NCBI GenBank assembly: GCA_934500865.1
Contig: CAKSUD010000001.1
Span: forward strand, 1,509-65,508
Reading direction: 5' to 3'
Length of the DNA stretch: 64,000 nucleotides
From: an uncultured Clostridia bacterium
GTDB lineage: Bacteria > Bacillota > Clostridia > TANB77 > RGIG9151
The translations under genes were made by a program, and so were the position numbers. The notes beneath the pieces were generated by a model that saw nothing but the letters and a program-made list of their open reading frames with translations, was not told the origin of the DNA and searched no databases. How positions within the stretch are numbered: position 1 is the first letter of the stretch; every line of letters begins with the position of its first letter. Below, in pieces: positions 1 to 64,000 of the stretch.

Positions 1-1375
1 AACGATACTTCGTGACGGACATCAATCGCTTATTGCGACAAGAATGACTACTGATGAGATGTTACCTGCATTAGAAAAGCTTGATGCTATTGGGTATAAT
101 GCATTAGAATGTTGGGGCGGTGCTACATTTGATGTATGTATGAGATTTCTAAAAGAGGATCCGTGGGTAAGACTTAGAAAGATCAGAGAAACAGTTAAAA
201 ATACGAAGCTACAAATGTTGCTTCGTGGTCAAAATTTACTTGGATATAAAAATTATTCGGATGATGTTGTTGAGTATTTCGTTAAGAAATCTATTTCAAA
301 TGGAATAGATATTATTAGAATATTTGATGCATTAAATGATTTTAGAAATATTGAAACTGCAATAGAAGCATGTAAACATGAAGGTGGACACGCCCAGGCA
401 ACTATATGCTATACAACAAGTCCGGTGCATACAATAGATGGATTCGTGGAAGATGCAAGGCGTTTATATAATATGGGCGCGGATTCTATATGTATTAAAG
501 ATATGGCGGGAATATTACTTCCGTATACTGCTTATGAGTTGGTTAAGAGGATAAAAGAATATGTTAATTTACCTATTGAACTTCATACGCATTATACTGC
601 AGGTACTGGTTCAATGACTTATCTAAAGGCTATTGAGGCGGGTTGTGATATAATAGATACAGCACTTTCTCCATTTGCGTTAGGCACTTCACAGCCTTCT
701 ACCGAAGCAATGGTAGCAACACTTAATGGAACACAGTTCGATACAGGACTTGATTTATCTGCTTTTGCTGATGTTTCTAACTATTTTAATGGAATTAAAG
801 AAAAGTATATACAAAATGGAATGCTTGACTCTAAAGTTATGTCGGCAGATTCAAATGTGCTTATTTACCAGGTACCTGGTGGAATGCTTTCTAATTTAGT
901 TTCACAGTTAAAACAACAAAATGCGATGGATAAGTTTAATGAGGTATTGGCGGAAGTGCCTAGAGTTCGTGAAGATATGGGATTTCCTCCTTTGGTTACG
1001 CCTACAAGCCAAATTGTAGGTACACAGGCTGTGTTAAATGTAATTATGGGCGAGAGATATAAAATGGTTACAAAGGAAACAAAAGGTTTGGTAAGAGGAG
1101 AATACGGAAGGACTCCTGTACCTATTTCAGAGGAAATAGTGAAAAAGATTATTGGAGATGAAACTGTTATTAGTTATAGACCGGCTAATCGAATACCACC
1201 GGAGCTTGATAAAATGCGCAAAGAAATGAACGAATATTTTGAGCAGGATGAAGATGTTTTGTCTTATGCATTATTTCCTAATATTGCATTAGATTTCTTT
1301 AAGCTAAGACGCGCAGAAAAATATGGGATAGAATCAGAATTTACTGATTTTGAAAATAAAGTAACAATTGTATAA
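1..1375 (+). CDS. Oxaloacetate decarboxylase alpha / pyruvate carboxylase subunit B-like carboxyltransferase (5S-type), 5' partial, no biotinyl domain
   Basis: In-frame upstream codons read TILRDGHQSLIATRM, continuing the conserved OadA/PycB N-terminus, so the gene is truncated by the window edge. HMGL-like fold (LRDGHQS, ECWGGATFD). The protein ends about 443 aa, before any AMKM biotin-attachment lobe. Confidence 0.8.
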   Translation, partial: TILRDGHQSLIATRMTTDEMLPALEKLDAIGYNALECWGGATFDVCMRFLKEDPWVRLRKIRETVKNTKLQMLLRGQNLLGYKNYSDDVVEYFVKKSISNGIDIIRIFDALNDFRNIETAIEACKHEGGHAQATICYTTSPVHTIDGFVEDARRLYNMGADSICIKDMAGILLPYTAYELVKRIKEYVNLPIELHTHYTAGTGSMTYLKAIEAGCDIIDTALSPFALGTSQPSTEAMVATLNGTQFDTGLDLSAFADVSNYFNGIKEKYIQNGMLDSKVMSADSNVLIYQVPGGMLSNLVSQLKQQNAMDKFNEVLAEVPRVREDMGFPPLVTPTSQIVGTQAVLNVIMGERYKMVTKETKGLVRGEYGRTPVPISEEIVKKIIGDETVISYRPANRIPPELDKMRKEMNEYFEQDEDVLSYALFPNIALDFFKLRRAEKYGIESEFTDFENKVTIV

Positions 1376-1389
1376 GAGGAGTTAAATTT

Positions 1390-3015
1390 ATGGGCAAGTT
1401 TTTTGGATTTAATGAAAATTATGTGGGATTATCTGATAATGAGGCGTGGCTTAGAGTTTATGACAAAGGTAAAAATTTAATGCCTATAAAAAACAAAAAA
1501 ATTCAACACAAATATAATAATATGTTTAGAAAAAAGACTAAAGTTATAAGAAGTGGAATTTCAAAATCCGTAAAAACAGATTGCCTTGTTCCAGAGGATA
1601 TAATTTTAGTTGAAAAAGGCGATTTTGTGCCTGTTGATGGTATTGTTTTAGAGGCAAACAATCTTTATATGGAAAATGATATTTGTTTTAATTCTGCTAA
1701 CATTGAAGTTGGAGAACAATATTATGATAAAGATAAGCCAGTTTACCAAGGAATGAAAGTAAAGTCTGGCAAGGGGTTAATTAGAGCAGAAAAAACCGGT
1801 ACTGAGACTTTACTTGGAGAACAGATAAAAGAAATTGATTTATTTAACAAAAAGGAAAGTAAGACTGCGAAGAAGTTTCTCGTTTTTTCAGGAATATTAA
1901 CAATTATACTATTTTTTATTGCTATTGGCACTCAATTCTTTAATTCTAAAGATTTCGGAATTGCTTTAAAATATGGTGTTATAATGCTTATTGCAGCTTT
2001 TCCGGTTAGTTTTTTAATTACAGTATTTATAAGAGTGTTTATGCAGTTAGATATTTTTAAGAAATTCGGGCTTGTATTGAAAAACAAAAATTATTTATTT
2101 GATTTTAGGAAATTAGATATTATTTGCATAGATAAGAAATTTCTTATTCAAGATTTTACAAAGTACATTCAAGATATCTTTAATGCAGGAATTAGGGTTG
2201 CCGTTATTAGTGATACTTCTTTGGAAGATACATTAAAATCAGCAAACGAAGCCGGAATTGACACTAAAAATACGACATATTTTTCGGGTGACGAACTAGA
2301 TAGAATGGAAGAAGAGGAATATGTAAAGGCAATATGCGAAGGAATAATATTTTATAATATAAGTCATAAGCAAAAAAGCAAAATGATAAAAATATTTGAA
2401 GAAGTAAAAATAAATGTGTTATGTGCCGGAGACGGGATAGAGGATTTAGCAAGTATATGGGAAGCATATATCGGACTTTCAAGCAATAGGACTAAAAGGA
2501 GTATAGATAGAGGCTTAGCTGATTTACTAATATCCGGCAATAATTTTTCAGCGGTATATAGACTAATAAAGAGCAGAATAGAATTTAGAAAGATGATTAT
2601 TTCAAACTTTAAGTTAAATATTGCCTTCCAAATTCCATTGATGTTTTTGACGCTATTTGCAGTTGTAAACAACATTGGCATTTTAAGTTTTGTTTTTCAT
2701 CTTTTAGCGTTGGAGCTTATAATTATTCCACTATTATTGATGTTTTCTACTAAAGGCTATAGTGAAGAAGAAATATTTGTTCCGTATGAAAATGAGTTAG
2801 GAATAAAGAGCGTTGCTAAAATGGCTGGTTTTGGCTTAATTATCTTAGCTATTTTGGCTGTCGGTTATGTTGGACTAAATGTTTTAATTAAGAATGATAT
2901 TATAAATGTAAGTATTGTTACTGTAGTGCTTGCGATATTCTATTGGGTATGTATTAGGTTAAATCAAAAGGTAGTTAAAAAGAATACTAAAATAGAAGAA
3001 CAAACCATAATTTAA
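1390..3015 (+). CDS. P-type ATPase-like membrane protein with degenerate catalytic motifs (putative pseudo-ATPase)
   Basis: RBS GAGGAG precedes the start. The actuator-like segment (VYQGMKVKSGKGLIRAEKTGTETLLGEQI) lacks TGES. About 6 TM helices are present, including a PEGL-like AAFPVSFL helix. DKTGT is replaced by ICIDKKF, and the N-domain is absent. The hinge GDGxND reads CAGDGIEDLAS. Confidence 0.55.
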   Translation: MGKFFGFNENYVGLSDNEAWLRVYDKGKNLMPIKNKKIQHKYNNMFRKKTKVIRSGISKSVKTDCLVPEDIILVEKGDFVPVDGIVLEANNLYMENDICFNSANIEVGEQYYDKDKPVYQGMKVKSGKGLIRAEKTGTETLLGEQIKEIDLFNKKESKTAKKFLVFSGILTIILFFIAIGTQFFNSKDFGIALKYGVIMLIAAFPVSFLITVFIRVFMQLDIFKKFGLVLKNKNYLFDFRKLDIICIDKKFLIQDFTKYIQDIFNAGIRVAVISDTSLEDTLKSANEAGIDTKNTTYFSGDELDRMEEEEYVKAICEGIIFYNISHKQKSKMIKIFEEVKINVLCAGDGIEDLASIWEAYIGLSSNRTKRSIDRGLADLLISGNNFSAVYRLIKSRIEFRKMIISNFKLNIAFQIPLMFLTLFAVVNNIGILSFVFHLLALELIIIPLLLMFSTKGYSEEEIFVPYENELGIKSVAKMAGFGLIILAILAVGYVGLNVLIKNDIINVSIVTVVLAIFYWVCIRLNQKVVKKNTKIEEQTII

Positions 3016-3038
3016 TGTTATGGTTTGTTCTTTTTGGG

Positions 3039-3395
3039 TTAATTTTTTACTTTTGGTCTGAATATTAATCCGACTAAGAAACTAAAGAAGATAGCAGCAC
3101 CTACTCCGGCTGCAGTAGCTTTTATTCCACCTGTGAATATTCCTAAGAAGCCATAGGTTGAAACTTCTTTGAATACTCCTTTTACTAAGGAATAGCCGAA
3201 TCCTGTGAGTGGTACGGTTGCACCTGCTCCACCGAATTTTACAATTGGTTCGTATATACCTATTGCTGTTAGAATTACACCTGTAACAATGAAAGTTACT
3301 AAAATTCTTGCTGGTGTTAATTTTGTTTTATCAATTAATATTTGTCCGATGGCGCATATTATACCACCCGTTATGAATGCAGTTAAATATGACAT
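3039..3395 (-). CDS. spoVAE: Stage V sporulation protein AE (SpoVAEB-type small membrane subunit)
   Basis: 118-aa polytopic protein with Gly-rich motifs (FGGAGATVPLTGFG). It is paralogous to the upstream SpoVAC-like ORF and is the third gene of a spoVAC-AD-AE arrangement. Confidence 0.75.
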   Translation of the reverse strand: MSYLTAFITGGIICAIGQILIDKTKLTPARILVTFIVTGVILTAIGIYEPIVKFGGAGATVPLTGFGYSLVKGVFKEVSTYGFLGIFTGGIKATAAGVGAAIFFSFLVGLIFRPKVKN

Positions 3396-3407
3396 TATTA
3401 TACCTCC

Positions 3408-4412
3408 TTAATTTTCTATTGAAATTGCGTGAGCTATTCCGGAAATTGATTCTCCTTGTTGAATTGCAGTTGTACTCATAAGTGCGCCGGTTGCAACAAG
3501 AAGAATTCTGTTTAACTCTTTTTGCATTAATTTTTCATAGAGGTATCCGCAAAATACTGTTCCGCAACAAGCACATCCGCTACCACCCGAATGTGTGTCC
3601 TGTTGTGATTTGTCAAAAATTAAGATTCCACAATCATTGTATCTGTTTTTTATATTTATTCCTTGCTTGTAGAGTATATCTTTTACAATTTCGCCGCCGA
3701 TATGTCCTAAATCTCCGGTTACTATTAAATCATAATAATTTGGTTCTCTGCCTGTTTCTGTTAAGTGTGAATATATCGTGTCTGCTGCTGCCGGAGCCAT
3801 TGCCGCTCCCATATTATTTGCATCTTTTATGCCCATATCTACGATTTTTCCGATTGTTACATTTGTTATTTTAGGTCCAATATTATCTGTTGATATAATT
3901 GCCGCTCCCGAGCCTGTTACTGTCCATTGAGATGTTGGAGGACGTTGGTTTCCTAGTTCTAGGGGGAATCTAAATTGCCTTTCTGCCGAACAGAAATGAC
4001 TAGAGGTTACTGCTAAAATATTATCTGCAAATCCGCCATCAACTAGCATCGAACCCACAGCCATAGATTCTACCATTGTGGAACAAGCACCATATAATCC
4101 GATAAATGGTATTTCACTATCTCTTATTGCATACGACGATGAAATACATTGATTTAATAAGTCCCCGGCAAGGACATAATTAATGTCATCCGGAGTTTTT
4201 TGAGCTTTTTGTAAAACTTTGTTTATATTTTCTTTTGCCAGTTTTGATTCTGTTTTCTCAAAGCTTTTTTCACCCCAGTACTCATCTTCTAAAATATAAT
4301 CAAAGTATTGCTTAAGAGGACCTTCGCCTTCTTTTTTACCTACAATAGAGGCTGTTTGTATAATATGTGGTGTACTGTTTAGCGAAACAGTACTTTTTCC
4401 CAGTCTTTTCAT
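3408..4412 (-). CDS. spoVAD: Stage V sporulation protein AD (thiolase-fold)
   Basis: 334 aa with a SpoVAD-like condensing-enzyme fold. Flanked by the spoVAC-like and spoVAE-like genes. Confidence 0.85.
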   Translation of the reverse strand: MKRLGKSTVSLNSTPHIIQTASIVGKKEGEGPLKQYFDYILEDEYWGEKSFEKTESKLAKENINKVLQKAQKTPDDINYVLAGDLLNQCISSSYAIRDSEIPFIGLYGACSTMVESMAVGSMLVDGGFADNILAVTSSHFCSAERQFRFPLELGNQRPPTSQWTVTGSGAAIISTDNIGPKITNVTIGKIVDMGIKDANNMGAAMAPAAADTIYSHLTETGREPNYYDLIVTGDLGHIGGEIVKDILYKQGINIKNRYNDCGILIFDKSQQDTHSGGSGCACCGTVFCGYLYEKLMQKELNRILLVATGALMSTTAIQQGESISGIAHAISIEN

Positions 4413-4429
4413 AAAGTGCTCCTTTCTGG

Positions 4430-4876
4430 TTATAGGTTAAATATAAAATAGAGAAAACCAACTACGATAGATGAAGAGATACCGTAAACAAGTACGGGAC
4501 CTGCAACTGTGAACATTTTTGCACCGAGTCCCATTACAAGACCTTCAGATTTATATTCCATTGCTGGTGAGGCAATAGAATTTGCAAATCCGGTGATCGG
4601 AACTACCGAACCGGCTCCGGCACGTTTTCCAATTGCGTCATATAAGTCAAACGCAGTTAAAATTATAGCAATTAGTATAAGAAGTATAGAAGTAATTGCT
4701 GAGACTGTGTCTTTAGGTAATCCACGAGCTACAAAAAAGTTAGTTATAAATTGACCTATTATACATATAATTCCTCCAACTACGAATGCCCAAGCCATAT
4801 TTTTGGCAAGTGGACTGTTTGGAGATTTTTTATCTACATACTTTGAATATTCTGCTTGTGTAAATTGCTTATTCAT
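4430..4876 (-). CDS. spoVAC: Stage V sporulation protein AC
   Basis: 148-aa membrane protein with a motif similar to SpoVAE (AGAGSVVPITGFANS). First gene of the tricistron. Confidence 0.8.
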   Translation of the reverse strand: MNKQFTQAEYSKYVDKKSPNSPLAKNMAWAFVVGGIICIIGQFITNFFVARGLPKDTVSAITSILLILIAIILTAFDLYDAIGKRAGAGSVVPITGFANSIASPAMEYKSEGLVMGLGAKMFTVAGPVLVYGISSSIVVGFLYFIFNL

Positions 4877-4894
4877 TTTTTATTCCTCACTTTC

Positions 4895-6277
4895 CTAAAT
4901 TGTCAATATTCCGTTTGGAGTGTTTATTATTATTAAAATATCCTCTTCATTTCCCGTTTCTGCGTTTATATAAACAATAAAGTCTCTATCATTTACTTTA
5001 CCTGTGAATTCATATACTAAAACTTCTGTTTTTACTTCTGTTGGAATTATTGCTAGTCCTGAACTTTTGGCATTTAGATCTTTATTTATTAGTTCTTTTG
5101 CTTGGGCTTCTGTAATCTTTGGAGTGGCTATGTCACGTTTATGATGTGAAAATAAATATCCTGCCGATTCAAAGCCTAATGTTTCTCCGTTATCTAGAGC
5201 GACAGATACTTTTACTAAATCGGCGTATATGGTAACATTATCTTGTCTATACGCAAAGTTTATTGTTGCAATGTTATTTTGTTCTATATAATAAGTTGCT
5301 TCCATACTGTCAAGTCCGCGAGAAGAGAGAAAATCCTTAGCTTTTTGTTTTGCATCATCTATAGATAAGGTCTTGTCTTTTACATCACGATTGTAGAGCA
5401 TCCATATTACATGTCCGCCAACTTTTGAAATATCCATATTTGCTTCATTATCGTCAGTTAGTTTTGCAGTAATGCTATAACAAGGAATTTTTGAATTGTT
5501 TGAGTCACTAATTGAAGTTATTTCTTTTACTTTATCTTTTCCTAGGAAAGTTGTTGCTACATTTTTTGCTTCTTCGGCAGAAATAGGATTTCCGGTTATT
5601 CCTTTTGGTTCCATATTGGTTATATGGTCAGAAAAAGGGCCGTCATAAATAAGACCGGGATAATCTTGAAATGTGTCAGAGACTTGTTCAAATATATTTG
5701 AATTATCTGTTTGGTTGACTTGTTTAAATGTTGATGAACCTTTTTTCTTTATCTCATTCCAATACATTCTGCCTCCTCCGATTTGACCGGATAACTCAGA
5801 CATACTGTTTTGAAGTTTTGTAGCATAGTCAGATAAGGATTTTATTTGAGATAGCTGTTCATCAGATAATGCTTTTTGCTCAATTGTTTGCATTGTAAGT
5901 GCATGGGAAAAATCACTTGTTTGGGATAAAAATTTTGATGTTTGGGCGATTAGATTTTGCTCAATTGGAAGTTGTACTAAATTTGTCTTTGCTAAATTTG
6001 ATTGGCGCCATATTTCACTCATTGTTTTTGCCCCATGTACAGGGTCTTTACTTACTAATGCTTTGGCGAGTAATGTGTCTATATTTTCAACATAAGTGGC
6101 CAGTTCATAAAACGCATGGTTATAACCGTTTTCTAAAGCTTGTTTATTATCGTTTCTTATTTTAAAAATATATCCGAGTAGAATAAGTATTATAAGAAAA
6201 CTGGTTATTACAATAGTGAACATGTGTCTGTCTCTTAGTCTGTTTCTCCAGTCTTTTAATTTCTCAGTAAAGTTCAT
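4895..6277 (-). CDS. ypeB: Germination protein YpeB (SleB partner)
   Basis: The track ORF runs 4895..6355 and overlaps sleB. An internal Met (MNFTEKL...) followed by a TM anchor gives a non-overlapping start near 6277. The C-terminal PepSY-like region is typical of YpeB. Confidence 0.65.
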   Translation of the reverse strand: MNFTEKLKDWRNRLRDRHMFTIVITSFLIILILLGYIFKIRNDNKQALENGYNHAFYELATYVENIDTLLAKALVSKDPVHGAKTMSEIWRQSNLAKTNLVQLPIEQNLIAQTSKFLSQTSDFSHALTMQTIEQKALSDEQLSQIKSLSDYATKLQNSMSELSGQIGGGRMYWNEIKKKGSSTFKQVNQTDNSNIFEQVSDTFQDYPGLIYDGPFSDHITNMEPKGITGNPISAEEAKNVATTFLGKDKVKEITSISDSNNSKIPCYSITAKLTDDNEANMDISKVGGHVIWMLYNRDVKDKTLSIDDAKQKAKDFLSSRGLDSMEATYYIEQNNIATINFAYRQDNVTIYADLVKVSVALDNGETLGFESAGYLFSHHKRDIATPKITEAQAKELINKDLNAKSSGLAIIPTEVKTEVLVYEFTGKVNDRDFIVYINAETGNEEDILIIINTPNGILTI

Positions 6278-6297
6278 AAGCTTAATCCTCCATAAAT

Positions 6298-6735
6298 TTA
6301 TTTGGCAAAAACGTGCTTGCCAACAGTTTTTACAATATTTTTGCTCCAAATCCACTTACTTTTTGCGGTAGATGGGTTAAAAAAGTATAAACATCCGCCG
6401 GTTGGGTCGTATCCATTTAATGCCTCTCTAGCTGCTTTTCTCGCACTTGCATCTTGTGGAACTTCTTGGTTTATAGTACCGTTTGAAACAGGCTCAAATG
6501 CACCTGGTTGATAGATAACTCCGGATAATGAATTTGGAAAGTCAGGACTATTTACTCTATTTAAAATAACTGCAGCAACACAAACTTGCCCAAGATAAGG
6601 TTCACCTTTCGACTCGGCATGAACAATTCTTGCAAGTAATTCTTCTTCGTTATTTCTAGCGGTAGATGTAGCAGAAGATTTTATAGATGTAATAATTATT
6701 AATAGACAAATAGAAATAAGTATAAATTTTCTCAA
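6298..6735 (-). CDS. sleB: Spore cortex-lytic enzyme SleB/CwlJ-family cell wall hydrolase (catalytic domain only, with signal peptide)
   Basis: Signal peptide MRKFILISICLLIIITSIKSSA. Hydrolase_2-like region (ARIVHAESKGEPYLGQVCVAAVILNRV, GCLYFFNP). Sits immediately upstream of ypeB. Confidence 0.7.
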   Translation of the reverse strand: MRKFILISICLLIIITSIKSSATSTARNNEEELLARIVHAESKGEPYLGQVCVAAVILNRVNSPDFPNSLSGVIYQPGAFEPVSNGTINQEVPQDASARKAAREALNGYDPTGGCLYFFNPSTAKSKWIWSKNIVKTVGKHVFAK

Positions 6736-6800
6736 AATTTCTCACTCCTTTTTCATGATAACTATTTTTAGCAAAAAGATATAAAATATACATTAGTGTA

Positions 6801-6830
6801 TTGCTATTTTGTGGTGAATTATGGTAAAAT
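6801..6830 (+). promoter_or_regulatory. Putative sigma-A promoter for upp (TTGCTA - 18 nt - TGgTAAAAT, extended -10)
   Basis: Motif read directly upstream of upp. Confidence 0.35.
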
Positions 6831-6910
6831 AATAAAGAGTCCCAAAGTAAGAAAAAACTTTGGAATTTTTTTAGGCAAAAATAAGTGTTAAGAAGGGGAG
6901 GAATAAAAGT

Positions 6911-7537
6911 ATGGAACCAATAGTTTTAACTCATCCGTTGGTAAAACACAAACTTGCAATATTGAGGGATAAGAATTCAGGTACTAAAGAATTTAGAGAG
7001 ATTGCATCGGAACTTGCCACAATGCTTTGTTATGAAGCTACAAAAGATGCTCCGCTATATGAAACGGAGATAGAAACGCCGATTGCAAAAATGAAAGTAC
7101 AAAAGTTAGATGAAGATAATTATGCATTTTTACCTATTTTAAGAGCAGGAATGAGTATGGTAGACGGGATATTAAATATTATTCCAAATGCAAAAGTAGG
7201 TCATATAGGATTATTTAGAAATGAAGAAACATTAGAGCCTACCCAATATTACTTTAAAGTTCCTCACGGAATTGAAAACAGAACAGTAATAATACTAGAC
7301 CCAATGATAGCAACAGGAGGAAGTGCCTGTGATGCAATTCAAAGTCTAAAAAATATAGGAGTAAAGAAAATAAAATTTTTGGCAATAATCGCTGTGCCGG
7401 AGGGATTAAAGAGAATCCAAGAAGCACATCCTGATGTGCAAATTTATTGCACAAGTATAGATAGTCACTTGAATGAAAATGGTTATATTGTACCAGGGTT
7501 AGGGGATGCCGGTGATCGTATTTACGGAACTAAGTAA
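6911..7537 (+). CDS. upp: Uracil phosphoribosyltransferase
   Basis: MEPIVLTHPLVKHKLAILRDKNSGTKEFRE is the canonical UPRTase N-terminus. Length 208 aa. Confidence 0.9.
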   Translation: MEPIVLTHPLVKHKLAILRDKNSGTKEFREIASELATMLCYEATKDAPLYETEIETPIAKMKVQKLDEDNYAFLPILRAGMSMVDGILNIIPNAKVGHIGLFRNEETLEPTQYYFKVPHGIENRTVIILDPMIATGGSACDAIQSLKNIGVKKIKFLAIIAVPEGLKRIQEAHPDVQIYCTSIDSHLNENGYIVPGLGDAGDRIYGTK

Positions 7538-7587
7538 TATTTCGGCTAAAATCACGTCCCAATTTATTTTGAAAAGGAGATAAAATT

Positions 7588-8325
7588 ATGAAGTATAAAA
7601 GAGTTTTACTTAAGTTAAGCGGTGGAGCCTTATCTAAGGATGAAAGACATGGTTATACAAAGGAAGCCCTAGAGCATATTACTGATGAAATTATTGCTGC
7701 GGCTAATGCAGGTATTGAAGTGGCGATTGTTACTGGTGGAGGAAATATTTTTAGAGGCAGAGTTGCTGATGAGTGGAATTTTGAAAGAGCTGAGGCTGAT
7801 AATATAGGAATGCTTGCTACAATTATGAACAGCTTAATGTTAAGAGGAGCTTTAACTGCAAAAGGAATGGAAAATGTAAGAGTTATGACTTCAATTCCTA
7901 TGAATACAGTTGCAGAGCCATACATAAGACTAAAGGCATTAAAGTATTTAGATAGAGGAAGAGTTGTAATTTTTGGTGGTGGAACAGGAAATCCTTTTGT
8001 TACTACTGATTATACTTCTATTCAAAAGGCTTTGGAGATTAGAGCAGATGTTGTTTTAATGGCTAAAGAAGGAGTAAATGGTATATATACAGCTAACCCT
8101 AAAGATGATCCAAATGCTAAGAGGTATAAAACAGCTACTTATGAAGAAGTTATTGCAAAGAAACTTCAGGTGGCTGATCAATCAGCATTTATACTAGCTA
8201 GTGAGTATAAGATGCCTATGTATGTGTTTGATTTTGATGAAAAGGATTCTGTTGTTAGATTGTGCAACGGAGAAAATATTGGTACATATGTTGGTGAAGA
8301 TTGCGTAACGGAAATGTACGAATAG
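7588..8325 (+). CDS. pyrH: UMP kinase (PyrH) homolog, likely paralog (located with upp, not tsf/frr)
   Basis: YKRVLLKLSGGAL, GGGNIFRG, DNIGMLATIMNSL, VAEPY, VVIFGGGTGNPFVTTDYT and ADVVLMAKEGVNGIYTANP all match PyrH. Confidence 0.8.
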   Translation: MKYKRVLLKLSGGALSKDERHGYTKEALEHITDEIIAAANAGIEVAIVTGGGNIFRGRVADEWNFERAEADNIGMLATIMNSLMLRGALTAKGMENVRVMTSIPMNTVAEPYIRLKALKYLDRGRVVIFGGGTGNPFVTTDYTSIQKALEIRADVVLMAKEGVNGIYTANPKDDPNAKRYKTATYEEVIAKKLQVADQSAFILASEYKMPMYVFDFDEKDSVVRLCNGENIGTYVGEDCVTEMYE

Positions 8326-8355
8326 ATATTTACAATGAATTTTAGGAGAAGTTAA

Positions 8356-10140
8356 ATGAAAAAGTTGGGATATTTAAAAAATATTTTATTTAATTCAGCT
8401 ATTTTGATATTAACATTTATAGCGGTAGTGTTAATAGTTTCTTCGAGCCTATTATTAATGCATATTAATATCTCAAAAGTATCTTTTATAGTATCAGGAG
8501 TTATTACATTAGCGGTATATTTTCTTATATACCGCTTTTTGCGTTTAAAAAAATCGGAGAGCACATTGGCTGAGAATGTTGGTGGGGCAATACTTGGAAT
8601 ATGTGTTTTTTTCATTTCATTGTTTGTTTGCACACAAATTTACGATTTGGCACACGATAGCAATTGGTATCATAAGGCTGCAATAGGATGTATGGCTAAT
8701 GGTTGGAATCCTTGTTATGAAAACATTACTGAGTTTGGTAGCCGTTCTAAAATAGGAATAGGGAATTTACCTGACTGTGGGATTTGGGTTGAACATTATT
8801 GCAAGGCTTCGTGGATTTTTGGTGCTAATGTATATTCGATTACCGGAGACATTGAAACTGCTAAATCAATTAATATATTGATGGTATATGTGTTATTTTG
8901 CTTTGCTTACTGTATATTATCTAAATACCTTAAAAATTGGCAGTCTATTATAATTGCTGTGCTTTTAACATTTAACCCGATTATATTGTCTCAAGTTTTT
9001 TCCCTTTATATAGATAATTTGTTGATGACAACATTATTTGTTATTGTACTTTTATTGGCAGATATAACATATAAAAAAGAATTTAATGATGTAAAAAAGA
9101 TTAACTTTTTAGCATTATTCTCGGCAATAGTTATTTGTATAAATATAAAATTTACCGGATTAGCATATGCGGGGATTTTTTGCTTTATCTTTTACTTAGT
9201 GTGGTTAGGTATTAGCATAAAAGATAAGAACTTTAAAAAGGTATTTATTTGGATGACTGCTTTTTATTTAGTTACATGCATAGTAGCAATAATTTTAGTT
9301 GGATTTTCTAGCTATGTAAAGAATTTTGTTGAGCATGGGCATCCGTTATATCCTCTTGCTGGTGAAGGAAAAGTAGATATAATGACGGGTAACCAGCCAT
9401 CATCTTTTGATAATATGATTGGAGTAAAAAAACTTATTTATTCTGTATTTTCAGAAACAGATAACATAGTTGGGGATGGAAGAAGTCCTAAACTTAAAGT
9501 TCCATTTAGGGTAAGTGAGTATGAAAAGGAAATATGTAAAAAGGGAGCGGATATAAGAATTGCTGGATTTGGTCCTCTTTTTAGTGGAATCTTATGTGTT
9601 TGTGCGCCGATTATATTATACGGATTGTTTTATTTATATAAAAAGGATAAAGAATGGTTTTGTATATATTTAACTTTACTTTGTATAATAGGTGGAATGC
9701 TACTTTTAATTCAAGAGAGCTGGTGGGCAAGATATTCGCCATATTTTTATCTTGTACCTTTAATGGCACTTATGATATTATTTAGCATATGGAACAGCCA
9801 AGGAAAAAGTGGTTTTGGTATAACTGGTTTGGGTATTTCTATTGTTTTAAGTGCGATTATATTTTTTAATAGTACATATTTTATGGATTATCCGATAAAT
9901 TGCAGAAAAGAAACGATAACTATTAAAGAGAATTTGGCTAAGGTTAGTGAGATTTCTAAGAGTCAGAGAGTGAATATTAAGTTTTTTACCTATGCTTATT
10001 ACGGGTTAGAATTTAATTTTAGAGATTATGGAATAAATTATAAGATTGTTGGTAGGACAACCGGAGAATTAGTACCGGTTTATGGTAAAATGGCTGAAAT
10101 GGAGGTAATTTACAATGAAGAAAATTTGCTCAATAATTAA
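8356..10140 (+). CDS. Polytopic membrane protein, GT-C-like (putative polyprenyl-phosphate-sugar dependent glycosyltransferase, AftB-like position)
   Basis: 594 aa with about 11+ TM helices. An Asp-containing first loop (YDLAHDSNWY) and a C-terminal soluble domain. Lies 30 nt after pyrH and overlaps the UbiA-like gene. Confidence 0.35.
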   Translation: MKKLGYLKNILFNSAILILTFIAVVLIVSSSLLLMHINISKVSFIVSGVITLAVYFLIYRFLRLKKSESTLAENVGGAILGICVFFISLFVCTQIYDLAHDSNWYHKAAIGCMANGWNPCYENITEFGSRSKIGIGNLPDCGIWVEHYCKASWIFGANVYSITGDIETAKSINILMVYVLFCFAYCILSKYLKNWQSIIIAVLLTFNPIILSQVFSLYIDNLLMTTLFVIVLLLADITYKKEFNDVKKINFLALFSAIVICINIKFTGLAYAGIFCFIFYLVWLGISIKDKNFKKVFIWMTAFYLVTCIVAIILVGFSSYVKNFVEHGHPLYPLAGEGKVDIMTGNQPSSFDNMIGVKKLIYSVFSETDNIVGDGRSPKLKVPFRVSEYEKEICKKGADIRIAGFGPLFSGILCVCAPIILYGLFYLYKKDKEWFCIYLTLLCIIGGMLLLIQESWWARYSPYFYLVPLMALMILFSIWNSQGKSGFGITGLGISIVLSAIIFFNSTYFMDYPINCRKETITIKENLAKVSEISKSQRVNIKFFTYAYYGLEFNFRDYGINYKIVGRTTGELVPVYGKMAEMEVIYNEENLLNN

Positions 10141-10981
10141 ATTGATGCGTCCACATCATTATATAAAAAATGGCTTGTTATTTTTACCGCTTGTTTTTAG
10201 CGGAAATTTATTAAATAAAGACTTCCTTATTGTATTAATGATAGGCTTTTTGGCTTTTTGTCTTTCTTCATCAGTTATTTATATAATAAATGATATTTTT
10301 GATGTGGAAAAAGATAAATTGCATCCTAAAAAATGCAAAAGACCAATAGCATCGGGTGAAATTTCAATTAAATTTGCTTGGGTTTTAGCTATTTTATTAC
10401 TAGCAGTAGTTGTGGCATTAAATTACATTATTGCAAGTAACAACATTGGTGCTTGGGTACTTTTAGGATTATATATTGTGCTAAACTTTGCATACAGTAT
10501 GGGATTAAAACAAGTACCGTTATTAGATATTGCAATATTAGTTTCTGGATTTTTAATTAGAGTCTTATATGGAGCAAGTATAATAAGTGTTGTTGTTTCT
10601 AATTGGCTATACTTAACTGTAATTGCTATGGCTTTTTATTTGGGATTAGGAAAAAGAAGAAATGAAATGGCTAGACAGGGAAGTGATACAAGAAAAGTTT
10701 TGCAATTTTATAATTATAATTTTCTAGATAAGAATATGTATTTGGCTAATGCACTTACAATTGTTTTTTATTCGCTTTGGTGTGTTGATGCCGGAACTAT
10801 TGCGAGATTTTCGAACAAATTGATTTGGACAGTTCCACTAGTTATGCTAATAAGTATGAAATATAGCTTAAATATAGAAGGAAATTCAGATGGAGACCCT
10901 GTTGATGTGGTATTGAGTGATAAGATTTTAGTAGTGTTAGCTATGATTTATGTAATTTCGATATTAATTCTTACGTATTAA
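10115..10981 (+). CDS. UbiA-family prenyltransferase, decaprenyl-phosphate phosphoribosyltransferase (DPPR synthase)-like
   Basis: RPHHYIKNGLLFLPLVFSG plus the NDIFDVEKD (NDxxDxxxD) motif. Polytopic, 288 aa. Start overlaps the end of the upstream gene. Confidence 0.65.
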   Translation: MKKICSIIKLMRPHHYIKNGLLFLPLVFSGNLLNKDFLIVLMIGFLAFCLSSSVIYIINDIFDVEKDKLHPKKCKRPIASGEISIKFAWVLAILLLAVVVALNYIIASNNIGAWVLLGLYIVLNFAYSMGLKQVPLLDIAILVSGFLIRVLYGASIISVVVSNWLYLTVIAMAFYLGLGKRRNEMARQGSDTRKVLQFYNYNFLDKNMYLANALTIVFYSLWCVDAGTIARFSNKLIWTVPLVMLISMKYSLNIEGNSDGDPVDVVLSDKILVVLAMIYVISILILTY

Positions 10982-11001
10982 AATGAATATGAAAAATTAA
11001 G

Positions 11002-11065
11002 AAAACAGTGTACTATATCGGCTGAAAAAAACAATTTTTGTTTTACACGGCATAGCACACTGTTT
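11002..11065. repeat. Palindromic hairpin repeat, copy 1 (AAAACAGTGTACTATAT...CGGCATAGcACACTGTTTT), likely terminator of the UbiA-like gene
   Basis: Inverted repeat with an enlarged loop containing a nested AAAACAAtttTTGTTTT palindrome. Same core as the copies at 16451 and 20365. Confidence 0.6.
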
Positions 11066-11137
11066 TATTATGACGGAAAATGTTTTTTACAATTTTAAAG
11101 TAAAAAATAAGAAGAACCTTTAAGTTCTTCTTATCTT

Positions 11138-11224
11138 TGGTGCGCGAAACCGGAATCGAACCGGTACGGTATCGCTACCGCAGGATTTTAAGTCCTGTGC
11201 GTCTGCCTGTTCCGCCACTCGCGC
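11138..11224 (-). tRNA. tRNA-Leu (anticodon UAA)
   Basis: Reverse complement reads GCGCGAGTGGCGGAACAGGCAGACGCACAGGACTTAAAATCCTG...GGTTCGATTCCGGTTTCGCGCACCA. It has a long variable arm, anticodon loop CTTAAAA, and an encoded CCA. A hairpin plus T-run follows on the minus strand (11103-11137). Confidence 0.85.
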
Positions 11225-11514
11225 ATGAGCATATAATAGCACATAGTCATTTTGTTGTCAATTAAAAAAACAAAAAAATTGTAGAATTTTTTTTCACTAA
11301 ATATAAATAGCTAACATTAATATTGCTATAATACAGTAATACAGTGAAAAAAATGAAATTATAAAAAAAATAAAAAAAATTTTTAAAAAGTGTTAAGAAA
11401 AAAAAATTAAATACGATAAAGGAATTGTAAAGGATATAAAGATGTTAAAAATGGATGTTCAAAAGATGGATGTCAAGGAAGAAAAAGACGGTAAAAATTA
11501 AGGAGGAATTAATC

Positions 11515-12957
11515 ATGAGGATTAATCACAACATTTCGGCAATTAATGCCCACAGACAATTATCATCAAATCAAGGAGCTACATCAAAGTCATTACAAAA
11601 ATTATCATCAGGTTTAAGAATTAACAGTGCAGCTGATGATGCAGCAGGACTCGCTATAAGTGAGAAAATGAGAACACAAATCAGAGGTTTGGAGAAAGCT
11701 CAAAGTAATGCACAAGACAGTATATCTTTGATTCAAACTGCAGAAGGAGCCTTACAAGAAGTAAGTAATATTTTGCAGAGAATGAGGGAATTAAGCGTTC
11801 AATCTATGAACGGTATTCTTTCTGAAACTGAAAAGGATGCAATATCTGCTGAAATGACGCAACTTAGACAAGAAGTCGATCGTATTGCAGAAACAAGTAA
11901 ATTTAATAATACATATCTTCTCAAAGGTACGCTTGGTATGACTGCAAATACTGCAACGTCAAGTATTTATACAACTAATTCTGTTACAGGAAAAGCTGAA
12001 TTAATGAACGGAGTAGTTGGTTTAGATGTAGCTGCTGCTGAGAAGAATACAGAATATACAATTTCTGTGGGTAATAAAACAGTATACAATGCTTCTACTA
12101 AAGATGATGCAGAAGCTAAGTATGTTATACCTGCAGCGGCAGATGGAAATACCGCAAAGGAAAGTGATAATGCAAACTATGCTAATAAGGCAGGAAAATG
12201 GATAAAAACTGATGGTAGTGAGTATGATCCAGCGGCTGATGGAGCTGACCCTACGGCTGTTGCAAAATATATCATACCAGATGATGCTGATGGTAGAACA
12301 ATTAAAAATGATACTGAAGGAGTAAGCGGAAAGTCTGGCTGGGTAAAAGCTGAGACATCTCAAGCACTTCAAATCACATATAAAGATATATCTGGTAAAG
12401 AAGTAACAGCAACAAGCACAATTGACCCGGCTTCTACATTCTCTGGTTTCATTGGATTCACAGATGCAAATGATAGCGATTCAGGTATTAAGATTCAAGT
12501 TGAAGATATGGATTTAGCTCAATTAGATGGTGTAGTTGTTAACACATCTGATGGCGGAAAGACGAATCTTCACATCGGTGCTAACTCAGTTGATGCCCCA
12601 TTAAAAATTGAAATTCCTGATTTAAGAGCTAGAGCTCTTGGAATAGAAGACTTAAGCATAGTTACAACAAATGATGCAAAGCAAACTTTGGATAAAATAG
12701 ATAATGCACTTACAACATTAAGCTCAGCAAGAGGTAACTTAGGTGCATACCAAAACAGACTTGAATATACATTAAATAGCTTGGCAGCTTCTGCTGAGAA
12801 CTTAACAGCGGCTGAATCAAGAATTAGAGATGTTGATATGGCTAAGGAAATGATGACATTTACACAAGCTAATATCCTTAACCAATCTGCTACTGCAATG
12901 CTTGCACAAGCAAATCAACAACCTCAAACAGTATTACAATTATTACAAGGATTATAA
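11515..12957 (+). CDS. fliC: Flagellin (orphan fliC-like)
   Basis: RBS AAGGAGG, then MRINHNISAINAHRQL. Conserved D0/D1 termini (LSSGLRINSAADDAAGLAISEKMR ... QANQQPQTVLQLLQGL) around a variable central domain. The track ORF start at 11455 is probably spurious. Confidence 0.9.
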   Translation: MRINHNISAINAHRQLSSNQGATSKSLQKLSSGLRINSAADDAAGLAISEKMRTQIRGLEKAQSNAQDSISLIQTAEGALQEVSNILQRMRELSVQSMNGILSETEKDAISAEMTQLRQEVDRIAETSKFNNTYLLKGTLGMTANTATSSIYTTNSVTGKAELMNGVVGLDVAAAEKNTEYTISVGNKTVYNASTKDDAEAKYVIPAAADGNTAKESDNANYANKAGKWIKTDGSEYDPAADGADPTAVAKYIIPDDADGRTIKNDTEGVSGKSGWVKAETSQALQITYKDISGKEVTATSTIDPASTFSGFIGFTDANDSDSGIKIQVEDMDLAQLDGVVVNTSDGGKTNLHIGANSVDAPLKIEIPDLRARALGIEDLSIVTTNDAKQTLDKIDNALTTLSSARGNLGAYQNRLEYTLNSLAASAENLTAAESRIRDVDMAKEMMTFTQANILNQSATAMLAQANQQPQTVLQLLQGL

Positions 12958-12970
12958 TTTTTGAATTTGG

Positions 12971-12998
12971 AAGCTCGGTTAAAAAGCCGAGCTTTTTT
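12971..12998 (+). terminator. Rho-independent terminator after flagellin (AAGCTCGGttaaaaaGCCGAGCTTTTTT)
   Basis: Perfect 8-bp stem followed by a T-run. Confidence 0.75.
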
Positions 12999-13048
12999 CT
13001 TGATTAAAAAAAACAAAAGTGATAGACTAAGACTTGAGGAGATAACAA

Positions 13049-15295
13049 ATGAAAATAGTTGTAAACAATAAAAATGAAAAAATTCCTAAAGAGTTAATAG
13101 AAGCTTGTAATAATGATAAAATAGTAGCTAAGGTTTTTTATAATAGAGGAATAAGAAATATAAAAGAATATAATGAAATTGTGAACGCTAATAATTATAC
13201 TCCATATAATCCAAGTGACTTTCCGAGAATAAAAGAGGCTTGTGAAATAATCAGTAATTCTATAAAAGCGGGAGAAAAAATTGCAGTATATGGCGATTAT
13301 GATGTTGATGGTGTTACTGCTACATCGGTACTGGTTTTGGCTTTAAAAAAACTTAATGCCAATGTTATATATCATGTGCCGGATAGATTCTCAGAAGGGT
13401 ATGGAATGAATGAGAATGTGGTAAGAGAACTAGCTAAAAATGGCGTTAAGACGATTATAACTTGTGACTGTGGCATTTCTAATTTTGATGAAATAAAGTT
13501 GGCTAAGGAGCTTGGAATGAAGGTTGTCTTAACTGACCACCATACTATTGGAGACGATGTGCCTAATGCAGATGTTGTAATAAATTATAAAATGTTGAAT
13601 GCTGAAAATCCGGCGAGAAATATATCTGGTTGTGCGACTGCATATTATTTGGTATTGGCATTAAATGATTACTTAGGAAAAGAAGCTGATGATTATACAG
13701 ATTTAGTGGCACTTTCTACTATTTCTGATGTTATGCCACTAAGAGGTGAGAGCAGGTTTTTATTCCAAAAGGGATGCAAAAAACTTATTGATGGAGAAAG
13801 ATTAGGTGTAAGAGCATTATTTAAATATATGTCTTCACCTGTTACAAATGCAGACGATATAGGTTTTCAAATCGCTCCAAGAATCAATGCTGTTGGAAGA
13901 ATGGATACTGCAAGAACTGCTGTTGACCTTTTCTTGACAGAAGATGAAAAATTGGCAGATGAACTTGCACTTAAAATTAATCAGTTTAATACTGAAAGAA
14001 AAAACATTCAAAACGATATTTATGAACAAGCAAAAGAACAGGTAGAAACGAAGAAACTTAACAAAAAAATTCTAGTTTTATATGGGGAAGATTGGCATCA
14101 TGGTATTATTGGAATTGTTGCCGGTAAGATATGTGAAGAGTATAAAAAGCCTTGTATAATTTTAACTACTAATGATGATGGAGAGACATTGGTTGGGTCT
14201 GCACGTTCTACGGAACATCTTAATATTTATGAAACATTAAAGAGGTTTAGTGATGATTTAGTTAAATTTGGCGGACATTCTCAAGCAGCAGGTCTGTCTC
14301 TTAAGTTAAAAAACTTAGATAAATTTACAAAAGAAATTGAAAATTATGCTGATTTATATCTTGAAGATGATTATGAAGAAAAGATATATGTAGATGCAAT
14401 GTTACCGTTTGAAAGTGTAAATGAAGAATTGTTTGAAAATTTGAAATTAGGTGAGCCATATGGTGAGGCTTTTTCTGCTCCTGTATTTGTAATGAATAAT
14501 GTGGTTATATCTAAAGAAACTATAAATCAAGGTAAACATCATTTCTTAGTACTAAAAGATGAAATGAAAAATGAGATAGGAACAACTTTATGGAATTATG
14601 GTTCGGAAAAATTAGAGGGTAAAAAATGTACAATTATTTTTGGAATTTTTAAGGATACGTATAAAGAGAGAAATGAAATTAAGATTAAAGTTCAAGAAAT
14701 CTTTTTTGATGATATTGAAATTGAAGATAATAAAATAAAAATAATTGACAGAAGGAATATTCCTATCGAAAATGTAATACAAGAATTTAAGAATTCCGAA
14801 ATATACTATGAAGGACCTATAATGTATAAGCCTAATTTACCTACGGTAAATTGCAATTATGATGAAAGAGTTAATTCCTTGATATTGTATTCTTTGCCGA
14901 AAAGTAATAAGATTTTTAATAGAATTGTTGAAGATTTACATCCTGAGAAAATAATCTTGAATTATTCATACTTACCTAAATACGATGTAGACAGTTTTAC
15001 AAAGATGTTTTTAGGTGTTATAAAAAATATTGTTAGAAATAGAAATGGAATTATTAGTATTGGTAAATTTGCTGAGATAATGCAGGTAGAAGAAGAATTT
15101 ATAAATACTTTTAGCAGATTACTTTCTGATTATGGATATTTTGATTTTTACAATGTTGATGCCATTGAGATTAAATATGAAATAAAGAAAAAGAGTAAGA
15201 AGGATAATAAATTCTTAGAAAAAATGGTTATTAAGTATCTACGTGAAAAAGAAGAGTATGTAAATTATATGAAAAATAGTATAATTAATAAATAG
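13049..15295 (+). CDS. recJ: Single-stranded-DNA-specific exonuclease RecJ (DHH family) with ~200-aa C-terminal extension
   Basis: YGDYDVDGVTATSVL, HVPDRFSEGYG, TCDCGIS, LTDHH and GGHSQAAG motifs. Confidence 0.8.
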   Translation: MKIVVNNKNEKIPKELIEACNNDKIVAKVFYNRGIRNIKEYNEIVNANNYTPYNPSDFPRIKEACEIISNSIKAGEKIAVYGDYDVDGVTATSVLVLALKKLNANVIYHVPDRFSEGYGMNENVVRELAKNGVKTIITCDCGISNFDEIKLAKELGMKVVLTDHHTIGDDVPNADVVINYKMLNAENPARNISGCATAYYLVLALNDYLGKEADDYTDLVALSTISDVMPLRGESRFLFQKGCKKLIDGERLGVRALFKYMSSPVTNADDIGFQIAPRINAVGRMDTARTAVDLFLTEDEKLADELALKINQFNTERKNIQNDIYEQAKEQVETKKLNKKILVLYGEDWHHGIIGIVAGKICEEYKKPCIILTTNDDGETLVGSARSTEHLNIYETLKRFSDDLVKFGGHSQAAGLSLKLKNLDKFTKEIENYADLYLEDDYEEKIYVDAMLPFESVNEELFENLKLGEPYGEAFSAPVFVMNNVVISKETINQGKHHFLVLKDEMKNEIGTTLWNYGSEKLEGKKCTIIFGIFKDTYKERNEIKIKVQEIFFDDIEIEDNKIKIIDRRNIPIENVIQEFKNSEIYYEGPIMYKPNLPTVNCNYDERVNSLILYSLPKSNKIFNRIVEDLHPEKIILNYSYLPKYDVDSFTKMFLGVIKNIVRNRNGIISIGKFAEIMQVEEEFINTFSRLLSDYGYFDFYNVDAIEIKYEIKKKSKKDNKFLEKMVIKYLREKEEYVNYMKNSIINK

Positions 15296-15307
15296 GAGGA
15301 TAAAGAA

Positions 15308-16411
15308 ATGAAGAAGTTTGTTAGTGTTATTTTAAGTGTTTCACTTATTTTTAGTTTTGCTTTTGCAAATACAGAAGCGAATGTATCTAAGTTTGATACT
15401 GAAAAGTTGGATTTATTTAGACAGTTAATCCAAGATTTATACTATAAGGATGTTACGGACGAACAATTATACGAGGCTGCATTAAAGGGAATGTTCCAAT
15501 CTTTGGACAGATACAGTACTTATTATAATGAAGAAGAAACAGCAGAATTTTCTACAAGTGTTTCCGGTACATATTCCGGAATTGGAGTAAAGTTTGAGGG
15601 GTATAACAACTATATGAGAATTGTAAAGGTGTTTGTAAATACACCGGCACATAATGCGGGAATGTTAGCAGGAGATTATATTATTGGTGTAAATGGCCAA
15701 AGCATTGAGGGTTGGTCTTCTAATAAGGTTGCCTCTTTAATTAGAGGAGAGGCAGGAACAACAGTAGATTTAGAGTTACTTAGAAATTCTAGTGAAATTA
15801 TTAAAGTGACTGTTGAAAGAGCGAATGTTCAGGCAGAATCTTGCGATTTTAAGGTTTTGGGCGATGATAGCGACATCGGATATATAAAAATTGAAGAATT
15901 TAATGCCAGTACAGGGGCTGAGATAAGCCAATATTTACATACGATGAAAGTTTTAGGAATGAACAAGGTTATACTAGATTTAAGAGATAATCCTGGCGGA
16001 TATGTAGACCAAGCTGTATTAGTTGCTAGAAACTTTGTGCCTAGAGGAGTTATTACAACATTAAAATACAAAGATGAAAATAGAGAAATTCAACATAGGT
16101 CGTATTTGACTGAAAAATATTTTAAGGTTGTTGCCTTAGTTAATGGAAATTCCGCATCTTCTTCTGAAATTTTAGTGGGAGCATTAAAGGATACCGAAAG
16201 TGCTGTTGTTGTTGGAACAACTACTTATGGAAAGGGAGTTTTCCAAAATGTATATAATCTAAAAGACGGTGGCTCTATAAAGATTACGACAGGAGCTTAC
16301 TATACACCTAATGGAACGTGTATTGATAAAATTGGTATAGTTCCAAATGTTGTGGTTGAAAATGTAGAAGAACAATTACCAAGAGCGATTGAAGAAGTAA
16401 ATAAATTGTAG
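15308..16411 (+). CDS. ctpA: Carboxyl-terminal processing protease (S41, PDZ)
   Basis: Signal peptide, PDZ segment, and the S41 catalytic region (GNSASSSEIL ... TTYGKG). Confidence 0.8.
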   Translation: MKKFVSVILSVSLIFSFAFANTEANVSKFDTEKLDLFRQLIQDLYYKDVTDEQLYEAALKGMFQSLDRYSTYYNEEETAEFSTSVSGTYSGIGVKFEGYNNYMRIVKVFVNTPAHNAGMLAGDYIIGVNGQSIEGWSSNKVASLIRGEAGTTVDLELLRNSSEIIKVTVERANVQAESCDFKVLGDDSDIGYIKIEEFNASTGAEISQYLHTMKVLGMNKVILDLRDNPGGYVDQAVLVARNFVPRGVITTLKYKDENREIQHRSYLTEKYFKVVALVNGNSASSSEILVGALKDTESAVVVGTTTYGKGVFQNVYNLKDGGSIKITTGAYYTPNGTCIDKIGIVPNVVVENVEEQLPRAIEEVNKL

Positions 16412-16416
16412 TAAAG

Positions 16417-16448
16417 AATGGCTATAAAAGGACTTATTTTTAGCCATT
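16417..16448 (+). terminator. Hairpin AATGGCTA-N16-TAGCCATT after ctpA
   Basis: Inverted repeat. Immediately followed by palindromic repeat copy 2. Confidence 0.45.
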
Positions 16449-16450
16449 AT

Positions 16451-16498
16451 AAAACAGTGTACTATATTTTCGGCATAGTACACTGTTTTTTGCTGTTT
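16451..16498. repeat. Palindromic hairpin repeat, copy 2 (AAAACAGTGTACTATATTTTCGGCATAGTACACTGTTTTTT)
   Basis: Near-perfect 15-bp stem followed by a T-run. Shares its core with 11002-11065. Confidence 0.65.
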
Positions 16499-16608
16499 TT
16501 CTTGTAAGAAAAAATAATTGACCATTAGCGTTTTTAGTGATATCATGATATATCATAATTTAATATTACAATTTTTCGTAATATTTTAATCTTTAAGGGG
16601 GAGTAAGA

Positions 16609-17889
16609 ATGATAGATATTAATTTAATCCGTGAAAATCCGGAAGAAGTTAAAGCAAAACTAGCTAAAAAATTATACGATGTTGACTTTACAGAATTTTT
16701 AGAGAAAGACAAGGAAAGAAAGTCCTTAAGATATGAGAACGACTCCTTAAAGTCCGAAAGAAATAAAACATCTGCATTAGTTCCACAATTGAAAAAAGAA
16801 GGAAAAGATGCTACCGAAATAATTGAAAATATGAAAAAACTGGGTGACAAGATTAAGGAAAATGATGATAAAATTGCTGAAATTGAGGCTGAATTACAAT
16901 ATTTCTTAGATTGTTTACCTAATTTACCTGCTGATGATTTATTACCTGGTGGAAAGGAAAATAATAAAGAAATAGACAGATGGGGAGAAAAGCCAGTATT
17001 TGACTTTGAGCCAAAGAACCATGTTGACTTGGCTGAGAGTCTTGGCTTAATCGATTATAAAAGAGGAGCTAAACTTGGCGGAAATGGTTTTTGGGTTTAT
17101 AGACATGATGGTGCTAAGCTTGAATGGGCTCTACTAAACTACTTTATCGAGACTCATATTGCTGATGGATATGAATTTGTATTATTACCACATTTACTTA
17201 CAAGAAAATGCGGATATGGTGCAGGTCAATTCCCTAAGTTTGCTGAAGATGTATATCATTTAGATGCAGATAGTGAAAATAGTACACACTTCTTATTACC
17301 AACTGCTGAAACTGCACTTGTTAATATGCATAGTGATGAAGTTTTAGAAGAAGAAGAGTTACCTATTAAGTATGCCGGATATACACCTTGTTATAGAAAA
17401 GAAGCTGGAAGTTATAGAGCAGAAGAGCGTGGAATGATTCGTGGACACCAATTTAATAAGGTAGAAATGGTTCAATACACAAAACCTGAGGATTCTCCAA
17501 AGGCTTTTGAGGAATTAGTTAATAAGGCTGCTGCTTTAGTTAGAGGCTTAGGACTTCATTACAGAATTTCTAAGTTAGCTGCTGCTGATTGTAGCCATGC
17601 AATGGCAAGAACTTGTGATATTGAAATTTGGATCCCTAGTATGAATGATTATAAAGAAGTAAGTTCTGTATCTAATGCACATGATTATCAAGCTAGACGT
17701 AATAATACAAGATATAGAAATAAGGAAACAGGAAAGCTTGAGTATGTTCATACATTAAATGGTTCTGGACTTGCTACAAGTAGAGTATTACCTGCTATAC
17801 TAGAACAATATCAACAAGCAGACGGAAGCGTCAAAGTGCCTGAAGTTTTAAGAAAATGGGTTGGTAAGGACTATATTGGAAGAGATTAA
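16609..17889 (+). CDS. serS: Seryl-tRNA synthetase
   Basis: MIDINLIRENPEEVKAKLAKK, class II motifs, 426 aa. Confidence 0.95.
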   Translation: MIDINLIRENPEEVKAKLAKKLYDVDFTEFLEKDKERKSLRYENDSLKSERNKTSALVPQLKKEGKDATEIIENMKKLGDKIKENDDKIAEIEAELQYFLDCLPNLPADDLLPGGKENNKEIDRWGEKPVFDFEPKNHVDLAESLGLIDYKRGAKLGGNGFWVYRHDGAKLEWALLNYFIETHIADGYEFVLLPHLLTRKCGYGAGQFPKFAEDVYHLDADSENSTHFLLPTAETALVNMHSDEVLEEEELPIKYAGYTPCYRKEAGSYRAEERGMIRGHQFNKVEMVQYTKPEDSPKAFEELVNKAAALVRGLGLHYRISKLAAADCSHAMARTCDIEIWIPSMNDYKEVSSVSNAHDYQARRNNTRYRNKETGKLEYVHTLNGSGLATSRVLPAILEQYQQADGSVKVPEVLRKWVGKDYIGRD

Positions 17890-17936
17890 TCTTTGGGGCG
17901 AGTATAATCGCCCCATTTGAGTATTAGGAGGTTTTT

Positions 17937-19700
17937 ATGGAAACGATATTAAATAAAATTACAAATATTTTGGGTAAGGCTTTTTGTGAATGCGGATATG
18001 ATTTTTCTTACGGAAAGACTACAGTTTCCGGAAGACCAGATTTATGCCAATTCCAATGCAACGGAGCTATGGTTGGTGCGAAAGTATACAAAAAAAGTCC
18101 AATGCAAATTGCAAATGAAGTTATAGAAAAAATGGATAAAACTTTGTTTGAAAAGGTTGAAATTGCACCTCCCGGATTTATAAATATGACGTTAACAGAT
18201 AATGCTATAGTTGAGACAATCTTAAATATGGAGAGCGATAACGATTTAGGAATATGCAAAGTAAATGGTAATGAAACTGTTGTTGTTGATTATGGCGGAC
18301 CTAATGTTGCAAAACCTCTTCATGTAGGGCATTTACGTTCTGCGATTATTGGTGAGGCTATAAAGCGTATGGCAAAAGCACTAGGCTACAATGCAATCGG
18401 TGATGTGCATTTGGGAGATTGGGGACTTCAAATGGGGCTCATTATAAGCCAATTCGCTGAGGAAAATCCGGATAGCAAGTATTTAGATGAGAATTATACC
18501 GGTGAATATGAAAAATTAAATATTTCTATGGATTACCTAAATGAAATTTATCCAAAGGCAAGTAAAAGAAGTAAAGAAGATGAAGAGTTTATGGCTATTG
18601 CACAGAAAGCTACTTTTGATCTTCAAAACGGTAGACGCGGATATGTTGAGCTTTGGAAAGAAATTATGAGAATTTCAGTTGCCGATTTAAAGGGAAGCTA
18701 TGATAAGCTTAATGTAAGTTTCGAATATTGGTATGGAGAAAGCGACGCGGATAAATATATTCCTGATATGGTAAATAAGTTTATTAAAGATGGTTTTGCA
18801 TATGAGAGCGAAGGAGCTTTGGTTATTGATGTTGAAAAACCGGATGATAAAGCACCGATGCCGCCAATTTTAATTAGAAAGAAAAATGGGGCACAAATTT
18901 ATGCCACTACTGACTTGGCAACAATTGTTCAAAGAATGCAGGATTTTAATCCAAGCATGATTTTATATGTTGTAGATAACAGACAAGGATTACATTTTGA
19001 ACAGGTATTTAGATGTGCAAGAAAAACAGGGATTGTACCTTCTAATGTAATTCTAGAGTTTGATGGATTCGGTACTATGAACGGAAAAGACGGAAAGCCA
19101 TATAAGACAAGAGAGGGCGGAGTAATGAAATTACATGACCTAATTGAAACGGTATGTGGTTCTGCGTTAAGTAAAATGGAAGAAGCTAAAACTGGTGTGG
19201 ATTTATCTGATGAAGAGAAAAAAGAAACTGCACTAAAAGTTGGAATTGCTGCTCTTAAGTTTGGCGATTTAATAAATTATAGGTCAAAGGATTACATATT
19301 TGATTTGGATAAATTTATGTCATTTGAGGGGAAAACAGGTCCTTATCTACTTTATACGATGGTTAGACTTAATTCTATTTTAAATAAGGCTAAGGAAAGA
19401 GGCTTTAAGGTTGGAGAGATAGGTTTACCACAAACTGATGTTGAAAGAGATATAATGTTAAAAATCTCTACTATGAATGAAGTTTTATGGCAATCATTTA
19501 ATGATAGAGCTCCGAGTGGAATTTGCGAAAATGCTTATCAAATTGCGTCACTTGCTAACAGATTTTATTATGAAAATAAAATTTTGTCTGAAGAAGATGA
19601 AACAAGACGAGGAAGTTTACTTGCATTAAGCCGATTCATATTAAGAGTTTTAAAATTACATATGGATATTTTGGCAATAGATGTGCCTGAAAGAATGTAA
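17937..19700 (+). CDS. argS: Arginyl-tRNA synthetase
   Basis: PNVAKPLHVGHLRSAIIG (HIGH motif), 587 aa. Confidence 0.9.
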   Translation: METILNKITNILGKAFCECGYDFSYGKTTVSGRPDLCQFQCNGAMVGAKVYKKSPMQIANEVIEKMDKTLFEKVEIAPPGFINMTLTDNAIVETILNMESDNDLGICKVNGNETVVVDYGGPNVAKPLHVGHLRSAIIGEAIKRMAKALGYNAIGDVHLGDWGLQMGLIISQFAEENPDSKYLDENYTGEYEKLNISMDYLNEIYPKASKRSKEDEEFMAIAQKATFDLQNGRRGYVELWKEIMRISVADLKGSYDKLNVSFEYWYGESDADKYIPDMVNKFIKDGFAYESEGALVIDVEKPDDKAPMPPILIRKKNGAQIYATTDLATIVQRMQDFNPSMILYVVDNRQGLHFEQVFRCARKTGIVPSNVILEFDGFGTMNGKDGKPYKTREGGVMKLHDLIETVCGSALSKMEEAKTGVDLSDEEKKETALKVGIAALKFGDLINYRSKDYIFDLDKFMSFEGKTGPYLLYTMVRLNSILNKAKERGFKVGEIGLPQTDVERDIMLKISTMNEVLWQSFNDRAPSGICENAYQIASLANRFYYENKILSEEDETRRGSLLALSRFILRVLKLHMDILAIDVPERM

Positions 19701-19707
19701 AATCAAA

Positions 19708-19744
19708 AATTACTCTTAATGTGAATGTTAAGAGTAATTTTTTG
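19708..19744 (+). terminator. Rho-independent terminator after argS
   Basis: ATTACTCTTAAtgtgaatgTTAAGAGTAAT followed by TTTTTTG. Confidence 0.7.
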
Positions 19745-19766
19745 TTAGTAAGGGTGGGGAGTATCA

Positions 19767-20330
19767 ATGGATTTAAAAGAGGAGCTTATGGAGTATAATC
19801 CATATAATGAGCAAGAGAAAAAAGATAAAGAAATTATGCTAAAAGCACTTGATAGTTTTGGTGATATTTTTGAACGTAGTAATGAGATAGCGCATTTTAC
19901 TGCTTCAAATTGGATTGTTAATAAAGAAAGAACTAAGGTTTTGATGGCATATCATAACATTTATAATTCTTGGGCATGGACCGGTGGACATGCTGATGGA
20001 GATACAAACTTAATGAATGTTGCAATTAAGGAAGCAAGAGAAGAAACCGGAATAAATGATTTTAGGGTTATAAGTAATGGAATTTACAGTATTGAGATAT
20101 TACCGGTCGATGGGCATATAAAGCGTGGGAAGTATGTGGCTACGCATTTACATTTTGATGTCTGTTATCTTCTAGAGGCTGATGAAAATGATACATTAAA
20201 AATTAAAGAAGATGAAAATAGTGGCGTAAAGTGGATAAATATAAATGAAGTTCTTAATTTTATAAGCGAAGCAAATATGTTGCCTGTTTATAGTAAGCTA
20301 AATGAGAAGTTAAAAGATATAAAGAGGTAA
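19767..20330 (+). CDS. NUDIX hydrolase
   Basis: Nudix-box-like GGHADGDTNLMNVAIKEAREETGI. Confidence 0.7.
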   Translation: MDLKEELMEYNPYNEQEKKDKEIMLKALDSFGDIFERSNEIAHFTASNWIVNKERTKVLMAYHNIYNSWAWTGGHADGDTNLMNVAIKEAREETGINDFRVISNGIYSIEILPVDGHIKRGKYVATHLHFDVCYLLEADENDTLKIKEDENSGVKWININEVLNFISEANMLPVYSKLNEKLKDIKR

Positions 20331-20364
20331 AAAACAAGGGGCTATAAAAAACTCAAAAATCAAT

Positions 20365-20382
20365 AAAACTAGTGTACTATAC
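20365..20382. repeat. Half-copy of palindromic repeat (AAAACTAGTGTACTATAC)
   Basis: Matches the left arm of the repeats at 11002 and 16451, with one mismatch. Confidence 0.4.
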
Positions 20383-20493
20383 TTCACTCAACAAAATTTT
20401 ACAGCCCTTCGGTTTTAAAGATTTTTTTGGAAAATGCTTGATTTTTGATACCAAATTTGATATCATATGAATATAATACTAAAGAGGTGAATT

Positions 20494-20856
20494 ATGTTCC
20501 AAATAATATTTTATACAGATAAAAACGGAAAAAGTGAAGTCTTTGAATATATAACTGCCTTAAGAAACAAAGGTAGTAAAGATTCTAAGATTAAGTTAAA
20601 TAAGATTACTGCATATATTGAAGAATTATCTAAAATAGGTTTATCTATTGGAGAACCATATATAAAGCACTTAGATAACGATATATGGGAATTGCGTCCG
20701 TTGAGAGATAGAATACTTTTTGCATATTGGAACAATAATAAATTTATATTATTAAGTCAGTTTATAAAGAAAACACAAAAAACACCTATAAGAGAAATAG
20801 AAAAGGCTAAAAGATTATTAAATGACTATAAGGAAAGGAGCAATAGCAATGATTGA
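20494..20856 (+). CDS. Type II toxin, RelE/ParE superfamily (HigB / Gp49-like)
   Basis: 120 aa. A TTGATA-17-TATAAT promoter with palindromes lies upstream. Overlaps the downstream HTH gene by 8 nt. Confidence 0.65.
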   Translation: MFQIIFYTDKNGKSEVFEYITALRNKGSKDSKIKLNKITAYIEELSKIGLSIGEPYIKHLDNDIWELRPLRDRILFAYWNNNKFILLSQFIKKTQKTPIREIEKAKRLLNDYKERSNSND

Positions 20857-21136
20857 AAAGGAGTTGACTTGGGAAACGGCAAAAGAAAGTTTAGCTTTCA
20901 CACCTGAGGAAAGAGCAGAAATACAATTAGAAATAGATTTAATAGAGGCAACCATTGAAGCGAGAAAAAAATGTAGTCTTACACAGAGAGAATTGAGTAA
21001 AAAGTCAGGATTGACACAACCTGCTATAGCAAGAATAGAAAGTCGCGCACATTCTCCTAAAGTTGATACATTGATGCATTTATTGTTTTCAATGGGTTAT
21101 ACTTTGCGTGTTGTTCCGTTAAGTGAGAATGAATAA
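20849..21136 (+). CDS. HTH XRE-family antitoxin (HigA-like)
   Basis: RBS AAAGGAG sits 8 nt before the ATG (MIEKELTW). HTH region SLTQRELSKKSGLTQPAIARIE. The track ORF begins 27 nt earlier. Confidence 0.65.
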   Translation: MIEKELTWETAKESLAFTPEERAEIQLEIDLIEATIEARKKCSLTQRELSKKSGLTQPAIARIESRAHSPKVDTLMHLLFSMGYTLRVVPLSENE

Positions 21137-21365
21137 AAAAGGTGGACTAAAGTCCACGCTATGTTGACCTTCGGTCAACAACATCAGGGAAATCTTTTTG
21201 CACTCTGTGAAACTGTTTGTTGCTAAATCAAAGATTTAGACAAACACTTTTGTTTTCTATCGGTCGTTCGAGCTATTAATTAAAATTTTTAACGCTGATT
21301 TCATCAGCTAAATTTTAATTAGACTAGTTTTGTGCTAAGTTAAACTTTTAATTCATAGCTCGAAC

Positions 21366-21412
21366 TTTCCTAGAAAATAAAAAAATAAGCATTTCGTATT
21401 TTCACAAAATGC
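21366..21412. terminator. Bidirectional hairpin terminator (AAGCATTTcgtattttcacAAAATGCTT flanked by A/T runs); terminates tRNA-Met on the minus strand
   Basis: Stem-loop followed by a T-run on the minus strand, immediately 3' of the tRNA. Confidence 0.6.
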
Positions 21413-21425
21413 TTATCTCAATCTT

Positions 21426-21501
<76 letters not shown>

Positions 21502-21625
21502 GATGTTTACTGTAATAGAATAACACTGTTTTGCCATATTGTCAATAACTATTGTTAAAAAAATTACCGGTGCGGTTTTTTGCACCGGTATATTACATTA
21601 TATGAATAGTAAAATAAAATGTTAA

Positions 21626-22195
21626 TTACATTTGATTAATTGTTATAGTTAAAGTGTCGTTGTCTGTACTGGCGGAGATTTTTAAATTACTGTTACTATT
21701 ATTTTTTATTTTTAAGTCTTCAACATCATAAGATACCGATGCGTCTTTTCCATCTTCTACATATGTGACATCTCGGCTATGCTGATGACGTTCGGTTATT
21801 TCAAGTCCGGCATTTAATGCAGCATTATATAATGTAGAACTGATTTGACATACTCCACCGCCGTATCCATCCGTTTTATTTCCATGTCCATCAAAAATTA
21901 TGGCTTTTTTGAAACCTGTTTCTTCGTTTCTTGGGCCGATTTGAGAATTAAAAGAAAATTCTTCTCCTGCTTTTATTGTTGCTCCGTTTAGCTTTTCTGT
22001 TCCCACTTTTATATTATTTAATCTTTCGGGCTTTTTGTCTGTAATTTTTGTTGAAAATGTTCCGTAAATTTTTTGCGGTGTAGGTGTCGATGACTGGTTA
22101 GTTTTATAATTTATTTGTTCATTATTATTGCTGGTGTTATTATTACAACCCGTTAGTAAAATTATGACCATTATTAAAACTGATAAAATTTTCAT
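21626..22195 (-). CDS. VanW-domain lipoprotein
   Basis: Lipobox LLTGC. VanW-like GGGVCQISSTLYNAALNAG. Confidence 0.6.
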   Translation of the reverse strand: MKILSVLIMVIILLTGCNNNTSNNNEQINYKTNQSSTPTPQKIYGTFSTKITDKKPERLNNIKVGTEKLNGATIKAGEEFSFNSQIGPRNEETGFKKAIIFDGHGNKTDGYGGGVCQISSTLYNAALNAGLEITERHQHSRDVTYVEDGKDASVSYDVEDLKIKNNSNSNLKISASTDNDTLTITINQM

Positions 22196-22316
22196 ATTTT
22201 TAACTTCCTTTCACTATTTTAATTGTATTTTTAGTAATTTTCATAAAAAAATACATAGAAACAATTGGACGAACATAGAATGTACTGTGATACAAGTTTG
22301 AAAGCGAGGTATAAAA

Positions 22317-23153
22317 ATGGAACAGACAGTACGAAGAATAGAGAGTCCATACAGAGTTCAAAGCAGAAGAAGTGAACCAACGGAAAAAATCCTTAAATAC
22401 TGGTCAAAGTTTATTATTCAGACAATAATAAGTGCCGTGATATTGGTTACGTTTTTATATTGTAGAAGTGTAAATGCAATAACTACTTCTGCTTTTTGGG
22501 AAAAAACAACTGCAATTTTGGAGAATGATATTAGTGTTGAGGATATGAAAAATGGAATTGAAAAGGGAATGGAATATGTTAAAATTATAGTTCCCAAAAT
22601 TTTAGAAAGTGAAGAAATAAAAAATCAAGAGACACTAAATGAAAACCAAAATGCTAATGATAGTTCCGAAAATAATACGGATATAACGGAGCAAACTGAA
22701 AATGATAAAACTTATGATACAAAAGATATGACACAAGAAGAGAAAGATATATATGACATTCTAAAGGTAATGACGGTGTTAAGACCTGTAAATGGTGAAA
22801 TTTCTTCATCATTCGGAGATAGAATTGACCCTGTAACAAAGAAAGCAGGAGTACATACAGGAACTGATTATGCAGTGGCAGTTGGAACGCAGGTAAAGTC
22901 CGCTATAACAGGTACAGTAGTTGAAGTTAAAAAGAATAATGCTTCGTTTGGAAATTTTGTTAGAGTGAAGAATTCGGATATAGTTACAACGTATGCACAT
23001 TGTTCTACTATAAAGGTTAAAGAGGGCGACAAAGTAAAACAAGGGGATATTGTTGCACTTTCGGGAAATACCGGAAAAACCAGTGGACCACATTTGCATT
23101 TTGAAGTTAGTAAGGATGGCAGACTTATAAATCCGGAGAAATTAACCAATTAA
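22317..23153 (+). CDS. Membrane-anchored M23 (LytM) peptidase, SpoIVFA-position but catalytically intact
   Basis: HxxxD (GVHTGTDYA) and HxH (GPHLHFEV) are both present. N-terminal TM helix and an acidic linker. Confidence 0.7.
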   Translation: MEQTVRRIESPYRVQSRRSEPTEKILKYWSKFIIQTIISAVILVTFLYCRSVNAITTSAFWEKTTAILENDISVEDMKNGIEKGMEYVKIIVPKILESEEIKNQETLNENQNANDSSENNTDITEQTENDKTYDTKDMTQEEKDIYDILKVMTVLRPVNGEISSSFGDRIDPVTKKAGVHTGTDYAVAVGTQVKSAITGTVVEVKKNNASFGNFVRVKNSDIVTTYAHCSTIKVKEGDKVKQGDIVALSGNTGKTSGPHLHFEVSKDGRLINPEKLTN

Positions 23154-23169
23154 AAGAGGTCGTGATTTA

Positions 23170-23583
23170 ATGTTGTTTAGAATTAACAAGGTATATGTCT
23201 CTATCAGTATATATTTTTTTGCATTGATTATTTGGGTTATATTTTTTCATAGAGTTAACGAATTTATATATTGCCTTGGTGCACTTTTTCTACATGAATT
23301 AGGACATATTTTTATGATTTATCATTTGAAGGAAAAAATAAGTGTGTTTTATATAATCCCTTTTGGTTTTTCTTGCAGATTAAAAAATCAAAGTAAAATA
23401 GAAAAAAATAAGATGCTTAAAATAATATTGGCAGGTCCTGTAACGAGTTTTACTGTTGCAGGACTTGTTTTTTTATGGACAAAGGAATTTGCATTAGTGA
23501 ATTTGATTATTGGGATTTTTAACCTTATTCCGATAGGAAATTTAGACGGTGGAAGAATATTTAGAATTTTAATGCAAAGTTAA
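23170..23583 (+). CDS. Minimal M50 site-2 protease (SpoIVFB-like core, no CBS domain)
   Basis: HELGH within a TM helix, plus NLIPIGNLDGGRIF. 137 aa with about 4-5 TM helices. Lies 17 nt after the M23 gene. Confidence 0.6.
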   Translation: MLFRINKVYVSISIYFFALIIWVIFFHRVNEFIYCLGALFLHELGHIFMIYHLKEKISVFYIIPFGFSCRLKNQSKIEKNKMLKIILAGPVTSFTVAGLVFLWTKEFALVNLIIGIFNLIPIGNLDGGRIFRILMQS

Positions 23584-23618
23584 AGAAAATGTGTTACAAT
23601 AAATGTGGTGATTTTTAA

Positions 23619-24608
23619 ATGAAAGATATAGTTTGTTTGGCAATCGAGAGCAGTTGTGATGAAACTTCGGTTGCAATAGTAAAGAATGGTAGAGAAGTAT
23701 TATCTAATATAATTTTTTCTCAAATAGATATACATAAGAAATATGGAGGAGTTGTTCCTGAGATTGCATCAAGACAACATACGGAATGTATAAATATTGT
23801 AGTTAAGGAAGCTTTAGAAAAAGCAAATATGACTTTTGATGATATAGATATAATTGGAGCTACATATGGACCCGGTTTAGTCGGAGCATTACTTGTCGGT
23901 TTATCTGCTGCAAAAGGGATTGCGTATGCTACCGGAAAACCGCTTGTTCCTGTTAATCATATAAAAGGACATGTTTTTGCTAATTTTATAGAAAATAAAG
24001 AACTTGAACCACCGTTTGTATGTATGATTGTTTCGGGTGGTCATACACATATTGTTAACGTAAAAAGCTATTCCGAATTTGAAATATTGGGTAAAACTAT
24101 GGATGATGCTATTGGTGAGGCCTTTGACAAGGTGTCTCGTACTGTAGGTCTTGGATATCCAGGAGGACCTTTAGTTGATAAATTGGCTAAAGAGGGACAA
24201 GATGTATGTAATTTCCCTAGACCAACTTTTGAAAATTTAAATTTCAGTTTTAGTGGAATAAAGACTGCTGTAATTAATTATACAAATAAGCATAAAGATT
24301 TTAATGTAGCTGATGTTTGCAGAAGTTTCGAGGAAGCGGCGACTGATGTAATTATTACTAATGTAAAAAGAGCAATTAAATTGACTGGTACTAAGAAAAT
24401 TGCTTTGGCCGGTGGTGTTGCTGCAAATTCAATGCTAAGAGAAAAAATGAGAAATCTTGCAAACGAAATGAATGTTGAATTTTACTGTCCAAGTCCGGTG
24501 CTTTGTACCGACAATGCTGCTATGATTGGGTGTGCTGCTTATTATGATTATCTAGATGGAAAGGTTGCGGATTTAAAAATTAATGCTATCGCAAATTTGA
24601 GCTTATAA
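23619..24608 (+). CDS. tsaD: tRNA N6-adenosine threonylcarbamoyltransferase
   Basis: [15 protein letters not shown] and [10 protein letters not shown] motifs, 329 aa. Confidence 0.9.
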
Positions 24609-24622
24609 ATATGTTTTAAGAG

Positions 24623-26779
24623 GTGAAGAATATGGCGAAGTGGAATTTGGTTGAACGCGAGAAAAGGATGGAAAGAGAAATGCGAAAGAAAGAAAAAAGT
24701 CAAAAAAAGAGTAAAAGAAATATAGGCTGCTCTATTGTTATGTATTTTATGCTAATTGGGATATTTATTGGGATAGGTGCTGCCGTTGCTATTATTATGG
24801 GAATTGTTACCGATGCTCCTACAATAGACTTAAGTGATTACACTATAACAAAGATATCCACTGTGTTTTATGATAAAGACGGAAAAGAAATTGATACTGC
24901 ACATAGTGGAGAGAATAGAACACTTGCATATTTAAATGAGATACCTAAATATCTTCAGGATGCTTTTATTTCTATTGAAGATGAGAGATTTGAAGAACAT
25001 AATGGTATAGATATAAAAAGAACGTTGGGAGCAGTTTTCTACTGGGTTAAGAATGGTGGAAAGGGCACTTATGGTGGAAGTACAATAACTCAACAGTTGA
25101 TTAAAAATATGACACAGGATAAAGCAAGTAAAGGGATAGAGGGAGTATATAGAAAAGTTCGTGAGTGGTGGAGAGCATATATGCTCGAGCGTGAGCTTAC
25201 TAAGGACCAAATATTAGAATTATATTTGAATACAATTTGTTTTGGTAATTCTACATACGGAGTAAAGGAGGCTGCAAATTTATATTTTTCGAAAGAGCCT
25301 TCTGAATTGACGTTAGCAGAATGTGCATTGCTTGCAGGTGTAACAAACAGACCTACATATTATGACCCATTTACTAACTTAGATCATGCAAAGAGTCGTC
25401 AAAAAGTAATTTTAAAGAAAATGTTAGAACTTGGCAAAATAACTGAGTCTGAGTATCAAGCAGCAATAGAAGAGGAAATTGTTATTAAAGAAGGCGGAAG
25501 CACATCGGTATCAGTTCATTCGTATTTTGTTGATGCCGTTATTGAAGATATAATTTCTGATTTAGGTACTCAAAAAAATATGACAAGGCTTGAAGCGTCT
25601 AATCTTATTTATGGTGGGGGATTAAAAATCTACACTACTATGGATTCAGATATTCAAGCTGCTATCAATAAGATATATGTTGAAGATGAAAAAAAAGTAT
25701 TTGCTGCATTTAGTAACCTTTCAGAGCAACCCGAATCGGCCATGCTAATTATGGACTATAAAACAGGTCATATTGTAGGAATGGTTGGTGGCCGTGGTGA
25801 GAAGAAGGATATGAGAGGGCTAAACCGTGCAACACAATCAAAGCGTCAGCCGGGTTCTACGATAAAGCCTTTGGCAGTATATGGACCAGCAATAGAAGAT
25901 GGAAAAATAACTGCAGCAACAATTATATCGGATACACCTTTGACGGTTGAAATTCCGGGAAGTAAGCCATGGTCCCCTAAGAACTGGTATTCAGCCGGAT
26001 TTTACGGAAATATTACAGTAAGATATGCGATTGAACAGTCTTGTAATGTTCCTGCTGTGCGTGTACTTCAAATGATAGGACTTGATAGAGCGTATAACGC
26101 GTTACTTTCAGAAGGAATAACAACTCTTACAAAAGAGGACCTAAACTATGCGCCACTTTCACTTGGTGGTTTGAGTGAGGGAGTTACTGTTAGAGAATGG
26201 ACCGGTGCATATGGAATGATAGCAAACGGCGGTGTTTATATAAAGCCAATAACATATACAAAGGTTGAGGATACAGATGGAACGATATTACTACAAAACA
26301 AGCGCAAAGAATCAAGAGTATTTAGCTCAGGAACTGCATACGTTTTAACAGACATTATGAAGGGTGTTGTAAGCAGAGGTACTGCTCGTTCTGCAATACT
26401 AGCCAATAGCACTGCCGCCGGAAAAACAGGTTCTACATCTGCTACTAAGGATAAATGGTTTGTTGGATATACACCATATTATGTAGGAGCAGTTTGGGTA
26501 GGATATGATACTCCTAAGGAAATGAAAGTAGGAGGCGAAATGCCTAAGCAAGTTTGGAAAAAAGTTATGGATATTATTCATAAGGATTTGCCTAAAATTG
26601 ATTTTCCTGTACCGGATGATGTTGAGTATGTAAGTGTTTGTAAGGTGTCTGGGGCAAGAGCATTAGAGAGTTGTGGGGATAATGTAAAATCTGAAATATA
26701 TGTAACAGGTACAGCACCTAGCAGTTATTGTACATACCATTCGTCTGCATGGGCGGGTTATTATCCTGAAGGCATTTAA
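24623..26779 (+). CDS. Class A penicillin-binding protein (PBP1A; GT51 + transpeptidase)
   Basis: IEDERFEEHNGID, STIKP, SCN and KTGS motifs, with an N-terminal TM helix. Confidence 0.85.
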   Translation: MKNMAKWNLVEREKRMEREMRKKEKSQKKSKRNIGCSIVMYFMLIGIFIGIGAAVAIIMGIVTDAPTIDLSDYTITKISTVFYDKDGKEIDTAHSGENRTLAYLNEIPKYLQDAFISIEDERFEEHNGIDIKRTLGAVFYWVKNGGKGTYGGSTITQQLIKNMTQDKASKGIEGVYRKVREWWRAYMLERELTKDQILELYLNTICFGNSTYGVKEAANLYFSKEPSELTLAECALLAGVTNRPTYYDPFTNLDHAKSRQKVILKKMLELGKITESEYQAAIEEEIVIKEGGSTSVSVHSYFVDAVIEDIISDLGTQKNMTRLEASNLIYGGGLKIYTTMDSDIQAAINKIYVEDEKKVFAAFSNLSEQPESAMLIMDYKTGHIVGMVGGRGEKKDMRGLNRATQSKRQPGSTIKPLAVYGPAIEDGKITAATIISDTPLTVEIPGSKPWSPKNWYSAGFYGNITVRYAIEQSCNVPAVRVLQMIGLDRAYNALLSEGITTLTKEDLNYAPLSLGGLSEGVTVREWTGAYGMIANGGVYIKPITYTKVEDTDGTILLQNKRKESRVFSSGTAYVLTDIMKGVVSRGTARSAILANSTAAGKTGSTSATKDKWFVGYTPYYVGAVWVGYDTPKEMKVGGEMPKQVWKKVMDIIHKDLPKIDFPVPDDVEYVSVCKVSGARALESCGDNVKSEIYVTGTAPSSYCTYHSSAWAGYYPEGI

Positions 26780-26798
26780 AAGAAAGGATAAGATTAAA

Positions 26799-26966
26799 AT
26801 GCATCATGAAGTAGGAACTATAATAAAGTTGAAAAAACAGCATCCCTGCGGGGCGAACGAGTGGGAAGTTTTAAGAAATGGCGTGGATTATAGGATAAAG
26901 TGTGTCGGTTGTGGACATGTTATTTTAATTCCAAGGATAAAGCTTGAAAAAATGATTAAAAATTAA
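26799..26966 (+). CDS. DUF951-like small protein (55 aa, CGxxxW...CxxC), not in ORF track
   Basis: MHHEVGTIIKLKKQHPCGANEWEVLRNGVDYRIKCVGCGHVILIPRIKLEKMIKN. A weak RBS precedes it and a terminator follows. Confidence 0.4.
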   Translation: MHHEVGTIIKLKKQHPCGANEWEVLRNGVDYRIKCVGCGHVILIPRIKLEKMIKN

Positions 26967-26976
26967 GTTTAAAACA

Positions 26977-27011
26977 AAAAACATTCTTGCATTAAAACAA
27001 GAATGTTTTTT
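26977..27011. terminator. Bidirectional terminator AAAACATTCTTGcattaaaaCAAGAATGTTTTTT
   Basis: 12-bp stem followed by a T-run. Serves the converging plus-strand and minus-strand genes. Confidence 0.7.
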
Positions 27012-27034
27012 GCTTTGCAGTGTGTAATTACTTA

Positions 27035-27163
27035 TTAGCAATTGTCACAACCGCATCCACATCCACTGTTTCCTAAGTTGTTGTTATTTCCACAGCAACA
27101 GCAAACAATGATAAGGATAAGTATAATCCATAGGCATCCGTTGCCACATCCACAGTTTCCCAT
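27035..27163 (-). CDS. Tiny Cys/Gly-rich transmembrane protein (YjcZ / tiny_TM-like), 42 aa, not in ORF track
   Basis: Strong RBS CAGGAGGTG lies 8 nt before the ATG. Sequence MGNCGCGNGCLWIILILIIVCCCCGNNNNLGNSGCGCGCDNC, ending in two TAA stops. Confidence 0.45.
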   Translation of the reverse strand: MGNCGCGNGCLWIILILIIVCCCCGNNNNLGNSGCGCGCDNC

Positions 27164-27257
27164 TAAGTTTTCACCTCCTGTGTCTTACGATAGTATATAG
27201 TATGTAAAAAACAATCGAGGTGTTACAAAATTGAAAAAAGTTTTTTATTTACACATA

Positions 27258-28304
27258 TTAATTTTTAAAAACCCATTTTACCTGTATTCTAAAACTAAGG
27301 AGAAATAAAATTACATCCATTAGCATTTTTGCAAGTACCTGATTAAAACCTAATCTTATTGTGAGCAGGTAGATACCTGTATATGATAACATTATAGTAA
27401 TAGCTACTAAAGTGTAATATTTAATTATACTTTTCTTTAATCTTGCTTTTGTATTAAAAACTAATTTCCTATTTAGATTAAAATTAATAAATGATGAAAT
27501 TAGTCTGGCAACAACAGTTGCTATAAGCAATGAAAGGGCATGAGGAAGAAAAGCAAAAATAGCTCCTAATAAAATAAATAAAGCATAGTCACAAAGTATA
27601 GATGAGAAGGAAGAACACATAAATTTAAAAATAACTTTGTAGATACTGAAAGAATCTGTGAGAGGATTAAAGTTACTTGTTGTGTTTCCGTTTATGTATA
27701 CAGTTTCAATCGGAACTTCCATAATTTTTATTCCGTATGTCTTTGTGTCTAGGAGCATATTGGTTTCAAATTCAAATTTTTCCCCTAAAGTATTAGTTAG
27801 TTTTTCAACGAATGTTGCTGGGATTGCTCTAAGTCCTGTTTGTGTGTCACTAATATTTAAATCACAAAATAGTTTAAAAGCAAGTGAAGTAGCTTTATTT
27901 CCAAACCTACTTTTGTTAGGCACATCATGCTGATTAAAATTTCTAACACCTAAAACTAATTTCCCAGGATTTTCTTTTAATGCTTTAGCACATTTTACAA
28001 CGTCTTTTACTTTGTGCTGGTTGTCGGCGTCTAAAGTAACAACACCTACATCGTTTGGAAAATGCTTTAAGAAGTATTTAAAACCTGTTTTTAATGCTCG
28101 TCCTTTTCCTAAATTCTCTTCGTGAGTTATAAGAACACAGTTCTTGTTTCTCTTTACTTTATCGAATAGATTCAAGAATTTTGAATCAGTCCCGTCATTT
28201 ATAACAATTATATGTTTGAAACCGGCTTGCACTAATCCTTCTATGACTGTGTGAAATTTCTTGTCAGGATTATATGCCGGAATTATTGCGGTTATATTAT
28301 CCAT
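27258..28304 (-). CDS. GT2 polyprenyl-phosphate glycosyltransferase with C-terminal GtrA-like domain (GtrB/CsbB-like)
   Basis: AIIPAYNPDKK ... VTLDADNQH (DxD). The C-terminal ~120 aa form a 4-TM GtrA-like domain. Lies 4 nt after murC. Confidence 0.7.
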   Translation of the reverse strand: MDNITAIIPAYNPDKKFHTVIEGLVQAGFKHIIVINDGTDSKFLNLFDKVKRNKNCVLITHEENLGKGRALKTGFKYFLKHFPNDVGVVTLDADNQHKVKDVVKCAKALKENPGKLVLGVRNFNQHDVPNKSRFGNKATSLAFKLFCDLNISDTQTGLRAIPATFVEKLTNTLGEKFEFETNMLLDTKTYGIKIMEVPIETVYINGNTTSNFNPLTDSFSIYKVIFKFMCSSFSSILCDYALFILLGAIFAFLPHALSLLIATVVARLISSFINFNLNRKLVFNTKARLKKSIIKYYTLVAITIMLSYTGIYLLTIRLGFNQVLAKMLMDVILFLLSFRIQVKWVFKN

Positions 28305-28308
28305 ATTT

Positions 28309-29682
28309 TTAGCCCTCTATAAGTTCTTCACCGATTTTATACACATTTCCGGCACCTATTGTGAGTAGTATGTCTCCGGATTGTAGGTTATCTTTAAGAT
28401 AATTTTCTATATCAGAAAAATCTTTTATATAGATTGCATTATTTGAAGTTTTTTGTATTTCATTTACTAAATCTTTAGAATTTATTTCTCCGGTATCTTT
28501 TTCACGTGCAGCATAGATGTCTGTAATTATTACTTTATCTGCATTATAAAAAGCATTTGCAAAATCATTTAAAAGTGCTTTTGTTCTAGAATAGGTGTGA
28601 GGTTGGAAAACGCACCAAACCTTTTTCATATTTCTGTTTTTGGCTGCAAGTAATGTTGCTTTTATTTCAGATGGATGATGTGCGTAGTCATCGTATATTT
28701 CGGCACCGTTTAATAGTCCTTTTTTTTCAAATCTTCTTTTTGCACCACAAAAAGTTTTTAGTGATTCAATCACTTTTGACAAATCCAATTTATATATATC
28801 GCATACTGCAATACACGCTAGGGAGTTATATATATTGTGCATACCAGGAACAGTTAAAACAACTTCAGATATAAATTTATTATCTATATATAAATTATAA
28901 TATGTTTTATCTCGCTCAAATATTATATTTTGTGCAGAATATTTTGCCATATTTTTTATTCCGAAAGAGACGACATTGCATTTTGTATTTTTAAATAATT
29001 CATATGAATTTTTATCATCTGCATTAAGCACAGCAAAGCCATCACTCGGCAATTTATCTAAGAATTTTTGGAATGATGATTTTATATGATTTATATCTTT
29101 ATAATAATCCAAATGGTCAGCTTCTACATTTAAAACAACAGAAACTTTAGGAGAAAGTTCTAGAAAACTCTCAACATATTCACAAGCTTCAGTAATCAAG
29201 AAATTACTTTGACCTATTTTATAATTCCCATCGATTAGTGGTAACTCTCCACCAACAGTGATGGTTGGGTCTTTTTCACATTCTATAAAAGCGGTAGAAA
29301 TCATTGAGGTTGTTGTGGTTTTTCCATGAGTTCCTGCGACTGCAATTGTATCGGGAAAGAGTCTTGTGATTTCTCCAAGTAATACAGAGCGCTCAATTAA
29401 AGGAATGTTTTTTTTAGTTGCTGCTATGTATTCAGGATTATCTTTCTTTATTGCTGCTGTAAAAATTACAGCAGAAGCATTTCCTATATTTTCTTCGCTA
29501 TGACCTATCGTTACTTTTATATCATTTTCTCTTAACTTCTTTATTATATTACTATCATTTGCGTCGGAACCTTGAACTGTATACCCTTTGTTCTTTAAGA
29601 TTTCGGCAAGTCCGCTCATACTAATTCCGCCAATTCCTATCATATGTATAGTTGCCGGTGGTAAAATTTTATCTAAAAACAT
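28309..29682 (-). CDS. murC: UDP-N-acetylmuramate--L-alanine ligase
   Basis: IHMIGIGGISMSGLAEIL and GTHGKTTTT motifs. Confidence 0.9.
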   Translation of the reverse strand: MFLDKILPPATIHMIGIGGISMSGLAEILKNKGYTVQGSDANDSNIIKKLRENDIKVTIGHSEENIGNASAVIFTAAIKKDNPEYIAATKKNIPLIERSVLLGEITRLFPDTIAVAGTHGKTTTTSMISTAFIECEKDPTITVGGELPLIDGNYKIGQSNFLITEACEYVESFLELSPKVSVVLNVEADHLDYYKDINHIKSSFQKFLDKLPSDGFAVLNADDKNSYELFKNTKCNVVSFGIKNMAKYSAQNIIFERDKTYYNLYIDNKFISEVVLTVPGMHNIYNSLACIAVCDIYKLDLSKVIESLKTFCGAKRRFEKKGLLNGAEIYDDYAHHPSEIKATLLAAKNRNMKKVWCVFQPHTYSRTKALLNDFANAFYNADKVIITDIYAAREKDTGEINSKDLVNEIQKTSNNAIYIKDFSDIENYLKDNLQSGDILLTIGAGNVYKIGEELIEG

Positions 29683-29890
29683 AAGATACCTCCAAATTAA
29701 ATAGTATATGTATATTATATATTCTTATGAATATATTATTCAATAGGTTGAAAAAAAGTTACGTGTTTTCTTTTTGGTAATATTTATTGGCATAAGAAAA
29801 ATTTGAAAAATATTTACAAATTCCGGAAGGTTTTTTCAAAATTATGTAGAAATATAGCAGTATAAAAATAATCATAAGGTGGTGCACATT

Positions 29891-30193
29891 ATGGAAGTAA
29901 CAAACGTAAAGGTAAAAGTAATGCATACTGAAGGTAACTTAAAAGCTTACGCAACAATCACTTTCGATGATGAGTTTGTTGTAAAAGATATCAAAGTTAT
30001 TGACGGTAAAAAAGGCATATTTATTGCTATGCCTAGCAAGCCAATTAAAAACAGAAAAGTTGAAGATGTAGAAAGCGCTGAAGAAATGGAAAGATTACAC
30101 AAAGATATTGCGCATCCTATTAATCCACAAGCGAGAGAAAAGATTCAAACAGCTATATTAAAGGCTTACGAAGAAGCTCTAAAAGCTGAATAA
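29891..30193 (+). CDS. spoVG: Septation protein SpoVG
   Basis: MEVTNVKV...[17 protein letters not shown]...IAMPS...DIAHPIN. The track starts 12 nt earlier at a GTG; RBS AAGGTGGTG supports the ATG at MEVT. Confidence 0.85.
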
Positions 30194-30207
30194 GAGTTGA
30201 AAAAATT

Positions 30208-30236
30208 AGTCCACTGGAATCCAGTGGACTTTTTTT
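30208..30236. terminator. Bidirectional terminator AGTCCACTGGaatCCAGTGGACTTTTTTT
   Basis: Perfect 10-bp stem followed by a T-run. Confidence 0.8.
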
Positions 30237-31062
30237 ACCTTACCAATTCTAACAAAGGCTCAGACGAAACGGAAACTTTATTTTCAAAAATTTGCTCAAT
30301 TGTATTTACTATTTTTTTATTGTAGTTTTCACTTTCAAAATGAAGAAATACTTTTCTTGGTGCAAGAGTAATTAGGGAACTTATTAATACATCTTCATTA
30401 TTTAGATTATTTTGCTCTTTAGTTTCTATAAACTCCTCAAAGCAACTTTTTGTAATATTTTTATTTCTTTCATTTAATATTAAGTATTCACCATTTTCTT
30501 CAAATATAATGTGTAGTTTTGGGCATCTGTTTTTTTGAGTTTCAACGAAGAACTTTAGCATATCTATAAATTCTTTATATTCTTCTTGAAGTTTATAATC
30601 TTCTACTACTTTTTGGATTAATTCAACCAGCATTTTCTTATAATTCAGTAATCTAAATTGGATAAAACCGGAAAGATTTAAATAAGTTTCTTCGGTTAAA
30701 TATTCCAAAATATTTTGCTTTATTAAGAAACGTCTTTTCAGTAAAATTAACATTCTTAAAAAATCATTATCGTGATTCTTAATTAGTTTTGTAGCAGTAT
30801 TGAAAATACTAAATTTTTCAGAAGAATTGAAAAACGGATAATCTGAAAAGATTAAATTTTTTAATAGTTTTTCTTCCTCGAAATTAATAATATATTCTGT
30901 TAAAACTTCCGATACCTTTAGCTTTAAAAATGATTCGTCATCTGAAAAGAAAGCCAATTTATTTTTATATGCTCTGCAAGAAAATTTTTCACATTGTTCT
31001 TTTTTGGCAATGTCATGTATATAATTAAAATTGTCTTTAATATCAATAATAACCTTTTGCAT
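30235..31062 (-). CDS. Hypothetical protein, possibly YtxC-like sporulation protein
   Basis: 275-aa soluble alpha-rich protein. Assignment is by recollection of family features only. Confidence 0.3.
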   Translation of the reverse strand: MQKVIIDIKDNFNYIHDIAKKEQCEKFSCRAYKNKLAFFSDDESFLKLKVSEVLTEYIINFEEEKLLKNLIFSDYPFFNSSEKFSIFNTATKLIKNHDNDFLRMLILLKRRFLIKQNILEYLTEETYLNLSGFIQFRLLNYKKMLVELIQKVVEDYKLQEEYKEFIDMLKFFVETQKNRCPKLHIIFEENGEYLILNERNKNITKSCFEEFIETKEQNNLNNEDVLISSLITLAPRKVFLHFESENYNKKIVNTIEQIFENKVSVSSEPLLELVR

Positions 31063-31461
31063 ATTGAACCCCCTGAAATTGGTACAATTTTTAACTTTAG
31101 TTTAAGTATGAATCAAAAGAATTCATATTATACTATGTTTAGAAATATATTAGTGTGAAATGAAAGGCCTTCTAGCCTTATTAGTAAGTACAAGAATCCG
31201 GGTATAAAAGCACTTTGGGCTTTTTTGAAAAAATTTATTCCTAAACACAAGTTACTTATCGGCATTTGTATAAAAAGCTTAAGTAAAAAATTATGACAAA
31301 AAAATCTTTTTTTTTTTATTAAATTATGTTTTTTGTTTACAAACGTGTTTTTTTTTATTACAATGAATGAGTATTGAATTATTGAAAATATTGAGTTCTC
31401 TCAATGTTTATACTTTTAGAAAAAAATAAAGAAAAATACATTAGAAGAGAGGAGCAAGAAA

Positions 31462-32781
31462 ATGAAGATATTGATGTTATCATGGGAGTATCCACCAAGA
31501 ATAGTAGGAGGAATTTCCAGAGTTGTTTATGATCTAGCTCAAAATTTAGGTGAAAAAGGTAATGAAGTGCATGTTGTTACATGTATGGATAAAAACACAA
31601 AAGAATTTGAAAAGGATAAGAACGTATATGTTCACCGTGTCCATACTGTTGGACCTGATACAAAGGGTGATTTCTTAAAACAAACCTTGCATATGAATTT
31701 TGCAATGGTAGAAAGAGCTGTTGAAGTTATAAATAGTGTTGGAAAATTCGATGTTATCCACGCTCATGATTGGTTAGTTGCATTCGCTGCAAAAACATTA
31801 AAGCACGCGTATAAAACTCCATTAGTTTGCACAATTCACGCAACAGAGCATGGAAGAAATAATGGAATTCATAATGAAATGCAAGAATACATTCATAACA
31901 GTGAATGGTGGCTTACTTATGAATCTTGGAAGGTTATTTGCAATAGTCAATATATGAAGAATGAAATTACAAATATTTGGGGACTTCCTGAATCAAAAAT
32001 AAGAATAATATTTAATGGTGTGGATGTTCACAAATTTGATGGAATAGAAAGAGATTGGGAATTTAGAAGAAGATTCGCAATGGATAATGAAAAGATAGTA
32101 TTCTTCGTTGGAAGAATGGTTAATGAAAAAGGTGTTCAAGTTTTAATAGATGCAATGCCTAAGATTTGTCAATATTATAATGATGTTAAATTTGTATTTG
32201 CCGGAAAAGGTCCTTTACTTGATGAATTTAAGGCAAGAGCTTGGGCTACAGGATATGCACATAAAACATTATTTACAGGATATATAAGCGACGAAGATTT
32301 GTTAAAATTGTATAAATGCGTTGATGTAGCTGTTTTCCCTAGCTTATATGAACCATTTGGAATTGTTGCATTAGAAGGAATGGTTGCAAATGTTCCTACA
32401 GTTGTTTCACAAGCCGGAGGACTTGGAGAAATAATTAACCACGGATATGATGGAATGAAGGCTTATACAGGAAATGCAAACTCACTTGCAGATTGCATAC
32501 TTGAATTACTTCATAACCACAACAACATGACAGAGTCAATAAGAAATAATGCAATGAGAAAGGTACATGAAATGTATAATTGGAATGGTATCGCTGACCA
32601 AACATATGCAGTGTATAAAGAAGTTGTTGAAGAAGCAAAGAATATTTCTTGGGAGAACACAGAATTAAAAGAAGGTTTGAAAGAATTAAATGATAAGAAG
32701 GTAATTCATACTGTTGTAGAGAATAAGACTACTACTAAGAAATCTTCTAGAAAAGATGAAAAGTTACAAAAAATTGGTTAG
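31462..32781 (+). CDS. GT4 glycosyltransferase (GlgA/GlgM-like retaining GT)
   Basis: MKILMLSWEYPPRIVGGISRVV, the EPFGIVALEGM (E-x7-E) motif, and a Lys-rich C-terminal tail. Confidence 0.65.
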   Translation: MKILMLSWEYPPRIVGGISRVVYDLAQNLGEKGNEVHVVTCMDKNTKEFEKDKNVYVHRVHTVGPDTKGDFLKQTLHMNFAMVERAVEVINSVGKFDVIHAHDWLVAFAAKTLKHAYKTPLVCTIHATEHGRNNGIHNEMQEYIHNSEWWLTYESWKVICNSQYMKNEITNIWGLPESKIRIIFNGVDVHKFDGIERDWEFRRRFAMDNEKIVFFVGRMVNEKGVQVLIDAMPKICQYYNDVKFVFAGKGPLLDEFKARAWATGYAHKTLFTGYISDEDLLKLYKCVDVAVFPSLYEPFGIVALEGMVANVPTVVSQAGGLGEIINHGYDGMKAYTGNANSLADCILELLHNHNNMTESIRNNAMRKVHEMYNWNGIADQTYAVYKEVVEEAKNISWENTELKEGLKELNDKKVIHTVVENKTTTKKSSRKDEKLQKIG

Positions 32782-32966
32782 TTAAGAAATAACATCTCCT
32801 AATACCGCAAATAGCTTTATTGTTTATAATAATGTATAGAAAGGGGAACGAGGAGAAAATCGTTCTCTCTTTTGGTTCAAAAAGCAAAAAAATGTTTAGG
32901 GGGAGTTATTTAAGTCTAGTAGACTTAGATATTTTTAACAAAAGTTGAATTTAAGGAGGTAGTTTA

Positions 32967-35408
32967 ATGAAGGCAATTATTATGGCAGGAGGCGCAGGTT
33001 CAAGATTAAGACCACTTACATGTGGAAGACCAAAGCCTATAGTACCTATTATGAACAAGGCTGTAATGGGGAGAATTATTGAGTTATTAAAGAAGAATGG
33101 TATTACAGATATAGGAGTTACACTTCAATTTTTACCTGAAAAGATTGAAGATATGTTTGGCGATGGAAGTGAAATGGGAGTTAATATAAAGTATTTCATA
33201 GAAGATTCACCGCTAGGAACTGCCGGAAGTGTTAAAAATGCTGAAGAATTTTTAGATGATACATTTGTTGTAATAAGTGGAGATGCTTTAACAGATATAG
33301 ATTTGACTAAGGCAATTGAATTCCATAAATCTAAAAATACAATTTGCACATTGGTTTTAAAAGAAGTTGCAGTACCTCTTGAATATGGTGTAGTAATGAC
33401 TGATGAAACCGGAAAAATTACCAGATTTTTAGAAAAGCCAAGTTGGGGAGAAGTATTTAGCAATCTTGCTAATACAGGTATGTACATATTAGAACCAAAG
33501 GCTTTGTCTTATTTTGAAAAGAATAAGAAGTTTGACTTTAGCCAAGACTTATTCCCATTACTTATGAACGAGGGAAATGATTTATATGGCTACACAACAA
33601 GCGATTATTGGTGCGACGTTGGAGATATAGGTTCATATATCCAATCACACATAGATATATTAGAAGGAAAAGTAAAAATCGACCTTGGTACTGAGTTTGA
33701 AAACAGAAACGGAATTTATGTTGGTAAAAATGTTGAAATCGACCCAACAGCTAAAATTACTGCACCGGTAGTTATCGGAAACAATTGTAAAATCGGAAGG
33801 AACGTGGAACTTCACGAATTTACAGTGCTTGGTGAAAATGTTGTTATTGATGATAACGCAACAATAAAGAGAAGCATTATTTGGCAAAATACACATGTTG
33901 GACCTAATTCAAGAATTAGTGCGGGAATTTTGTGTTACGGAAATAATGTTAAATCAAATGTTACAGTTTTAGAAGAAGCTGTTATTGGTGATGAATGTCA
34001 AATAAAAGACAGAGCAATTGTTAAATCCGGAATTAAGATTTGGCCGAATAAAATTATTCAAACAGCTACTGAAGTTAGTGAAAGCATTATTTGGGGAACT
34101 AAAGTAAGTAGAACTTTGTTTGGCAAATCAGGAATTACAGGAGAAATGAATATTGAAATTACTCCTGAATATGCTGCAAAACTTGCAGTTGCATATTCAT
34201 CTGTATTAAAGCCTGGAATGAAACTTGCAGTATCAGCAGATAGTTCGGCTGCCGCTTCATTACTTAAAACTTCAATGTTGGCAGGTGCAACTTCTACCGG
34301 AGTTGAAGTGTTTGACTTAGGTCATACAATGCTTCCGATAGTTAGAAATGTTATTAATTTCTTTGGTATGGATGGTGGAATTCATATTTCACTAGAACCT
34401 CAAAATGATAATAGAATAAGAATAAACTTCTTAGATTCTAAGGGAGTTAATATTCCAAGAGGACTTGAAAGAAAGATTGAAAACATGTTTGTAACCGGAG
34501 AGTTTAGACGTGTAAATGTTGAAAAAATTAAAGAAACAAATATGCTTGAAAACTATAATTATTTCTATATGCAAAACTTGTTAAACACATTAGACTTAGA
34601 TGCTATTCGTAAGAATAATGTAAAAGTTGTAATAGGAAAATGTGACAACTTTGTATATGAAATGATGGAAAAAGTGTTAAGAGATTTAAATTGCACAATT
34701 ATCAACGAAAGAAGAGACAATGGAGAAGACGATTTAAGTATCTTAAGCCAGAAGGTTGTAAACAATCAAGCTGATTTTGGAATTAGAGTAAGTAATGATG
34801 CTGAATCTATGATTTTAGTAGATAATGAAGGAAATGTTATAAAGGATGATTTATATACAGCATTGCTTTCAATAATATCTGTTAAATTAAAAGAAGTAAA
34901 TAAGATTGTTGTTCCATTTACTACAACAGAAGTTATGGAACAAATCGCAACAAAGATAAATGCGGGAATTGTTAGAACTAAAACAAGTCAACAAGAACAC
35001 ATGAGTACATTAATTGCTAACTCTACTGCTGAAGCTAAGAAGAACTTTATATTAAATTATGATGTTTTTGCAGCAACAGCAAAGATTATAAATTACATCT
35101 CAATAGAAAAAACATCTGTGGCTGACCTTATAAAATCTATCCCTGAATTCCATTTAATTAAGAAGAATATTGATTGTCCTTGGGATGCAAAGGGAAAAGT
35201 CATGAGAGCGTTGACTCAAGAAAAGACAGATAATAAGTTAGAATTATTCGAAGGTGTAAAGATTCATCACGACAAAGGATGGGTACTTGTATTACCAGAC
35301 GCAGACGAACCTGTATGCACAGTATATACTGAAGGCGTTTCTGCTGAAGTTGCTGAAAGCTTATCTGAAATGTATATAGACAAAATTAAAAACATTATTG
35401 TTCAGTAA
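32967..35408 (+). CDS. Sugar-1-phosphate nucleotidyltransferase - left-handed beta-helix - degenerate phosphohexomutase fusion
   Basis: [11 protein letters not shown] nucleotidyltransferase signature. Hexapeptide repeats span aa 250-380. A PGM/PMM-like C-terminal part has FGKSGITG and [10 protein letters not shown] in place of GIMITASHNP. Confidence 0.7.
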
Positions 35409-35422
35409 TAATAAATTGAAGA

Positions 35423-35459
35423 GTGGATGTCCAAAAGCTTATTTGGGCATCCATTTTTT
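35423..35459 (+). terminator. Rho-independent terminator (GGATGTCC...GGGCATCC + TTTTTT), followed by a second hairpin TAGGTCgaaaGACCTA
   Basis: Stem-loop followed by a T-run. Confidence 0.65.
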
Positions 35460-35509
35460 GTGCTTTTTAAAACTTTATAGGTCGAAAGACCTATTTTATT
35501 ATTTAAATA

Positions 35510-35538
35510 TTGCAAATGTGGAGAGAAAAGGATAATAT
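35510..35538 (+). promoter_or_regulatory. Sigma-A promoter of dcw cluster (TTGCAA - 17 nt - TAATAT)
   Basis: Motifs read directly, upstream of mraZ. Confidence 0.5.
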
Positions 35539-35548
35539 AATCTTGCAA

Positions 35549-35572
35549 GTGGTTGAAAGTGGAGTGAAGTGG
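35549..35572 (+). promoter_or_regulatory. MraZ operator: three GTGG direct repeats at 10-bp spacing
   Basis: GTGGttgaaaGTGGagtgaaGTGG lies between the -10 element and the mraZ start. Confidence 0.7.
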
Positions 35573-35601
35573 TACGATACTCCATGAAAGAGGTGAGAAG
35601 T

Positions 35602-36033
35602 TTGTTCATAGGCGAATATAGACATAGTTTAGATGTTAAAGGCAGAATTATTGTTCCGGCTAAGTTTAGAGATGGCTTGGGCGATAAATTTGTATTGACT
35701 AAAGGCTTAGACGGTTGCTTATTCGCATATTCGAAAGAAGAATGGGCAAATTTCGAAGAAAAAATCAAATCTTTGCCGCTTACAAATAAGGACGCGAGAG
35801 CATTCGTAAGGTTCTTCTTTGCAGGAGCAGTTGAATGCGAAATCGATAAGCAAGGACGTACATTGATACCACCAATGCTAAGAGAACATGCAGGATTAAA
35901 TAAAGACCTTGTTATAATTGGTGTTTCTAATAGAGTTGAAATTTGGAGCCAAGACAAGTGGGACAGCTATAGCGAAGCCGAGGATTTGGAAGCTGATGAG
36001 TTGGCTGAAAAAATGGCAATGCTAGGCATCTAA
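35602..36033 (+). CDS. mraZ: Transcriptional regulator MraZ
   Basis: A TTG start after RBS AAAGAGGTGA gives [23 protein letters not shown]. The track ORF starts 33 nt earlier. Confidence 0.85.
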
Positions 36034-36062
36034 AAGAAAAGGTTATTTTAAGGAGTGTAAAA

Positions 36063-36998
36063 ATGGAATTTGTACATAAACCGGTACTTCTAAATGAATG
36101 CATTTGTAATCTTAATATTAAACCAAATGGTATTTATTTGGACGGGACTTTAGGTGGTGCAGGTCATTCCTTAGAGATTGCAAAGCTGTTAAATAATGAA
36201 GGAACTTTAATTGGAATAGATAGAGATATAACTGCCATAAATGTTTCACGCAGTAGACTTTCTGATGTGAAACCTACTGTAAATTTAGTTAACGACAATT
36301 ATAAGAATATAAAAGATGTATTAAGTAATTTGAATATTACAGGAGTAGATGGGATATTGCTCGACTTGGGAGTTTCATCTTATCAACTTGATACTCCCGA
36401 GCGAGGCTTTAGTTATCGTTTTGATGCTCCGCTAGATATGAGAATGAATACAAATGATGAACTTACCGCTGAATATGTGGTAAATCAATATACTAAAGAA
36501 GATTTAATAAGAATCTTTCGTGATTATGGCGAAGAGAAGTGGGCAGTGCGCATTGCAGACTTTATCGTAGATAAACGTAGGAATACTCCTATAAAAACAA
36601 CATTTGAACTTGTTGATATTATAAAAGCAGCGATTCCGGCTAGTGCTAGAATTGATGGCGGTCATCCTGCGAAACGAGTATTTCAAGCCATAAGAATCGA
36701 AGTGAATGGAGAAATCGAGAGCCTCAGAAAGGCGATTTTCGATGCAATAGATGTGTTAAATCCAAAAGGCAGAATATGTATTATAAGCTTTCATTCATTA
36801 GAAGATAGAATTGTTAAAGATGTTTTTAATGAGTCGGCTAAAGGATGTACTTGTCCGCCTGACTTTCCAAAATGTGTTTGCAATAAGAAAAAAACTGTAA
36901 AGATTTTAAGTAAAAAACCGATAATTTCTACGGAAGATGAGTTAAATGATAATTTGAGAGCTCATAGTGCAAAGTTAAGAGTTGCCGAAAAAATTTAA
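36063..36998 (+). CDS. rsmH: 16S rRNA (cytosine1402-N4)-methyltransferase
   Basis: HKPVLLNE ... GGAGHS ... LGVSSYQLD motifs. Confidence 0.9.
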
Positions 36999-37055
36999 GA
37001 CTGTTAAAGGGCATCCCCCTTTTAACATATATACATAAGAAAAAAATAATTAATT

Positions 37056-37137
37056 TACAAAAGAAAAGTGAAACAAAATACAAAAGCTAAAAAATAAAAA
37101 ACTACAAAAGAAAAAAATCCTATAAAATTTACAAAAG
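37056..37137 (+). repeat. Four direct repeats of TACAAAAG spaced 23-27 nt in A-rich leader
   Basis: Repeats at 37056, 37079, 37103 and 37130. Confidence 0.5.
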
Positions 37138-37217
37138 AAGTTTTAAATTACTAAGGAGAAGACGGGGGCAACATTTGTAGCCCCTGTTTTAGTATTAATG
37201 TTATGGAGGTGAGAGCT

Positions 37218-37682
37218 ATGGCACCACTTAGGCAAGAAGATTATATATATGAAGAATTTTTAAATGAGCCGGTAGCTCAACCCAAAAAACAAAAAGAACC
37301 AAAAAAGCAAGTTGTACCAAAGGGAAAAAATAAGGTTAAGAAAAAAGTTCTTTTAGGAGTATTATCATTTTCAATAGCTCTTACGATAGTATATCGTTAT
37401 GCAATGCTTAATAATATGAGTATGGAAAACATTAAATTAAAAAAGGAACTTGCTGAACTTAATAATGTTAATGCCCAACTTCAATTAAAGGCTGAACAAA
37501 GTGTTAATTTAAGTTATGTTGAACAATATGCACAAGAAAATTTAGGACTTCAAAAGCCCCAAAATTATCAAATTGAGTATATTAATGTAAACAAGCAAGA
37601 TTTAATTGATAATAAAGTTACTAATGAGAATAAAAATTGGTTTGAAGAAATATTATTTAATATCATTGAATTTTTTAAGTGA
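37218..37682 (+). CDS. ftsL: Cell division protein FtsL (septum formation initiator family)
   Basis: RBS GGAGGTG before MAPLRQ. Single TM helix followed by a coiled coil (NIKLKKELAELNNVNAQLQLKAEQ). Confidence 0.6.
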   Translation: MAPLRQEDYIYEEFLNEPVAQPKKQKEPKKQVVPKGKNKVKKKVLLGVLSFSIALTIVYRYAMLNNMSMENIKLKKELAELNNVNAQLQLKAEQSVNLSYVEQYAQENLGLQKPQNYQIEYINVNKQDLIDNKVTNENKNWFEEILFNIIEFFK

Positions 37683-37798
37683 GTATTTTATTTGGCAGTA
37701 GCAAAGCTTTTACTACGTAGAATATGTAATCAGGCTTTATACCATTCAAATTTTAATACTCTTTTTTTCTACCTATACTAGAATAAAAGTGGAGGGTT

Positions 37799-39970
37799 TT
37801 GATAAAATTGAAAAAGGATGCTATGAAACTTGGAATTAGAAAGAGGATGCTTGGGCTATTTATTGGAGTTATAGTTTTATTTGTTTTATTAATTGGTCGT
37901 CTTGCTTGGTTGCAACTTGTAAAAGGTGCATGGCTTCAAGAACTTGCATATGATCAACAAACAAGAGACAGGACAATAAATTCAGCGCGTGGTACGATAT
38001 ATTCATCTGATGGAAAGGTACTTGCAATTAGTGCGTCTATGGAGACGATTAGTGTAACTCCTACACAGGTAAAAAATCCTGAGGCGTTGGCTAAAGAATT
38101 AACTGATTTATTAGGTCTTGAATATGACAATGTTTATGAGAAAATCACATCAAAAACAGCTCTAGTGACAATTGCAAAGAATGTTTCAAAAGAAACTACC
38201 GATTTGCTTAGGAACTGGGTATCTGAAACGAAAACAGAGGGTGTAAAAATAGATGAATCTACTAAAAGATATTATCCTAATAATAGCTTAGCTGCACACG
38301 TTTTGGGATTTGTTGGTACAGATAATCAAGGACTTTATGGAATAGAAAAGACATACGAGGATATATTAACAGGTATTCCTGGAAGAATTATTTCGGAAAC
38401 GGATGGAAAAGGAAACGATATTCCTCTTAGTTCGGAGCAATATTATGCTCCTCAAAACGGAAGAAATTTGGTACTGAGTATAGACTCATCAATTCAATAT
38501 TTTGCTGAAAAGTATTTAGAAACTGCAGTGATAGACAATGCTTGTGAAAAGGGCGGAGTTGCAATAGTAATGAAGCCATCAACAGGTGATGTACTTGCAA
38601 TGGCGGTTAAGCCTGATTTTAATCCTAATGAGGCGTTTGGACCATATACTGATGAACAGGCTATTTCATGGAATGTTACTCCGACTGAAGAAAAAAGAAA
38701 AATTAGAGAAAATATATGGAGAAATAAGGCTATTTCTGATACCTATGAGCCCGGTTCTACATTTAAGGTTATAACAACAAGTGCTGCACTTGATTCTGGT
38801 ATTGCTACTTGCGAGGACCATTTTAATTGTAGCGGTTCGATTACAATTGGTGGAGCAAAGATGAAATGTTGGAGATATTATCGTCCGCATGGTACACAAA
38901 CTTTTACAGAAGCTTTGGGTAATTCCTGTAACCCTGTTTTTATACAACTTGGACTCAAAATGGGCAAAGAAATTTTCTATAAATATGTAGATGCTTTCGG
39001 CTTTACTGAAAAGACCGGTATAGATTTGCCAGGAGAGGCTAGCGGTGTTTTCCATTCAATCCAAAAGGTTGGAGATACTGAACTTGCGACTGCTGCTTTT
39101 GGTCAGCGATTTAATATCACTCCTATCGAATTAATAACAGCAATTTCGGCAGTAGCTAACGAAGGAAAACTTATGGAGCCAAGGTTGGTTAAAGAAATTA
39201 GAGATGATGACGGAAATATTTTATCTACAAACGAACCTAAGGTGGTTCGTCAGGTAATATCTAAACAAACTGCTGAAACTGTTTGCGGTATGATGGAGAA
39301 GGTAGTATCTAAGGGAACCGGAGGAAATGCATATATTGAAGGATATGATGTTGGCGGAAAGACAGGTACAGCAGAACAAGGAACAGGTCCTGCTACTTGG
39401 TATGTAGCTTCGTTTGTGGGAATAGCACCTGCAAATAATCCGGAAATTGCAGTACTAGTGGCTTTGTTTGATCCGAAGGGGGCTAGTCATGGTGGAGGAG
39501 CTATTGCTGCTCCGGTAGTAAAGGAAATTATTGAAGATACAATGGGATATTTAAAGATTCAACCAAATTCTAATGGCGAAAATTCAGGAGTAATAGTCCC
39601 TGAAGTAAGAGGGCTTACTGTAAATGAGGCAAAGGCTAGATTAGAAGAGGCAGGATTAAAATGTAATATAAATGGAAAAGTAGATGACACATCTACTATA
39701 AAAGATCAAATTCCAAAGCCCAATATAGAGGTAATTGCAAATTCTTCTATAATTTTATATACTGAAGAGGACGCAGAAAAAGCAATGGTTACTGTGCCTG
39801 ATGTTTTTGGAAAGAGCGTGTCTGAGGCAACAAATCTTCTTAAAAATGTTTCATTGAACATTTTGGCGGAAGGGTTGGGAACTGCAAGTGAACAAGTACC
39901 GAAAGCGGGTACAAAGGTGGAGCGTGGGAGCATAGTAACAGTAAAGTTTAAGATAACTGAGGTAGATTAA
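37799..39970 (+). CDS. Class B penicillin-binding protein with two PASTA domains (PBP2B / SpoVD-like)
   Basis: GSTFKV, SCN and KTGT motifs plus two C-terminal PASTA repeats. The exact start is uncertain. Confidence 0.8.
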   Translation: MIKLKKDAMKLGIRKRMLGLFIGVIVLFVLLIGRLAWLQLVKGAWLQELAYDQQTRDRTINSARGTIYSSDGKVLAISASMETISVTPTQVKNPEALAKELTDLLGLEYDNVYEKITSKTALVTIAKNVSKETTDLLRNWVSETKTEGVKIDESTKRYYPNNSLAAHVLGFVGTDNQGLYGIEKTYEDILTGIPGRIISETDGKGNDIPLSSEQYYAPQNGRNLVLSIDSSIQYFAEKYLETAVIDNACEKGGVAIVMKPSTGDVLAMAVKPDFNPNEAFGPYTDEQAISWNVTPTEEKRKIRENIWRNKAISDTYEPGSTFKVITTSAALDSGIATCEDHFNCSGSITIGGAKMKCWRYYRPHGTQTFTEALGNSCNPVFIQLGLKMGKEIFYKYVDAFGFTEKTGIDLPGEASGVFHSIQKVGDTELATAAFGQRFNITPIELITAISAVANEGKLMEPRLVKEIRDDDGNILSTNEPKVVRQVISKQTAETVCGMMEKVVSKGTGGNAYIEGYDVGGKTGTAEQGTGPATWYVASFVGIAPANNPEIAVLVALFDPKGASHGGGAIAAPVVKEIIEDTMGYLKIQPNSNGENSGVIVPEVRGLTVNEAKARLEEAGLKCNINGKVDDTSTIKDQIPKPNIEVIANSSIILYTEEDAEKAMVTVPDVFGKSVSEATNLLKNVSLNILAEGLGTASEQVPKAGTKVERGSIVTVKFKITEVD

Positions 39971-39975
39971 GGAGA

Positions 39976-41439
39976 GTGTTTAATTTGAAAATTAGGGAGA
40001 TATTAAAAGGAGTAGAAATAGTTGAACTTAATGTTAGTTTAGATGAGGAAATATGTGATATAACCGGTGATTCAAGAAATATAGTGGAAGGTTCGGCATT
40101 TTTATGCTTAGAGGGTACAAAATTCGATGGGCATCAATATGCAAAAGATGCATTAGAAAAAGGAGCTAAGGTTTTAATTACTCAAAAGAAAATAGATATT
40201 GAAAATGAGGCTAAGTTTGTTAGAATAGAACCCGGTAGAAAATCAATTGCAAAAATTTCTTGTAATTTCTTTGATAACCCATCTTATAAGTTTAAGCTTA
40301 TCGGAATTACCGGAACTAAGGGAAAAACTACTACAACATATATGATAAAGTCCATTTTGGAAAGTAAAGGACTTAAAGTGGGATTAATAGGAACAATAGA
40401 GTCAAGAATTGGTGATAAAAAGCTTAAAACATCTAGTAATACAACACCTGATGCAATTGAGTTACAAAGATTGTTTGCCATAATGGCTGATGAAAATGTA
40501 GATGCTGTTGTTATGGAAGTTTCTTCTCATGCACTTGATTTAGATAGAGTGTATGGAAGTAATTTCGCTTATGCTGCATTTACAAATTTAAGTCAAGACC
40601 ATTTAGACTATCACAAAAATTTTGAAAATTATTATCAAGCTAAGAAAATTTTGTTTGGTATGTGTAAGAAAAGCTTTATAAATGTTGACGATGAATATGG
40701 GAAAAGATTATTTGGCGAAATTTCAGGAGATAAAAAATCTTTTGCTGTAGATAACCATGCGGATATTGAAATAGAAAATATTGAAATTACATCGGGATAT
40801 GTAAGCTTTACAGAAAAATCTGAAAACGAGGAAATAAAATATAAAGTAAAAATTCCGGGAAAATTTTCTGTGTATAATGCGCTCACTGCTATATCTATTG
40901 CAAAAGAGTTTGGATGCAGTCCAAAAGAAATTCAAGCCGGATTTGACGGACTAAAGGTACCTGGAAGAAGTGAAATAGTAGATATAGGAACAGATTATAC
41001 TGTTATGGTAGATTATGCTCATTCTCCGGATAGCTTAAAAAATATTCTGCTTGCTACTCGTGAATATGTAAAAGGAAGAATTATATGTGTATTTGGTTGT
41101 GGTGGAGACAGAGATAAAACAAAGCGTCCTATTATGGGAGAAATCTCGGGAAAATTGGCTGATATTACTATTGTTACATCTGATAATCCAAGAAGCGAAG
41201 ACCCTGAGACTATTGTAGATGAAGTAGAGGAAGGGGTAAAAAAAGTTACTAATAATTACTTTAGGGAATCAGACAGAGCAAAGGCTATATATAAAGCACT
41301 TTCTATTGCTAAAAAGGATGATGTAATTATTATTGCAGGCAAAGGGCATGAACCATATCAAATTTTAAATACAGGAACAATACATTTTGATGATAGGGAA
41401 CAAGTTGTAGAACAATATAAAAAATTAACAAAAGTGTAA
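39976..41439 (+). CDS. murE: UDP-N-acetylmuramoyl-L-alanyl-D-glutamate--2,6-diaminopimelate ligase
   Basis: GITGTKGKTTTT motif and the Mur ligase family signature. Confidence 0.9.
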   Translation: MFNLKIREILKGVEIVELNVSLDEEICDITGDSRNIVEGSAFLCLEGTKFDGHQYAKDALEKGAKVLITQKKIDIENEAKFVRIEPGRKSIAKISCNFFDNPSYKFKLIGITGTKGKTTTTYMIKSILESKGLKVGLIGTIESRIGDKKLKTSSNTTPDAIELQRLFAIMADENVDAVVMEVSSHALDLDRVYGSNFAYAAFTNLSQDHLDYHKNFENYYQAKKILFGMCKKSFINVDDEYGKRLFGEISGDKKSFAVDNHADIEIENIEITSGYVSFTEKSENEEIKYKVKIPGKFSVYNALTAISIAKEFGCSPKEIQAGFDGLKVPGRSEIVDIGTDYTVMVDYAHSPDSLKNILLATREYVKGRIICVFGCGGDRDKTKRPIMGEISGKLADITIVTSDNPRSEDPETIVDEVEEGVKKVTNNYFRESDRAKAIYKALSIAKKDDVIIIAGKGHEPYQILNTGTIHFDDREQVVEQYKKLTKV

Positions 41440-41461
41440 ATGAAAAGGGAGTTGAGTAGTT

Positions 41462-42430
41462 GTGAAATTACAAGTAGGATTATTGGTAGTATCTTTTTTA
41501 GCTTCGTTAATTGCCGGGCTTTTAGTAATGCCGATATTAAAGAAATTAGGAGTTAGCCAACATATTAGAGATGATGGTCCCGAATCACATTTAAAAAAAG
41601 AAGGTACTCCAAGTATGGGAGGAATAATCTTTTTGGCGGCTATGTGCTTTGTCGGATTTATGGCTATGATAAAATATCCTACAAGTAGGCAAACATTATT
41701 AATCTTAGTAGGTTCTACTTTGATTTTTGGATTTATCGGATTTATCGATGATTATTTGAAAATAAAAAATAAACGTTCACTTGGGCTATATGCTTGGCAA
41801 AAGATATTGCTTCTTTTAATAGCATCAGGTGCGGTCACATATTGTATATTAGAAGTTCTTAACCTTGGTACAGCTACATATATTCCTTTTATAAGACAAT
41901 TTTATGATTTGAATTATTATTTCTTTGTACCATTTGCTATTTTGGTATTATTATCTACTACTAATGTTGTTAATATAACTGATGGGCTAGATGGTCTCGC
42001 AGTCGGAATAATTGTTGCTATTATGACTTTCTTTACAATACTGGCTATTTCTTTAGGAAATAATCCGGTTATGATTTTCTCTGCGATTATGACAGGTGCT
42101 TGTTTAGGATTTTTAGTTTATAATATGAACCCTGCTAAAGTGTTTATGGGAGATACAGGTTCGTTAGCACTTGGTGGTGCGATAGGTACAGTTTCTTTAG
42201 TTTTACAAATGCCAATACTTCTTATATTTGTTGCGGGTATATGCGTTATAGAGGCATTATCTGATATTATTCAAGTTGTATATTTTAAGTTGTCAGGTGG
42301 AAAAAGAGTTTTTAAAATGGCTCCACTTCATCATCACTTAGAACTTAGCGGGTGGAGTGAGAAAAAAATTGTTTGGCATTTTTGGATATGCACAATTGTT
42401 TTTTGTGTTATTACATTTATTTTGTTATAA
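41462..42430 (+). CDS. mraY: Phospho-N-acetylmuramoyl-pentapeptide transferase
   Basis: 322-aa polytopic protein. NLTDGLDGLA and MGDTGSLALGG motifs. Confidence 0.9.
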   Translation: MKLQVGLLVVSFLASLIAGLLVMPILKKLGVSQHIRDDGPESHLKKEGTPSMGGIIFLAAMCFVGFMAMIKYPTSRQTLLILVGSTLIFGFIGFIDDYLKIKNKRSLGLYAWQKILLLLIASGAVTYCILEVLNLGTATYIPFIRQFYDLNYYFFVPFAILVLLSTTNVVNITDGLDGLAVGIIVAIMTFFTILAISLGNNPVMIFSAIMTGACLGFLVYNMNPAKVFMGDTGSLALGGAIGTVSLVLQMPILLIFVAGICVIEALSDIIQVVYFKLSGGKRVFKMAPLHHHLELSGWSEKKIVWHFWICTIVFCVITFILL

Positions 42431-42451
42431 AAATAATAGGGGAGTGTTACA

Positions 42452-43555
42452 ATGAAGTCTAAGCTAAAACCTTTTGATTATACATTATTTACTGTGGTTA
42501 TAATTCTATATGGATTAGGTTTACTCATGGTGCTTAGTGCAAGTTCACATCTTGGCGTATTAAAATATGGCAGTCCCTATTACTTTTTTATAAGACAGTT
42601 TTTGTTTGGCGTTATTGGAATTTGTGTAATGCTATTTTTATCAAGAATAAATTATAAAGTTTATAAGAATTTTTCAGGATTAATATTTCTAGGTGCTATA
42701 GGGTTACTATGTCTAGTATTGGTACCTGGAATAGGTTCTGGAGAAATTCGTGGTGCAAAAAGATGGATATATGTTGGTTTTAACCTTCAACCATCGGAAG
42801 TAGCTAAACTTGCAATTATTATATTTTTAAGTGCAAGAATTTCTATGAATCCAGAAGGAATAAAGAAGTTTTGGACCGGTTTAGTTCCATATTTCCTTAT
42901 AATAGGCGTGGTTGCAGGACTTTTATACTTAGAGCCACATTATAGTGCCATCGGAATTATAGGTTTGATTTCTGTAATAATTTTGTTTGCCGGTGGTGCA
43001 AAATTTTCTCATTTCGTTAGTATAGGTTTAGCGCTTGCACCTGTTGGTATTGCCGGAATAATCATAGCAAAATACAGATTAGACCGTATTGTAAGTTTTT
43101 TAGACCCTTGGTCAGACCTCCAAGATGGTGGATGGCAGGTAATACAATCATTATATGCACTAGGTAGTGGAGGATTGTTTGGACTAGGTCTTGGGCAAAG
43201 CAGACAAAAGTATACATATCTTCCCGATGCACATAACGACTTCGTTTTAGCAATATGGGGAGAGGAACTTGGATTTATAGGAATGGTATTTGTTATAATA
43301 CTATTTGGAATACTTATTTGGAGAGGTGTTGTTATTGCAACTAAAGCTCCGGATATGTTCTCAGGACTTGTTGCAATAGGTATAACTATGCTTATTGCTA
43401 TACAGATAATTTTAAATGTATTAATTATAACAAGTTGGTTCCCGGTAACAGGTATGCCGGTACCGTTTATGAGTTATGGTGGAACATCACTTCTGATTTT
43501 TATGTCCTGTATAGGAATATTATTAAATATTTCACGGTATGGAAAGAATGAGTAG
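42452..43555 (+). CDS. SEDS family FtsW/RodA/SpoVE
   Basis: 367 aa with 10 TM helices. Sits in the dcw position after mraY. Confidence 0.8.
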   Translation: MKSKLKPFDYTLFTVVIILYGLGLLMVLSASSHLGVLKYGSPYYFFIRQFLFGVIGICVMLFLSRINYKVYKNFSGLIFLGAIGLLCLVLVPGIGSGEIRGAKRWIYVGFNLQPSEVAKLAIIIFLSARISMNPEGIKKFWTGLVPYFLIIGVVAGLLYLEPHYSAIGIIGLISVIILFAGGAKFSHFVSIGLALAPVGIAGIIIAKYRLDRIVSFLDPWSDLQDGGWQVIQSLYALGSGGLFGLGLGQSRQKYTYLPDAHNDFVLAIWGEELGFIGMVFVIILFGILIWRGVVIATKAPDMFSGLVAIGITMLIAIQIILNVLIITSWFPVTGMPVPFMSYGGTSLLIFMSCIGILLNISRYGKNE

Positions 43556-43576
43556 TAGGAAAGGGATGAAATATAT

Positions 43577-46186
43577 ATGTCAAAACTTGTAGTAATAGAT
43601 GGAAACAGTATAATGAACAGAGCTTTTTACGGACTTTCCGGAAGAAATATGCTAATGACTAAAGACGGAATTCACACAAATGCTGTTTTCGGATTTCTAA
43701 CAATTCTATTTAAAATTTTATCCGAGGATAAACCAGATTATTTGGTAGTTGCTTTTGACCTTAGAGCACCTACTTTTCGTCATAAAATGTATGATGGATA
43801 TAAGGCACAAAGAAAAGGGATGCCGGATGAACTTGCTGAACAGATGCCTATAATAAAAGAAGTTTTAGATGCAATGAACATTTCAAGAATTGAAATGGAA
43901 GGATTTGAGGCAGATGATATTTTAGGCACACTTTCTAAAAAGGCTAAAGCTAAAAATATAGAGACAATTTTGTTTACAGGGGATAGAGATTCGTTCCAAT
44001 TGATAGAAGATGGAATTACTGTAAAAATGCCTGTAACAAAGGGTGGGAAGACTGAGACTGAAATTTATAATTCGGAAAAAATATATGAAAAGTATGGAGT
44101 GAGTCCAATTGAACTTATTGAAGTAAAAGGGCTTATGGGAGATGCTTCGGATAATATTCCCGGTGTACCCGGAATAGGGGAAAAAACTGCACTTTCGTAT
44201 ATTCAAGAATTTAAAACTATAGACAACCTTTATGAAAACTTAGATAGCGATGTTGTAAAACCAAAGGCGAGAATTTCATTAAAAGAAAATAAAGATTTAG
44301 CATATTTAAGCAGAACTCTTGCTGTTATTAATACCGACATTCCTGTTGATTTTTCAGAGGATTATAAAATTAATGAATATAATAATGACAAGCTGTATGA
44401 AATTTTTAATAAACTTGAATTTACTTCATTTATAAAAAAATTGAATCTCGTTTCTACTAAGGGAGCGAGTGTAGAGAATTTTGAACCTGTAAAAGGTGAA
44501 AAACTACTAGACGTTTCAAAATTGGAGCATATTAGTGAGTTTGCTTTCTTTGCTTTAGAGGGAAATAAAACACAGATTGGAATTTTTTCAGATAATAAAG
44601 TGTATTGCATAGATGTGAATGATGATGCTACATTAAAAAGTATTTTTGAGAGTGAAGCTAAAAAATATAGTATTAATACAAAGCCATTATATGTTAACTT
44701 ACTAAGTAAGGGTATTAAGATAAATAATCTTGCTATGGATTTAGCGATAGCACAATATGTTATTAATCCGAATTTTGTTGTTGATGATATTGAAAAACTT
44801 ACATTAGAAAAAATAGGTTTTGATTTATCATCTATAAAGGATAAGGAAAGCGACCAAATAAGCTTCTTTGAAACACAAAAGGCAGTAGATAACAATGAAT
44901 ATGTATGTTCATGTGCTAGGGCAGTTTGGCAATTAAAAGACTGGTATTTAGATGAAATAAAGAAAAACAATCAAGAAAAATTGTTTTATGAGATAGAAAT
45001 GCCGTTAATTGAAGTGCTTGCCGGTATGCAAATTGCTGGAATGAAAGTTGAAAAAAACTTGCTGATTGATTATGGTAGGGAACTTCAAGAAAAAATAAAT
45101 ACACTTGAAAAAGAGATTTTTGAACTTGCAGGAGAGGAATTCAATTTAAAATCTCCTAAGCAATTAGGTGATTTACTGTTTGATAAGCTTGGTCTTCCTG
45201 CTGGTAAAAAAACTCATAGAGGGTACGCGACTGATGCTGAAACCCTAGAAGGACTTCGTGATAAGCATCCCATTATAGACAAGATACTTGAACATAAGCA
45301 ATATATAAAGCTTAAATCTACCTATATAGATGGCTTGGAGGGAGTAATTAATCCGAATACTGGAAGGATACACTCTAATTTTAATCAGACTATTACGGCA
45401 ACAGGGCGACTTAGCAGTACTGAACCTAATCTTCAAAATATTCCTGTTAGAATGGAAGCAGGTAAAAAAATAAGAAAAATGTTTGTGCCTGATGATGGAT
45501 ATGTTTATATTGATGCCGACTATTCACAGATTGAACTTAGAATTTTAGCTGATATGGCAAATGATGAGGTTATGATAAATGCATTTAATAATGATGAGGA
45601 TATTCATACGACAACTGCATCTCAAATTTTCCATATGAAGAAAGAAGAAGTTACACCAGAGCTAAGAGCAAAAGCAAAGGCTGTAAATTTCGGAATTGTA
45701 TATGGTCAAGGCGAATTTTCTTTGGGACAAGATTTAGGAATATCGAGAAAAGAAGCTAAAAAGTACATTGATATGTATTTCGAACATTTTTCGGGTATAA
45801 AAGATTATATGAGAAACAACATAAATTTTGCGAAGGAAAAAGGATATGTTGAAACAATCTTTAATAGAAGAAGATATGTACCAGAGATAAAATCAAGCAA
45901 TTTTAATATTAGGTCTTTTGGTGAAAGAATTGCTATGAATATGCCGATTCAAGGAAGTGCAGCAGATATAATAAAAATTGCTATGGTAGAAGTATATAGA
46001 AGATTACAAGGTAAGAAATCTAAGCTTATTTTACAGGTACATGATGAGCTTTTGGTTGAGGCGGAAAAAAGCGAAGTAGAAGAGGTAAGTAAGATTGTTA
46101 AAGAGTCAATGGAAAACGCGGTTAAACTTAAGGTATTACTTAAAGTCGAGTTAAATACTGGTGATAGTTGGTTAGATGCAAAATAA
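43577..46186 (+). CDS. polA: DNA polymerase I
   Basis: 5'-nuclease N-terminus, DYSQIELR, RAKAKAVNFGIVYG and QVHDELL motifs. 869 aa. Confidence 0.9.
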   Translation: MSKLVVIDGNSIMNRAFYGLSGRNMLMTKDGIHTNAVFGFLTILFKILSEDKPDYLVVAFDLRAPTFRHKMYDGYKAQRKGMPDELAEQMPIIKEVLDAMNISRIEMEGFEADDILGTLSKKAKAKNIETILFTGDRDSFQLIEDGITVKMPVTKGGKTETEIYNSEKIYEKYGVSPIELIEVKGLMGDASDNIPGVPGIGEKTALSYIQEFKTIDNLYENLDSDVVKPKARISLKENKDLAYLSRTLAVINTDIPVDFSEDYKINEYNNDKLYEIFNKLEFTSFIKKLNLVSTKGASVENFEPVKGEKLLDVSKLEHISEFAFFALEGNKTQIGIFSDNKVYCIDVNDDATLKSIFESEAKKYSINTKPLYVNLLSKGIKINNLAMDLAIAQYVINPNFVVDDIEKLTLEKIGFDLSSIKDKESDQISFFETQKAVDNNEYVCSCARAVWQLKDWYLDEIKKNNQEKLFYEIEMPLIEVLAGMQIAGMKVEKNLLIDYGRELQEKINTLEKEIFELAGEEFNLKSPKQLGDLLFDKLGLPAGKKTHRGYATDAETLEGLRDKHPIIDKILEHKQYIKLKSTYIDGLEGVINPNTGRIHSNFNQTITATGRLSSTEPNLQNIPVRMEAGKKIRKMFVPDDGYVYIDADYSQIELRILADMANDEVMINAFNNDEDIHTTTASQIFHMKKEEVTPELRAKAKAVNFGIVYGQGEFSLGQDLGISRKEAKKYIDMYFEHFSGIKDYMRNNINFAKEKGYVETIFNRRRYVPEIKSSNFNIRSFGERIAMNMPIQGSAADIIKIAMVEVYRRLQGKKSKLILQVHDELLVEAEKSEVEEVSKIVKESMENAVKLKVLLKVELNTGDSWLDAK

Positions 46187-46204
46187 TGAAAGGAAGAAAA
46201 CATC

Positions 46205-46798
46205 TTGGCGAAGAAGAAAAGTAATTTTTGGACAGGAATAAAGAATTTAGCTTTAATAATTATATGTTTTGGTGTATTAAGTGTTTTTTATAAAGGCTTT
46301 CTCAATGTTGAAGATGTTTATAAGCTACGCTATCCAACGGAGTATGAAGATATTGTATTAAAGTACAGTGATATGTATGATGTTGATCAATATCTTGTAT
46401 ATTCTATTATTCGTTCAGAGAGCAATTATACAGAGAATGCTGTTTCTAATAAGGGTGCTATTGGACTTATGCAAATTATGCCGGATACCGGTTCTTGGGT
46501 TGCCGAGAAGCTAAAAATTGAAAATTTTACTTCTGAGGACTTGTTTGACACTGAAAAAAATATTATGATTGGTGTGTGGTATTTTAAGTATTTACTAGAT
46601 AGATTTGATGGAGAAATTAGCCTTGCTGTGGCTGCTTATAATGCCGGACCGACTAATGTAAATAAGTGGCTTTCTCAAAAGGAATATAGTGAGAATGGAT
46701 ATATACTTAATGTTATCCCTTTTGAAGAGACGAGAAAGTATGAAGAAAAAGTTATGAATACTTATGCTATGTATAAAAGGATATATCAAGGTATTTAG
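46205..46798 (+). CDS. Membrane-anchored lytic transglycosylase (SLT domain)
   Basis: ESNYTENAVSNKGAIGLMQIMP and AAYNAGP motifs. Probable TTG start. Confidence 0.7.
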   Translation: MAKKKSNFWTGIKNLALIIICFGVLSVFYKGFLNVEDVYKLRYPTEYEDIVLKYSDMYDVDQYLVYSIIRSESNYTENAVSNKGAIGLMQIMPDTGSWVAEKLKIENFTSEDLFDTEKNIMIGVWYFKYLLDRFDGEISLAVAAYNAGPTNVNKWLSQKEYSENGYILNVIPFEETRKYEEKVMNTYAMYKRIYQGI

Positions 46799-46812
46799 TA
46801 GGGGTGATAATT

Positions 46813-47301
46813 ATGGATAGACGTGATAAAAATAGTTATTATTTAGACATTGCAGAAACTGTTATAGAAAGAGGAACATGCGTAAGAAGAAACTTCGGAG
46901 CAATTATTGTTAAGAATGATGAAATAATATCGACCGGATATGTTGGTGCTCCCAGGGGAAGAAAAAATTGTTGTGATATAGGGAAATGCATAAGAGAAGA
47001 ACTAAATATTCCAAGAGGCACTAGATATGAACTTTGCCGTTCTGTTCACGCAGAAGCTAATGCGATTATTTCTGCTTCGCGTAAAGATATGATGGGTGCA
47101 ACATTGTACTTGGCTTGTAGAGACTATAAAACCGGAGAACTGGTGGCTGGCACAAGCTGTTGTTCTATGTGCAAGAGAATGGTTATAAATGCAGGAATTG
47201 AGAAGGTAGTTATTAGAGATGACAAAGATAATTATAGAACGATTGATGTTTCTTCTTGGATTTTAGATGATGAGTCTTTAGAAGGAAAAGAAGGTTACTA
47301 A
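46813..47301 (+). CDS. comEB: dCMP deaminase (ComEB-like)
   Basis: HAEANAI and CCSMC zinc ligands. RBS AGGGGTGA before the ATG at MDRRDK. Confidence 0.75.
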   Translation: MDRRDKNSYYLDIAETVIERGTCVRRNFGAIIVKNDEIISTGYVGAPRGRKNCCDIGKCIREELNIPRGTRYELCRSVHAEANAIISASRKDMMGATLYLACRDYKTGELVAGTSCCSMCKRMVINAGIEKVVIRDDKDNYRTIDVSSWILDDESLEGKEGY

Positions 47302-47308
47302 AGAAGTA

Positions 47309-48706
47309 ATGGAAGGGAATGATTACTTAATGCAAAGTGAAGTTATTTCTGATGCAAGAAAAGTATTGGGCGATTTGCTTGATGAGAAAAGTTTTGTAGA
47401 AATTTTAGAAAACTATGATTTGGGTGTTATATGTGGATATGGCACTATAAATTTACGTCCTGTTTGCGTTTTTGCTCAGGAGCATACGGTAGATAATGGT
47501 GCTGTTAACGAGAAAAATTGTGAAAAGATTTGTAAAATCATTGATATGGCTATGAAGAATGGCATTACTATAATTGGTATTTATGATTCTATGGGTGTAA
47601 AGATTGATGAGAGTTCAAGGGTCTTTCTAGGAATTAGAAAAATGCTTGATAAGATGGCATTAGCTTCGGGGGTTGTTCCTCAGATTTCTGTTGTTTTAGG
47701 CAGTGCTGTTGGAGTTGCGTCTTTTGCAGTTAATTTCAGTGATTTTGTGTTTATGATTGATAAAAAGAGTCAGATGTTTGTAAATGGTCCGCAAAGTATA
47801 ATGGCGGAAGAGGGAAATGAAGTGACGGCAGAGGAACTTGGAGGAGCTATGGTTCATTCTGAAAAGTCAGGAATGTGTGATGTAATAGTTGCTTCAATAG
47901 AAGAGTGTACTAAAAAGGTGAAAGAACTTTTGGATTATTTACCTGACAATAATTTGGCGGATGTTTATGTTACAGATAGTGATGACTTAAATAGAGAATG
48001 TGACGAATTAGATAATGGAATTGAAAACAACAGAGAAGTTGTTTTTGCTATAAGTGATGAAAATAAATTTTATGAAATAAAGGCTGAGTTTGAAAAAAGT
48101 GTAATAACAGGATTTTCAAGAATTGGCGGAAGAGTAAGCGGAATAGTGGCGAATGTTCAAAGGACACTAAATTCTAAGTCAATAGAGAAGATTATAAAAT
48201 TTGTTAGATTTTGTGATGCTTTTAACATACCGATTGTGACATTGGTCGATGTTGAGGGGACAAAGATTAGCACTGATGAGGAAATGAACGGTATTTCAAG
48301 CAAATTAGCTAGACTTATTTATTCATATTCTGATGCGACTGTTCCAAAGATAGATATTATTATAGGAAATATGTTTGGAGGAGCTTCGACTGCAATGGGA
48401 GCTAGTCCCGATATAACTTTGGCATGGGATAGTGCTAAAATATCTGTGGCATTGCCTAAAGTTGCAGTTAATGTAATATATAGTAATGAAATTTCAGAGG
48501 CGGAAGAGCCTGTTAAGTATAGAGAGGAAAAACTAAGTGAGTACTTAGGGAATGAGGCTATACCGGAAAAAGCAGAGGAAACATCTTTTATAGATGGAGT
48601 AATTAGACCTAGTGAAACTAGAAAAAGAATTATAAATGCTCTTGAATTATATATAAGCAAGAGGGAAATTAAGATAAACAAGAAGCATAGCAGTATGCCT
48701 TTTTAG
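47309..48706 (+). CDS. Acyl-CoA carboxyltransferase (PccB / MmdA / transcarboxylase 12S-like), short form
   Basis: Both CT halves are present. Oxyanion region LGSAVGVASFAVNFSDFVFMIDKKSQMFVNGPQSI ... EELGGA. Confidence 0.75.
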   Translation: MEGNDYLMQSEVISDARKVLGDLLDEKSFVEILENYDLGVICGYGTINLRPVCVFAQEHTVDNGAVNEKNCEKICKIIDMAMKNGITIIGIYDSMGVKIDESSRVFLGIRKMLDKMALASGVVPQISVVLGSAVGVASFAVNFSDFVFMIDKKSQMFVNGPQSIMAEEGNEVTAEELGGAMVHSEKSGMCDVIVASIEECTKKVKELLDYLPDNNLADVYVTDSDDLNRECDELDNGIENNREVVFAISDENKFYEIKAEFEKSVITGFSRIGGRVSGIVANVQRTLNSKSIEKIIKFVRFCDAFNIPIVTLVDVEGTKISTDEEMNGISSKLARLIYSYSDATVPKIDIIIGNMFGGASTAMGASPDITLAWDSAKISVALPKVAVNVIYSNEISEAEEPVKYREEKLSEYLGNEAIPEKAEETSFIDGVIRPSETRKRIINALELYISKREIKINKKHSSMPF

Positions 48707-48717
48707 GAGGAAAGTAA

Positions 48718-48894
48718 GTGTATAATATAAATATTTTGAATGATGTAAATGATGATAATTTACGAGTTGCAATTATTTCTGCGGTTACAGAAATGATGAC
48801 CGGAGAAAGTAATTTAAATGTTACTAGAATGAAAAGAGGAAAATTAGAATCGCCTATTTGGAATGCGATTTTAAGACAAGATAACTTAAAATAG
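48718..48894 (+). CDS. Small protein (58 aa) between carboxyltransferase and biotin carrier, possibly decarboxylase epsilon/delta-like; not in track
   Basis: AGGAGG RBS followed by a GTG start. Sequence MYNINILNDVNDDNLRVAIISAVTEMMTGESNLNVTRMKRGKLESPIWNAILRQDNLK. Confidence 0.25.
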   Translation: MYNINILNDVNDDNLRVAIISAVTEMMTGESNLNVTRMKRGKLESPIWNAILRQDNLK

Positions 48895-48937
48895 TCTCTA
48901 CTTAGCACTAATTAGTAATAAGAAAGGATGAAATGGT

Positions 48938-49327
48938 ATGGAAAAATTTCTTAAAGTTACTGTAAATGGTACGGTGTATGATGTTAAGGTTGAAGAAGTA
49001 AAACCTGGAGAAATAAAGGTGGAGGAAAGTGTAGCTCCTGCTAAAGTTCAAGAAACGAAACCTCAAGTAGAACAACCTAAACCGGCAGAAAATAAAGTTG
49101 CACCCACTTCTGGAAATATTAAGGTTCTTGCACCGATGCCGGGCAATATATGGAAGATAAAAACATCTATTGGTGCTAAGGTTGAAAAACACGAAGTATT
49201 ATTAATTTTAGAGGCAATGAAGATGGAAAATGAAATTGTTGCGCCTGAGGCAGGAACGGTTACTAACATTTTAGTAAAAGAGGGAGATGCCGTAGAACCG
49301 GGAAAAGTAATGGTTGAAATGGCATAA
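48938..49327 (+). CDS. Stand-alone biotin carboxyl carrier protein (1.3S / MmdC / GcdC-like)
   Basis: MEKFLKVTVNGTVYDVKVEEV ..., a Pro/Ala/Glu linker, and the EAMKMENEI biotinyl-lysine motif. Confidence 0.8.
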   Translation: MEKFLKVTVNGTVYDVKVEEVKPGEIKVEESVAPAKVQETKPQVEQPKPAENKVAPTSGNIKVLAPMPGNIWKIKTSIGAKVEKHEVLLILEAMKMENEIVAPEAGTVTNILVKEGDAVEPGKVMVEMA

Positions 49328-49376
49328 TTAATAGAGTTTTGTGAAGCCATGTTGACCAAACGTAATTATTGTAATT

Positions 49377-49402
49377 CGATAGCCGTAAGGCTATCGTTTT
49401 TT
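49377..49402 (+). terminator. Rho-independent terminator CGATAGCCgtaaGGCTATCGTTTTTT
   Basis: 8-bp stem followed by a T-run. Confidence 0.75.
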
Positions 49403-49534
49403 GTTTAAGATAGTAATGAATTTAGATATTTTTACTATAACTAAAAATTGCTATTTAACAGGTTTTATATTTGACGCATTTTGTCTTTTGTGATAAAATA
49501 TCTAAGAACTTTAAATTGGAAGGAGAGTTATATT

Positions 49535-50998
49535 ATGGATAATGAACAAGTTGAATTTAGAAAAGCAAAACTTGAAAACTTAGCTAAAACAGTTAAGGCA
49601 TATCCTGAGAGATATGAAAAAACACATGAATTAAAAGATATTATTAATTTAGAAGACGGGGTTACAGGAGTTAAAGTTGCCGGAAGAATACTCTCCATCA
49701 GAAAAATGGGTAAACTTGCTTTTGTGCACATTTCTGATTTAGAAGGAAGAACACAACTTGCACTTAAAAAAGATGTTTTGGGCGAAGAAAAGTATAAGTT
49801 TTTCTTTGAAAATATAGATATTGGAGATTTTATCGGAGCAGAAGGTGAAGTATTTACTACACAAACCGGTGAAAAGACAATAAGAGTTAGTGAATATACT
49901 TTCTTAGGTAAATGCTTACGTCCATTACCTGAAAAATGGCACGGATTAGTAGATATAGAGGCTTGTTACAGACAACGTTATTTGGATTTAATTATGAATA
50001 ACGATACCAAGAAAAGATTTATTTTAAGAACAAAAATGTTAAATGCAATTAGAGCATTTTTAACTAATAAGGGATTTTTGGAAGTTGAAACTCCTATACT
50101 TTTAAATAAAGCGTCAGGTGCTTTGGCTAGACCGTTTGTTACACATCACAATGCATTAGATATTGATATGTATTTAAGAATTGCTCCTGAAACATATTTA
50201 AAGAGACTTGTTGTTGGTGGATTTAATAATGTTTTTGAAATTGCAAGATGTTTTAGAAATGAAGGAATTGATAAAACTCACCTTCAAGATTTTACTATGA
50301 TAGAAGGATATTCAGCTTATTGGAATTATAGAGACAATATGAAACTAATGAAGGAAATGTTTACATATATTCTTCAAGAAGTTTTCGGAACACTTACAAT
50401 TTCAATTAACGGGACTGAAATTGATTTTTCTAAGGAATGGGAAGAAGTATCATTTAAGGATGCTATCTTACGTGACTGTGGAATTGATATTGACAACTTT
50501 AAAACTGCTGATGATTTGAGAAAAGAAATTAAGGCTAAGGGAATTGTACTGGAAGTAGATAATTTAGAAGAATTAGGTTTAGGAAACCTTATTGACCAAC
50601 TATATAAGAAAGTTAGCCGTCCTAAGATTATAAATCCTACATTCTTAACAAGTCATCCGACAGAATTATCGCCTTTGGCTCGTGCAAATGATGATAATCC
50701 TGAAATTACAGATAGATTCCAACTTGTTGTTAATGGTGTTGAAATTGTTAATGCTTATTCTGAGTTGGTTGACCCTATTGAACAAAGAAAGAGACTTGAA
50801 ATTCAAGCGCAAAGTAGGGCTAATGGCGATGATGAAGCTATGGTTAAGGAAGAAGATTATTTACTTGCTATGGAATATGGTATGCCACCTATTTCTGGTT
50901 GGGGAATGGGAATTGACAGACTTCTTCAATTGTTCTTGGAACAAGAAAATATTAAGGATTGCATATTGTTCCCATTAATGCGTCCATTAGATGATTAG
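49535..50998 (+). CDS. lysS: Lysyl-tRNA synthetase (class II)
   Basis: RBS GGAAGGAGAG before MDNEQVEFRKAKLENL. OB fold plus class II core. The track starts 54 nt earlier. Confidence 0.9.
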   Translation: MDNEQVEFRKAKLENLAKTVKAYPERYEKTHELKDIINLEDGVTGVKVAGRILSIRKMGKLAFVHISDLEGRTQLALKKDVLGEEKYKFFFENIDIGDFIGAEGEVFTTQTGEKTIRVSEYTFLGKCLRPLPEKWHGLVDIEACYRQRYLDLIMNNDTKKRFILRTKMLNAIRAFLTNKGFLEVETPILLNKASGALARPFVTHHNALDIDMYLRIAPETYLKRLVVGGFNNVFEIARCFRNEGIDKTHLQDFTMIEGYSAYWNYRDNMKLMKEMFTYILQEVFGTLTISINGTEIDFSKEWEEVSFKDAILRDCGIDIDNFKTADDLRKEIKAKGIVLEVDNLEELGLGNLIDQLYKKVSRPKIINPTFLTSHPTELSPLARANDDNPEITDRFQLVVNGVEIVNAYSELVDPIEQRKRLEIQAQSRANGDDEAMVKEEDYLLAMEYGMPPISGWGMGIDRLLQLFLEQENIKDCILFPLMRPLDD

Positions 50999-51023
50999 TA
51001 TAAATTATAACTGAAAGGAAGTT

Positions 51024-52418
51024 ATGACAATGTCAGAATTGACTATGGATAAATTGGTAGCTTTAGCTAAAAACAGAGGATTTGTTTTCCCAGGGTCTGA
51101 GATTTACGGTGGACTTGCTAATTCTTGGGATTATGGCCCTTTAGGAAGCGAACTAAAGAAAAATATAAAGGATGCTTGGTGGCAAAAGTTTATTCGCGAA
51201 TCTAAATATAATGTCGGAATTGATGCGGCAATTATTATGAACCCTCAAGTTTGGGTAACAACAGGACATGTTGGTGGATTTAGTGATCCTTTAATTGACT
51301 GTAAAGCTTGTAAAACAAGACATAGAGCCGATAAACTTATTGAGGAATGGGCATTTAAAAACGGAAATCCTGTTTCGGGGTTGGATGGTTGGACTAATGA
51401 ACAATTAGTACAATTTATTAATGATAATAAGATTCCTTGCCCAGACTGTGGTAAGACTGATTTTACAGATATAAGAAAGTTTAACTTAATGTTTAAGACA
51501 TTTATGGGAGTAACAGAAGACGCTAAGTCAGAGGTTTATTTAAGACCGGAAACTGCACAAGGTATGTTTGTTAACTTTAAGAATGTTTTAAGGAGTTCAA
51601 GAAGAAAGATGCCTATGGGAATTGGGCAAATGGGTCGTTCTTTTAGAAATGAAATTACACCTGGTAATTTTATTTTTAGAACTCGTGAATTTGAACAAAT
51701 GGAACTTGAATTCTTCTGTAAGCCAGGAACTGATTTAGAATGGTATTCATATTGGAAAGATTATTGTAAAAATTGGTTGATTTCATTAGGTGCAAAAGAA
51801 GAAAACTTAAGAATGAGAGAACATTCAAAAGAGGAGCTTTCTTTCTATAGCAAGGGAACAACTGATATTGAATACTTATTCCCATTTGGTTGGGGAGAAT
51901 TATGGGGCATCGCTGACAGAACAGATTATGATTTGTCTCGTCATATGGAAGCTTCTAAGGAAGATTTGACTTACTTAGATCAAGAGACCAACGAGAAATA
52001 TGTTCCTTATTGTGTTGAACCAGCCGTTGGCGTTGATAGATTATTCTTGATGTTCTTATGCAATGCATATGAAGAACAAGAAATTGCTGAAGGAGATGTA
52101 AGAACAGTGCTTCATTTACATCCTGCCCTAGCACCTATTAAAGCAGCAATCTTACCATTATCTAAGAAGCTTTCTGAACCTGCTACTAAGCTTTATGAAG
52201 AATTATCTTCTAAGTTTATGTGCGAATATGATGAAGCTGGAAGTATCGGTAAGAGATATAGAAGGGAAGACGAAATAGGAACTCCGTTCTGTATTACTTA
52301 TGATTTTGAGTCTGAAAATGATAAGTGCGTTACAGTAAGAGACAGAGATTCTATGGAGCAAGTTAGAATCCCAATTGATGAGTTAGAAGAATATATAAGT
52401 AGCAAAATTAAGTTTTAA
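51024..52418 (+). CDS. glyQS: Glycyl-tRNA synthetase (alpha2 type)
   Basis: [28 protein letters not shown] motif. Confidence 0.9.
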
Positions 52419-52471
52419 TATTTATAATTTGAAGGAAATGAAAATAACAAAGTTAAAGGAGAAAAAATTTT

Positions 52472-53560
52472 ATGAGTTATAAGGTAAGTGTTATTGTACC
52501 AATAAATAATGTTGCCAAATATTTAGGTGAAGCTTTAGATTCTTTAATTAATCAAACTATTGGCACTGATAATTTACAAGTAATTATGGTAGATGATGGT
52601 TCTACAGATGAAAGTACTAAAATTATGAAGCGATATGCAAGGGAAAATTCAAATTTTGTGGATATATATTTGCCGGTTGCTAGTGGAGCTGCTGGTAAGC
52701 CTAGAAATGTCGGAATTGACTCTGCCAAAGCTGATTACGTTATGTTTTTAGATCCGGATGATTATTATGCTCCAGATGCATGTGAAAAAATGTATAATAC
52801 AATAACTAAGGAAAAGGTGGATATTGTTACTGCAAATTACAAGTATATGGATGAAGATGGAACAGTATGGGATAAACCTGTGTTTGATACAAAGAGATTT
52901 ACAAATTTCAAGTTCGGAATGAGGAGCTTTAATGAATCATTTTTTATATGGAATTCTTCTGTGTGCAACAAGATTTTTTCTAAGAAGGTAATTGATGAAA
53001 ATAATATAAGATTTTTAGAAGGGGTTCCGGGTGAAGATGCATATGTTTCTTATGCGACATTACTTAATTCGGAGAGTGCATATTTTATAAGTGATACAAT
53101 TTATTATTATAGAAGAAGGAGCAATAGTGGTACACTTTCTGTTTCTTGGAATAGGTCAATAGGCTATTTTGAAAAGATAAACTATGCATATAAAAAGATA
53201 TATGAACTTTTTGAAAAGAATAACAAGCTTGATTTGTTTAGATACTTTTATTCCAAAACACTTACATCTGTTTTTTATAAATTGGTAGATACTAATCTTA
53301 TGACTGATGAGGAAAAAATTAAAATATTAGAAGAAATGGCATGGTTATATAATTTAAGAGATAAACTTAAAATTGAGCCTTGCCAAAAATCATTAAATGC
53401 AGTTTTTAATTTGGTTAGGGAGCAAAAATATAAAGAAGCTGTAGATGTTTGCAAGATTATTGCGGAAATGAGAACATACATTCCTAAGGACATACGTGAG
53501 AATATGTCAAAACCTGAGAATGTTAAATACGAAGAAGTTGGAGCAAGTGATAAAAAATGA
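52472..53560 (+). CDS. GT2 glycosyltransferase
   Basis: VSVIVPINN ... MVDDGSTD ... FLDPDD motifs. Confidence 0.75.
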   Translation: MSYKVSVIVPINNVAKYLGEALDSLINQTIGTDNLQVIMVDDGSTDESTKIMKRYARENSNFVDIYLPVASGAAGKPRNVGIDSAKADYVMFLDPDDYYAPDACEKMYNTITKEKVDIVTANYKYMDEDGTVWDKPVFDTKRFTNFKFGMRSFNESFFIWNSSVCNKIFSKKVIDENNIRFLEGVPGEDAYVSYATLLNSESAYFISDTIYYYRRRSNSGTLSVSWNRSIGYFEKINYAYKKIYELFEKNNKLDLFRYFYSKTLTSVFYKLVDTNLMTDEEKIKILEEMAWLYNLRDKLKIEPCQKSLNAVFNLVREQKYKEAVDVCKIIAEMRTYIPKDIRENMSKPENVKYEEVGASDKK

Positions 53561-54429
53561 TTGACTTACATGTACATACTTATTGTTCAGATGGTGAACA
53601 TTCACCTGAAAAGACCGTAGAAATTGCAAAACTTTCGGGTATAACAGATGTTGCGATAACCGACCATGATACTTGCACAGGTGTAGAAAGGGCAATGATA
53701 AAAGGCAGAGAAATTGGTATAGAGGTTATACCTGGAATAGAAGTTACAGCTTATGAGAGTGAGGAAATCCATGTTTTAGGCTACTATGTTAATTATAAGT
53801 CATCTAAGCTTGATGATTATGCAGAACTATTAAAAAAAGACCTTAAAAATGAGGAGAATATAATATTTGACACATTTCATGAATTGGGATTTGAAGTTAC
53901 CAGAGATGAAATTATCGAAAAATATGCTATGGGTACATCGATTGCACCGGGGCACTTTGTTGATTGGCTTATAGATAATGGGTTTGAGAGTAATAAAAAG
54001 TCTACATATACTAAATATTTTAGAAATGGGAAGCTTGCTCATAGAAAAGCAGATAGAATGAAAGTTAGCGAGGCAGTTAAGTTTATTAAGAGTATTGGTG
54101 GAGTACCTGTTTTGGCTCATCCAATAAGAATAAGTTGGAATTTAAAACAGCTTGTATCAAATATAATAGAATTGAAAGAATATGGTTTGATGGGGTTAGA
54201 AGCAATTTATAGTATGTCTGATGAGGATAGTATTAGAGAACATATGAAAATTGCTAGGAATACTGGACTTTTAATTACTCTTGGAAGTGATTATCATGGG
54301 CATAAGGTTAAGGACTATATCGATATTGGTTATGGTGAGAGAAATAGTCTAGTTAAGTATCAAGATGTGAAGTTAACTAATAGAATTTTACATGAATTGC
54401 GTCAAAATGAATTAAGTATGATTATATAA
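53557..54429 (+). CDS. PHP-domain phosphoesterase (TrpH/YciV-like)
   Basis: MIDLHVHTYCSDG ... AITDHDT ... LAHP ... GSDYHG motifs. Overlaps the GT2 gene by 4 nt. Confidence 0.7.
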   Translation: MIDLHVHTYCSDGEHSPEKTVEIAKLSGITDVAITDHDTCTGVERAMIKGREIGIEVIPGIEVTAYESEEIHVLGYYVNYKSSKLDDYAELLKKDLKNEENIIFDTFHELGFEVTRDEIIEKYAMGTSIAPGHFVDWLIDNGFESNKKSTYTKYFRNGKLAHRKADRMKVSEAVKFIKSIGGVPVLAHPIRISWNLKQLVSNIIELKEYGLMGLEAIYSMSDEDSIREHMKIARNTGLLITLGSDYHGHKVKDYIDIGYGERNSLVKYQDVKLTNRILHELRQNELSMII

Positions 54430-54457
54430 ATAACTTTTGTAGTCGGAGGTAGTAGTA

Positions 54458-55204
54458 ATGTTTAATGCAGTTGATGCTAAAAATAAGACAGTAAAATGGA
54501 TAAGAGACTTCTTTGAGAAGAACGGAAAAGATTGTAATGCAATTGTTGGAATTTCCGGTGGAAAAGACAGCTCGATAGTTGCGGCGTTATGCGTTGAAGC
54601 TTTAGGAAAAGATAGAGTTATTGGTGTTTTAATGCCCTGTGGGGAGCAAAGCGATATAGACTGTGCAAAACTTTTGATAAATCATTTAGGTATTAAAAGC
54701 TATACTATAAATATTAAAGATGCGGTAAATGGTATTTTAGGCAATATGCCGGATGGATTTGAAACTAGTATACAAACTAAGACAAATATACAACCTCGAG
54801 TAAGAATGACTACATTGTATGCTGTGGGCCAAAGTAATAACGGAAGGGTTGCTAATACTTGCAATATGTCTGAAGACTGGGTTGGATACTCCACTAGATA
54901 CGGCGATGCTGCCGGTGATTTTAGCCCTATTTCTGACTTTACTGTTACTGAGCTAAAACAAATAGGACGAGTGTTAAACTTACCAAATGAGCTTGTAAAT
55001 AAGACTCCGATTGATGGACTATGCGGAAAAACAGATGAAGAAAATTTAGGATTTACATATGAAGTACTAGATAGATACATCCGTACAGGAGTATGCAAAG
55101 ACCCTAATATAAAAAATAAAATAGATGAAATGCATGAAAGAAATAAATTTAAATTAGAGCTTATGCCAAGTTTTAAATATGACTATGATAAAGATTTATT
55201 TTAA
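54458..55204 (+). CDS. nadE: NH3-dependent NAD+ synthetase
   Basis: GISGGKDSS PP-loop motif. Confidence 0.85.
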   Translation: MFNAVDAKNKTVKWIRDFFEKNGKDCNAIVGISGGKDSSIVAALCVEALGKDRVIGVLMPCGEQSDIDCAKLLINHLGIKSYTINIKDAVNGILGNMPDGFETSIQTKTNIQPRVRMTTLYAVGQSNNGRVANTCNMSEDWVGYSTRYGDAAGDFSPISDFTVTELKQIGRVLNLPNELVNKTPIDGLCGKTDEENLGFTYEVLDRYIRTGVCKDPNIKNKIDEMHERNKFKLELMPSFKYDYDKDLF

Positions 55205-55215
55205 TTGAGAATTAG

Positions 55216-55247
55216 AGATTGTCGACAGTGTGCGACAATCTTTTTTT
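55216..55247 (+). terminator. Terminator AGATTGTCGacagtgtgCGACAATCTTTTTTT
   Basis: 9-bp stem followed by a T-run. Confidence 0.75.
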
Positions 55248-55266
55248 GAAAAAAATAAAACTGCTA

Positions 55267-56994
55267 TTATAGCAGTTTTATCATTTCTTCTTTATATTTT
55301 TCAAGTTTTTCTCTTGTTTCATCTTCATTTTTTCCAGGTATACCAAAGTATAGCTTAATAATAGGTTCTGTGCCTGAAGGTCTTATAACTAAGTTTGAGT
55401 TATCAGCCATTTCGAAGAATAATACGTCAGATGTAGGCAAGTTTGTTGGTTCGGTTCTTCCTGTTGAAAGTTCTGTGATTAATCCACTTTGATAGTCTCT
55501 TACTTTTAGGACTTTTGTATTATTTATTTCTCTTGGCAAGTTTTCACGGATTTTTAACATGGCTTTTTGCATTTCTTCTTTAGCAGCGACTCCTTCTTTC
55601 TTTATTGAGATTACTGCGTCTTTGAAACAACCATAATTTTTGTAAAGTGCAATTAGAGCATCATATAGGCTCATATTGTTTGCTTTATAATATGCAGCCA
55701 TTTCTGCAATAAGCATTGAAGCGAATATTGCGTCTTTATCACGAGCATATGTTCCACTAAGGTATCCGTAACTTTCCTCAAAACCAAAGATATAAGTATA
55801 TTCTCCGGTTTGTTCAAACTCTTTTATCTTTTCACCAATGTATTTGAACCCTGTCAATACATTTATTAATTTTACATTATTTTTCTTACATATTTCATTA
55901 ACAAGTTCAGTAGATACAATACTCTTTACAACGCAAGCATTACTTGGCAATGTGTTATTCTTTTTCATATTTTCAATTATATATGCAACCATTAATGCAC
56001 CAACTTGGTTTCCGGATAATGTTATAAATTCACCATTAGGAGTTTTTACTACGATTCCCATTCTATCTGCGTCCGGGTCTGTTCCTATAACTAAGTCACA
56101 ATTTTCTTTTTTTGCGATTTCTATTCCTAGATTAAAGCAAGACTTTACTTCCGGATTTGGTTTTTCTACTGTTGGGAAGTTACCGTCTAGTATCATTTGC
56201 TCTGGCACTGTTAAGATGTTTTCCGGTTTTGCACCTGCCATTTTTAATATTTCAGGTACAAGTCTATATCCGCTTCCGTGAAGAGGAGTATATACGATTT
56301 TAAAATTATCGCTTATATTTCTAATAGCATCTTTATTGATTTGTGTTTTTAAGATTTCACTTAAGAAAATCTTATCGAATTCTTCACCAATCATTTCGAT
56401 TTTCCCATCTGATACTGCGGAAGAGAAATCAGTCGATTTTATATCATTAAAAATATCTAGTTTTTTCATTGTGTCATATATCTTTTTTGCGTGTTCTGGC
56501 GGAACTTGTGCCCCGTCTTCCCAATAAACCTTATATCCGTTATATTCTTTAGGATTGTGAGATGCGGTAATCATTACACCTGCGATACATTTAAAATGTC
56601 TTGTGGCAAACGATAAAGCCGGTACAGGGTGAAGTTCGTTAAACATGTATACTTTAATTCCATTAGCTGCTAGTACGCTAGCAGTTTTTTCGGCAAAAAG
56701 TCTAGAATTATTTCTGCTATCATATGAAACAGCCACTCCGCGAGACTGACAATTTTCTTCAATAATTGTATTTGCGAGGCCTTGAGTGGCATGTGCAACT
56801 GTATGAACGTTCATTCCGTTTGTTCCTGCTCTCATGATGCCTCTAAGACCTGCTGTTCCAAAGTTTAAGGGTTCATAAAAGAACTCCTTTAATTTTTCTT
56901 CATCATTTAATGCTGATGAAATCTCTTTACGTATGTTTTCATCTAAGTTAGGATAGTTTAACCATTCTTGTGCTTGTTCTAAATAACTTGACAT
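55267..56994 (-). CDS. pgcA: Phosphoglucomutase / alpha-D-phosphohexomutase
   Basis: GVMITASHNPKEYNGYKVY motif. 575 aa. Confidence 0.85.
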   Translation of the reverse strand: MSSYLEQAQEWLNYPNLDENIRKEISSALNDEEKLKEFFYEPLNFGTAGLRGIMRAGTNGMNVHTVAHATQGLANTIIEENCQSRGVAVSYDSRNNSRLFAEKTASVLAANGIKVYMFNELHPVPALSFATRHFKCIAGVMITASHNPKEYNGYKVYWEDGAQVPPEHAKKIYDTMKKLDIFNDIKSTDFSSAVSDGKIEMIGEEFDKIFLSEILKTQINKDAIRNISDNFKIVYTPLHGSGYRLVPEILKMAGAKPENILTVPEQMILDGNFPTVEKPNPEVKSCFNLGIEIAKKENCDLVIGTDPDADRMGIVVKTPNGEFITLSGNQVGALMVAYIIENMKKNNTLPSNACVVKSIVSTELVNEICKKNNVKLINVLTGFKYIGEKIKEFEQTGEYTYIFGFEESYGYLSGTYARDKDAIFASMLIAEMAAYYKANNMSLYDALIALYKNYGCFKDAVISIKKEGVAAKEEMQKAMLKIRENLPREINNTKVLKVRDYQSGLITELSTGRTEPTNLPTSDVLFFEMADNSNLVIRPSGTEPIIKLYFGIPGKNEDETREKLEKYKEEMIKLL

Positions 56995-57230
56995 TAAAGT
57001 GTCCTCCTTTGTAAAACTTATATTTCAAATATAGTCTTATCACAAAAAAATATTTTTAGCAACTTTTAAGTTTTTTTAAATAATAAAATATGATAATCGT
57101 GCAGTTTAATGTTTCGGCAATTTTCGATCTTTGAGTGCGAAATAAAAAAGTTTGAATGTTGGGTAAAGGCTTGATTTTTATTGGATAATTTTGTATCATA
57201 TATAAGTAATACTAAAGATACGGAGGAAAG

Positions 57231-59135
57231 ATGATGGGCAGAAGTTATTTTAATGACGGAATTACGGGAAATGGCCGTTTGCTTGTTTCTTTTACAGACA
57301 AAGGTGAAGCTAATAGAATTTTTTGGCCGGAACAAGACTATGTTCAGCAAATAAATAATATATTTACAGGAATTAAATTTGATGATTCTGATACAAGGTT
57401 TTTGAATGAAAATCTTTGGTATGTGGAACAAAAGTATGAACCAAATACTAATATCCTTGTGACTATGTACGAGAATTCAGATTTTGGACTGCGTATTTAC
57501 CAAAAGGATTTTGTGGTTAACGACCAAGATGTTTGGGTTAGAAATTATACTATAAAAAATATATGTGATAGAGAATTAAATATAAAGACTTTTTTGCATA
57601 CTGATTTTATTACAGAAAATCATAATGTAAGAAGTGGAATGATGGATTTTGAGGATAATTTTGCGTTTATATATAACAAAGAACATATTGTTACAATAGG
57701 CTCAAACAGATGCCTTGCGGGATTCCAATTTGGAGACAGTCAAGAGGCTATTAGGAAGGATAGTCTATATGGAAAAGACGAAATTTCCATGACTTCTAAT
57801 ATGGCACTAAAATGGGAACTTGGAAGATTAAATCCGAACGAGGAGGTTGAGTTTAATATGTTTTTCTGTTTTTCATATAATATGGAAAGCGGAAGAAAAA
57901 TGTTTAATGAAATAAAGAGTGAAAGTATTAAAAAATTAATAGAAAACGAAAAGAAATATTGGGGAAATGTATTTAAGAAGTATGAAAGATTACTTACAGG
58001 AAATGAAAAGATAGATGAAGTATATCTAAAGTCGATTTTAACTTTTAAGTTACTTACTAATCCAGATACAGGGGCTATTTTGGCCGGTGTTGAGGTTGAT
58101 GAAAACTACACAAGATGTGGTAGATACGGGTATTGTTGGCCTAGAGATGGTTTCTTTATTACTAGGGCATTTGATATATGCGGAATGAAAGAAGAAGCCG
58201 AGAAGTTTTATACTGTATGGGCTAAAAAAGTGCAATTGCCGAATGGTGCTTGGCAACAAAGGTATTTCTTAGATGGTAGCCTTGCTCCTTCTTGGGGAAT
58301 TCAGTTAGACGAAGTAGCTGCGATTATTTATGGAGTTTTCGAACATTATAAATATTGCAAAGATATTAAATTTCTAGAAGATATGTGGGAATGTATAAAA
58401 AAAGCGGCTATTTATTTGAATGATAATATTGATGAAGATTCTGGATTACCTAGAGCATCATATGATTTATGGGAAGAGAGAATTGGCGAACATACATATA
58501 CAGCCGGCGCAGTTGCATCTGCATTAAGAATTGCGGGGAAAATTGCGGATGAATTAAAAGTTGATGTTCCTCTTGCTAAGATGTGGCAAAAGACGGCTGA
58601 AGGAATTGTAAAAAATATAGAGAGTAAGCTTTGGAATGAAAATGAAAAGAGATTTGTAAGAGGCATAAAAACAAGGCTTAATTGGTGGAATTGTGAAACA
58701 GAAGAAATAGAAACCAATAAAATGGGTTATAAATTGCCTGTTGCTTCTGTTGATTTAAGTGTGGATATAAGTTTAATAGGACTTGCTGTTCCTTTTGGAA
58801 TTTTTGATACAAAAGATGACAGAATTAAAAAGACAGTAAGAGCCATAGAGGATAGATTAGATGGTTTCCCGTCAGGTGGTTTTGGTAGATATGAATATGA
58901 CTCATATATAGGTGGAAATCCATGGATTGTTTCTACTTTGTGGCTTGGAATGTACTATGCGGAAGTGGGAGACACAGAGAGAGCTAAGGATTTATTGATT
59001 TGGGCTGCTAAAAATGCTACGAATTTAGGTTTTTTGCCTGAACAGGTTGATAAATTTACAGGAAATCGTGCTTGGATTTCTCAACTTTCTTGGTCATGTG
59101 CGATGTTTATTATTTTACTAGATAGATTAAAATAA
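57231..59135 (+). CDS. Glycoside hydrolase family 15 (glucoamylase/glucodextranase-like)
   Basis: 634 aa with an N-terminal beta-sandwich followed by an (alpha/alpha)6 region. Motifs YCWPRDG and LWEE. Confidence 0.7.
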   Translation: MMGRSYFNDGITGNGRLLVSFTDKGEANRIFWPEQDYVQQINNIFTGIKFDDSDTRFLNENLWYVEQKYEPNTNILVTMYENSDFGLRIYQKDFVVNDQDVWVRNYTIKNICDRELNIKTFLHTDFITENHNVRSGMMDFEDNFAFIYNKEHIVTIGSNRCLAGFQFGDSQEAIRKDSLYGKDEISMTSNMALKWELGRLNPNEEVEFNMFFCFSYNMESGRKMFNEIKSESIKKLIENEKKYWGNVFKKYERLLTGNEKIDEVYLKSILTFKLLTNPDTGAILAGVEVDENYTRCGRYGYCWPRDGFFITRAFDICGMKEEAEKFYTVWAKKVQLPNGAWQQRYFLDGSLAPSWGIQLDEVAAIIYGVFEHYKYCKDIKFLEDMWECIKKAAIYLNDNIDEDSGLPRASYDLWEERIGEHTYTAGAVASALRIAGKIADELKVDVPLAKMWQKTAEGIVKNIESKLWNENEKRFVRGIKTRLNWWNCETEEIETNKMGYKLPVASVDLSVDISLIGLAVPFGIFDTKDDRIKKTVRAIEDRLDGFPSGGFGRYEYDSYIGGNPWIVSTLWLGMYYAEVGDTERAKDLLIWAAKNATNLGFLPEQVDKFTGNRAWISQLSWSCAMFIILLDRLK

Positions 59136-59172
59136 ATTATATGATATTCTTATGGTAAAGTTGGAGGAAGAT

Positions 59173-60528
59173 ATGGCGAGTAAGGTTTCCAGTATGTTTT
59201 TTTGTAATAATTGCGGATATGAGTCTCCCAAGTGGCTTGGGAAATGCCCTGCTTGTAATGAATGGAACACTTTTGTTGAAGAAAAGGTACAAAAAAGCAA
59301 AAATGGTTCTGTGCGTGAGAAGGTAGATTCTAAAATTGTTAAGCTGTCCGAAATTAAAATTGAGGAAGGGCAAAGATTTGAAACGGGCTTTGGAGAATTA
59401 AATCGTGTTCTAGGTGGAGGACTCACAAAAGGTTCACTGACACTTGTTGGAGGCGATCCCGGCATAGGAAAATCTACTCTGATTTTACAAATGTGCGACA
59501 GAATTTCTTGTGGAGGAAATGTTTTATATATTTCCGGTGAAGAGTCTGGAAGTCAAATAAAAATGAGAGCAGAAAGATTAAAAATTAAGAATGATAATAT
59601 TTTGTTTTTAAGTGAAACAGATATGAATGCTATTGAAGATAAGTTAAAGGAAAATAGACCGGAGCTACTTATTGTAGACTCTATACAGACAATGTACGAT
59701 CCGACAATGGAGTCGACTGCCGGAAGTGTTGGGCAGGTTAGGGCGATTACCGGAAGACTTATGGAAATAGCGAAAAAGCAAGGAATTACAACAATAATTA
59801 TAGGGCATGTAACTAAAGAGGGAACTATTGCAGGTCCTAGGGTTTTAGAGCATATGGTTGATACGGTTCTGTATTTAGAGGGTGAAAGATATTTTTCTTA
59901 TAGAATACTTAGGGCTGTAAAAAATAGATTTGGTTCTACTAATGAGATTGGTATTTTTGAAATGCGAGAGACCGGACTAGAGGAAATAACTGATCCGACT
60001 CAAATTATGATTTCTGAGAACAGGAATTCTCCTGGTTCGGCAGTTGTATGCACACTAGAGGGCACAAGACCAATGCTGGTTGAAGTACAAGCTTTGGTCT
60101 CACAAACTCCTTTTGGTATGCCAAGGCGTATGTCAACTGGGCTTGATTATAATAGACTTATATTATTGGCTGCGGTGCTTGAGAAGAAGGCTGGAATGAA
60201 TTTATATAACCAAGATATTTATCTAAATGTTATTGGTGGAATAAAGTTAAATGAACCTGCAGTTGATTTGGGTGTTGCAGTTGCTGTTATGTCAGGCTTT
60301 AGAAATTGCCCAATAAAGCCGGGAGGTGTTATTATCGGCGAAGTTGGATTAACCGGTGAGATAAGAGGGGTAAACTTAATTGAAAAGCGAATATATGAGG
60401 CTGAGAAAACAGGTTTTAATTATTGCGTTATACCAAAGAGCAATGGAAAGAAACTAGAGGGTAAGTATAAAATAGAAATTGTTGAAGCTGAGAATTTAGC
60501 TGATGTTCTAAATAAGATTAGCGAGTAA
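59173..60528 (+). CDS. radA: DNA repair protein RadA/Sms
   Basis: CNNCGYESPKWLGKCPACNEW zinc finger, GDPGIGKST Walker A, and a Lon-like C-terminus. RBS GGAGG before MASKV. Confidence 0.9.
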   Translation: MASKVSSMFFCNNCGYESPKWLGKCPACNEWNTFVEEKVQKSKNGSVREKVDSKIVKLSEIKIEEGQRFETGFGELNRVLGGGLTKGSLTLVGGDPGIGKSTLILQMCDRISCGGNVLYISGEESGSQIKMRAERLKIKNDNILFLSETDMNAIEDKLKENRPELLIVDSIQTMYDPTMESTAGSVGQVRAITGRLMEIAKKQGITTIIIGHVTKEGTIAGPRVLEHMVDTVLYLEGERYFSYRILRAVKNRFGSTNEIGIFEMRETGLEEITDPTQIMISENRNSPGSAVVCTLEGTRPMLVEVQALVSQTPFGMPRRMSTGLDYNRLILLAAVLEKKAGMNLYNQDIYLNVIGGIKLNEPAVDLGVAVAVMSGFRNCPIKPGGVIIGEVGLTGEIRGVNLIEKRIYEAEKTGFNYCVIPKSNGKKLEGKYKIEIVEAENLADVLNKISE

Positions 60529-60535
60529 GATTGGA

Positions 60536-61606
60536 GTGAGCAATATGAAAGATAAAGAGGTAATTGAAGTACTAAAAACTATTGCACCAGGTACTGAATT
60601 TAGGGAAGGACTTGAGAATGTCTTAAAAGCTAAAACCGGTGGACTTATTGTTGTAGGCGACTCACAAGAAGTTTTGGAATTAGTTGATGGTGGAGTAAAG
60701 CTTAATGCAGATTATTCACCTGCACTTTTGTATGAGCTTGCTAAGATGGATGGTGCAATTATTGTTAGTAAAGACCTGAAGAAAATTTTGTGTGCTAATG
60801 TTCAACTTGCACCGGATCATTCCATTTCTACTAATGAGACCGGTACTAGACATCGTACTGCTGAAAGATTTGCAAAGCAAACTGGAGAGCTTGTAATAAG
60901 TGTTTCACAACGTAGGAATGTAATTACGTTATTTAAGGGAAATGCACGTTATGTTCTCCCTGATACTTCTGTTGTTTTAACTCGTGCTAATCAAGCTATG
61001 CAAACTTTAGAGAAGTATAAGGCATCACTAGATGGTGTTATGAATAATTTGAATGCTTTGGAATTTGAAGATATGGTAACAGTAGAAAATGTTTGTACTG
61101 CTGTTCAAAGAATAATGTCTGTTTTAAAAATTTCAGAGGAGGTCGAAAGGTATATTTATGAACTTGGCGATGAGAGTAGACTTGTAGAAATGCAGTTAAA
61201 CGAATTACTTGGAACTACTAAACAGGATTTAGATTTGATTCTAAAAGATTATATGGAGATTACTAAGAAGAATACTGTGGATAGTGTAAGCAATAAAATT
61301 CGTGGTTTATCATATAATGAAATCTCGGATACTTCGGGAATAGCAAAAATTATAGGATATAATTCTGCTCAACAGTTTGATATGCTAATTTCTCCAAAGG
61401 GATATAGAATTTTATCTATGATTCCTAGACTTCCTACCAATATTATTGAAAATGTTGTTGGAAGCTTTAGAAATTTACGTGGAGTTCTTGCGTCTTCGAT
61501 TGAAGAATTAGATGAAGTTGATGGAATTGGGGAAGTGCGAGCAAGATATATAAATAGCAGTTTAAAGCGTATGAGAGAGCAAACTTTATTTGATATTAGG
61601 TTTTGA
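60536..61606 (+). CDS. disA: DNA integrity scanning protein DisA (diadenylate cyclase)
   Basis: DGAIIVS, TGTRHRTAERF, and a C-terminal HhH region. Confidence 0.85.
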   Translation: MSNMKDKEVIEVLKTIAPGTEFREGLENVLKAKTGGLIVVGDSQEVLELVDGGVKLNADYSPALLYELAKMDGAIIVSKDLKKILCANVQLAPDHSISTNETGTRHRTAERFAKQTGELVISVSQRRNVITLFKGNARYVLPDTSVVLTRANQAMQTLEKYKASLDGVMNNLNALEFEDMVTVENVCTAVQRIMSVLKISEEVERYIYELGDESRLVEMQLNELLGTTKQDLDLILKDYMEITKKNTVDSVSNKIRGLSYNEISDTSGIAKIIGYNSAQQFDMLISPKGYRILSMIPRLPTNIIENVVGSFRNLRGVLASSIEELDEVDGIGEVRARYINSSLKRMREQTLFDIRF

Positions 61607-61716
61607 CAAATTGGATATTTTGTGGTACAATATTAAATGTTGGTAGTACAGGTGAATTTAGTTATTTGTACTAATATTTAAATTCACTTTTTGGCGTTAG
61701 AACAGGAGGAATTGGT

Positions 61717-62208
61717 ATGTTTAATATTGGAGATAAAGTTGTGTATCCTATGCATGGCGCAGGGGTGATTGAATCTATAGAAGAAAAAGAGATTTTAGGT
61801 CAAAAACAAAAATATTACATAATGAAGATGCCTATAGGAGACATTCAAGTTATGGTACCTACTAATAATGCTCAGGAAGTTGGCATGAGGGAAGTTATTG
61901 CTTGCAAGGATGCTGACCGTGTTTTAAATGTATTATCTGGGGATATAACTGAAATGAATCCGAATTGGAATAAAAGATACAGAGAAAATATGGATAAAAT
62001 CAAGAGTGGAAATATTTTTGAAGTTGCCGAAGTTGTTAAAAACTTGGCTCACAAGAGTTCTGAAAAGGGACTTTCTACTGGGGAAAAGAAATTATATAAC
62101 AGTGCTAAGCAAATTTTAGTTAGTGAATTGGTTTTAGCAAACCAATCTTCTAAAAACGAAATAGAAGAATTAGTAAATGAAAAATTAGGACTAAATGAAG
62201 AAGCTTAA
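61717..62208 (+). CDS. carD: CarD-family transcriptional regulator (CdnL)
   Basis: MFNIGDKVVYPMHGAGVIESIEEKEILG motif. Confidence 0.8.
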   Translation: MFNIGDKVVYPMHGAGVIESIEEKEILGQKQKYYIMKMPIGDIQVMVPTNNAQEVGMREVIACKDADRVLNVLSGDITEMNPNWNKRYRENMDKIKSGNIFEVAEVVKNLAHKSSEKGLSTGEKKLYNSAKQILVSELVLANQSSKNEIEELVNEKLGLNEEA

Positions 62209-62322
62209 AATGACGAAGAAAATACTGTGAGAAATCACAGTATTTTTTATATAAAGTGAAACTTTTTTTGAAGTTTACTCGTCTAATTTACAAAAAATGT
62301 TGGAAAGGATGGATGTATACAT

Positions 62323-64000
62323 ATGGTTAAAGAACTGATGAAGTTGTTTGTTGCATGTGGAATTATTGGTGGAATTTCTGTTGCACCAGGAATGATTAAG
62401 ACTGAGAAGGTAGTTGAACCTAACTTAGATTTACCTACTGTTGGGACTGTTGAAAAATTAAAAGAATTGGTAAAGAAGGCTGAAGATAGCGGAGGTTACT
62501 ATAGAAATAACTATTTGTTTGATGGTATGATTGCTTTTAATACTGCTAAAACCGCTGATTTAGCTATGCCAGAGTCTGCTGTATCTGATAGTGCTAGCAA
62601 CAGTGATTATTCTACTACTAACGTACAGGTAGAGGGTGTTGATGAAGCAGATATTATAAAAAATGATGGTAAGTACTTATACCATTTATTAAATAATGAG
62701 CTTATTGTTAGTGAGATAAATCCGGCTTCAACTATGAAGGTGGTTTCAAGAATAAGCTATGATAAAGATTTTTCATTAAACGAATTATATATTGATAAAG
62801 ACTTGGTAATTGTTATCGGAAATTACTATAAAAGTGAAGGAAGTAAGCCAAGACACTACTACGGTGGCGAACAGTATACGAAGGTAATTATCTATGATGC
62901 TAAGGATAAGTCAAATTTAAAAGAAGTAAAACAAGTAGAGGTAAACGGATATTATAATTCTTCAAGAAAAATTGATAAGTCTCTATACTTAGTTGCCCAA
63001 AAAGGTATAAGTTATTATATGTTTGATGAAGACTTTGGGGTAATGCCTCTATATAGGGATACTGCTGTAAGTGAGGAAACCAAGGAAGTTTCTTGCGAAG
63101 ATATTCTTTATTTTCCTGAGTTTGAATGTACGCAATATATGATGACAGTTGGTATTGATTTAAATGACCTAAAGGCAGAAGCTAATATTTCAACATACTT
63201 AGGAAATAGTGAAAGCATATATTCTTCAAAGGATAATATGTATGTTACATTTACATCATATGATGCAGAAAGTAATAAAGCTGAACCGGTAGAAAATGAT
63301 ACGGCTTTAAGAAGAATAATTACACCAATTAATCGTTCTCAAAGTACTTCTATTTATAGATTTAAATTAGAAGATGGAAAAATGAACTGTAAAGCTACTG
63401 GAAAAGTATCTGGTTCAATATTAAACCAATTTTCTATGGATGAGAATAATGGATATTTTAGAATTGCCACTACAAAAGGTAGTGTAACAGGTATAGGAGA
63501 TAATGCTTCTCGTAATAATATGTATGTGTTAGATATGGATTTAAAACAAGTAGGTGCTATTGAAGATATTGCTCCCGGAGAGAAAATTTACTCGGTAAGA
63601 TATATGGGAGATAGGGCATATATGGTAACTTTTAGAAAGGTAGACCCATTATTTGTTATTGATTTATCTACACCTGATAAACCTGAAATTTTAGGGAAGT
63701 TAAAAATACCTGGATATAGTGATTATTTACATCCATATGATGAAAATCATATTATAGGGTTTGGTAAAGATGCTGCGGTTGTAGCAAATGAAGAAGGTAG
63801 TTGGGGTTGGGTTGATGAAGATAATACAGCTGCCTATTACCAAGGAATGAAAATTGCTATGTTTGATGTAACTGATCCGACAAATCCAATTGAAATGTGG
63901 AAAGAGGAAATTGGTGACAGAGGAACTGAATCTGAGCTATTAAATAATCATAAAGCATTATTGTTCTCAAAAGAAAAGAATTTACTTGCGTTCCCAATTA
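62323..64000 (+). CDS. Secreted/lipoprotein beta-propeller domain protein (COG4880-like), 3' partial
   Basis: The ORF runs to the window end. Possible lipobox FVAC. Motif VEGVDEADIIKNDGKYLY. Confidence 0.5.
   Translation, partial: MVKELMKLFVACGIIGGISVAPGMIKTEKVVEPNLDLPTVGTVEKLKELVKKAEDSGGYYRNNYLFDGMIAFNTAKTADLAMPESAVSDSASNSDYSTTNVQVEGVDEADIIKNDGKYLYHLLNNELIVSEINPASTMKVVSRISYDKDFSLNELYIDKDLVIVIGNYYKSEGSKPRHYYGGEQYTKVIIYDAKDKSNLKEVKQVEVNGYYNSSRKIDKSLYLVAQKGISYYMFDEDFGVMPLYRDTAVSEETKEVSCEDILYFPEFECTQYMMTVGIDLNDLKAEANISTYLGNSESIYSSKDNMYVTFTSYDAESNKAEPVENDTALRRIITPINRSQSTSIYRFKLEDGKMNCKATGKVSGSILNQFSMDENNGYFRIATTKGSVTGIGDNASRNNMYVLDMDLKQVGAIEDIAPGEKIYSVRYMGDRAYMVTFRKVDPLFVIDLSTPDKPEILGKLKIPGYSDYLHPYDENHIIGFGKDAAVVANEEGSWGWVDEDNTAAYYQGMKIAMFDVTDPTNPIEMWKEEIGDRGTESELLNNHKALLFSKEKNLLAFPI

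Follow-up and report, generated by a model that had tools for sequence, protein, structure and literature searches.

A Ca2+-ATPase-Derived Membrane Protein Stripped of Its Nucleotide-Binding Domain, Encoded Next to spoVA in Uncultured Gut Clostridia

Introduction

Few pumps are as well understood as the P-type ATPases. What, then, is the purpose of such a protein once its nucleotide-binding domain and its signature motifs have gone? This question is raised by a gene, here called X, that lies near the start of a 64,000-nucleotide stretch of DNA from an uncultured Clostridia bacterium (contig CAKSUD010000001.1; the whole stretch is referred to as the window). A first-pass annotation of the window had described the product of X as a degenerate P-type ATPase, co-transcribed with the gene of a biotin-less OadA-like carboxyltransferase, and had proposed that it might act as a membrane partner of the carboxyltransferase in the place that oadB occupies in decarboxylase operons. 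Here, we ask what X is derived from, which parts it has lost, whether it is maintained, and which of its neighbours it might work with. The features of the locus are collected in Table 1.

Table 1. Position of X, its parts and its neighbours in the window.
Feature	Position	Strand	Remarks
oadA, 3' 458 codons	1..1375	+	Biotin-less OadA-type carboxyltransferase; 5' end beyond the window
oadA-X spacer	1376..1389	+	14 nt; GAGGAG ribosome-binding site 8 nt before the ATG
X	1390..3015	+	541 aa, pump-derived pseudo-P-type ATPase; continuous ORF; layout: N-terminal segment, A-domain, M3-M4, P-domain without N-domain, M5-M8, short basic tail
N-terminal segment and A-domain	1390..1839	+	aa 1-45 Cation_ATPase_N-like, joined to β-barrel aa 46-150
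Former TGES dephosphorylation loop	1687..1698	+	Now F100-N101-S102-A103 (LMCA1 alignment)
M3 and M4	1852..2067	+	Model helices 159-186 and 189-225
P-domain, Rossmann/HAD core	2068..2544	+	N-domain insertion gone
Former DKTGT phosphorylation motif	2131..2142	+	Now D248-K-K-F251 (alignment)
Former GDGxND hinge	2428..2445	+	Now G347-D-G-I-E-D352 (alignment)
Four C-terminal TM helices, M5-M8 equivalents	2545..2964	+	Helices 386-426, 431-452, 472-499, 503-524
Bidirectional intrinsic terminator	2996..3032	.	15-bp stem overlapping the X stop codon; shared with convergent spoVAE
spoVAE	3039-3395	-	Convergent to X
spoVAD	3408-4412	-	Convergent to X
spoVAC	4430-4876	-	Convergent to X; spoVAE-spoVAD-spoVAC span 3039..4876

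Results

X is a derivative of a P2-type (Ca-ATPase-like) P-type ATPase: The Pfam family PF00122 (E1-E2_ATPase) matches aa 45-213 (E=2e-22), X passes the 62.3-bit cut-off of the NCBIfam model for the "HAD-IC family P-type ATPase" (TIGR01494) with 66.8 bits in two stretches, a phmmer search against the PDB aligns aa 45-251 with residues 110-337 and aa 260-440 with residues 535-718 of the Listeria Ca-ATPase LMCA1, and in Foldseek the AlphaFold2 model (pLDDT 82.3, pTM 0.77, six TM helices) resembles LMCA1, SPCA1 and SERCA with E ~1e-22. The first-pass annotation had named PF00122 and PF00702 as the profiles by which the fold could be confirmed; only the former did so, and the Pfam search gave no match in X to PF00702 or to PF13246. 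The structure prediction, by contrast, bears out both the P-type fold and the missing N-domain, at whose site the model has a short loop. The model is closer to E2-state structures (TMq 0.68-0.72, the upper value for SERCA E2) than to E1 states (0.52-0.59).

The reduction of the protein is extensive. According to the phmmer alignment, an N-domain of ~197 residues (LMCA1 338-534) has given way to ~8 aa, aa 251 of X corresponding to LMCA1 337 and aa 260 to LMCA1 535, which is the loss that had been read from the translation. The M1-M2 hairpin is deleted as well, 44 aa standing for LMCA1 residues 1-109, and the Cation_ATPase_N-like motif "GLSDNEAW..Y..G.NLMP" abuts the A-domain nearly directly. 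Moreover, only four helices follow the P-domain: M9-M10 are gone. The six TM helices counted in the first-pass annotation are therefore M3-M8, and the further loss of M1-M2 and M9-M10 had been overlooked; its motif readings FNSA, DKKF and GDGIED are all confirmed by the sequence and the LMCA1 alignment. In M4, PEGL reads P205-V-S-F, which removes the ion-binding Glu; the helix-breaking P205 is invariant across the family, and the family alignment contains no conserved acidic ion ligands in M4-M6. Each of the 14 aligned members is without M1-M2 and N-domain, and DKTGT, TGES and GDGxND occur in none of them (0/14). Canonical binding of ATP and the phosphorylation/dephosphorylation cycle of transport are both beyond the reach of X, and the earlier description as a catalytically dead derivative without N-domain is supported.

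We then turned to the carboxyltransferase gene upstream. Its product belongs to NF008985 (767 bits at a cut-off of 718) and matches PF00682 and PF02436, a biotinyl domain was not found in it by Pfam and NCBIfam search, and in relatives an oadA gene of 465 aa occupies this place. For Firmicutes, a biotin-less OadA whose OadB, OadD and OadH are products of separate genes has already been described (PMC6193673). The proximity of oadA and X noted earlier holds, except that the gap measures 14 rather than 15 nt. Neither a promoter-like nor a terminator-like site was found between the two genes in the window, a consensus scan of the 3' end of oadA yielded no sigma-70 promoter, and in an 89-91% identical relative the unit thyA-folA-oadA-X is bounded by terminators at both ends. 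In the window lineage, X is thus probably co-transcribed with oadA in a thyA-folA-oadA-X unit. The claim of co-transcription stands to this extent and fails for six other lineages, in which oadA is not upstream of X: Here, we find divergent dnaG-sigA (L012), argS (L028), the gene of an SLH-domain protein (L027), at least 174 nt of non-coding DNA (L025, L008) or an unrelated small ORF (L007).

Does X serve the biotin-less OadA as a partner, an anchor or a regulator in the membrane, in the position of OadB? The narrow gap with its ribosome-binding site and without an intervening signal speaks for such a role, as does the presence of oadA directly upstream of X in nine loci, including L030 and L031 with their 29-33% identical members. 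The locus L005, whose orthologue is 46-48% identical, argues against it: The gene order is oadB-oadA-X, and the OadB matches PF03977 (OAD_beta) with E=1e-152. Because a true OadB stands beside oadA-X in this locus, X is no stand-in for OadB, and a replacement of OadB by X is ruled out; X itself does not match PF03977. By tblastn, OadB was found neither in the 64-kb window nor in the other loci, which could be taken in favour of the partnership but says little, since only these 64 kb of the genome are visible. Furthermore, oadA adjacency is missing in two subclades and in the basal clade. OadA identity nowhere falls below 78% in this shallow clade, so that the adjacency may be inherited synteny. 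Conservation of the oadA-adjacent position across orthologues is mixed, nine loci having it and six not. The dN/dS of X is, in addition, 4-6 times that of OadA.

The non-coding DNA in front of X bears on the same question. In L012, L025, L027, L028, L030 and L007, the start codon is preceded at a distance of 28-52 nt by a motif of the form TAAN-N15/16-GCCGATA(T/A), and the corresponding motif in L008 is GACGATAT; a sigma-D/sigma-28-type motif is thereby present in 7/7 X orthologues with an upstream spacer of at least 96 nt. The published sigma-D consensus is TAAA-N15-GCCGATAT (PMC5200910). Flagellin and flgM have this motif in front of them too, in the window, L001, L002 and L012; these positive controls come from the same genomes only, and the assignment is a consensus match. 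Within 300 nt upstream of X in the window, no such motif is present. In the oadA-adjacent locus L030, oadA and X lie 145 nt apart, and this spacer contains a separate sigma-D-type promoter for X. As the tree places the sigma-D-bearing copies basally and also in the sister clade, the autonomous, sigma-D-driven state appears to be the ancestral one, and we infer that transcription of these copies depends on sigma-D. To our knowledge, a P-type-ATPase-like protein has not been described in a sigma-D regulon. These promoters, the loci without oadA, the OadB of L005 and the already described arrangement in Firmicutes argue against X as a carboxyltransferase partner in the OadB slot of the membrane, a reading that we consider unlikely. 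X and OadA may still interact physically in the window lineage, for which the support is their closeness in the operon of a single shallow clade, and the link between the two genes looks like a local operon fusion instead of a defining partnership.

On the downstream side, the arrangement is constant. A convergent spoVAC-AD-AE set, assigned in relatives by PF03862 and PF07451, directly follows X in 13/13 loci with readable downstream DNA, and it is the only universal neighbour of X, down to 24-28% identity and even where the upstream side is rearranged. This constancy, the overlap of the X and spoVAE stop codons by 4 nt in L028 and L030, and the kinship of X with Ca2+-ATPases, its nearest functional relatives, would fit a sporulation accessory that arose from a sporulation Ca2+ pump and now, for instance, regulates the Ca-dipicolinate channel SpoVAC/AD/AE or forms part of it. 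We regard this as quite unlikely: The convergent orientation does not permit co-transcription, a strong bidirectional terminator separates the genes in the window and likewise in L001 (an equivalent 18-19-bp hairpin), and the promoter motif before X orthologues is of the sigma-D type. Moreover, X and spoVAE are separated in L003 and L011 by barnase-barstar genes, with or without ParE. Because the clade is shallow (SpoVAD 74-98% identical), the X-spoVA synteny is probably inherited. Coupling of X and spoVA by antisense transcription or read-through was also considered and was set aside for the window and L001 on account of the terminator in between. A literature search on links between YloB and SpoVA returned nothing relevant.

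Some of the former catalytic site has nevertheless been retained. The consensus at the DKTGT site of the family is C-x-D-x-x-F with invariant C246 and F251; Asp248 is present in 12/14 members and is replaced by Glu in P0123 and by Tyr in P0125, the two being deep members. In the GDGxND hinge, the first Asp varies and the last hardly does, and the Asn has become Glu in the window copy. Ser274, Lys329 and Asp352 are nearly invariant and are, together with Asp248, four of the phosphate/Mg ligands of the HAD core; because most members keep them, some ligand binding or phospho-chemistry may persist. An active transporter or phospho-switch could build on these residues if a small phosphodonor (acetyl phosphate, Pi) or a nucleotide-binding partner acting in trans replaced the N-domain, and independent N-domain-less relatives exist, of which P0185 keeps DKTGT, TGE[AS] and GDGIND. 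In X, however, the KTGT part of the motif is gone and the Asp itself is replaced in the two deep members, the columns of the TGES loop are variable across the family (15% pairwise identity) and the loop region of the model (aa 99-109) is disordered (pLDDT <50), and M4-M6, without conserved acidic residues, belong to the least conserved region of the protein. An active X is, in our judgement, very unlikely.

Finally, we examined the extent of the family and the selection acting on it. At least 14 intact X orthologues of 24-98% identity share the same architecture. They form ~6 clusters at 50% identity among 1.84 billion representatives searched, are monophyletic with 100% bootstrap, and are set off from the first full-length pump by a drop in bit score from 238 to 175. 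A GTDB genome scan located X in four species representatives only, all uncultured "Eubacteriales" or unclassified MAGs; a scan of JGI metagenomes with the family alignment returned no members, only distant full-length pumps; the sole named member is a "hypothetical protein" at NCBI; and the anti-phage defence models of PADLOC do not match X, P0123 or P0125. For the same genome pairs, dN/dS is 0.12-0.20 for X versus 0.01-0.06 for oadA and spoVAC/D/E, and at a SpoVAD identity of 96%, that of X is 67%. X is kept by selection, though relaxed. Mean pairwise identity amounts to 44-45% in the N-terminal segment and A-domain, 35% in the P-domain and 17-29% in the TM helices. The N-terminal/A-domain part, in which G13, L14, A19, W20, Y24, G27, N29, G77, P81 and D83 are invariant, is hence the best-conserved region and the TM helices are among the least conserved, which is the reverse of the pattern of a working pump.

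A frameshifted pseudogene, the alternative raised in the first-pass annotation, was rejected: The ORF is continuous, the DNA upstream is oadA coding sequence, no hidden exon or frameshift was found around X, and the ORFs of all orthologues are intact with the same architecture at the above dN/dS. That X is a functionless decaying relic, as its fast change relative to its neighbours and its confinement to a narrow clade might suggest, is scarcely credible given that 14 or more lineages, with identities as low as 24%, have these ORFs, and in view of the dN/dS and a promoter and ribosome-binding site that are conserved before the orthologues.

Discussion

With moderate confidence, we propose that X is a pump-derived pseudoenzyme that serves as a membrane docking or regulatory scaffold and that began as an autonomous sigma-D gene before it became the tail of an oadA operon. 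The scaffold role is reached by exclusion. The P2-type ancestor lost the N-domain, M1-M2, M9-M10, the TGES/KTGT chemistry and the acidic ion ligands. The remainder consists of a six-helix membrane anchor (M3-M8) and a compact cytoplasmic head of N-terminal segment, A-domain and P-domain, which is predicted to be docked in an E2-like manner. As a membrane-tethered platform, X would then use the well-conserved N-terminal/A-domain head as its functional surface, and the membrane face bared by the loss of M1-M2 and M9-M10 may take up partner helices. In real pumps, the same groove is the binding place of phospholamban and sarcolipin. Ancestrally, X would have stood alone, with a promoter of the motility/autolysin sigma factor sigma-D (sigma-28) in front and its tail facing that of the spoVA operon; in the window lineage, the upstream spacer would have shrunk to 11-33 nt, the promoter and a ~60-aa Lys/Glu-rich tail would have been lost, and X would have ended as the last gene of the thyA-folA-oadA-X unit.

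A bolder extension, to which we give little credence, would make X an undescribed "mini-P-type" class of pseudo-pumps whose A/P head and bare M4/M6 face are re-used as a regulatory subunit. Its partners would be an OadA-containing decarboxylase in the window lineage and, ancestrally, a sigma-D-controlled motility or envelope complex, and it might sense a small phosphodonor or Mg2+/phosphate via Asp248, Ser274, Lys329 and Asp352.

The practical weight of X is limited: Only a few species of uncultured gut Clostridia carry it, and no phenotype is known for it. Its interest lies in the comparison with known systems. Three of these concern the neighbourhood and the promoter of X. The OadB/β subunit of Na+-translocating biotin-dependent decarboxylases (PF03977) is, like X, a membrane protein encoded beside oadA; the two are unrelated in sequence and fold, and in L005 X is an addition to OadB, not a replacement. 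The oxaloacetate decarboxylase of the Enterococcus faecalis type (OadA with OadB, OadD and OadH) has the same biotin-less type of OadA, NF008985 (PMC6193673), whereas the oadA of the window has no cit, oadD, oadH or oadB beside it and stands in the string thyA-folA-oadA-X instead. A separate biotin-carrier gene is present in the window at 48938-49327. With the genes of the sigma-D (sigma-28/FliA) regulon of Firmicutes, the spacer-bearing X orthologues have the promoter motif in common, while X in the window is without it and illustrates operon capture, by which a once-autonomous sigma-D-type gene came to be the tail of a thyA-folA-oadA unit.

The remaining comparisons concern the fold. A literature search on N-domain-less, inactive or uncharacterised P-type ATPases retrieved no described non-catalytic family. 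Among the sequences retrieved here, P0167, P0185 and P0216 have the N-domain excised at the same point as X, between the DKTGT position and the hinge; unlike X, they keep M1-M2, have ~10 helices and 679-699 aa, and belong to separate lineages. P0185 retains DKTGT, TGEA and GDGIND, whereas the Asp is replaced by Gly in P0167 and by His in P0216. With the P2A-type Ca2+-ATPases (Listeria LMCA1, PDB 6zhh/9euq; PMR1/SPCA; SERCA), X shares superfamily and fold, namely the β-barrel of the A-domain, the Cation_ATPase_N-like motif, the Rossmann/HAD core, M3-M8 and the proline kink of M4. It differs from them in length (541 versus ~830-880 aa, with an identity that does not exceed 31% across 40% of the length) and in the absence of the N-domain, M1-M2, M9-M10, TGES, KTGT and the acidic ion ligands. 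Set against these pumps, X, selected and domain-minimised to A-domain, P-domain and M3-M8, indicates which elements of the fold are able to exist by themselves, and it offers a natural test case for how an A/P head and a membrane core behave without ATP.

Architecture of X

X is encoded by an uninterrupted 541-codon ORF (1390–3015, + strand), preceded by a GAGGAG ribosome-binding site and separated from the upstream stop codon by 14 nt. The first-pass annotation had described its product as a degenerate P-type ATPase scaffold with six remaining TM helices, altered catalytic motifs and a missing N-domain, and each of these points was confirmed. Of the two Pfam profiles named there as a check, PF00122 (E1-E2_ATPase) matches residues 45–213 (E=2e-22), whereas the Pfam search gave no match for PF00702; the TIGR01494 cut-off is passed in two stretches. 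A search of solved structures paired X with the Listeria Ca2+-ATPase LMCA1 over two blocks (X 45–251 with LMCA1 110–337; X 260–440 with LMCA1 535–718) that skip LMCA1 338–534, and approximately 197 N-domain residues have therefore been swapped for approximately 8. The alignment places F100-N-S-A103 at the TGES position, D248-K-K-F251 at DKTGT, G347-D-G-I-E-D352 at GDGVND, and P205-V-S-F at the PEGL motif of M4. Two losses extend the original description: The A-domain begins about 15 residues after an N-terminal Cation_ATPase_N-like motif (GLSDNEAW..Y..G.NLMP), which shows that the M1–M2 hairpin has been deleted, and just four helices follow the P-domain, M9–M10 being lost. A confident AlphaFold2 model (pLDDT 82.3, pTM 0.77; input alignment of 62 sequences) contains exactly six TM helices and a disordered former TGES loop. 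With this model, Foldseek retrieves LMCA1, SPCA1, Pma1, and SERCA from the PDB (E ~1e-22) and fits E2-state structures (TMq 0.68–0.72) better than E1 states (0.52–0.59). X is a pump-derived protein unable to bind ATP canonically, with both the dephosphorylation loop and the ion ligands gone.

A Selected Family

Among 5.8 billion clustered proteins, only ten clusters (34–98% identity) share this short architecture; all other matches are full-length pumps of 810–880 aa, which reach at most 31% identity across 40% of the query. When 1.84 billion representatives were searched exhaustively with a profile, approximately six clusters at 50% identity emerged, with a gap in bit score between the last family member (238) and the first full-length pump (175). 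The family is monophyletic (100% bootstrap support), its deletions are common to all members, and DKTGT, TGES, and GDGxND were found in none. X is clearly under purifying selection (dN/dS 0.12–0.20 between close pairs), 4–6 times more relaxed than oadA, spoVAC, spoVAD, and spoVAE in the same genome pairs (0.01–0.06). Identity of X is 67% against 96% for SpoVAD, and 26–33% against 74–87%, from which a shallow clade and rapid evolution of X follow. Given the intact ORF, the family-wide deletions and the dN/dS values, the broken or frameshifted gene considered in the first-pass annotation can be set aside: X is maintained by selection, and its reading as a functionless relic is essentially excluded.

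Mean pairwise identity falls from 44–45% in the N-terminal segment and A-domain through 35–36% in the P-domain and 17–29% in the TM helices to 15% in the former TGES loop, the reverse of the order expected from a working pump. Cys246 and Phe251 are invariant across the aligned members, and Ser274, Lys329, and Asp352 nearly so. Outside the window clade, family members have a Lys/Glu-rich low-complexity C-terminal tail of 40–90 aa (roughly 60 aa), which ends in a conserved acidic-hydrophobic motif, e.g. EDIKDxI[LM]; the window clade has lost most of it. Since the left arm of a bidirectional terminator lies within the last X codons (EEQTII*), C-terminal conservation in the window clade may partly reflect RNA structure.

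Genomic Neighborhood and Transcription

The upstream gene, truncated by the 5' window edge, is of the 465-aa biotin-less OadA type (NF008985, 767 bits versus a cut-off of 718; matches to PF00682 and PF02436; no biotinyl domain in the domain search). X had been proposed to be its membrane partner in the place of oadB. Across the 15 loci read, oadA adjacency holds in the window and several relatives but fails in the others (Table), and X does not replace oadB: At L005:1–2787 the order is oadB-oadA-X, the first gene being a true OadB (PF03977, E=1e-152). A beta (OadB/GcdB-type) subunit was found nowhere in the 64-kb window. The link to OadA, the most eye-catching one proposed, is weakened, and a partnership with OadA is an unlikely, lineage-specific possibility. 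In the window lineage, thyA-folA beside oadA makes an odd mix of thymidylate synthesis genes and a decarboxylase subunit. A second biotin-dependent carboxyltransferase module (47309–49327, +) has a short ORF-like stretch between its two genes; its biotin carrier might supply the biotin-less OadA as well.

On the other side, spoVAE, spoVAD, and spoVAC lie convergent to X, 23 nt downstream, followed by ypeB and sleB, which identifies the organism as a spore-forming member of the Clostridia. A SpoVA-linked role would draw on the universality of this adjacency, convergent spoVAE following X in 13/13 loci with readable downstream sequence. However, the arrangement is convergent and interruptible, by barnase-like ribonuclease and barstar genes between X and spoVAE in L003 (5567–6176) and L011 (5864–6889) and additionally by a ParE-toxin gene in L011; the clade has little depth; and upstream of X the promoter motif is of sigma-D type, not a recognisable sporulation-sigma motif. 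Such a role is also unlikely.

This motif, TAAN-N15/16-GCCGATA(T/A), stands 28–52 nt before the start codon of every orthologue with an upstream spacer of at least 96 nt; six loci carry GCCGATA (L012, L025, L027, L028, L030, L007) and L008 the variant GACGATAT. Judged by sequence, it is a putative sigma-D (sigma-28) site, the consensus being TAAA-N15-GCCGATAT (PMC5200910). The same motif precedes flagellin, in the window as TAAG-N14-TACGATAA, and flgM, which is present in syntenic relatives; these sites served as internal positive controls. Both strands of the 64-kb window together contain only six copies of GCCGATA, and its place in seven spacers is therefore not due to chance. Near flagellin, a 594-aa polytopic membrane ORF without a Pfam match overlaps a UbiA-family prenyltransferase gene by 26 nt (span 8356–10981, +); the pair recurs in L002.

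Within 300 nt upstream of the window X and the other short-gap copies no sigma-D-type motif was found, and between oadA and X neither a sigma-70-like site nor a terminator. Ahead of thyA in L001 stand a terminator and a promoter-like site; from thyA onward no convincing terminator (weak 5-bp-stem consensus matches only) occurs until a bidirectional hairpin overlapping the X stop codon, the equivalent of the window hairpin. L027 and L028, the basal pair of the tree, carry the motif, as does one of its two main clades (L030, L025, L007, L008, L012); it is absent from the window clade and L031. Most parsimoniously, X was an autonomous sigma-D-type gene tail-to-tail with spoVA that the oadA transcription unit subsequently captured.

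Table. Positions of features in the window and in other X loci (L numbers)
Feature	Location	Strand	Remark
thyA-folA-oadA-X string	window, L001, L002, L003/L004, L010, L011		11–14 nt gaps
oadA directly upstream of X	L005/L006		33-nt gap
oadA directly upstream of X	L031		12-nt gap
oadA directly upstream of X	L030		145-nt gap
No oadA before X	L012		divergent dnaG-sigA upstream
No oadA before X	L028/L029		argS upstream, 244-nt gap
No oadA before X	L027		SLH-domain protein gene upstream
No oadA before X	L025/L026 and L008		at least 174 nt non-coding DNA upstream
No oadA before X	L007		unrelated small ORF, then terminator
Bidirectional terminator hairpin	window 2996–3032		15-bp stem
UbiA-family prenyltransferase gene	window 10115–10981	+	
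tRNA-Leu (anticodon TAA)	window 11138–11224	-	between UbiA-like gene and flagellin
Flagellin	window 11455–12957		
Carboxyl_trans protein, 465 aa	window 47309–48706	+	PF01039
Biotin-carrier protein, 129 aa	window 48938–49327	+	PF00364
Sigma-D-type motif before X	L012:9947–9973		
Sigma-D-type motif before X	L025:~125–153		
Sigma-D-type motif before X	L027:~422–450		
Sigma-D-type motif before X	L028:~2205–2233		
Sigma-D-type motif before X	L030:9935–9961		
Sigma-D-type motif before X	L007:~361–389		
Sigma-D-type motif before X	L008:~117–146		variant
Same motif before flagellin	window 11394–11419	+	
Same motif before flagellin	L012:124–150; L001 17011; L002 20220		
Same motif before flgM	L001:9–34; L002:1–26		

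Proposed Role and Comparison with Known Pumps

We propose that X may be a membrane-tethered platform, the working surface of which would be the conserved N-terminal/A-domain head, locked E2-like on the P-domain in the predicted pose. Loss of M1–M2 and M9–M10 would bare the M4/M6 face, which partner helices could fill. In working pumps, M2 and M9 join this face to make up the groove for phospholamban and sarcolipin; complexes of this kind (4kyt, 4h1w, and 4y3u) are among the Foldseek matches of X. Residual phospho-chemistry at Asp248, which is kept in 12/14 aligned members (P0123 has Glu there and P0125 Tyr, both with an Asp one residue further on), is possible but unlikely.

The fold and superfamily of X are already known; a selected family with such a domain-minimised, catalytically dead architecture appears to be undescribed. 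Literature searches returned nothing relevant to such a P-type ATPase family, and its single named NCBI entry reads 'hypothetical protein'. For pump specialists X is a genuine curiosity; it is taxonomically narrow and has no known phenotype. The representative search also contained three P2-ATPase-like proteins of 679–699 aa, unrelated to X, that are devoid of the N-domain (P0167, P0185, P0216). Unlike X, they keep M1–M2 and approximately 10 helices; P0185 retains DKTGT, TGEA, and GDGIND, whereas the catalytic Asp is Gly in P0167 and His in P0216. The N-domain has therefore been lost more than once, independently.

Follow-up and report, generated by a model that had tools for sequence, protein, structure and literature searches.

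A predicted GT-C and PPPRS gene pair for pentofuranose surface decoration in an uncultured Clostridia species of the human gut

The window, as the whole 64,000-nt stretch of DNA analysed here will be called, comes from an uncultured Clostridia bacterium and carries four consecutive genes on the + strand (Table 1), which encode Upp, PyrH, a GT-C-type membrane protein and a polyprenyl-phosphate 5-phosphoribosyltransferase (PPPRS), with 208, 245, 594 and 288 amino acids, respectively. Their coordinates are exactly those given in a preliminary description of the locus, with gaps of 50, 30 and -26 nt, the last one being the overlap between the GT-C and PPPRS genes, both of which show good ribosome-binding sites (AGGAGA and GGAGG) upstream of their starts. 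A sigma-70-like promoter candidate was found 5′ of upp, and its conservation in the related locus L004 is uninformative, because this locus belongs to too close a relative. The hairpin in the upp leader, which matched no family in an Rfam search, may possibly act as an attenuator.

Terminator-like sites were found in none of the three junctions between the four genes, as had been described, but the long hairpin downstream of PPPRS is not the first one of the region, since a GC-containing hairpin followed by TTTTTGCGTTT precedes it inside the GT-C gene. A stretch of 38 nt at this intragenic hairpin is identical in L004, whereas its flanks diverge. The long hairpin, matched in stability by 0 of 200 shuffled sequences, is likely the terminator of the four-gene unit; it had been regarded as a repeat, of which no second good copy exists within the 64-kb window. 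Only one flagellin gene, followed by recJ, makes up the supposed flagellin locus; a tRNA-Leu gene of opposite orientation lies between it and the four genes, and no weight can be given to its proximity.

Table 1. Features of the four-gene locus and other elements of the window mentioned in the text
Feature	Coordinates	Strand	Details
Sigma-70-like promoter candidate 5′ of upp	6801..6830	+	TTGCTA, 18-nt spacer, TG, TAAAAT; consensus scan only
Hairpin followed by T7 run, upp leader	6842..6863	+	fold z-score only -0.7
upp, uracil phosphoribosyltransferase	6911..7537	+	NF001097 285 bits (cutoff 114); TIGR01091 282 bits (cutoff 208); PF14681 E=1e-75
pyrH, UMP kinase, divergent BA1797 type	7588..8325	+	TIGR02075 282 bits (equivalog cutoff 244)
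GT-C-fold membrane glycosyltransferase, uncharacterised family; predicted extracytoplasmic pentofuranosyl (ribofuranosyl) transferase	8356..10140	+	
Intragenic 10-bp hairpin and T-run within the GT-C gene	8511..8546	+	-13.7 kcal/mol, z = -3.9
PPPRS/DPPRS, polyprenyl-phosphate 5-phosphoribosyltransferase, UbiA superfamily	10115..10981	+	NF008978 212.6 bits (cutoff 207)
Long hairpin with A-run and T-run on its sides	11002..11066	+	-22.7 kcal/mol, z = -4.0
tRNA-Leu	11138..11224	opposite	
GT2-GtrA fusion gene	27258..28304		PpgS/AglJ-like GT2

The assignment of the 288-aa protein to the UbiA/DPPR synthases, already proposed in the preliminary description, is well founded. The protein passes the cutoff of the DPPRS equivalog NF008978 (NCBIfam), staying below those of two sister DPPRS models (200 vs 234; 162 vs 474), and all the other NCBIfam UbiA models give at most 64 bits. 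Its best PDB match is the DPPRS of M. tuberculosis (8j8j, E=1.7e-35), which is ahead of any other UbiA enzyme (next, E=3e-8) by about 27 orders of magnitude, values that rule out a menaquinone or heme-O UbiA enzyme. After an N-terminus that reads MRPHHYIKNGLLFLPLVFSG, the NDxxDxxxD motif occurs as NDIFDVEKD at residues 59-67 (N59-D60-D63-D67) and the KRxxE motif as KRRNE at residues 180-184 (K180-R181-R182-N183-E184), both aligning with the motifs of 8j8j. In the characterised enzymes, cytoplasmic loop II holds the Mg/PRPP motif NDxxDxxxD and loop IV the R..E pair, and residues equivalent to both motifs are needed in C. youngae ORF15 and Mtb DPPRS (PMC11127046). As judged from its sequence, the protein is a PPPRS of the Rv3806c type, predicted to produce polyprenyl-P-ribose-5-P from PRPP and polyprenyl-P.

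The product of the preceding gene is, in agreement with the preliminary description, a polytopic GT-C-like protein of about 600 residues, its predicted topology comprising 13 TM helices with the N-terminus inside and the C-terminus outside. A high-confidence structure model shows a polytopic core within the 7-13 TM range and a fold like that of solved GT-C enzymes, which rules out a transporter. The alignment of 43 sequences of the family contains 28 invariant columns, including D101, D220, K265, R401 and WARY 457-460, all of them placed in outer loops by the positive-inside rule. D101 and D97, the latter conserved in at least 90% of these sequences, map to a 77-residue loop after TM3, outside by the same rule, and would correspond to the outer-loop acid of GT-C enzymes by loop position and not by residue-by-residue matching to the catalytic Asp of ArnT. 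The Asp of the first outer loop mentioned in the preliminary description is therefore present, but in the first large outer loop and not in that following TM1. Similarly, the protein is AftB-like in its fold only: sequence similarity to an AftB (GT89) homologue was not detectable, and both ArnT and AftA are structurally nearer to it than AftB. A sub-threshold match to EpsG was obtained in only 1 of the 43 family members; GT136 ORF12 has an EpsG-like CDD signature. The whole family comprises about 2,100 clusters (50% identity, E<=1e-30).

The GT-C and PPPRS genes constitute a conserved pair. Among 87 loci of the GT-C family, a partly redundant count that includes near-identical contigs from several metagenomes, 53 contain a PPPRS homologue within 3 kb, in 52 cases on the same strand, and 35 show a HAD gene next to PPPRS. 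When only the 44 loci whose two flanks each measure 3 kb or more are taken, PPPRS is present in 28, of which 19 also contain a HAD phosphatase, a protein that, with or without GtrA, often accompanies PPPRS and GT-C. In close relatives, PPPRS follows the GT-C gene and a gene for a HAD-GtrA fusion lies in the vicinity. Single-polypeptide fusions of the types HAD+GT-C and HAD+GtrA+GT-C were also found, the former tying the GT-C family to the phosphoribose route. On the other hand, in about one quarter of the well-flanked loci PPPRS is replaced by GT2 and GtrA of the hexose type, which indicates that the family is not limited to pentofuranose donors, and a sub-clade of the family lies within GT2 and GtrA clusters devoid of PPPRS. 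Taken together, the adjacent PPPRS or GT2 and GtrA genes, as well as the HAD-GtrA fusions, indirectly suggest that the members of the family would use a polyprenyl-phosphate-linked sugar as donor.

The existence of this sub-clade, and the fact that the sole GtrA domain of the window is fused to a GT2 at 17 kb from the module, raise the alternative that the GT-C enzyme takes a polyprenyl-phosphate hexose or HexNAc made by this fusion protein, whereas the PPPRS product would serve another purpose. We consider it unlikely, because the two genes of the module share 26 nt in the window, the HAD-GT-C fusions point to phosphoribose and, of the nine related loci whose GT-C shows 43% identity or more to that of the window, PPPRS is adjacent in seven and a GT2 homologue reached the bit-score threshold in none.

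The first two genes of the locus encode a pair for uracil-to-UDP salvage. The closest solved match of the window PyrH is the Bacillus anthracis UMP kinase BA1797 (PDB 2jjx, 301 bits), every other solved UMP kinase giving at most 206 bits, and the 2jjx chain is about equally distant from the PyrH of S. aureus and that of E. coli. The label of pyrH paralog given in the preliminary description is appropriate in the sense of a divergent, BA1797-type clade of UMP kinases; a second copy can be assessed only within the 64-kb window, where none was found. Close homologues of this pyrH, with 65-70% identity, never adjoin tsf or frr in three contexts, which are unrelated and free of any linkage to upp and the module.

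Upp and PPPRS both consume PRPP, a shared substrate that makes it conceivable that the four genes form a functional unit, in which Upp and the UMP kinase would be coupled to PPPRS through PRPP or the supply of pyrimidine nucleotides, and pentosylation would be tuned to the pyrimidine status. The tight spacing with overlapping last genes, the junctions devoid of terminator-like sites with one strong terminator after the last gene, and the conservation of the arrangement in L004 and in all contigs of the window's species, which is found in several gut metagenomes with the four-gene order unchanged, are in line with such a unit. However, among the 87 GT-C-family loci, upp and pyrH adjoin the module only in the window's species and in its close relative L004 (identities of 99% for upp and 97% for pyrH, against 82% for GT-C and 87% for PPPRS), the linkage being absent in the other 85 as well as in the three contexts of close pyrH homologues, and for this reason the PRPP-linked coupling advanced in the preliminary description is not supported. 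Moreover, a repeat-bearing insertion of ~340 nt splits upp from pyrH in L004, the module also occurs by itself in unrelated genomic surroundings, and neither UDP nor UMP takes part in the pentofuranose pathway (PMC11127046). A functional four-gene unit thus seems quite improbable, and the link to pyrimidine salvage, which was the source of the apparent unusualness of the locus, is not borne out. The salvage pair is better regarded as a chance upstream neighbour, probably co-transcribed with the module in the window's species but outside it functionally.

The best explanation for these data, with a probability of about 0.72, is that GT-C and PPPRS form a two-gene module for glycan modification with a likely ribofuranose donor, next to which upp and pyrH are incidental. 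What the data establish are the identities of the proteins, the GT-C fold and the conserved linkage; the lipid, the sugar, the reaction direction, co-transcription and the acceptor are inferred. The polyprenyl-phospho-pentofuranose donor for an envelope glycan, as put forward in the preliminary description, remains the best reading in view of the PPPRS clade and the conserved GT-C/PPPRS pair. The pathway would start at the inner membrane face with the transfer by PPPRS of ribose-5-phosphate from PRPP to polyprenyl phosphate, presumably undecaprenyl phosphate in a Firmicute. Removal of the 5-phosphate and outward flipping of the lipid-linked ribofuranose would follow, carried out by proteins encoded beyond the window, their counterparts in most related loci being a HAD-IB phosphatase and GtrA. 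Finally, the 594-aa GT-C, whose conserved polar residues would all face outward, may transfer the pentofuranose to an envelope acceptor, either a wall polysaccharide, a teichoic-acid-like polymer or a surface protein. No homologue of a HAD phosphatase, or of the GtrA proteins seen in related loci, is present in the 64-kb window, where no MATE flippase or GtrA encoded on its own was found either, beside the module or elsewhere, which leaves two steps of the pathway without an assigned gene in the window.

With respect to the sugar, ORF inspection and partial Pfam scans revealed no recognisable epimerase in the window, and neither a FAD oxidase and SDR pair nor an ORF13-like epimerase was recognisable there or beside the module in the close relatives L001, L005, L093 and L094, which makes ribofuranose the most likely sugar. 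Epimerisation of the donor to arabinofuranose or xylofuranose before its transfer, by enzymes encoded elsewhere in the genome, would be compatible with the 64 kb that are all of the genome in view, and all known Araf and Xylf pathways begin with the same PPPRS step, with precedents in mycobacteria, P. aeruginosa pilin glycosylation and C. youngae O2 (PMC11127046). Nevertheless, epimerase genes cluster with the module in the described systems, which together with their absence from the places inspected makes an epimerised donor rather improbable. Very improbable, finally, is a distinct two-gene variant devoid of phosphatase and flippase and co-transcribed with Upp and the BA1797-type UMP kinase, in which (phospho)ribosylation would be gated by the supply of PRPP or pyrimidines, or ribose-5-phosphate, in place of ribose, would be delivered to a wall polymer, and the 594-aa proteins would form a new CAZy family, of pentofuranosyltransferases from Firmicutes.

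The two-gene module with a likely ribofuranose donor can be compared with several known systems. A route to alpha-pentofuranose side chains through PPPRS, flippase and GT-C has been shown biochemically, and Gram-positive PPPRS and GT-C candidates were already noted in 2024, with the GT-C gene annotated as hypothetical, as it is here (Kelly et al., PNAS 2024, PMC11127046). Lipid-linked ribose glycosylation is therefore a less novel idea than first assumed. In the three-component system of C. youngae O1/O2, made up of ORF15 (PPPRS-PRP), ORF14 (MATE flippase) and ORF12 (GT-C, CAZy GT136) (PMC11127046), a PPPRS of UbiA type that shares the catalytic motifs likewise adjoins a GT-C-fold enzyme, and the common lack of an epimerase predicts a Ribf donor. 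Of these components, PPPRS and GT-C occur together in the window, whereas a dedicated flippase (MATE or SMR/GtrA) is missing at the locus and a phosphoribose 5-phosphatase (HAD PRP or equivalent) within the 64 kb. No HAD/PRP domain is fused to the window PPPRS; related loci have HAD-IB as a protein of its own, and GtrA in place of MATE. The GT-C itself consists of 13 TM and a small C-terminal domain of ~85 aa, with no CBM, in a comparison with ORF12 made by description and not by sequence. Furthermore, the module lies outside any polysaccharide cluster, in a Gram-positive sporeformer.

If confirmed, the 594-aa family would extend the three-component pentofuranose pathway of 2024 to gut Firmicutes, and it would probably be a further GT family. 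A compact candidate for pentofuranose surface decoration is available in an uncultured human-gut species, and many membrane proteins annotated as hypothetical, all of one large family, become linked to a predicted role as GT-C transferases that draw on lipid-linked ribose derived from PRPP.

The mycobacterial decaprenyl-phospho-arabinose pathway comprises Rv3806c (UbiA/DPPRS), the phosphatase Rv3807c, DprE1/E2, Rv3789 and the GT-Cs AftA-D/Emb, and the aftB-ubiA neighbourhood was seen in a Tsukamurella locus (L095). The gene order in the window is the reverse, PAP2 phosphatase and DprE1/E2 genes are missing from it, the lipid is presumably C55 instead of C50, and the product would be a decoration and not an arabinan. 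In Gtr-type systems (GtrA, GtrB, Gtr*), whose Firmicute versions CsbB, GtcA and YfhO glycosylate teichoic acids, the donor is also a lipid-phosphate monosaccharide that is synthesised inside and, once a GtrA-type protein has flipped it, serves a GT-C on the outer side, and a sub-clade of the 594-aa family occurs in GT2 and GtrA clusters. The donor synthase of the window is, in contrast, PRPP-dependent and UbiA-type, and not a UDP-sugar-dependent GT2.

All the genes of the set are found together in a cultured Firmicute, in the EPS cluster of the Lactococcus cremoris plasmid pF27D (L088), which contains, in this order, genes for a 462-aa hypothetical membrane protein, PPPRS, a HAD-IB phosphatase and GtrA. 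The 462-aa protein of this plasmid EPS cluster shows no detectable relationship with the 594-aa family, whereas its PPPRS, a decaprenyl-phosphate phosphoribosyltransferase in RefSeq, is 52% identical to that of the window.

The four plus-strand reading frames proposed in the preliminary description, namely upp, pyrH, a gene for a membrane protein and a UbiA-like gene, were found as claimed (see the table). Gaps of 50 and 30 nt separate the first three, followed by a 26-nt overlap of the last two, whose starts are preceded by the ribosome-binding sites AGGAGA and GGAGG. None of the three junctions contains a terminator-like site, and a single transcript may well cover all four genes in the window. 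The observation as a whole is confirmed, but its interpretation holds only in part: the pairing of a GT-C protein with a polyprenyl-phosphate 5-phosphoribosyltransferase (PPPRS) stands, whereas the PRPP coupling does not. The real unit is the GT-C + PPPRS pair, not the four genes, and this pair is likely (probability of about 0.7) to represent a recently defined extracytoplasmic pentofuranose glycosylation system, with a large uncharacterised GT-C family.

Positions in the window of the genes, hairpins and neighbouring features discussed in the text
Feature	Position	Strand	Length
ORF with E1-E2_ATPase match	1390-3015		541 aa
ypeB (mechanical ORF call)	4895-6355		486 aa
upp leader	6801-6910
Hairpin in upp leader	6842-6863
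upp	6911-7537	+	208 aa
pyrH	7588-8325	+	245 aa
GT-C gene	8356-10140	+	594 aa
Hairpin within GT-C gene	8511-8546
PPPRS gene	10115-10981	+	288 aa
Hairpin downstream of PPPRS gene	11002-11066
tRNA-Leu	11138-11224	-
Flagellin (mechanical ORF call)	11455-12957
GT2-GtrA fusion gene	27258-28304	-	348 aa

The product of the last gene passes NF008978 (212.6 bits, cutoff 207), and its nearest solved relative is the decaprenyl counterpart (DPPRS) of M. tuberculosis (8j8j, E=1.7e-35), with other UbiA enzymes at 1e-8 or worse. It carries the motifs NDIFDVEKD (residues 59-67) and KRRNE (180-184), and both C. youngae ORF15 and the Mtb DPPRS depend on the residues equivalent to these (PMC11127046). Given the DPPRS equivalog match, 8j8j and these motifs, a clustering with menaquinone or heme-O enzymes does not apply, and the DPPR-synthase identity first suggested for the protein is supported, so that gene 4 is predicted to encode a PPPRS. 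A tblastn search of the window for a second PPPRS gave nothing significant, and a phage search with the PPPRS as query returned one match, a 6.6-kb record without annotation.

On the other side of the pair, the 594-aa protein falls in no Pfam or NCBIfam family, a profile search of PDB sequences with its family matched no chain, and tblastn against plasmids gave no match. Its modelled structure is that of a GT-C: GT-C enzymes make up all of the top 16 Foldseek matches, and structural comparison scored 15.3 with ArnT, 14.4 with ALG12, 13.9 with Pmt4, 13.6 with AftA, 11.7 with PglB, 11.6 with AftD and 9.9 with AftB. Since hhalign of the family with an AftB homologue gave a probability of 0.1%, that is, no sequence relationship, the earlier label of AftB-like applies to the fold only. 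Hydropathy and the positive-inside rule indicate 13 transmembrane helices, an inner N-terminus and an outer C-terminus. Every conserved polar residue lies in a predicted outer loop, and an extracytoplasmic C-terminal domain of ~85 residues is predicted after the last helix. The conserved Asp-bearing loop, earlier described as the first outer loop, comes after TM3 and not after TM1. A reading of the protein as a transporter was rejected on a Foldseek transporter probability below 0.2. A few members of the family give sporadic sub-threshold matches to PMT, STT3, Wzy_C or EpsG; an O-antigen ligase or polymerase was likewise rejected, as the Wzy_C matches are weak and occur in 6 of 43 members, and the best fold matches are GT-C enzymes.

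In the system with which the pair is compared, Kelly et al. 2024 (PMC11127046) showed biochemically that three components, a PPPRS, a flippase and a GT-C, attach alpha-pentofuranose side chains extracytoplasmically. That PPPRS carries a fused HAD phosphoribose phosphatase, and the flippase belongs to either the MATE or the SMR/GtrA type. Systems for Xylf or Araf also contain epimerases, and CAZy family GT136 was founded on the GT-C (PMC11127046). The same authors already listed candidate Gram-positive systems with unknown glycans, and the GT-C genes of such systems are mostly annotated as hypothetical (PMC11127046). In the 64-kb window, tblastn found no HAD phosphatase and nothing significant for a stand-alone GtrA or a HAD-GtrA. 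Neither dephosphorylation nor flipping of the lipid-linked sugar has a gene assigned to it there. The sole GtrA domain is fused C-terminal to a PpgS/AglJ/dolichyl-P-hexose-synthase-like GT2 encoded beside murC, and this fusion would be the window's second lipid-linked sugar donor synthase. Neither a DprE1/E2-like nor an SDR epimerase was seen in the window by ORF inspection and partial Pfam scans, and ribofuranose is therefore the default prediction for the donor sugar of the module.

Two further loci allow comparison. In dairy Lactococcus cremoris, plasmid pF27D has an EPS cluster (L088, 10587-13706) in which genes for a HAD-IB phosphatase and GtrA accompany those for a PPPRS and a 462-aa hypothetical membrane protein. 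This set, from a cultured Firmicute, appears to make up a complete pentofuranose side-chain system. Its PPPRS is 52% identical to that of the window, whereas the membrane protein belongs to another family than the window GT-C (hhalign, no match). In Tsukamurella (L095), a PAP2 phosphatase gene, DPPRS and an overlapping aftB reproduce the mycobacterial arrangement, in agreement with the aftB-ubiA neighbourhood named in the preliminary description, although the gene order is reversed in the window.

When 1.84 billion representative proteins were searched with the GT-C family profile, 2,133 clusters reached E<=1e-30, and those with a source name are labelled hypothetical. Loci with a family member were gathered and searched with tblastn for neighbours, and in this set of 87, partly redundant owing to near-identical contigs from several metagenomes, 53 have a PPPRS homologue no more than 3 kb from the GT-C gene (52 of them on the same strand) and 35 a HAD phosphatase nearby. 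If the count is restricted to the 44 loci flanked by 3 kb or more on each side, 28 have a PPPRS (19 of these with the HAD gene too), 11 a GT2 in its place and 5 neither. Relatives at 47-48% identity show the order GT-C, PPPRS and hydrolase, and carry a HAD-GtrA fusion gene on the other strand. Some family proteins are predicted as single polypeptides combining HAD and GT-C (P0294), HAD, GtrA and GT-C (P0380), or a PMT_2-type GT-C and the family GT-C (P0343), and the 1149-aa P0245 has a full-length match to the family profile at residues 577-1147 plus a second weak match. The first two would be 'Rosetta stone' links of the family to the phosphoribose pathway; all four fusions may be gene-calling artefacts. 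A distant sub-clade occurs in polysaccharide clusters with ABC transporter, GT2 and GtrA genes, without PPPRS. From the PPPRS and HAD linkage, the fusions and this GT2 and GtrA sub-clade, we infer that the family as a whole uses lipid-phosphate monosaccharide donors, most members being tied to a PRPP-derived one.

The isolated two-gene island is found in other Clostridia MAGs too, after an SLH-domain surface protein (L093) or with a P-type ATPase on one side and a fucosidase on the other (L094). In a third, L001 (1634-7883), the pair sits just downstream of a dlt-like operon (AMP-binding enzyme, small carrier-like protein, MBOAT) and a polysaccharide deacetylase, a setting that weakly hints at a teichoic-acid-like polymer as a possible acceptor.

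As for the first two genes, gene 1 encodes a standard Upp (NF001097, 285 bits; TIGR01091, 282 bits), and gene 2 exceeds the bacterial UMP-kinase equivalog cutoff (282 vs 244 bits). Among solved structures, its product scores 301 bits with B. anthracis BA1797 (2jjx) and at most 206 bits with every other UMP kinase, and the 2jjx chain is about equidistant from the S. aureus and S. pyogenes PyrH and from that of E. coli. The window PyrH and BA1797 would thus form a divergent clade, which makes the label of pyrH paralog plausible; no significant second pyrH was found by tblastn in the 64-kb window. Functional coupling of both genes to the module through PRPP had been proposed, and human-gut metagenomes repeatedly yield the window's species with its gene order unchanged. 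However, upp and pyrH adjoin the module only in this species and in its close relative L004, and close pyrH homologues (65-70% identity) occur in three unrelated contexts of other Clostridia MAGs, without upp, tsf/frr or the module. The evidence favours a juxtaposition specific to the lineage rather than PRPP coupling, and it is unlikely that the module is a variant that lacks the phosphatase and responds to the supply of pyrimidine or PRPP. Between the window and L004, identity reaches 99% for Upp and 97% for PyrH, against 82% for the GT-C and 87% for the PPPRS, as is usual when housekeeping genes are compared with those for surface glycans. L004 also has a ~340-nt tandem-repeat insertion between upp and pyrH (3575-3900), where the window has 50 nt. 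In this insert, a ~105-nt repeat occurs twice in tandem, along with a short element like the hairpin region at window 11030-11050, which points to small mobile repeats in the lineage.

The long hairpin downstream of the PPPRS gene, with an A-run on one side and a T-run on the other (folding z = -4.0 vs shuffled sequence), probably marks the end of the four-gene unit. It is not the first one, as had been stated, since another strong hairpin, with a T-run, lies within codons 52-64 of the GT-C gene (10 bp, -13.7 kcal/mol, z = -3.9, then TTTTTGCGTTT). A 38-nt stretch spanning the latter is identical in L004, where the codons on either side differ, and this hairpin could be an intragenic terminator, an attenuator or a product of chance. 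In the upp leader, a promoter-like site is followed by a hairpin with a T7 run, 5' of the ribosome-binding site, which looks like a transcription attenuator (weak fold z-score, -0.7). Rfam searches of the whole window and of this leader gave two tRNAs only, with no PyrR element.

Finally, what had been called a flagellin locus is a solitary flagellin gene followed by recJ, kept apart from the module by an opposite-strand tRNA-Leu, and a link to flagellin glycosylation was rejected on this basis. The mechanical starts of the flagellin and ypeB ORFs are probably too long: that of flagellin is most likely at 11515 (MRINHNISA, after GGAGG), and ypeB has 460 aa in sister contigs, a shorter call that ends its overlap with sleB. 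The 541-aa ORF matches E1-E2_ATPase (actuator/TM) only, without the P-type ATPase hydrolase domain, and is likewise called in other contigs of the window's species (L096).

Follow-up and report, generated by a model that had tools for sequence, protein, structure and literature searches.

A sugar-1-phosphate nucleotidyltransferase fused to a degenerate phosphohexomutase domain, a probable supplier of activated glucose for bacterial glucan synthesis

The window, a 64,000-nucleotide stretch of DNA from an uncultured Clostridia bacterium, encodes an 813-amino-acid protein in which an intact sugar-1-phosphate nucleotidyltransferase (NT) is fused, by way of a β-helix, to an inactivated phosphohexomutase fold. 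This architecture was confirmed, and within its family the gene is unremarkable. Because the family adjoins glucan-building genes in many bacteria, the enzyme is probably a source of activated glucose for making a storage or envelope glucan. On balance, and with only slightly better than even confidence, we favor an NDP-glucose (probably UDP-glucose) pyrophosphorylase that feeds glucan synthases, its dead mutase domain serving regulation or docking. The features concerned are collected in Table 1.

Table 1. Positions of the genes, domains, motifs and signals discussed, numbered from the first letter of the window.
Feature	Position	Strand	Details
Candidate sigma-A-type promoter, TTTACA-17 nt-TACAAT	31336..31364	+	10/12 consensus matches, upstream of GT4
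GT4 retaining glycosyltransferase, glycogen-synthase/GlgM-like	31462..32781	+	439 aa; first gene of the pair
Weak hairpin with T-run, possible partial terminator or attenuator	32843..32868	+	9 pairs, 4 GC; in the 185-nt GT4-fusion spacer
NT-helix-pseudo-mutase fusion gene	32967..35408	+	813 aa; ORF confirmed
Sugar-1-phosphate NT catalytic domain	32970..33662	+	residues 2-232; PF00483, E 1.9e-55; predicted active
Hexapeptide left-handed parallel β-helix	33705..34064	+	residues 247-366; PF25084, PF00132, PF24894
Pseudo-phosphohexomutase	34113..35384	+	residues 383-806; complete four-domain fold, four catalytic/ligand loops lost
Glu477 codon, catalytic phosphoserine position	34395..34397	+	HMMER and MAFFT alignments
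SNDAES, remnant of the Mg2+-binding loop DxDxDR	34791..34808	+	residues 609-614; reference DGDADR
LPDADEP, in place of the phosphate-binding loop RxSGTEP (domain IV)	35292..35312	+	residues 776-782; reference RASGTEP
Strong intrinsic terminator, before mraZ	35417..35460	+	19-pair stem then T-run; end of the two-gene unit
Bona fide phosphoglucomutase (PGM)	55267..56994	-	TASHNP143, DPDADR306, RPSGTEP538 intact
GH15 protein	57231..59135		presence confirmed

Comparison with a 95%-identical relative gave an overall dN/dS of 0.03 for the fusion gene, which is therefore not a chance open reading frame. By part, the ratio was 0.015 for the NT domain and 0.038 for the pseudo-mutase. The hexapeptide β-helix read from the sequence in the original prediction was recovered by Pfam, and an AlphaFold model of the whole protein (pLDDT 84.9) placed short repeated strands across residues 250–376. 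The pTM of this model (0.59) leaves the packing between domains unfixed.

The closest relatives of the C-terminal half are archaeal mutases. It aligned end to end with Thermococcus kodakarensis PGM (PDB 9du5) and with the enzymes of Pyrococcus horikoshii (1wqa) and Sulfolobus tokodaii (2f7l) (HMMER, E 3e-42 to 6e-33), and the four-domain mutase fold is kept, with a target-normalised TM score of 0.84 between the AlphaFold model and the T. kodakarensis enzyme (Foldseek). In Pfam, PGM_PMM_I matched residues 383–513 above its cut-off (E 7e-19), and PGM_PMM_II matched residues 534–622 at 26.3 bits, under its cut-off of 29.3. The FGxSGIxG loop described originally is present as FGKSGITG at residues 385–392. 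All three archaeal enzymes keep TASHNP, DGDADR, GEENGG and RxSGTEP, whereas the window protein has none of the four. The catalytic serine had been predicted to be replaced by leucine or glutamate. HMMER alignments to the three archaeal structures and MAFFT alignments set TASHNP against ISLEPQ, and this register therefore places Glu477, rather than leucine or any serine, at the catalytic position.

Inactivation proved wider than had been seen at first, the metal, sugar and phosphate loops being destroyed besides the serine. The Arg of DxDxDR has gone, as have two of the three metal-binding Asp; all that remains is the third Asp position, now Glu613. The sugar loop (GEENGG; GEx(S/N)G, domain III) has been deleted from both the window protein and the Bacillota members. 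The phosphate loop has given way to L-P-D, a conserved motif of the family's own (L 69, P 96 and D 85 of about 101 representatives). With neither a conserved phosphoserine nor a metal, sugar or phosphate loop left, the mutase reaction is no longer possible. No full-length member inspected (about 300, from 120 close homologues, 80 genomic loci of several phyla and 100 representatives taken from a clustering at 50% identity) had an intact loop set. The serine column held S in 28 and E in 8 of about 100 representatives, and almost any residue in the rest.

Despite this loss, purifying selection on the pseudo-mutase is strong, and about 300 representative clusters retain the whole length of the domain. 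The old cleft is partly retained (R670-T671-K672, K765 and the glutamate at the third metal position). Residues conserved across phyla are mostly fold-determining and common to the active archaeal mutases; conserved polar residues specific to the family and absent from mutases are R460, H473, W739, K742, R747 and D778, the check on H473 being confined to an alignment of 45 homologues (46–88% identical). The acidic residues that replace the phosphate loop argue against simple hexose-phosphate sensing at the old site. We regard the dead domain as most likely a regulatory or docking module. A mere structural spacer or oligomerisation platform, sensing neither ligand nor partner, would suit a domain whose ligand-binding loops are gone and whose conserved positions are largely those of the fold, but it would leave the family-specific polar residues, the dN/dS of 0.038 and the upkeep of full length to be explained, and is a fairly unlikely reading.

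Precedents for a regulatory or docking module exist in two forms. GMPPA/GMPPB (PDB 7d72) and eIF2B gamma/epsilon share the NT and β-helix scaffold, and in them a dead module regulates or scaffolds an NDP-sugar pyrophosphorylase fold; their dead module, a paralogous NT subunit, differs from the fused domain of the window protein, which comes from another enzyme superfamily. The mutase fold is used for binding rather than catalysis in PGM5/aciculin, the inactive vertebrate PGM paralogue, and binding also underlies the regulation of CdaA by GlmM (PDB 7olh, among the fold matches). Unlike the domain in the window, both are stand-alone proteins of unrelated lineage, and GlmM is still an active enzyme.

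The N-terminal part looks intact and, as judged from its sequence, is predicted to be active. It scored 188.5 bits with PF00483 (NTP_transferase), for which the cut-off is 21.2. The intact NT signature of the original prediction was found at residues 8–18, and the longer pattern GxGxRLxPLTx5PK is present at residues 8–24. The motifs PKP, SGD106, EKPS156-159 and DVGD217-220 were located, and the catalytic and metal residues D106, E156-K157-P158 and D217/D220 were invariant among 45 homologues. The domain is 39% identical (129/334 residues) to Thermosynechococcus tlr0611 (PDB 8x7s), deposited as UTP-glucose-1-phosphate uridylyltransferase and, we presume, tied to Synechocystis Sll1558/CugP. When the NT domains of 180 family members were compared with tlr0611 and with eukaryotic GDP-mannose pyrophosphorylases, tlr0611 gave the higher score for 179. 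UDP-glucose pyrophosphorylases of the CugP type share with it the NT and left-handed β-helix together with the motifs EKPS, NTG-YI-EP and LFP; unlike the fusion protein, CugP is only about 390 amino acids long and is without a mutase-like domain.

Family models scored well below their cut-offs. The top NCBIfam model of the fusion protein was man1P_GTase_Rv (NF052502), a model of mycobacterial mannose-1-phosphate guanylyltransferase, at 253.3 bits against a curated cut-off of 440. The same model ranked first for tlr0611. Because a deposited UDP-glucose enzyme ranks identically, this ranking is uninformative on specificity, and we rejected it as a guide to the sugar or nucleotide used. The GlgC model TIGR02091 gave 135 bits (cut-off 424.9). 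Membership of a GlmU-like family, named in the original prediction as evidence that would speak against it, was not borne out (TIGR01173, 81.8 against 366.85; NF010934, 86.6 against 450).

A GT4 gene with a GlgM-like N-terminus precedes the fusion gene, as first described, and the pair recurs in related genomes, a GT4 orthologue lying directly upstream of the fusion orthologue in 28 of 80 loci. The translation carries GT-B family domains (Pfam: Glycos_transf_1, Glyco_transf_4 and Glyco_transf_5, the last a starch synthase N-domain, E 3e-22) and an E-x7-E motif, EPFGIVALE, as expected of GT4/GT5 enzymes. Its closest solved relatives are glucosyl and GlcNAc transferases, namely glycogen synthase, GlgM, BshA-like enzymes and MshA; it matched Pyrococcus abyssi glycogen synthase (E 2e-29), GlgM over its full length (6tvp, E 5e-20) and sucrose-phosphate synthase across the C-terminal half. 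The top NCBIfam model, glgA_Coryne (TIGR02149), scored 167.7 bits against a cut-off of 302.4. The dN/dS of the gene was 0.026 against the 95%-identical relative. The candidate promoter before it is a lead only, because promoter-like sites in the region were no more numerous than in shuffled sequence. No riboswitch or leader RNA was matched in Rfam between positions 29000 and 37500 (E <= 0.1), the spacer hairpin included.

Glucan-building genes surround the family elsewhere. Among the 80 loci, a GH57 branching enzyme (PF03065 with BE_C) was found in the clusters of 20 and DUF4912 in those of 13. In four Bacillota genomes (Fictibacillus, Paenibacillus, an Alicyclobacillaceae isolate and a MAG labelled 'Bacillota bacterium'), a single GH57-GT4 protein of about 930–1010 amino acids is encoded immediately upstream of the fusion orthologue. 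Five other loci carry a homologue of cyclic β-1,2-glucan synthase, an enzyme that uses UDP-glucose, about 55 nt downstream (E 0 to 8rf9/8rf0). One further family representative, from a separate representative search, also adjoins a GT4. The fusion orthologue stands alone in Acetivibrio and cyanobacteria, and neighbours beyond GH57 were uninformative in Armatimonadota, Chloroflexota and cyanobacteria. In the 64-kb window itself, tblastn found neither GH57 nor DUF4912. Nor was a GlgE-like gene found in the window or among the 40 largest clusters of neighbouring genes from the related loci (25 listed, 7 in full).

The pair in the window lies between ytxC/spoVG and the cell-wall (dcw) cluster. Neither mraZ nor ytxC had a match in the 79 more distant loci, ytxC recurring only in the 95%-identical relative, and the position of the pair is therefore lineage-specific. 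A sporulation or cell-wall role suggested by position was rejected, as the neighbours are not kept in the 79 loci and the candidate promoter is of the sigma-A type. Both genes that the original prediction had taken as pathway context, PGM and GH15, are present 20 kb downstream. They are set among unrelated housekeeping genes (nadE, radA, disA and tRNA synthetase genes) and so give no contextual support.

These neighbourhoods bear on what the pair makes. A ManC-like GDP-mannose pyrophosphorylase working with a GT4 mannosyltransferase on a mannose-containing envelope or spore glycan, the mutase domain still being non-catalytic, would agree with the NCBI and JGI names, with the PLGTAG and F-x-EKP motifs common to the NT and GMPPB, and with the place of the pair beside ytxC/spoVG and dcw genes. 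We think it unlikely: the best-ranked guanylyltransferase model falls far short of its cut-off and ranks tlr0611 in the same way, nearly all family members are nearer to tlr0611, the ytxC/dcw position is peculiar to one lineage, and the conserved neighbours are GH57 enzymes, GH57-GT4 fusions and cyclic β-1,2-glucan synthase.

The original prediction had left the choice between an α-glucan and a compatible solute. GH57, DUF4912 and the GH57-GT4 fusions back the α-glucan; the compatible solute gained no support. A small glucoside of the sucrose, trehalose or glucosylglycerate type, or maltose-1-phosphate as made by GlgM, is to our mind distinctly improbable as the product. Many disaccharide synthases do belong to GT4, the matches to GlgM and sucrose-phosphate synthase fit such a product, and the window is without a branching enzyme. 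The orthologous GT4 is nevertheless fused to GH57 in the four Bacillota genomes and clustered with it in about 16 more, and a polymer is the only product for which this pairing makes sense. The match of the GT4 N-domain to the starch-synthase catalytic domain also speaks for a polymer, and no GlgE, phosphatase or acceptor-forming enzyme lies beside the pair in the window.

The α-glucan reading has a counterpart in Mycobacterium tuberculosis, where Rv3032, a GT4 α-1,4-glucosyltransferase, and Rv3031, a GH57 protein, make α-glucan outside the classical GlgA/GlgB route. The GT4 and GH57 pairing is alike, a likeness drawn by description, and the GT4 of the window is also GlgM-like (Rv1212c) at its N-terminus. 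Rv3032/Rv3031 and GlgM differ in having no fused NT/pseudo-mutase partner, and the window GT4 stays under the glgA_Coryne cut-off. A 2024 review of α-glucan enzymes (PMC11046441) states that what GT4 does in archaeal glycogen metabolism needs clarification, and names an archaeal GT4 beside glgB and GH57 genes as a possible uncharacterised glycogen synthase.

Far from being a local oddity, the fusion has more than 7,500 homologues in Bacillota, Cyanobacteria, Chloroflexota, Armatimonadota and other phyla, a very large family already entered in databases. The collinear architecture of about 800 amino acids is full length: query coverage was 99–100% in all 120 homologues listed, and the match began at residue 1 and reached residue 799 or beyond in 78 of the 80 loci listed; that of the representatives begins at about residue 378. 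NCBI and JGI label the homologues 'mannose-1-phosphate guanyltransferase', and IMG/JGI names the fusion family 'mannose-1-phosphate guanylyltransferase/phosphomannomutase'. We take the family to be KEGG K16881 and CDD cd05805, the K16881 name implying a bifunctional guanylyltransferase/phosphomannomutase. A widespread and already characterised family had been allowed for in the original prediction; widespread it is, but literature searches on the fusion family and on GH57 and GT4 clusters found no functional or enzyme-assay study. A 2026 PNAS paper (PMC13506006) reports that a 'CugP-like protein' co-purified with CipG in a GlgC-identifying pull-down; that protein is at most a candidate member of the fusion family.

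A truly bifunctional enzyme, whose C-terminal domain converts hexose-6-phosphate to hexose-1-phosphate for channelling to the transferase, is scarcely credible, for all that the JGI names, the complete four-domain fold, the serine that about 28% of representatives have in the catalytic column and the cleft remnants may suggest it, since that column is unconserved family-wide and holds Glu477 here, the metal loop has lost two Asp and its Arg, the sugar loop is deleted in Bacillota, R-x-S-G-T-E-P is swapped throughout for L-P-D-x-x-x-P, and a separate PGM with all motifs intact is encoded in the same genome.

For the pyrophosphorylase that we favor, the GT4 and fusion genes would form a transcription unit of their own. 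The likeliest reaction would be UTP (or another NTP) + glucose-1-phosphate → NDP-glucose + PPi, with the chemistry carried out by the N-terminal NT domain and β-helix. The NDP-glucose may then pass to the co-transcribed GT4, a putative retaining glucosyltransferase resembling glycogen synthase, GlgM and Rv3032, which would build an α-1,4-glucan; relatives would round off the cluster with a GH57 branching enzyme and DUF4912. The dead mutase domain may act as a regulatory or docking module, much as GlgC has a regulatory C-terminal domain and GMPPB an inactive partner, GMPPA. GlgC likewise supplies NDP-glucose for glycogen and has an NT followed by a β-helix that serves regulation, and the fusion gene occupies the place expected of glgC, beside a synthase and a branching enzyme. 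Unlike the fusion protein, GlgC has no mutase fold, and its partners are GT5 and GH13 enzymes, those of the fusion protein being GT4 and GH57.

We therefore raise, as a tentative possibility, that the family takes the part of GlgC in an unrecognised but widespread glucan route running from NT/pseudo-mutase to GT4 to GH57 with DUF4912, in which the fossil mutase is an allosteric sensor or docking platform coupling NDP-glucose supply to the synthase. Genes named for GDP-mannose synthesis, with phosphomannomutase added by IMG and KEGG, number in the thousands across several phyla, and if this route is real the mannose and bifunctional mutase label would be wrong for thousands of them. Confirmation would correct a widespread annotation error and identify the nucleotide-sugar supply step of GT4/GH57-type bacterial glycogen synthesis. 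It would also provide a clean bacterial case of an enzyme fold reused as a conserved non-catalytic domain.

The fusion protein joins a nucleotidyltransferase (NT) domain and a left-handed beta-helix to a phosphohexomutase-like C-terminal half. The NT signature named in the original prediction lies at residues 8–18, and the predicted FGxSGIxG loop is present as FGKSGITG (residues 385–392). Residues 384–805 are collinear from one end to the other with three archaeal phosphosugar mutases, 9du5, 1wqa and 2f7l (HMMER, E 3e-42 to 6e-33). This alignment agrees with the predicted loss of the mutase serine: TASHNP of active mutases reads ISLEPQ, with Glu477 at the Ser position. The metal loop DGDADR is replaced by SNDAES and the phosphate loop RASGTEP by LPDADEP, and the sugar loop GEENGG is deleted. 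The genuine phosphoglucomutase (PGM) of the window retains TASHNP, DPDADR and RPSGTEP. In the AlphaFold model (mean pLDDT 84.9, input of 45 sequences) the C-terminal half overlays T. kodakarensis PGM at a target-normalised TM of 0.84. The mutase half is a fossil, its catalytic loops lost and its fold retained. Comparison with L001, a 95%-identical near relative, gave dN/dS values of 0.015 (transferase domain), 0.029 (beta-helix) and 0.038 (pseudo-mutase); the pseudo-mutase is under strong constraint despite its loop loss. Many of the positions that are conserved between phyla belong to the fold and recur in real mutases. R460, W739, K742, R747 and P777–D778 are conserved specifically in this family, as is H473, on the evidence of a 45-sequence alignment confined to closer homologues.

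At E ≤ 1e-10 the fusion protein has more than 7,500 homologues, and full-length coverage holds for each of the best 120. At least 600 stretches matched, taking one genome per species; 592 of the matches listed encode a relative, and the taxa among them include Bacillota, Cyanobacteria, Chloroflexota, Armatimonadota and Eremiobacterota. The C-terminal half alone retrieved 298 clusters at E ≤ 1e-30 from 1.84 billion representatives, nearly all of them proteins of ~800 aa matched from about residue 378. The loops are degenerate in close homologues, genomic loci and representatives alike. Of ~101 representatives, 28 have S and 8 have E in the Ser column, the others almost any residue, and 76 carry Glu in place of the third metal Asp; the phosphate loop reads L-P-D-x-x-x-P almost everywhere in the family. 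P0153, a representative whose gene adjoins a GT4 glycosyltransferase gene, retains the metal loop DGDADR and the sugar loop GGGENGGF with the Ser and phosphate loops gone, and looks like an intermediate stage in mutase-domain decay. The loop loss is a family trait rather than a local accident.

The transferase half looks active: across 45 homologues there is no variation in the NT signature or at the catalytic Asp, Lys and Glu. Its nearest solved relative, at 39% identity, is Thermosynechococcus tlr0611 (8x7s), deposited as a UTP-glucose-1-phosphate uridylyltransferase; it is an enzyme of the CugP type. Over the first 240 residues tlr0611 outscores human GMPPB and Leishmania GDP-mannose pyrophosphorylase in 179 of 180 family members. 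No NCBIfam equivalog model reached its cut-off with the fusion protein: man1P_GTase_Rv scored 253 (cut-off 440), Arch_GlmM 194 (439) and glgC 135 (425), with the GlmU models far below theirs. Since tlr0611 itself ranks man1P_GTase_Rv first, the label 'mannose-1-phosphate guanylyltransferase' appears generic.

Features of the fusion gene, its surroundings and related loci
Feature	Location	Strand	Detail
NT-pseudo-mutase ORF	32967–35408	+	813 aa
NTP_transferase	residues 2–232		Pfam, E 1.9e-55
Beta-helix/hexapeptide models	residues 247–366		Pfam
PGM_PMM_I	residues 383–513		Pfam, E 7e-19
PGM_PMM_II	residues 534–622		Pfam, sub-threshold
Candidate sigma-A-type promoter	31336–31364
GT4	31462–32781	+	Pfam; N-domain also matches starch-synthase catalytic domain
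Weak hairpin	within GT4/fusion-gene spacer		185-nt spacer
Strong terminator	35417–35460		between gene pair and mraZ
Genuine PGM	55267–56994	-
P0153 gene	L084:416–2908
GH57-GT4 fusion ORFs	L062:3203–6001, L069:2884–5919, L070:3176–5977, L080:3143–5980
DUF4912 (examples)	L020:13714–14430, L041:3317–3883, L062:2541–3191		PF16258
Cyclic beta-1,2-glucan synthase homologue	L028:8509–14454		>1,980 aa, truncated by the locus end; E 0 to PDB 8rf9/8rf0

The GT4 gene lies directly upstream on the same strand, and an Rfam scan of the locus returned no element. Among solved structures the GT4 finds its best relatives in P. abyssi glycogen synthase, BshA-like enzymes, GlgM and MshA; its homologues carry the names 'glycogen synthase' or 'GT4 family protein', and it falls under the glgA_Coryne cut-off (NCBIfam). 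A GT4 orthologue directly precedes the fusion-gene homologue in 28 of 80 related loci; in Acetivibrio clariflavus both genes are present, unlinked. A GH57 branching enzyme (PF03065 + BE_C) occurs in 20 of the 80, accompanied in 13 by a DUF4912 protein, for which we found no paper in a glucan context. Four Bacillota genomes carry, immediately upstream, a single ~930–1010-aa ORF in which GH57 is fused to a glycogen-synthase-like GT4 domain: Fictibacillus, Paenibacillus, an Alicyclobacillaceae isolate and a MAG with no label beyond 'Bacillota bacterium'. The fusion was seen with Pfam for L062 and deduced from cluster membership, ORF length and GT4 tblastn match for the other three. Five other loci (L028, L030, L032, L036 and L056, from Natronincola, Alkaliphilus, Geosporobacter, Anaerosalibacter and one MAG) carry a cyclic beta-1,2-glucan synthase homologue ~55 nt downstream, identified by PDB comparison for L028 and by Pfam for L028 and L036. 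Cyclic beta-1,2-glucan synthase uses UDP-glucose. Judged by gene content, the common denominator of these neighbourhoods is NDP-glucose supply to a glucan synthase.

The 64-kb window holds neither GH57 nor DUF4912. The proposed link to the PGM and a GH15 enzyme 20 kb away was not borne out, both being embedded in unrelated housekeeping genes. A role read from the position beside ytxC/spoVG and dcw genes is unsupported: that setting is limited to the window and L001, which also has ytxC upstream, and neither ytxC nor mraZ is within reach in the 79 more distant loci. The short cell-division/cell-wall cluster (35569–46186) comprises mraZ, rsmH, a candidate ftsL-like ORF, a PASTA class B PBP, a murE-like Mur ligase, mraY and ftsW. 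Immediately after it comes polA, with no murD, murG or ftsA/ftsZ next; a second, murC-like ligase (28309–29682) lies upstream on the opposite strand. Elsewhere, a 594-aa ORF (8356–10140, +) without a Pfam match even at E 0.001 has an end that overlaps the beginning of a UbiA-family prenyltransferase gene (10115–10981). A 541-aa ORF (1390–3015, +) matches only an E1-E2 ATPase actuator domain and, being short for a P-type ATPase, may be a truncated or split gene.

The architecture is widespread and catalogued, under IMG names and as KEGG K16881 and CDD cd05805; our literature search found no functional study of it. Within this catalogued family the gene of the window is thus an ordinary member. 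As a supply step the system resembles GlgC but lies outside that family by curated threshold; its transferase is likewise CugP-like without being a member by such thresholds. A Synechococcus elongatus study describes a 'CugP-like protein' co-purifying with CipG in a GlgC-identifying pull-down (PMC13506006). GMPPA/GMPPB follow a similar dead-partner logic, whereas here the dead module is fused and comes from a different superfamily; PGM5, an inactive paralogue, is a similar dead mutase, unlike ours not fused. Neither the non-catalytic status of the mutase half across the family nor the family's association with GT4/GH57 and beta-glucan synthases appears to have been described.

A mechanism can be proposed from the observed architecture, catalytic-loop loss, fold retention, purifying selection and conserved glucan-enzyme neighbourhoods. 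The N-terminal half would make NDP-glucose, probably UDP-glucose, which GT4 would polymerise into alpha-1,4-glucan. The dead mutase domain would serve as a regulator or docking module. With acidic residues where the phosphate-binding loop used to be, the domain is unlikely to hold any ligand as its ancestor did.

Follow-up and report, generated by a model that had tools for sequence, protein, structure and literature searches.

Our analysis uncovered four parts of a biotin-dependent enzyme complex in an uncultured, low-GC, spore-forming bacterium, encoded at two sites 46 kb apart, that may well form a dispersed, soluble and pump-less transcarboxylase moving a carboxyl group from oxaloacetate to an acyl-CoA, a reading that we hold with moderate confidence. 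The stretch of DNA analysed, hereafter the window, is 64 kb long. Three of the genes, encoding an acyl-CoA carboxyltransferase (CT), a 58-aa protein and a free biotin carrier, lie together at 47309-49327 in a unit closed by an intrinsic terminator, and the fourth encodes a biotin-less subunit of the OadA/5S type (Table 1). All four open reading frames had been proposed in a preliminary description of this DNA and were found where it had placed them. All four are undisrupted and constrained by purifying selection, and the three-gene module persists, its reading frames intact, in a clade with 50% divergence among its members.

Table 1. Coordinates of the gene set and its terminator, counted from the first nucleotide of the window.
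Feature	Position	Strand	Remarks
OadA/5S-type oxaloacetate/pyruvate CT	2..1375	+	PF00682 + PF02436; 5' end cut by window edge
Short acyl-CoA CT, 12S/MmdA/PCC-beta family	47309..48706	+	PF01039, E 7e-101
58-aa anchorless homologue of the OadG/MmdD C-terminal tail	48718..48894	+	GTG start 8 nt after GGAGG
129-aa free biotin carrier, decarboxylase/transcarboxylase type	48938..49327	+	PF00364, E 5e-19
Intrinsic terminator of the CT-small-carrier unit	49377..49406	+	8-bp stem, 5 G-C pairs, then T run

The gene for the 5S-type subunit is complete in locus L001, where it encodes 465 aa and lies downstream of thyA-folA; the full protein ends without a biotinyl domain, as the preliminary description had claimed. 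Its metal site is intact, with Asp, Lys and His-x-His ligands that align with those of 1rqb and 2nx9, as in a biotin-less carboxyltransferase. The protein scored 798 bits against NF008985, the model of the 465-aa OadA type (cut-off 718), and 566 bits against the 5S model NF008984, whose cut-off of 827 was not reached. Its matches among solved structures were PycB (5ks8, 532 bits), OadA (2nx9, 530 bits) and 5S (1rqb, 470 bits). With the 5S genes of clostridial sets encoded in a single operon it shares 65-72% identity, and with its nearest named relatives, from Pseudobacteroides and a 'Clostridia bacterium', 72-73%.

The EAMKMENEI motif of the carrier (49211-49237, with the codon of the biotinyl-Lys at 49220-49222) had been called the sole biotin site of the 64 kb, and a six-frame motif scan together with tblastn bore this out. 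Over its whole length, the carrier matches the models of MmdC and of the C-terminal third of OadA, while its match to the AccB model is weak (39.6 bits against a cut-off of 115). Its matches among solved structures included a Pyrococcus MmdC-like protein, OadA and the 1.3S biotinyl domain. An N-terminal motif, M-x-K-F/Y...VNG..Y.V.VEE, is common to the carriers of operons with and without a beta pump subunit, its VNG..Y.V.VEE portion being invariant across related operons. With its small size, AMKM site and this N-terminal segment, the protein has the features of a free carrier, and its sequence assigns it to the MmdC/OadA/1.3S type and not to the AccB type.

The same four parts, again without a beta subunit, are found in Clostridium (Acetivibrio) thermocellum (Clo1313_1523-1526/Cthe_0699-0701) and in Pseudobacteroides (L091): a PF01039 CT, a ~60-aa helix-less OadG tail, a ~130-aa carrier and a biotin-less OadA-like protein of 464-465 aa that is 72% identical to that of the window. 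The Pseudobacteroides operon consists of the CT, a 62-aa ORF devoid of an anchor, the carrier and the 5S gene, and loci L014 and L021 resemble it. All four parts are homologous to those of the window; however, in these organisms they form one operon with a canonical 516-aa CT, only 42% identical to the short, diverged CT described here, whereas the 5S gene of the window stands far from the module. The C. thermocellum genes, one of which is OadA-like and another annotated 'sodium pump decarboxylase gamma', have been proposed in a metabolic model to encode a malonyl-CoA-forming transcarboxylase because the organism lacks acetyl-CoA carboxylase, and oxaloacetate decarboxylase activity was not detected in it. 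The literature searched contained no assayed enzyme of this clostridial type and no test of the C. thermocellum proposal.

The methylmalonyl-CoA:pyruvate transcarboxylase of Propionibacterium freudenreichii (12S/5S/1.3S, EC 2.1.3.1; 1on3, 1rqb, 1dcz) combines the same two CT families with a small free carrier and uses neither ATP nor a membrane part. This classical enzyme also interconverts acetyl-CoA and oxaloacetate with malonyl-CoA and pyruvate. Unlike it, the set in the window has no propionate-pathway context, contains an extra OadG-tail subunit and is encoded by unlinked genes; its CT scores only 271 bits with 12S, and its 5S-type protein falls short of the 5S model. The preliminary description had wavered between a methylmalonyl-CoA:pyruvate transcarboxylase and a Na+ decarboxylase lacking its beta pump. 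The transcarboxylase architecture is favored by the anchorless tail, the Pseudobacteroides operon and the C. thermocellum proposal, but the label methylmalonyl-CoA:pyruvate found no support: no methylmalonyl-CoA mutase or epimerase is encoded in the 64-kb window or accompanies the 5S-linked clostridial operons examined, the CT reaches 398 bits with the mmdA model TIGR01117 (cut-off 999), and its active-site loops are altered.

In the mechanism that we propose, the 5S-type subunit would take the carboxyl group from oxaloacetate, leaving pyruvate, and load it onto the biotin of the 129-aa carrier, and the swinging carrier would hand it to a hexameric CT, which would carboxylate the acyl-CoA. The overall reaction would be reversible and would proceed without ATP. 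The acceptor would most likely be acetyl-CoA, and the malonyl-CoA formed would enter lipid synthesis, as has been suggested for C. thermocellum; propionyl-/methylmalonyl-CoA is the alternative. The 58-aa protein would be the remnant of an OadG/MmdD anchor that lost its membrane helix and kept the tail that ties carrier and carboxyltransferase together in the pump complexes. We infer the assembly of the four proteins, the direction of the flux and the acyl-CoA substrate. Since the 5S-type gene sits 46 kb away in a thyA-folA operon, its coupling to the CT can be deduced only from the complementarity of the parts and from other genomes; at least two other assemblies have both genes, CT and 5S, on a single contig. 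A beta subunit, a biotin carboxylase, a further carrier or an ordinary accABCD may be encoded beyond the 64 kb and its flanks.

The carrier could instead be charged by a biotin carboxylase (BC) encoded elsewhere and serve the CT (as in an acyl-CoA carboxylase), the 5S-type subunit (as in a subunit-type pyruvate carboxylase) or both in ATP-dependent carboxylation. Among solved structures, the 5S-type protein is indeed closest to the beta subunit of a pyruvate carboxylase made of two subunits (5ks8), PCC/ACC beta subunits predominate among those nearest to the CT, and the part of the genome seen is the 64 kb and its flanks. However, as the preliminary description had stated for the window, neither a BC nor a beta pump subunit was found in the 64 kb, and none was found in the 8.6 kb upstream of it, with Pfam scans and precomputed tables covering nearly all ORFs of at least 140 aa and tblastn searches with authentic beta and BC sequences covering all six frames of the window. 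The carrier, with its OadA-like N-terminal segment, is not of the AccB type, and the OadG-tail partner is restricted, among the comparison loci, to operons of the decarboxylase type and to 5S-linked (beta-less) ones. For C. thermocellum, with the same four parts, the model builders found no BC and used carbamoyl-phosphate synthase for gap-filling. Taken with these points, a carboxylase appears unlikely. An AccABCD enzyme is not indicated either, with no AccC in the window, the AccB model below its cut-off, and the CT scoring 31 bits with the accD model (cut-off 317), which also answers the earlier question of whether it is of AccD type, and 42 bits with the accA model (cut-off 319). The identities of AccD-type ACCase, malonate decarboxylase and GcdA were ruled out for the CT by model scores.

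Judged from its sequence, the CT is an unusually short, fast-evolving and uncharacterised variant of the acyl-CoA subunit. It has 465 aa from the first ATG, and the true start is probably ATG 47330 (MQSEVIS, 458 aa), the position equivalent to which most clade members start. Upstream, the stop-to-stop frame has room for only nine more codons; a wrongly chosen start codon therefore does not explain the short N-terminus. The shortness claimed earlier was thus real (a deficit of 51 aa), but it is not purely an N-terminal loss of ~50 aa: 21-28 aa are missing from the N-terminus, and internal deletions of 15, 7, 4, 3 and 1 aa account for other losses. The CT belongs to a distinct, narrow clade of proteins of 455-476 aa with four main deletions. 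The phylogeny that had been called for recovered this clade but did not place it in a canonical subgroup, as neighbour-joining put it on a long branch next to its sister, the 477-aa P0039. Its best solved relatives are 1vrg (320 bits) and the 12S structure 1on3, and an AF2 model (pLDDT 88) gave TM values of 0.90-0.92 to PCC-beta/12S structures, which together with the PF01039 match describes an acyl-CoA CT of the 12S/PCC-beta fold.

About 50 substitutions in the CT fall at positions where 160 canonical CTs show at least 90% conservation, and the activity and substrate of the protein are therefore uncertain. They affect, among others, the second Gly of the oxyanion pair in the N-domain (G183 of PccB, replaced by V/I), the DSGGAR motif and one Arg that is otherwise invariant. 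The CT retains the Gly-Gly-Ala pair of the C-domain as well as ~50 residues that are invariant in the family. Gly182/183, Gly419/Ala420 and Asp422 of PccB reportedly have catalytic roles, according to work by Diacovich and colleagues from 2004. The PccB residue numbering was verified from PDB alignments. A prediction of the CT substrate from the Asp422 position was rejected because this position varies among true PCCs, with Val in 3n6r and Ile in 1vrg.

Such a record raises the question of whether the short CT is impaired or repurposed, as a scaffold or for a different substrate, with the module a decaying remnant and the 5S-type subunit working independently. The CT shares 40-42% identity with canonical clostridial CTs, and these share 62-77% with one another, while the 5S-type protein keeps the much higher identity to the 5S proteins of the same operons given above. 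Within the clade, the CTs are 50-56% identical, against 66-77% for the neighbouring housekeeping genes, and the dN/dS of the CT is 0.109, about twice that of these neighbours. The CT is thus evolving at about double the rate of its neighbours, and far more rapidly than its partners, yet under strong purifying selection. The retained residues, the confidently predicted fold, the persistence of the three genes across so diverged a clade and the existence of other short, divergent CT lineages all argue against decay, and we consider an impaired CT quite improbable. More tentatively, and with considerable doubt, the short CT clade may have been neo-functionalised, with remodelled oxyanion/substrate loops; together with the tail, the carrier and the unlinked 5S-type subunit it would then be the sole source of malonyl-CoA, an ATP-independent one working by oxaloacetate:acetyl-CoA transcarboxylation, in an uncultured clostridial lineage without acetyl-CoA carboxylase, or would carboxylate a different acyl-CoA.

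The 58-aa ORF is a genuine, conserved gene. Its homologues form at least 27 protein clusters, all of 58-62 aa, and across the clade the protein is 52-59% identical with a dN/dS of 0.097. No hydrophobic segment was found in it, and the AF2 model has one confident helix at residues 13-28. Searches of Pfam (including PF04277) and NCBIfam at E values up to 10, as well as a PDB profile search, gave no match, and its homology was traced solely with a home-made profile applied to neighbouring-gene positions. In six Bacillota operons this profile matched the ORF that immediately follows the CT, and one of these ORFs, that of L012, was confirmed as PF04277 OAD_gamma; the protein can also be aligned with the 62-aa ORF of Pseudobacteroides. 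On these alignments, the 58-aa protein is the C-terminal tail of an OadG/MmdD-type anchor subunit minus its membrane helix, and probably acts as an assembly subunit. OadG-like tails carry a membrane helix in nine of the nine beta-containing comparison operons and in none of the four beta-less ones, the anchorless form being confined to the latter among the comparison loci. The assignment of the 58-aa protein as a helix-less OadG/MmdD tail and the link between helix and beta subunit in the comparison operons are among the new results.

The comparison operons came from a scan of reference genomes with a mixed alignment, in which the matches listed were all canonical CTs, at most 41% identical, with no member of the short clade among them. 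Operons of the Na+-translocating methylmalonyl-CoA decarboxylase type (L011, L013 and L018) have the same order of CT, OadG-like subunit and carrier, and the same type of carrier, but they also encode a PF03977 beta subunit and a membrane-anchored OadG-like subunit; the window has no beta subunit, anchor or mutase, whereas mutase genes adjoin the CT of L013. Named enzymes of this kind are MmdADECB of Veillonella and MmdADCB of Propionigenium. In the membrane oxaloacetate decarboxylase of Enterococcus faecalis, OadA is biotin-less and of the type modelled by NF008985, OadD is a separate carrier and OadH is a small OadG-like protein, and the genes of OadA and the carrier lie apart, as in the window; however, that enzyme has the OadB pump, lies in a citrate-fermentation locus and lacks an acyl-CoA carboxyltransferase. 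A Na+-translocating decarboxylase of methylmalonyl-CoA and/or oxaloacetate with its beta pump encoded elsewhere, which would fit the mmdA-D-C order of the module, the CT-OadG-carrier-beta-5S operons of the clostridial loci L012 and L015 and the splitting of OadA from OadD in the true pump of E. faecalis, is very unlikely given that the membrane helix that accompanies every beta subunit in the comparison operons is lost from the OadG-like protein here, and that no PF03977 beta subunit was found in the 64 kb with three tblastn queries, in the flanks or beside the module in the clade loci examined (L003-L009, L136 and L213).

If the transcarboxylase reading is true, this lineage would be a second, independent one beside C. 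thermocellum to feed fatty-acid synthesis by carboxyl transfer from oxaloacetate, a route that would replace the ATP-consuming acetyl-CoA carboxylase. The link between a missing OadG helix and a missing beta subunit offers annotators a simple sequence marker with which soluble sets of the transcarboxylase type could be told from Na+ pumps; at present, 'oxaloacetate decarboxylase' or 'methylmalonyl-CoA decarboxylase' is the usual label for either. From the short CT clade, in turn, one can read which positions, near-invariant elsewhere in the family, are able to change under selection, which is useful for the engineering of carboxyltransferases.

Throughout the clade, a conserved cluster of housekeeping genes, mraZ...murE-mraY-ftsW-polA-slt, ends with the module, a location that fits a constitutive role. 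When a degenerate DNA pattern for the N-terminus of the clade was compared with metagenome contigs, two true matches (L136 and L119) were among the matches listed, and L136, which is long enough for its context to be read, shows the same gene order as the module in the window. No riboswitch or other RNA was found near the module with Rfam. Beyond the terminator, the next gene, lysS, has its own promoter (TTGACG-17-TAAAAT at 49471-49499) and starts at ATG 49535.

The region 47309-49327 held three ORFs, all on the same strand, encoding an acyl-CoA carboxyltransferase (CT), a small protein and a biotin carrier; a biotin-less 5S-type gene lay 46 kb away. The host is a metagenome-assembled, spore-forming, flagellated Firmicute (32.7% GC), and the Pfam-annotated ORFs of the window were housekeeping, cell-wall, sporulation and tRNA-synthetase genes. 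Our analysis confirmed the split biotin-enzyme set of the preliminary description, with one correction. The OadA-like protein at the window start does stop without a biotinyl domain, in agreement with the full 465-aa gene, preceded by thyA-folA, in a longer contig from the same organism; its metal ligands (Asp, carbamyl-Lys and His-x-His) aligned with the 5S and OadA equivalents. The carrier motif was indeed the sole biotin site, as a six-frame scan of the window returned one A-M-K-M only. Biotin carboxylase and the membrane pump (beta) subunit, reported missing, were likewise not found: in tblastn, none of the queries, which were three genuine beta subunits, two biotin carboxylases and one OadG (the membrane-anchor subunit), matched the window, and Pfam scans and precomputed Pfam tables, which took in nearly all ORFs of at least 140 aa, revealed neither a biotin carboxylase nor a beta subunit, and no mutase. 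The CT is short, as claimed, but the missing residues are not all N-terminal: the 51-residue deficit relative to the canonical 516-aa form comprises 21-28 aa at the N-terminus and internal deletions of 15, 7, 4, 3 and 1 aa. A misplaced start codon does not explain the short N-terminus, as the first ATG is preceded in frame by only nine codons; most CT relatives begin at the equivalent of ATG 47330.

Features of the window, with dN/dS measured against the close relative L213
Feature	Position	Strand	Description	dN/dS
5S gene	2-1375	+	last 457 residues, OadA/5S-type; PF00682 plus PF02436	
P-type-ATPase-like gene	1390-3015	+	541 aa; directly after 5S gene	
594-aa ORF	8356-10140	+	no Pfam match	
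UbiA-family prenyltransferase gene	10115-10981		start overlaps 594-aa ORF by 26 nt	
CT	47309-48706	+	465 aa; PF01039, E 7e-101	0.109
Small ORF	48718-48894	+	58 aa; GTG start	0.097
Carrier	48938-49327	+	129-aa biotinyl-domain protein; PF00364, E 5e-19; EAMKMENEI at 49211-49237	0.064
Stem-loop and T run	49377-49406	+	3' of carrier	
lysS promoter-like site	49471-49499			
GT2 glycosyltransferase gene	52472-54429		47% identical to L213 15258-17080	0.28
Seven neighbouring housekeeping genes				0.040-0.055

The CT start follows the stop of the dCMP deaminase gene by 8 nt, the small ORF has GGAGG 8 nt upstream of its GTG, and the ribosome-binding-type site of the carrier is AAAGGA. The next gene, lysS, has its own promoter-like site and a GGAAGGAGAG site; its mechanical ORF begins at TTG 49481, and we placed the start at ATG 49535, in agreement with the 487-aa call in L213 and in the comparison contig L010. 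With the stem-loop behind the carrier and a separate promoter-like site for lysS, the three genes therefore form the end of the mraZ...murE-mraY-ftsW-polA-slt-(dcd) cluster. This synteny was kept in every examined longer contig bearing a close relative of the CT.

Neither Pfam nor NCBIfam gave a match to the small ORF, even at E = 10. It is a real gene: homologues occur in at least 27 protein clusters, all of 58-62 aa, identity among the close relatives is 52-59%, and its dN/dS was measured against a relative with dS of ~0.5. The matches to the family profile were the ORFs directly 3' of a canonical CT in six Bacillota operons, with hardly any others. The matched proteins (90-146 aa) have a hydrophobic helix at the N-terminus, followed by a low-complexity linker and a tail of the pattern EELIAVITAAIAASL...VRSIRRI...SPVWN..GR; in the operon L012, the matched ORF is OAD_gamma by Pfam and the gene two positions on is OAD_beta. 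The small protein corresponds to the OadG tail only, without the anchor. In the AF2 model, residues 13-28 form a single confident helix and hardly any other structure was predicted, as would be expected if the peptide folds upon binding a partner. Among the matches listed, we counted every comparison locus in which the CT is immediately followed by a tail-homologous ORF: the tail was preceded by a hydrophobic segment in nine of nine operons with a beta subunit and in none of the four without, and anchor loss therefore tracks pump loss. That the tiny ORF is an OadG tail without its anchor, and that this form correlates with absence of the pump, are new observations here. Tail-like matches of low significance (E 0.15 in L021, 0.011 in L016) were also seen at the C-terminus of a larger protein after the CT (L016, 7385-9052) and of the protein after the carrier, a 518-aa 5S-type subunit (L021, 7853-9406), which hints that the tail may be fused to another subunit.

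A transcarboxylase is defined by two carboxyltransferases of different specificity and one free carrier, with no energy-coupling module. That the set is a soluble transcarboxylase-type complex takes about half of our belief. Alternatively, the proteins could form one or more carboxylases charged by a distant biotin carboxylase encoded beyond the window; this is unlikely, as the carrier belongs to the OadA/MmdC/1.3S type and its partner is an OadG tail. The conserved N-terminal segment of the carrier is common to pump and pump-less operons, and assignment as AccB was ruled out by its type. A Na+ pump with a distant beta subunit is quite improbable, the tail protein being anchorless; the set lacks two defining features of such pumps, the beta subunit and an anchored OadG.

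The transcarboxylase-type reading has counterparts in clostridial operons. In Pseudobacteroides sp. (L091), one operon encodes a CT of 516 aa, an anchorless ORF of 62 aa (30% identical to the small ORF), a carrier of 130 aa and a 5S-type protein of 464 aa (72% identical); like the window, it lacks a beta subunit. L014 and L021 resemble it. Two Clostridia MAG operons (L012, 5893-10936; L015, 5887-11045) have the order CT-OadG(TM)-carrier-beta-5S, a Na+ pump in which one carrier is shared by two alternative carboxyl-donor subunits. Beta-less sets such as L014, L091 and the window could derive from this arrangement, which seems to be ancestral. New here is that the 5S gene has moved to another operon, a dispersal conserved in the lineage. 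The window set is a homologue of the clostridial four-gene cluster that lacks a beta subunit, itself known from annotation and models alone, and by analogy would work like it. In C. thermocellum, the counterpart is Clo1313_1523-1526 (carboxyl transferase Cthe_0699 in ATCC 27405). No oxaloacetate decarboxylase activity was detected in this organism, and model builders, finding neither acetyl-CoA carboxylase nor biotin carboxylase, recruited the cluster as a putative malonyl-CoA-forming transcarboxylase; the CT is abundant and ran at ~220 kDa and >880 kDa on native gels. The Propionibacterium transcarboxylase has been used in metabolic engineering for acetyl-CoA + oxaloacetate <-> malonyl-CoA + pyruvate. 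The searchable literature contained no biochemical data on this clostridial type of complex.

The preliminary description had likened the set to methylmalonyl-CoA:pyruvate transcarboxylase, or else to a Na+-decarboxylase lacking its beta pump subunit. A methylmalonyl-CoA-specific identity did not hold, because the model cut-off was not reached and the pathway context was absent. The 5S-linked clostridial operons examined lie in housekeeping contexts with no mutase, unlike the beta-linked operon L013, which adjoins methylmalonyl-CoA mutase. Acetyl-CoA/malonyl-CoA is the most likely acyl-CoA pair, in view of the C. thermocellum precedent, the position among housekeeping genes and the missing mutase context. 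Reading the substrate from sequence was ruled out, as the position equivalent to PccB Asp422 (T361 in the window CT by PDB alignments) varies even among true PCCs.

We compared 38 members of the CT clade with 160 canonical CTs, counting positions at least 90% conserved in the latter. About 50 of these were replaced in the clade, clustered in active-site loops: NDSGGARIQEG reads YDS[M/I]G[A/V]KIDE, GPCAGGAVYSPA reads GxAxG[I/V]A[T/S]FAV, PGxxPGxxQE reads [D/E]Gxx[V/I]SxxEE and RKAYGGAY reads GKAFGGA[N/S/G]. PccB Gly182/Gly183 and Gly419/Ala420, which in PccB and 12S structures supply the backbone amides of the two oxyanion holes, aligned with G135/V136 and G358/A359, so that one of four oxyanion positions would now be a beta-branched residue. 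The predicted fold (pLDDT 88) matched PCC-beta, glycolyl-CoA carboxylase and 12S structures (TM 0.90-0.92). The remodelled loops could mean that the substrate has changed or that activity is reduced. Comparison of its dN/dS with that of its neighbours places the CT under purifying selection, relaxed about two-fold, and we doubt strongly that it is degenerating or repurposed.

The clade emerged from a word-index homology search as a discrete group of 455-476 aa with at least 50% identity to the CT. Below it, scores fell from 472 to 373 bits (P0039, a 477-aa intermediate), the canonical 516-aa enzymes coming next at ~41% identity; an exhaustive library of 1.84 billion cluster representatives held the clade as one representative, and a neighbour-joining tree placed it on its own long branch. 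Canonical clostridial operons were 62-77% (CT) and 65-82% (5S) identical to each other, whereas the window shared 65-72% with them in the 5S gene and only 40-42% in the CT. Within the clade, identity was 50-56% for the CT, 59-72% for the carrier and 66-77% for PBP/MurE/MraY/FtsW/PolA; the 5S gene of the relative L092 was 85% identical to that of the window. This narrow, fast-evolving short-CT clade is new here. In further short, divergent CTs (P0039, P0311, P0315, P0325 and P0331; 445-477 aa, 39-45% identity), the N-terminal helix is likewise missing, the 15-aa insert is wholly or mostly gone, and the DSGGAR and AGGA motifs are degenerate. With other such lineages at 39-42% identity, shortening would have occurred more than once, and this short, divergent form seems to have had repeated origins.

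Elsewhere in the window, the P-type-ATPase-like protein combines an actuator/TM part (PF00122) with a TM part at the C-terminus; its phosphorylation motif DKTGT reads DKKFL, and the nucleotide-binding domain is apparently missing. Probably a relic without catalytic activity, it is kept in the comparison loci L001 and L002 and is not at that position in L092. The 594-aa ORF and UbiA-family gene pair is likewise called in L001. The GT2 locus is a strain-variable surface-glycan spot: its flanking genes are 92-99% identical between the window and L213, and the gene that follows is a PHP-domain gene in the former and an S6PP/Hydrolase_3 gene in the latter.
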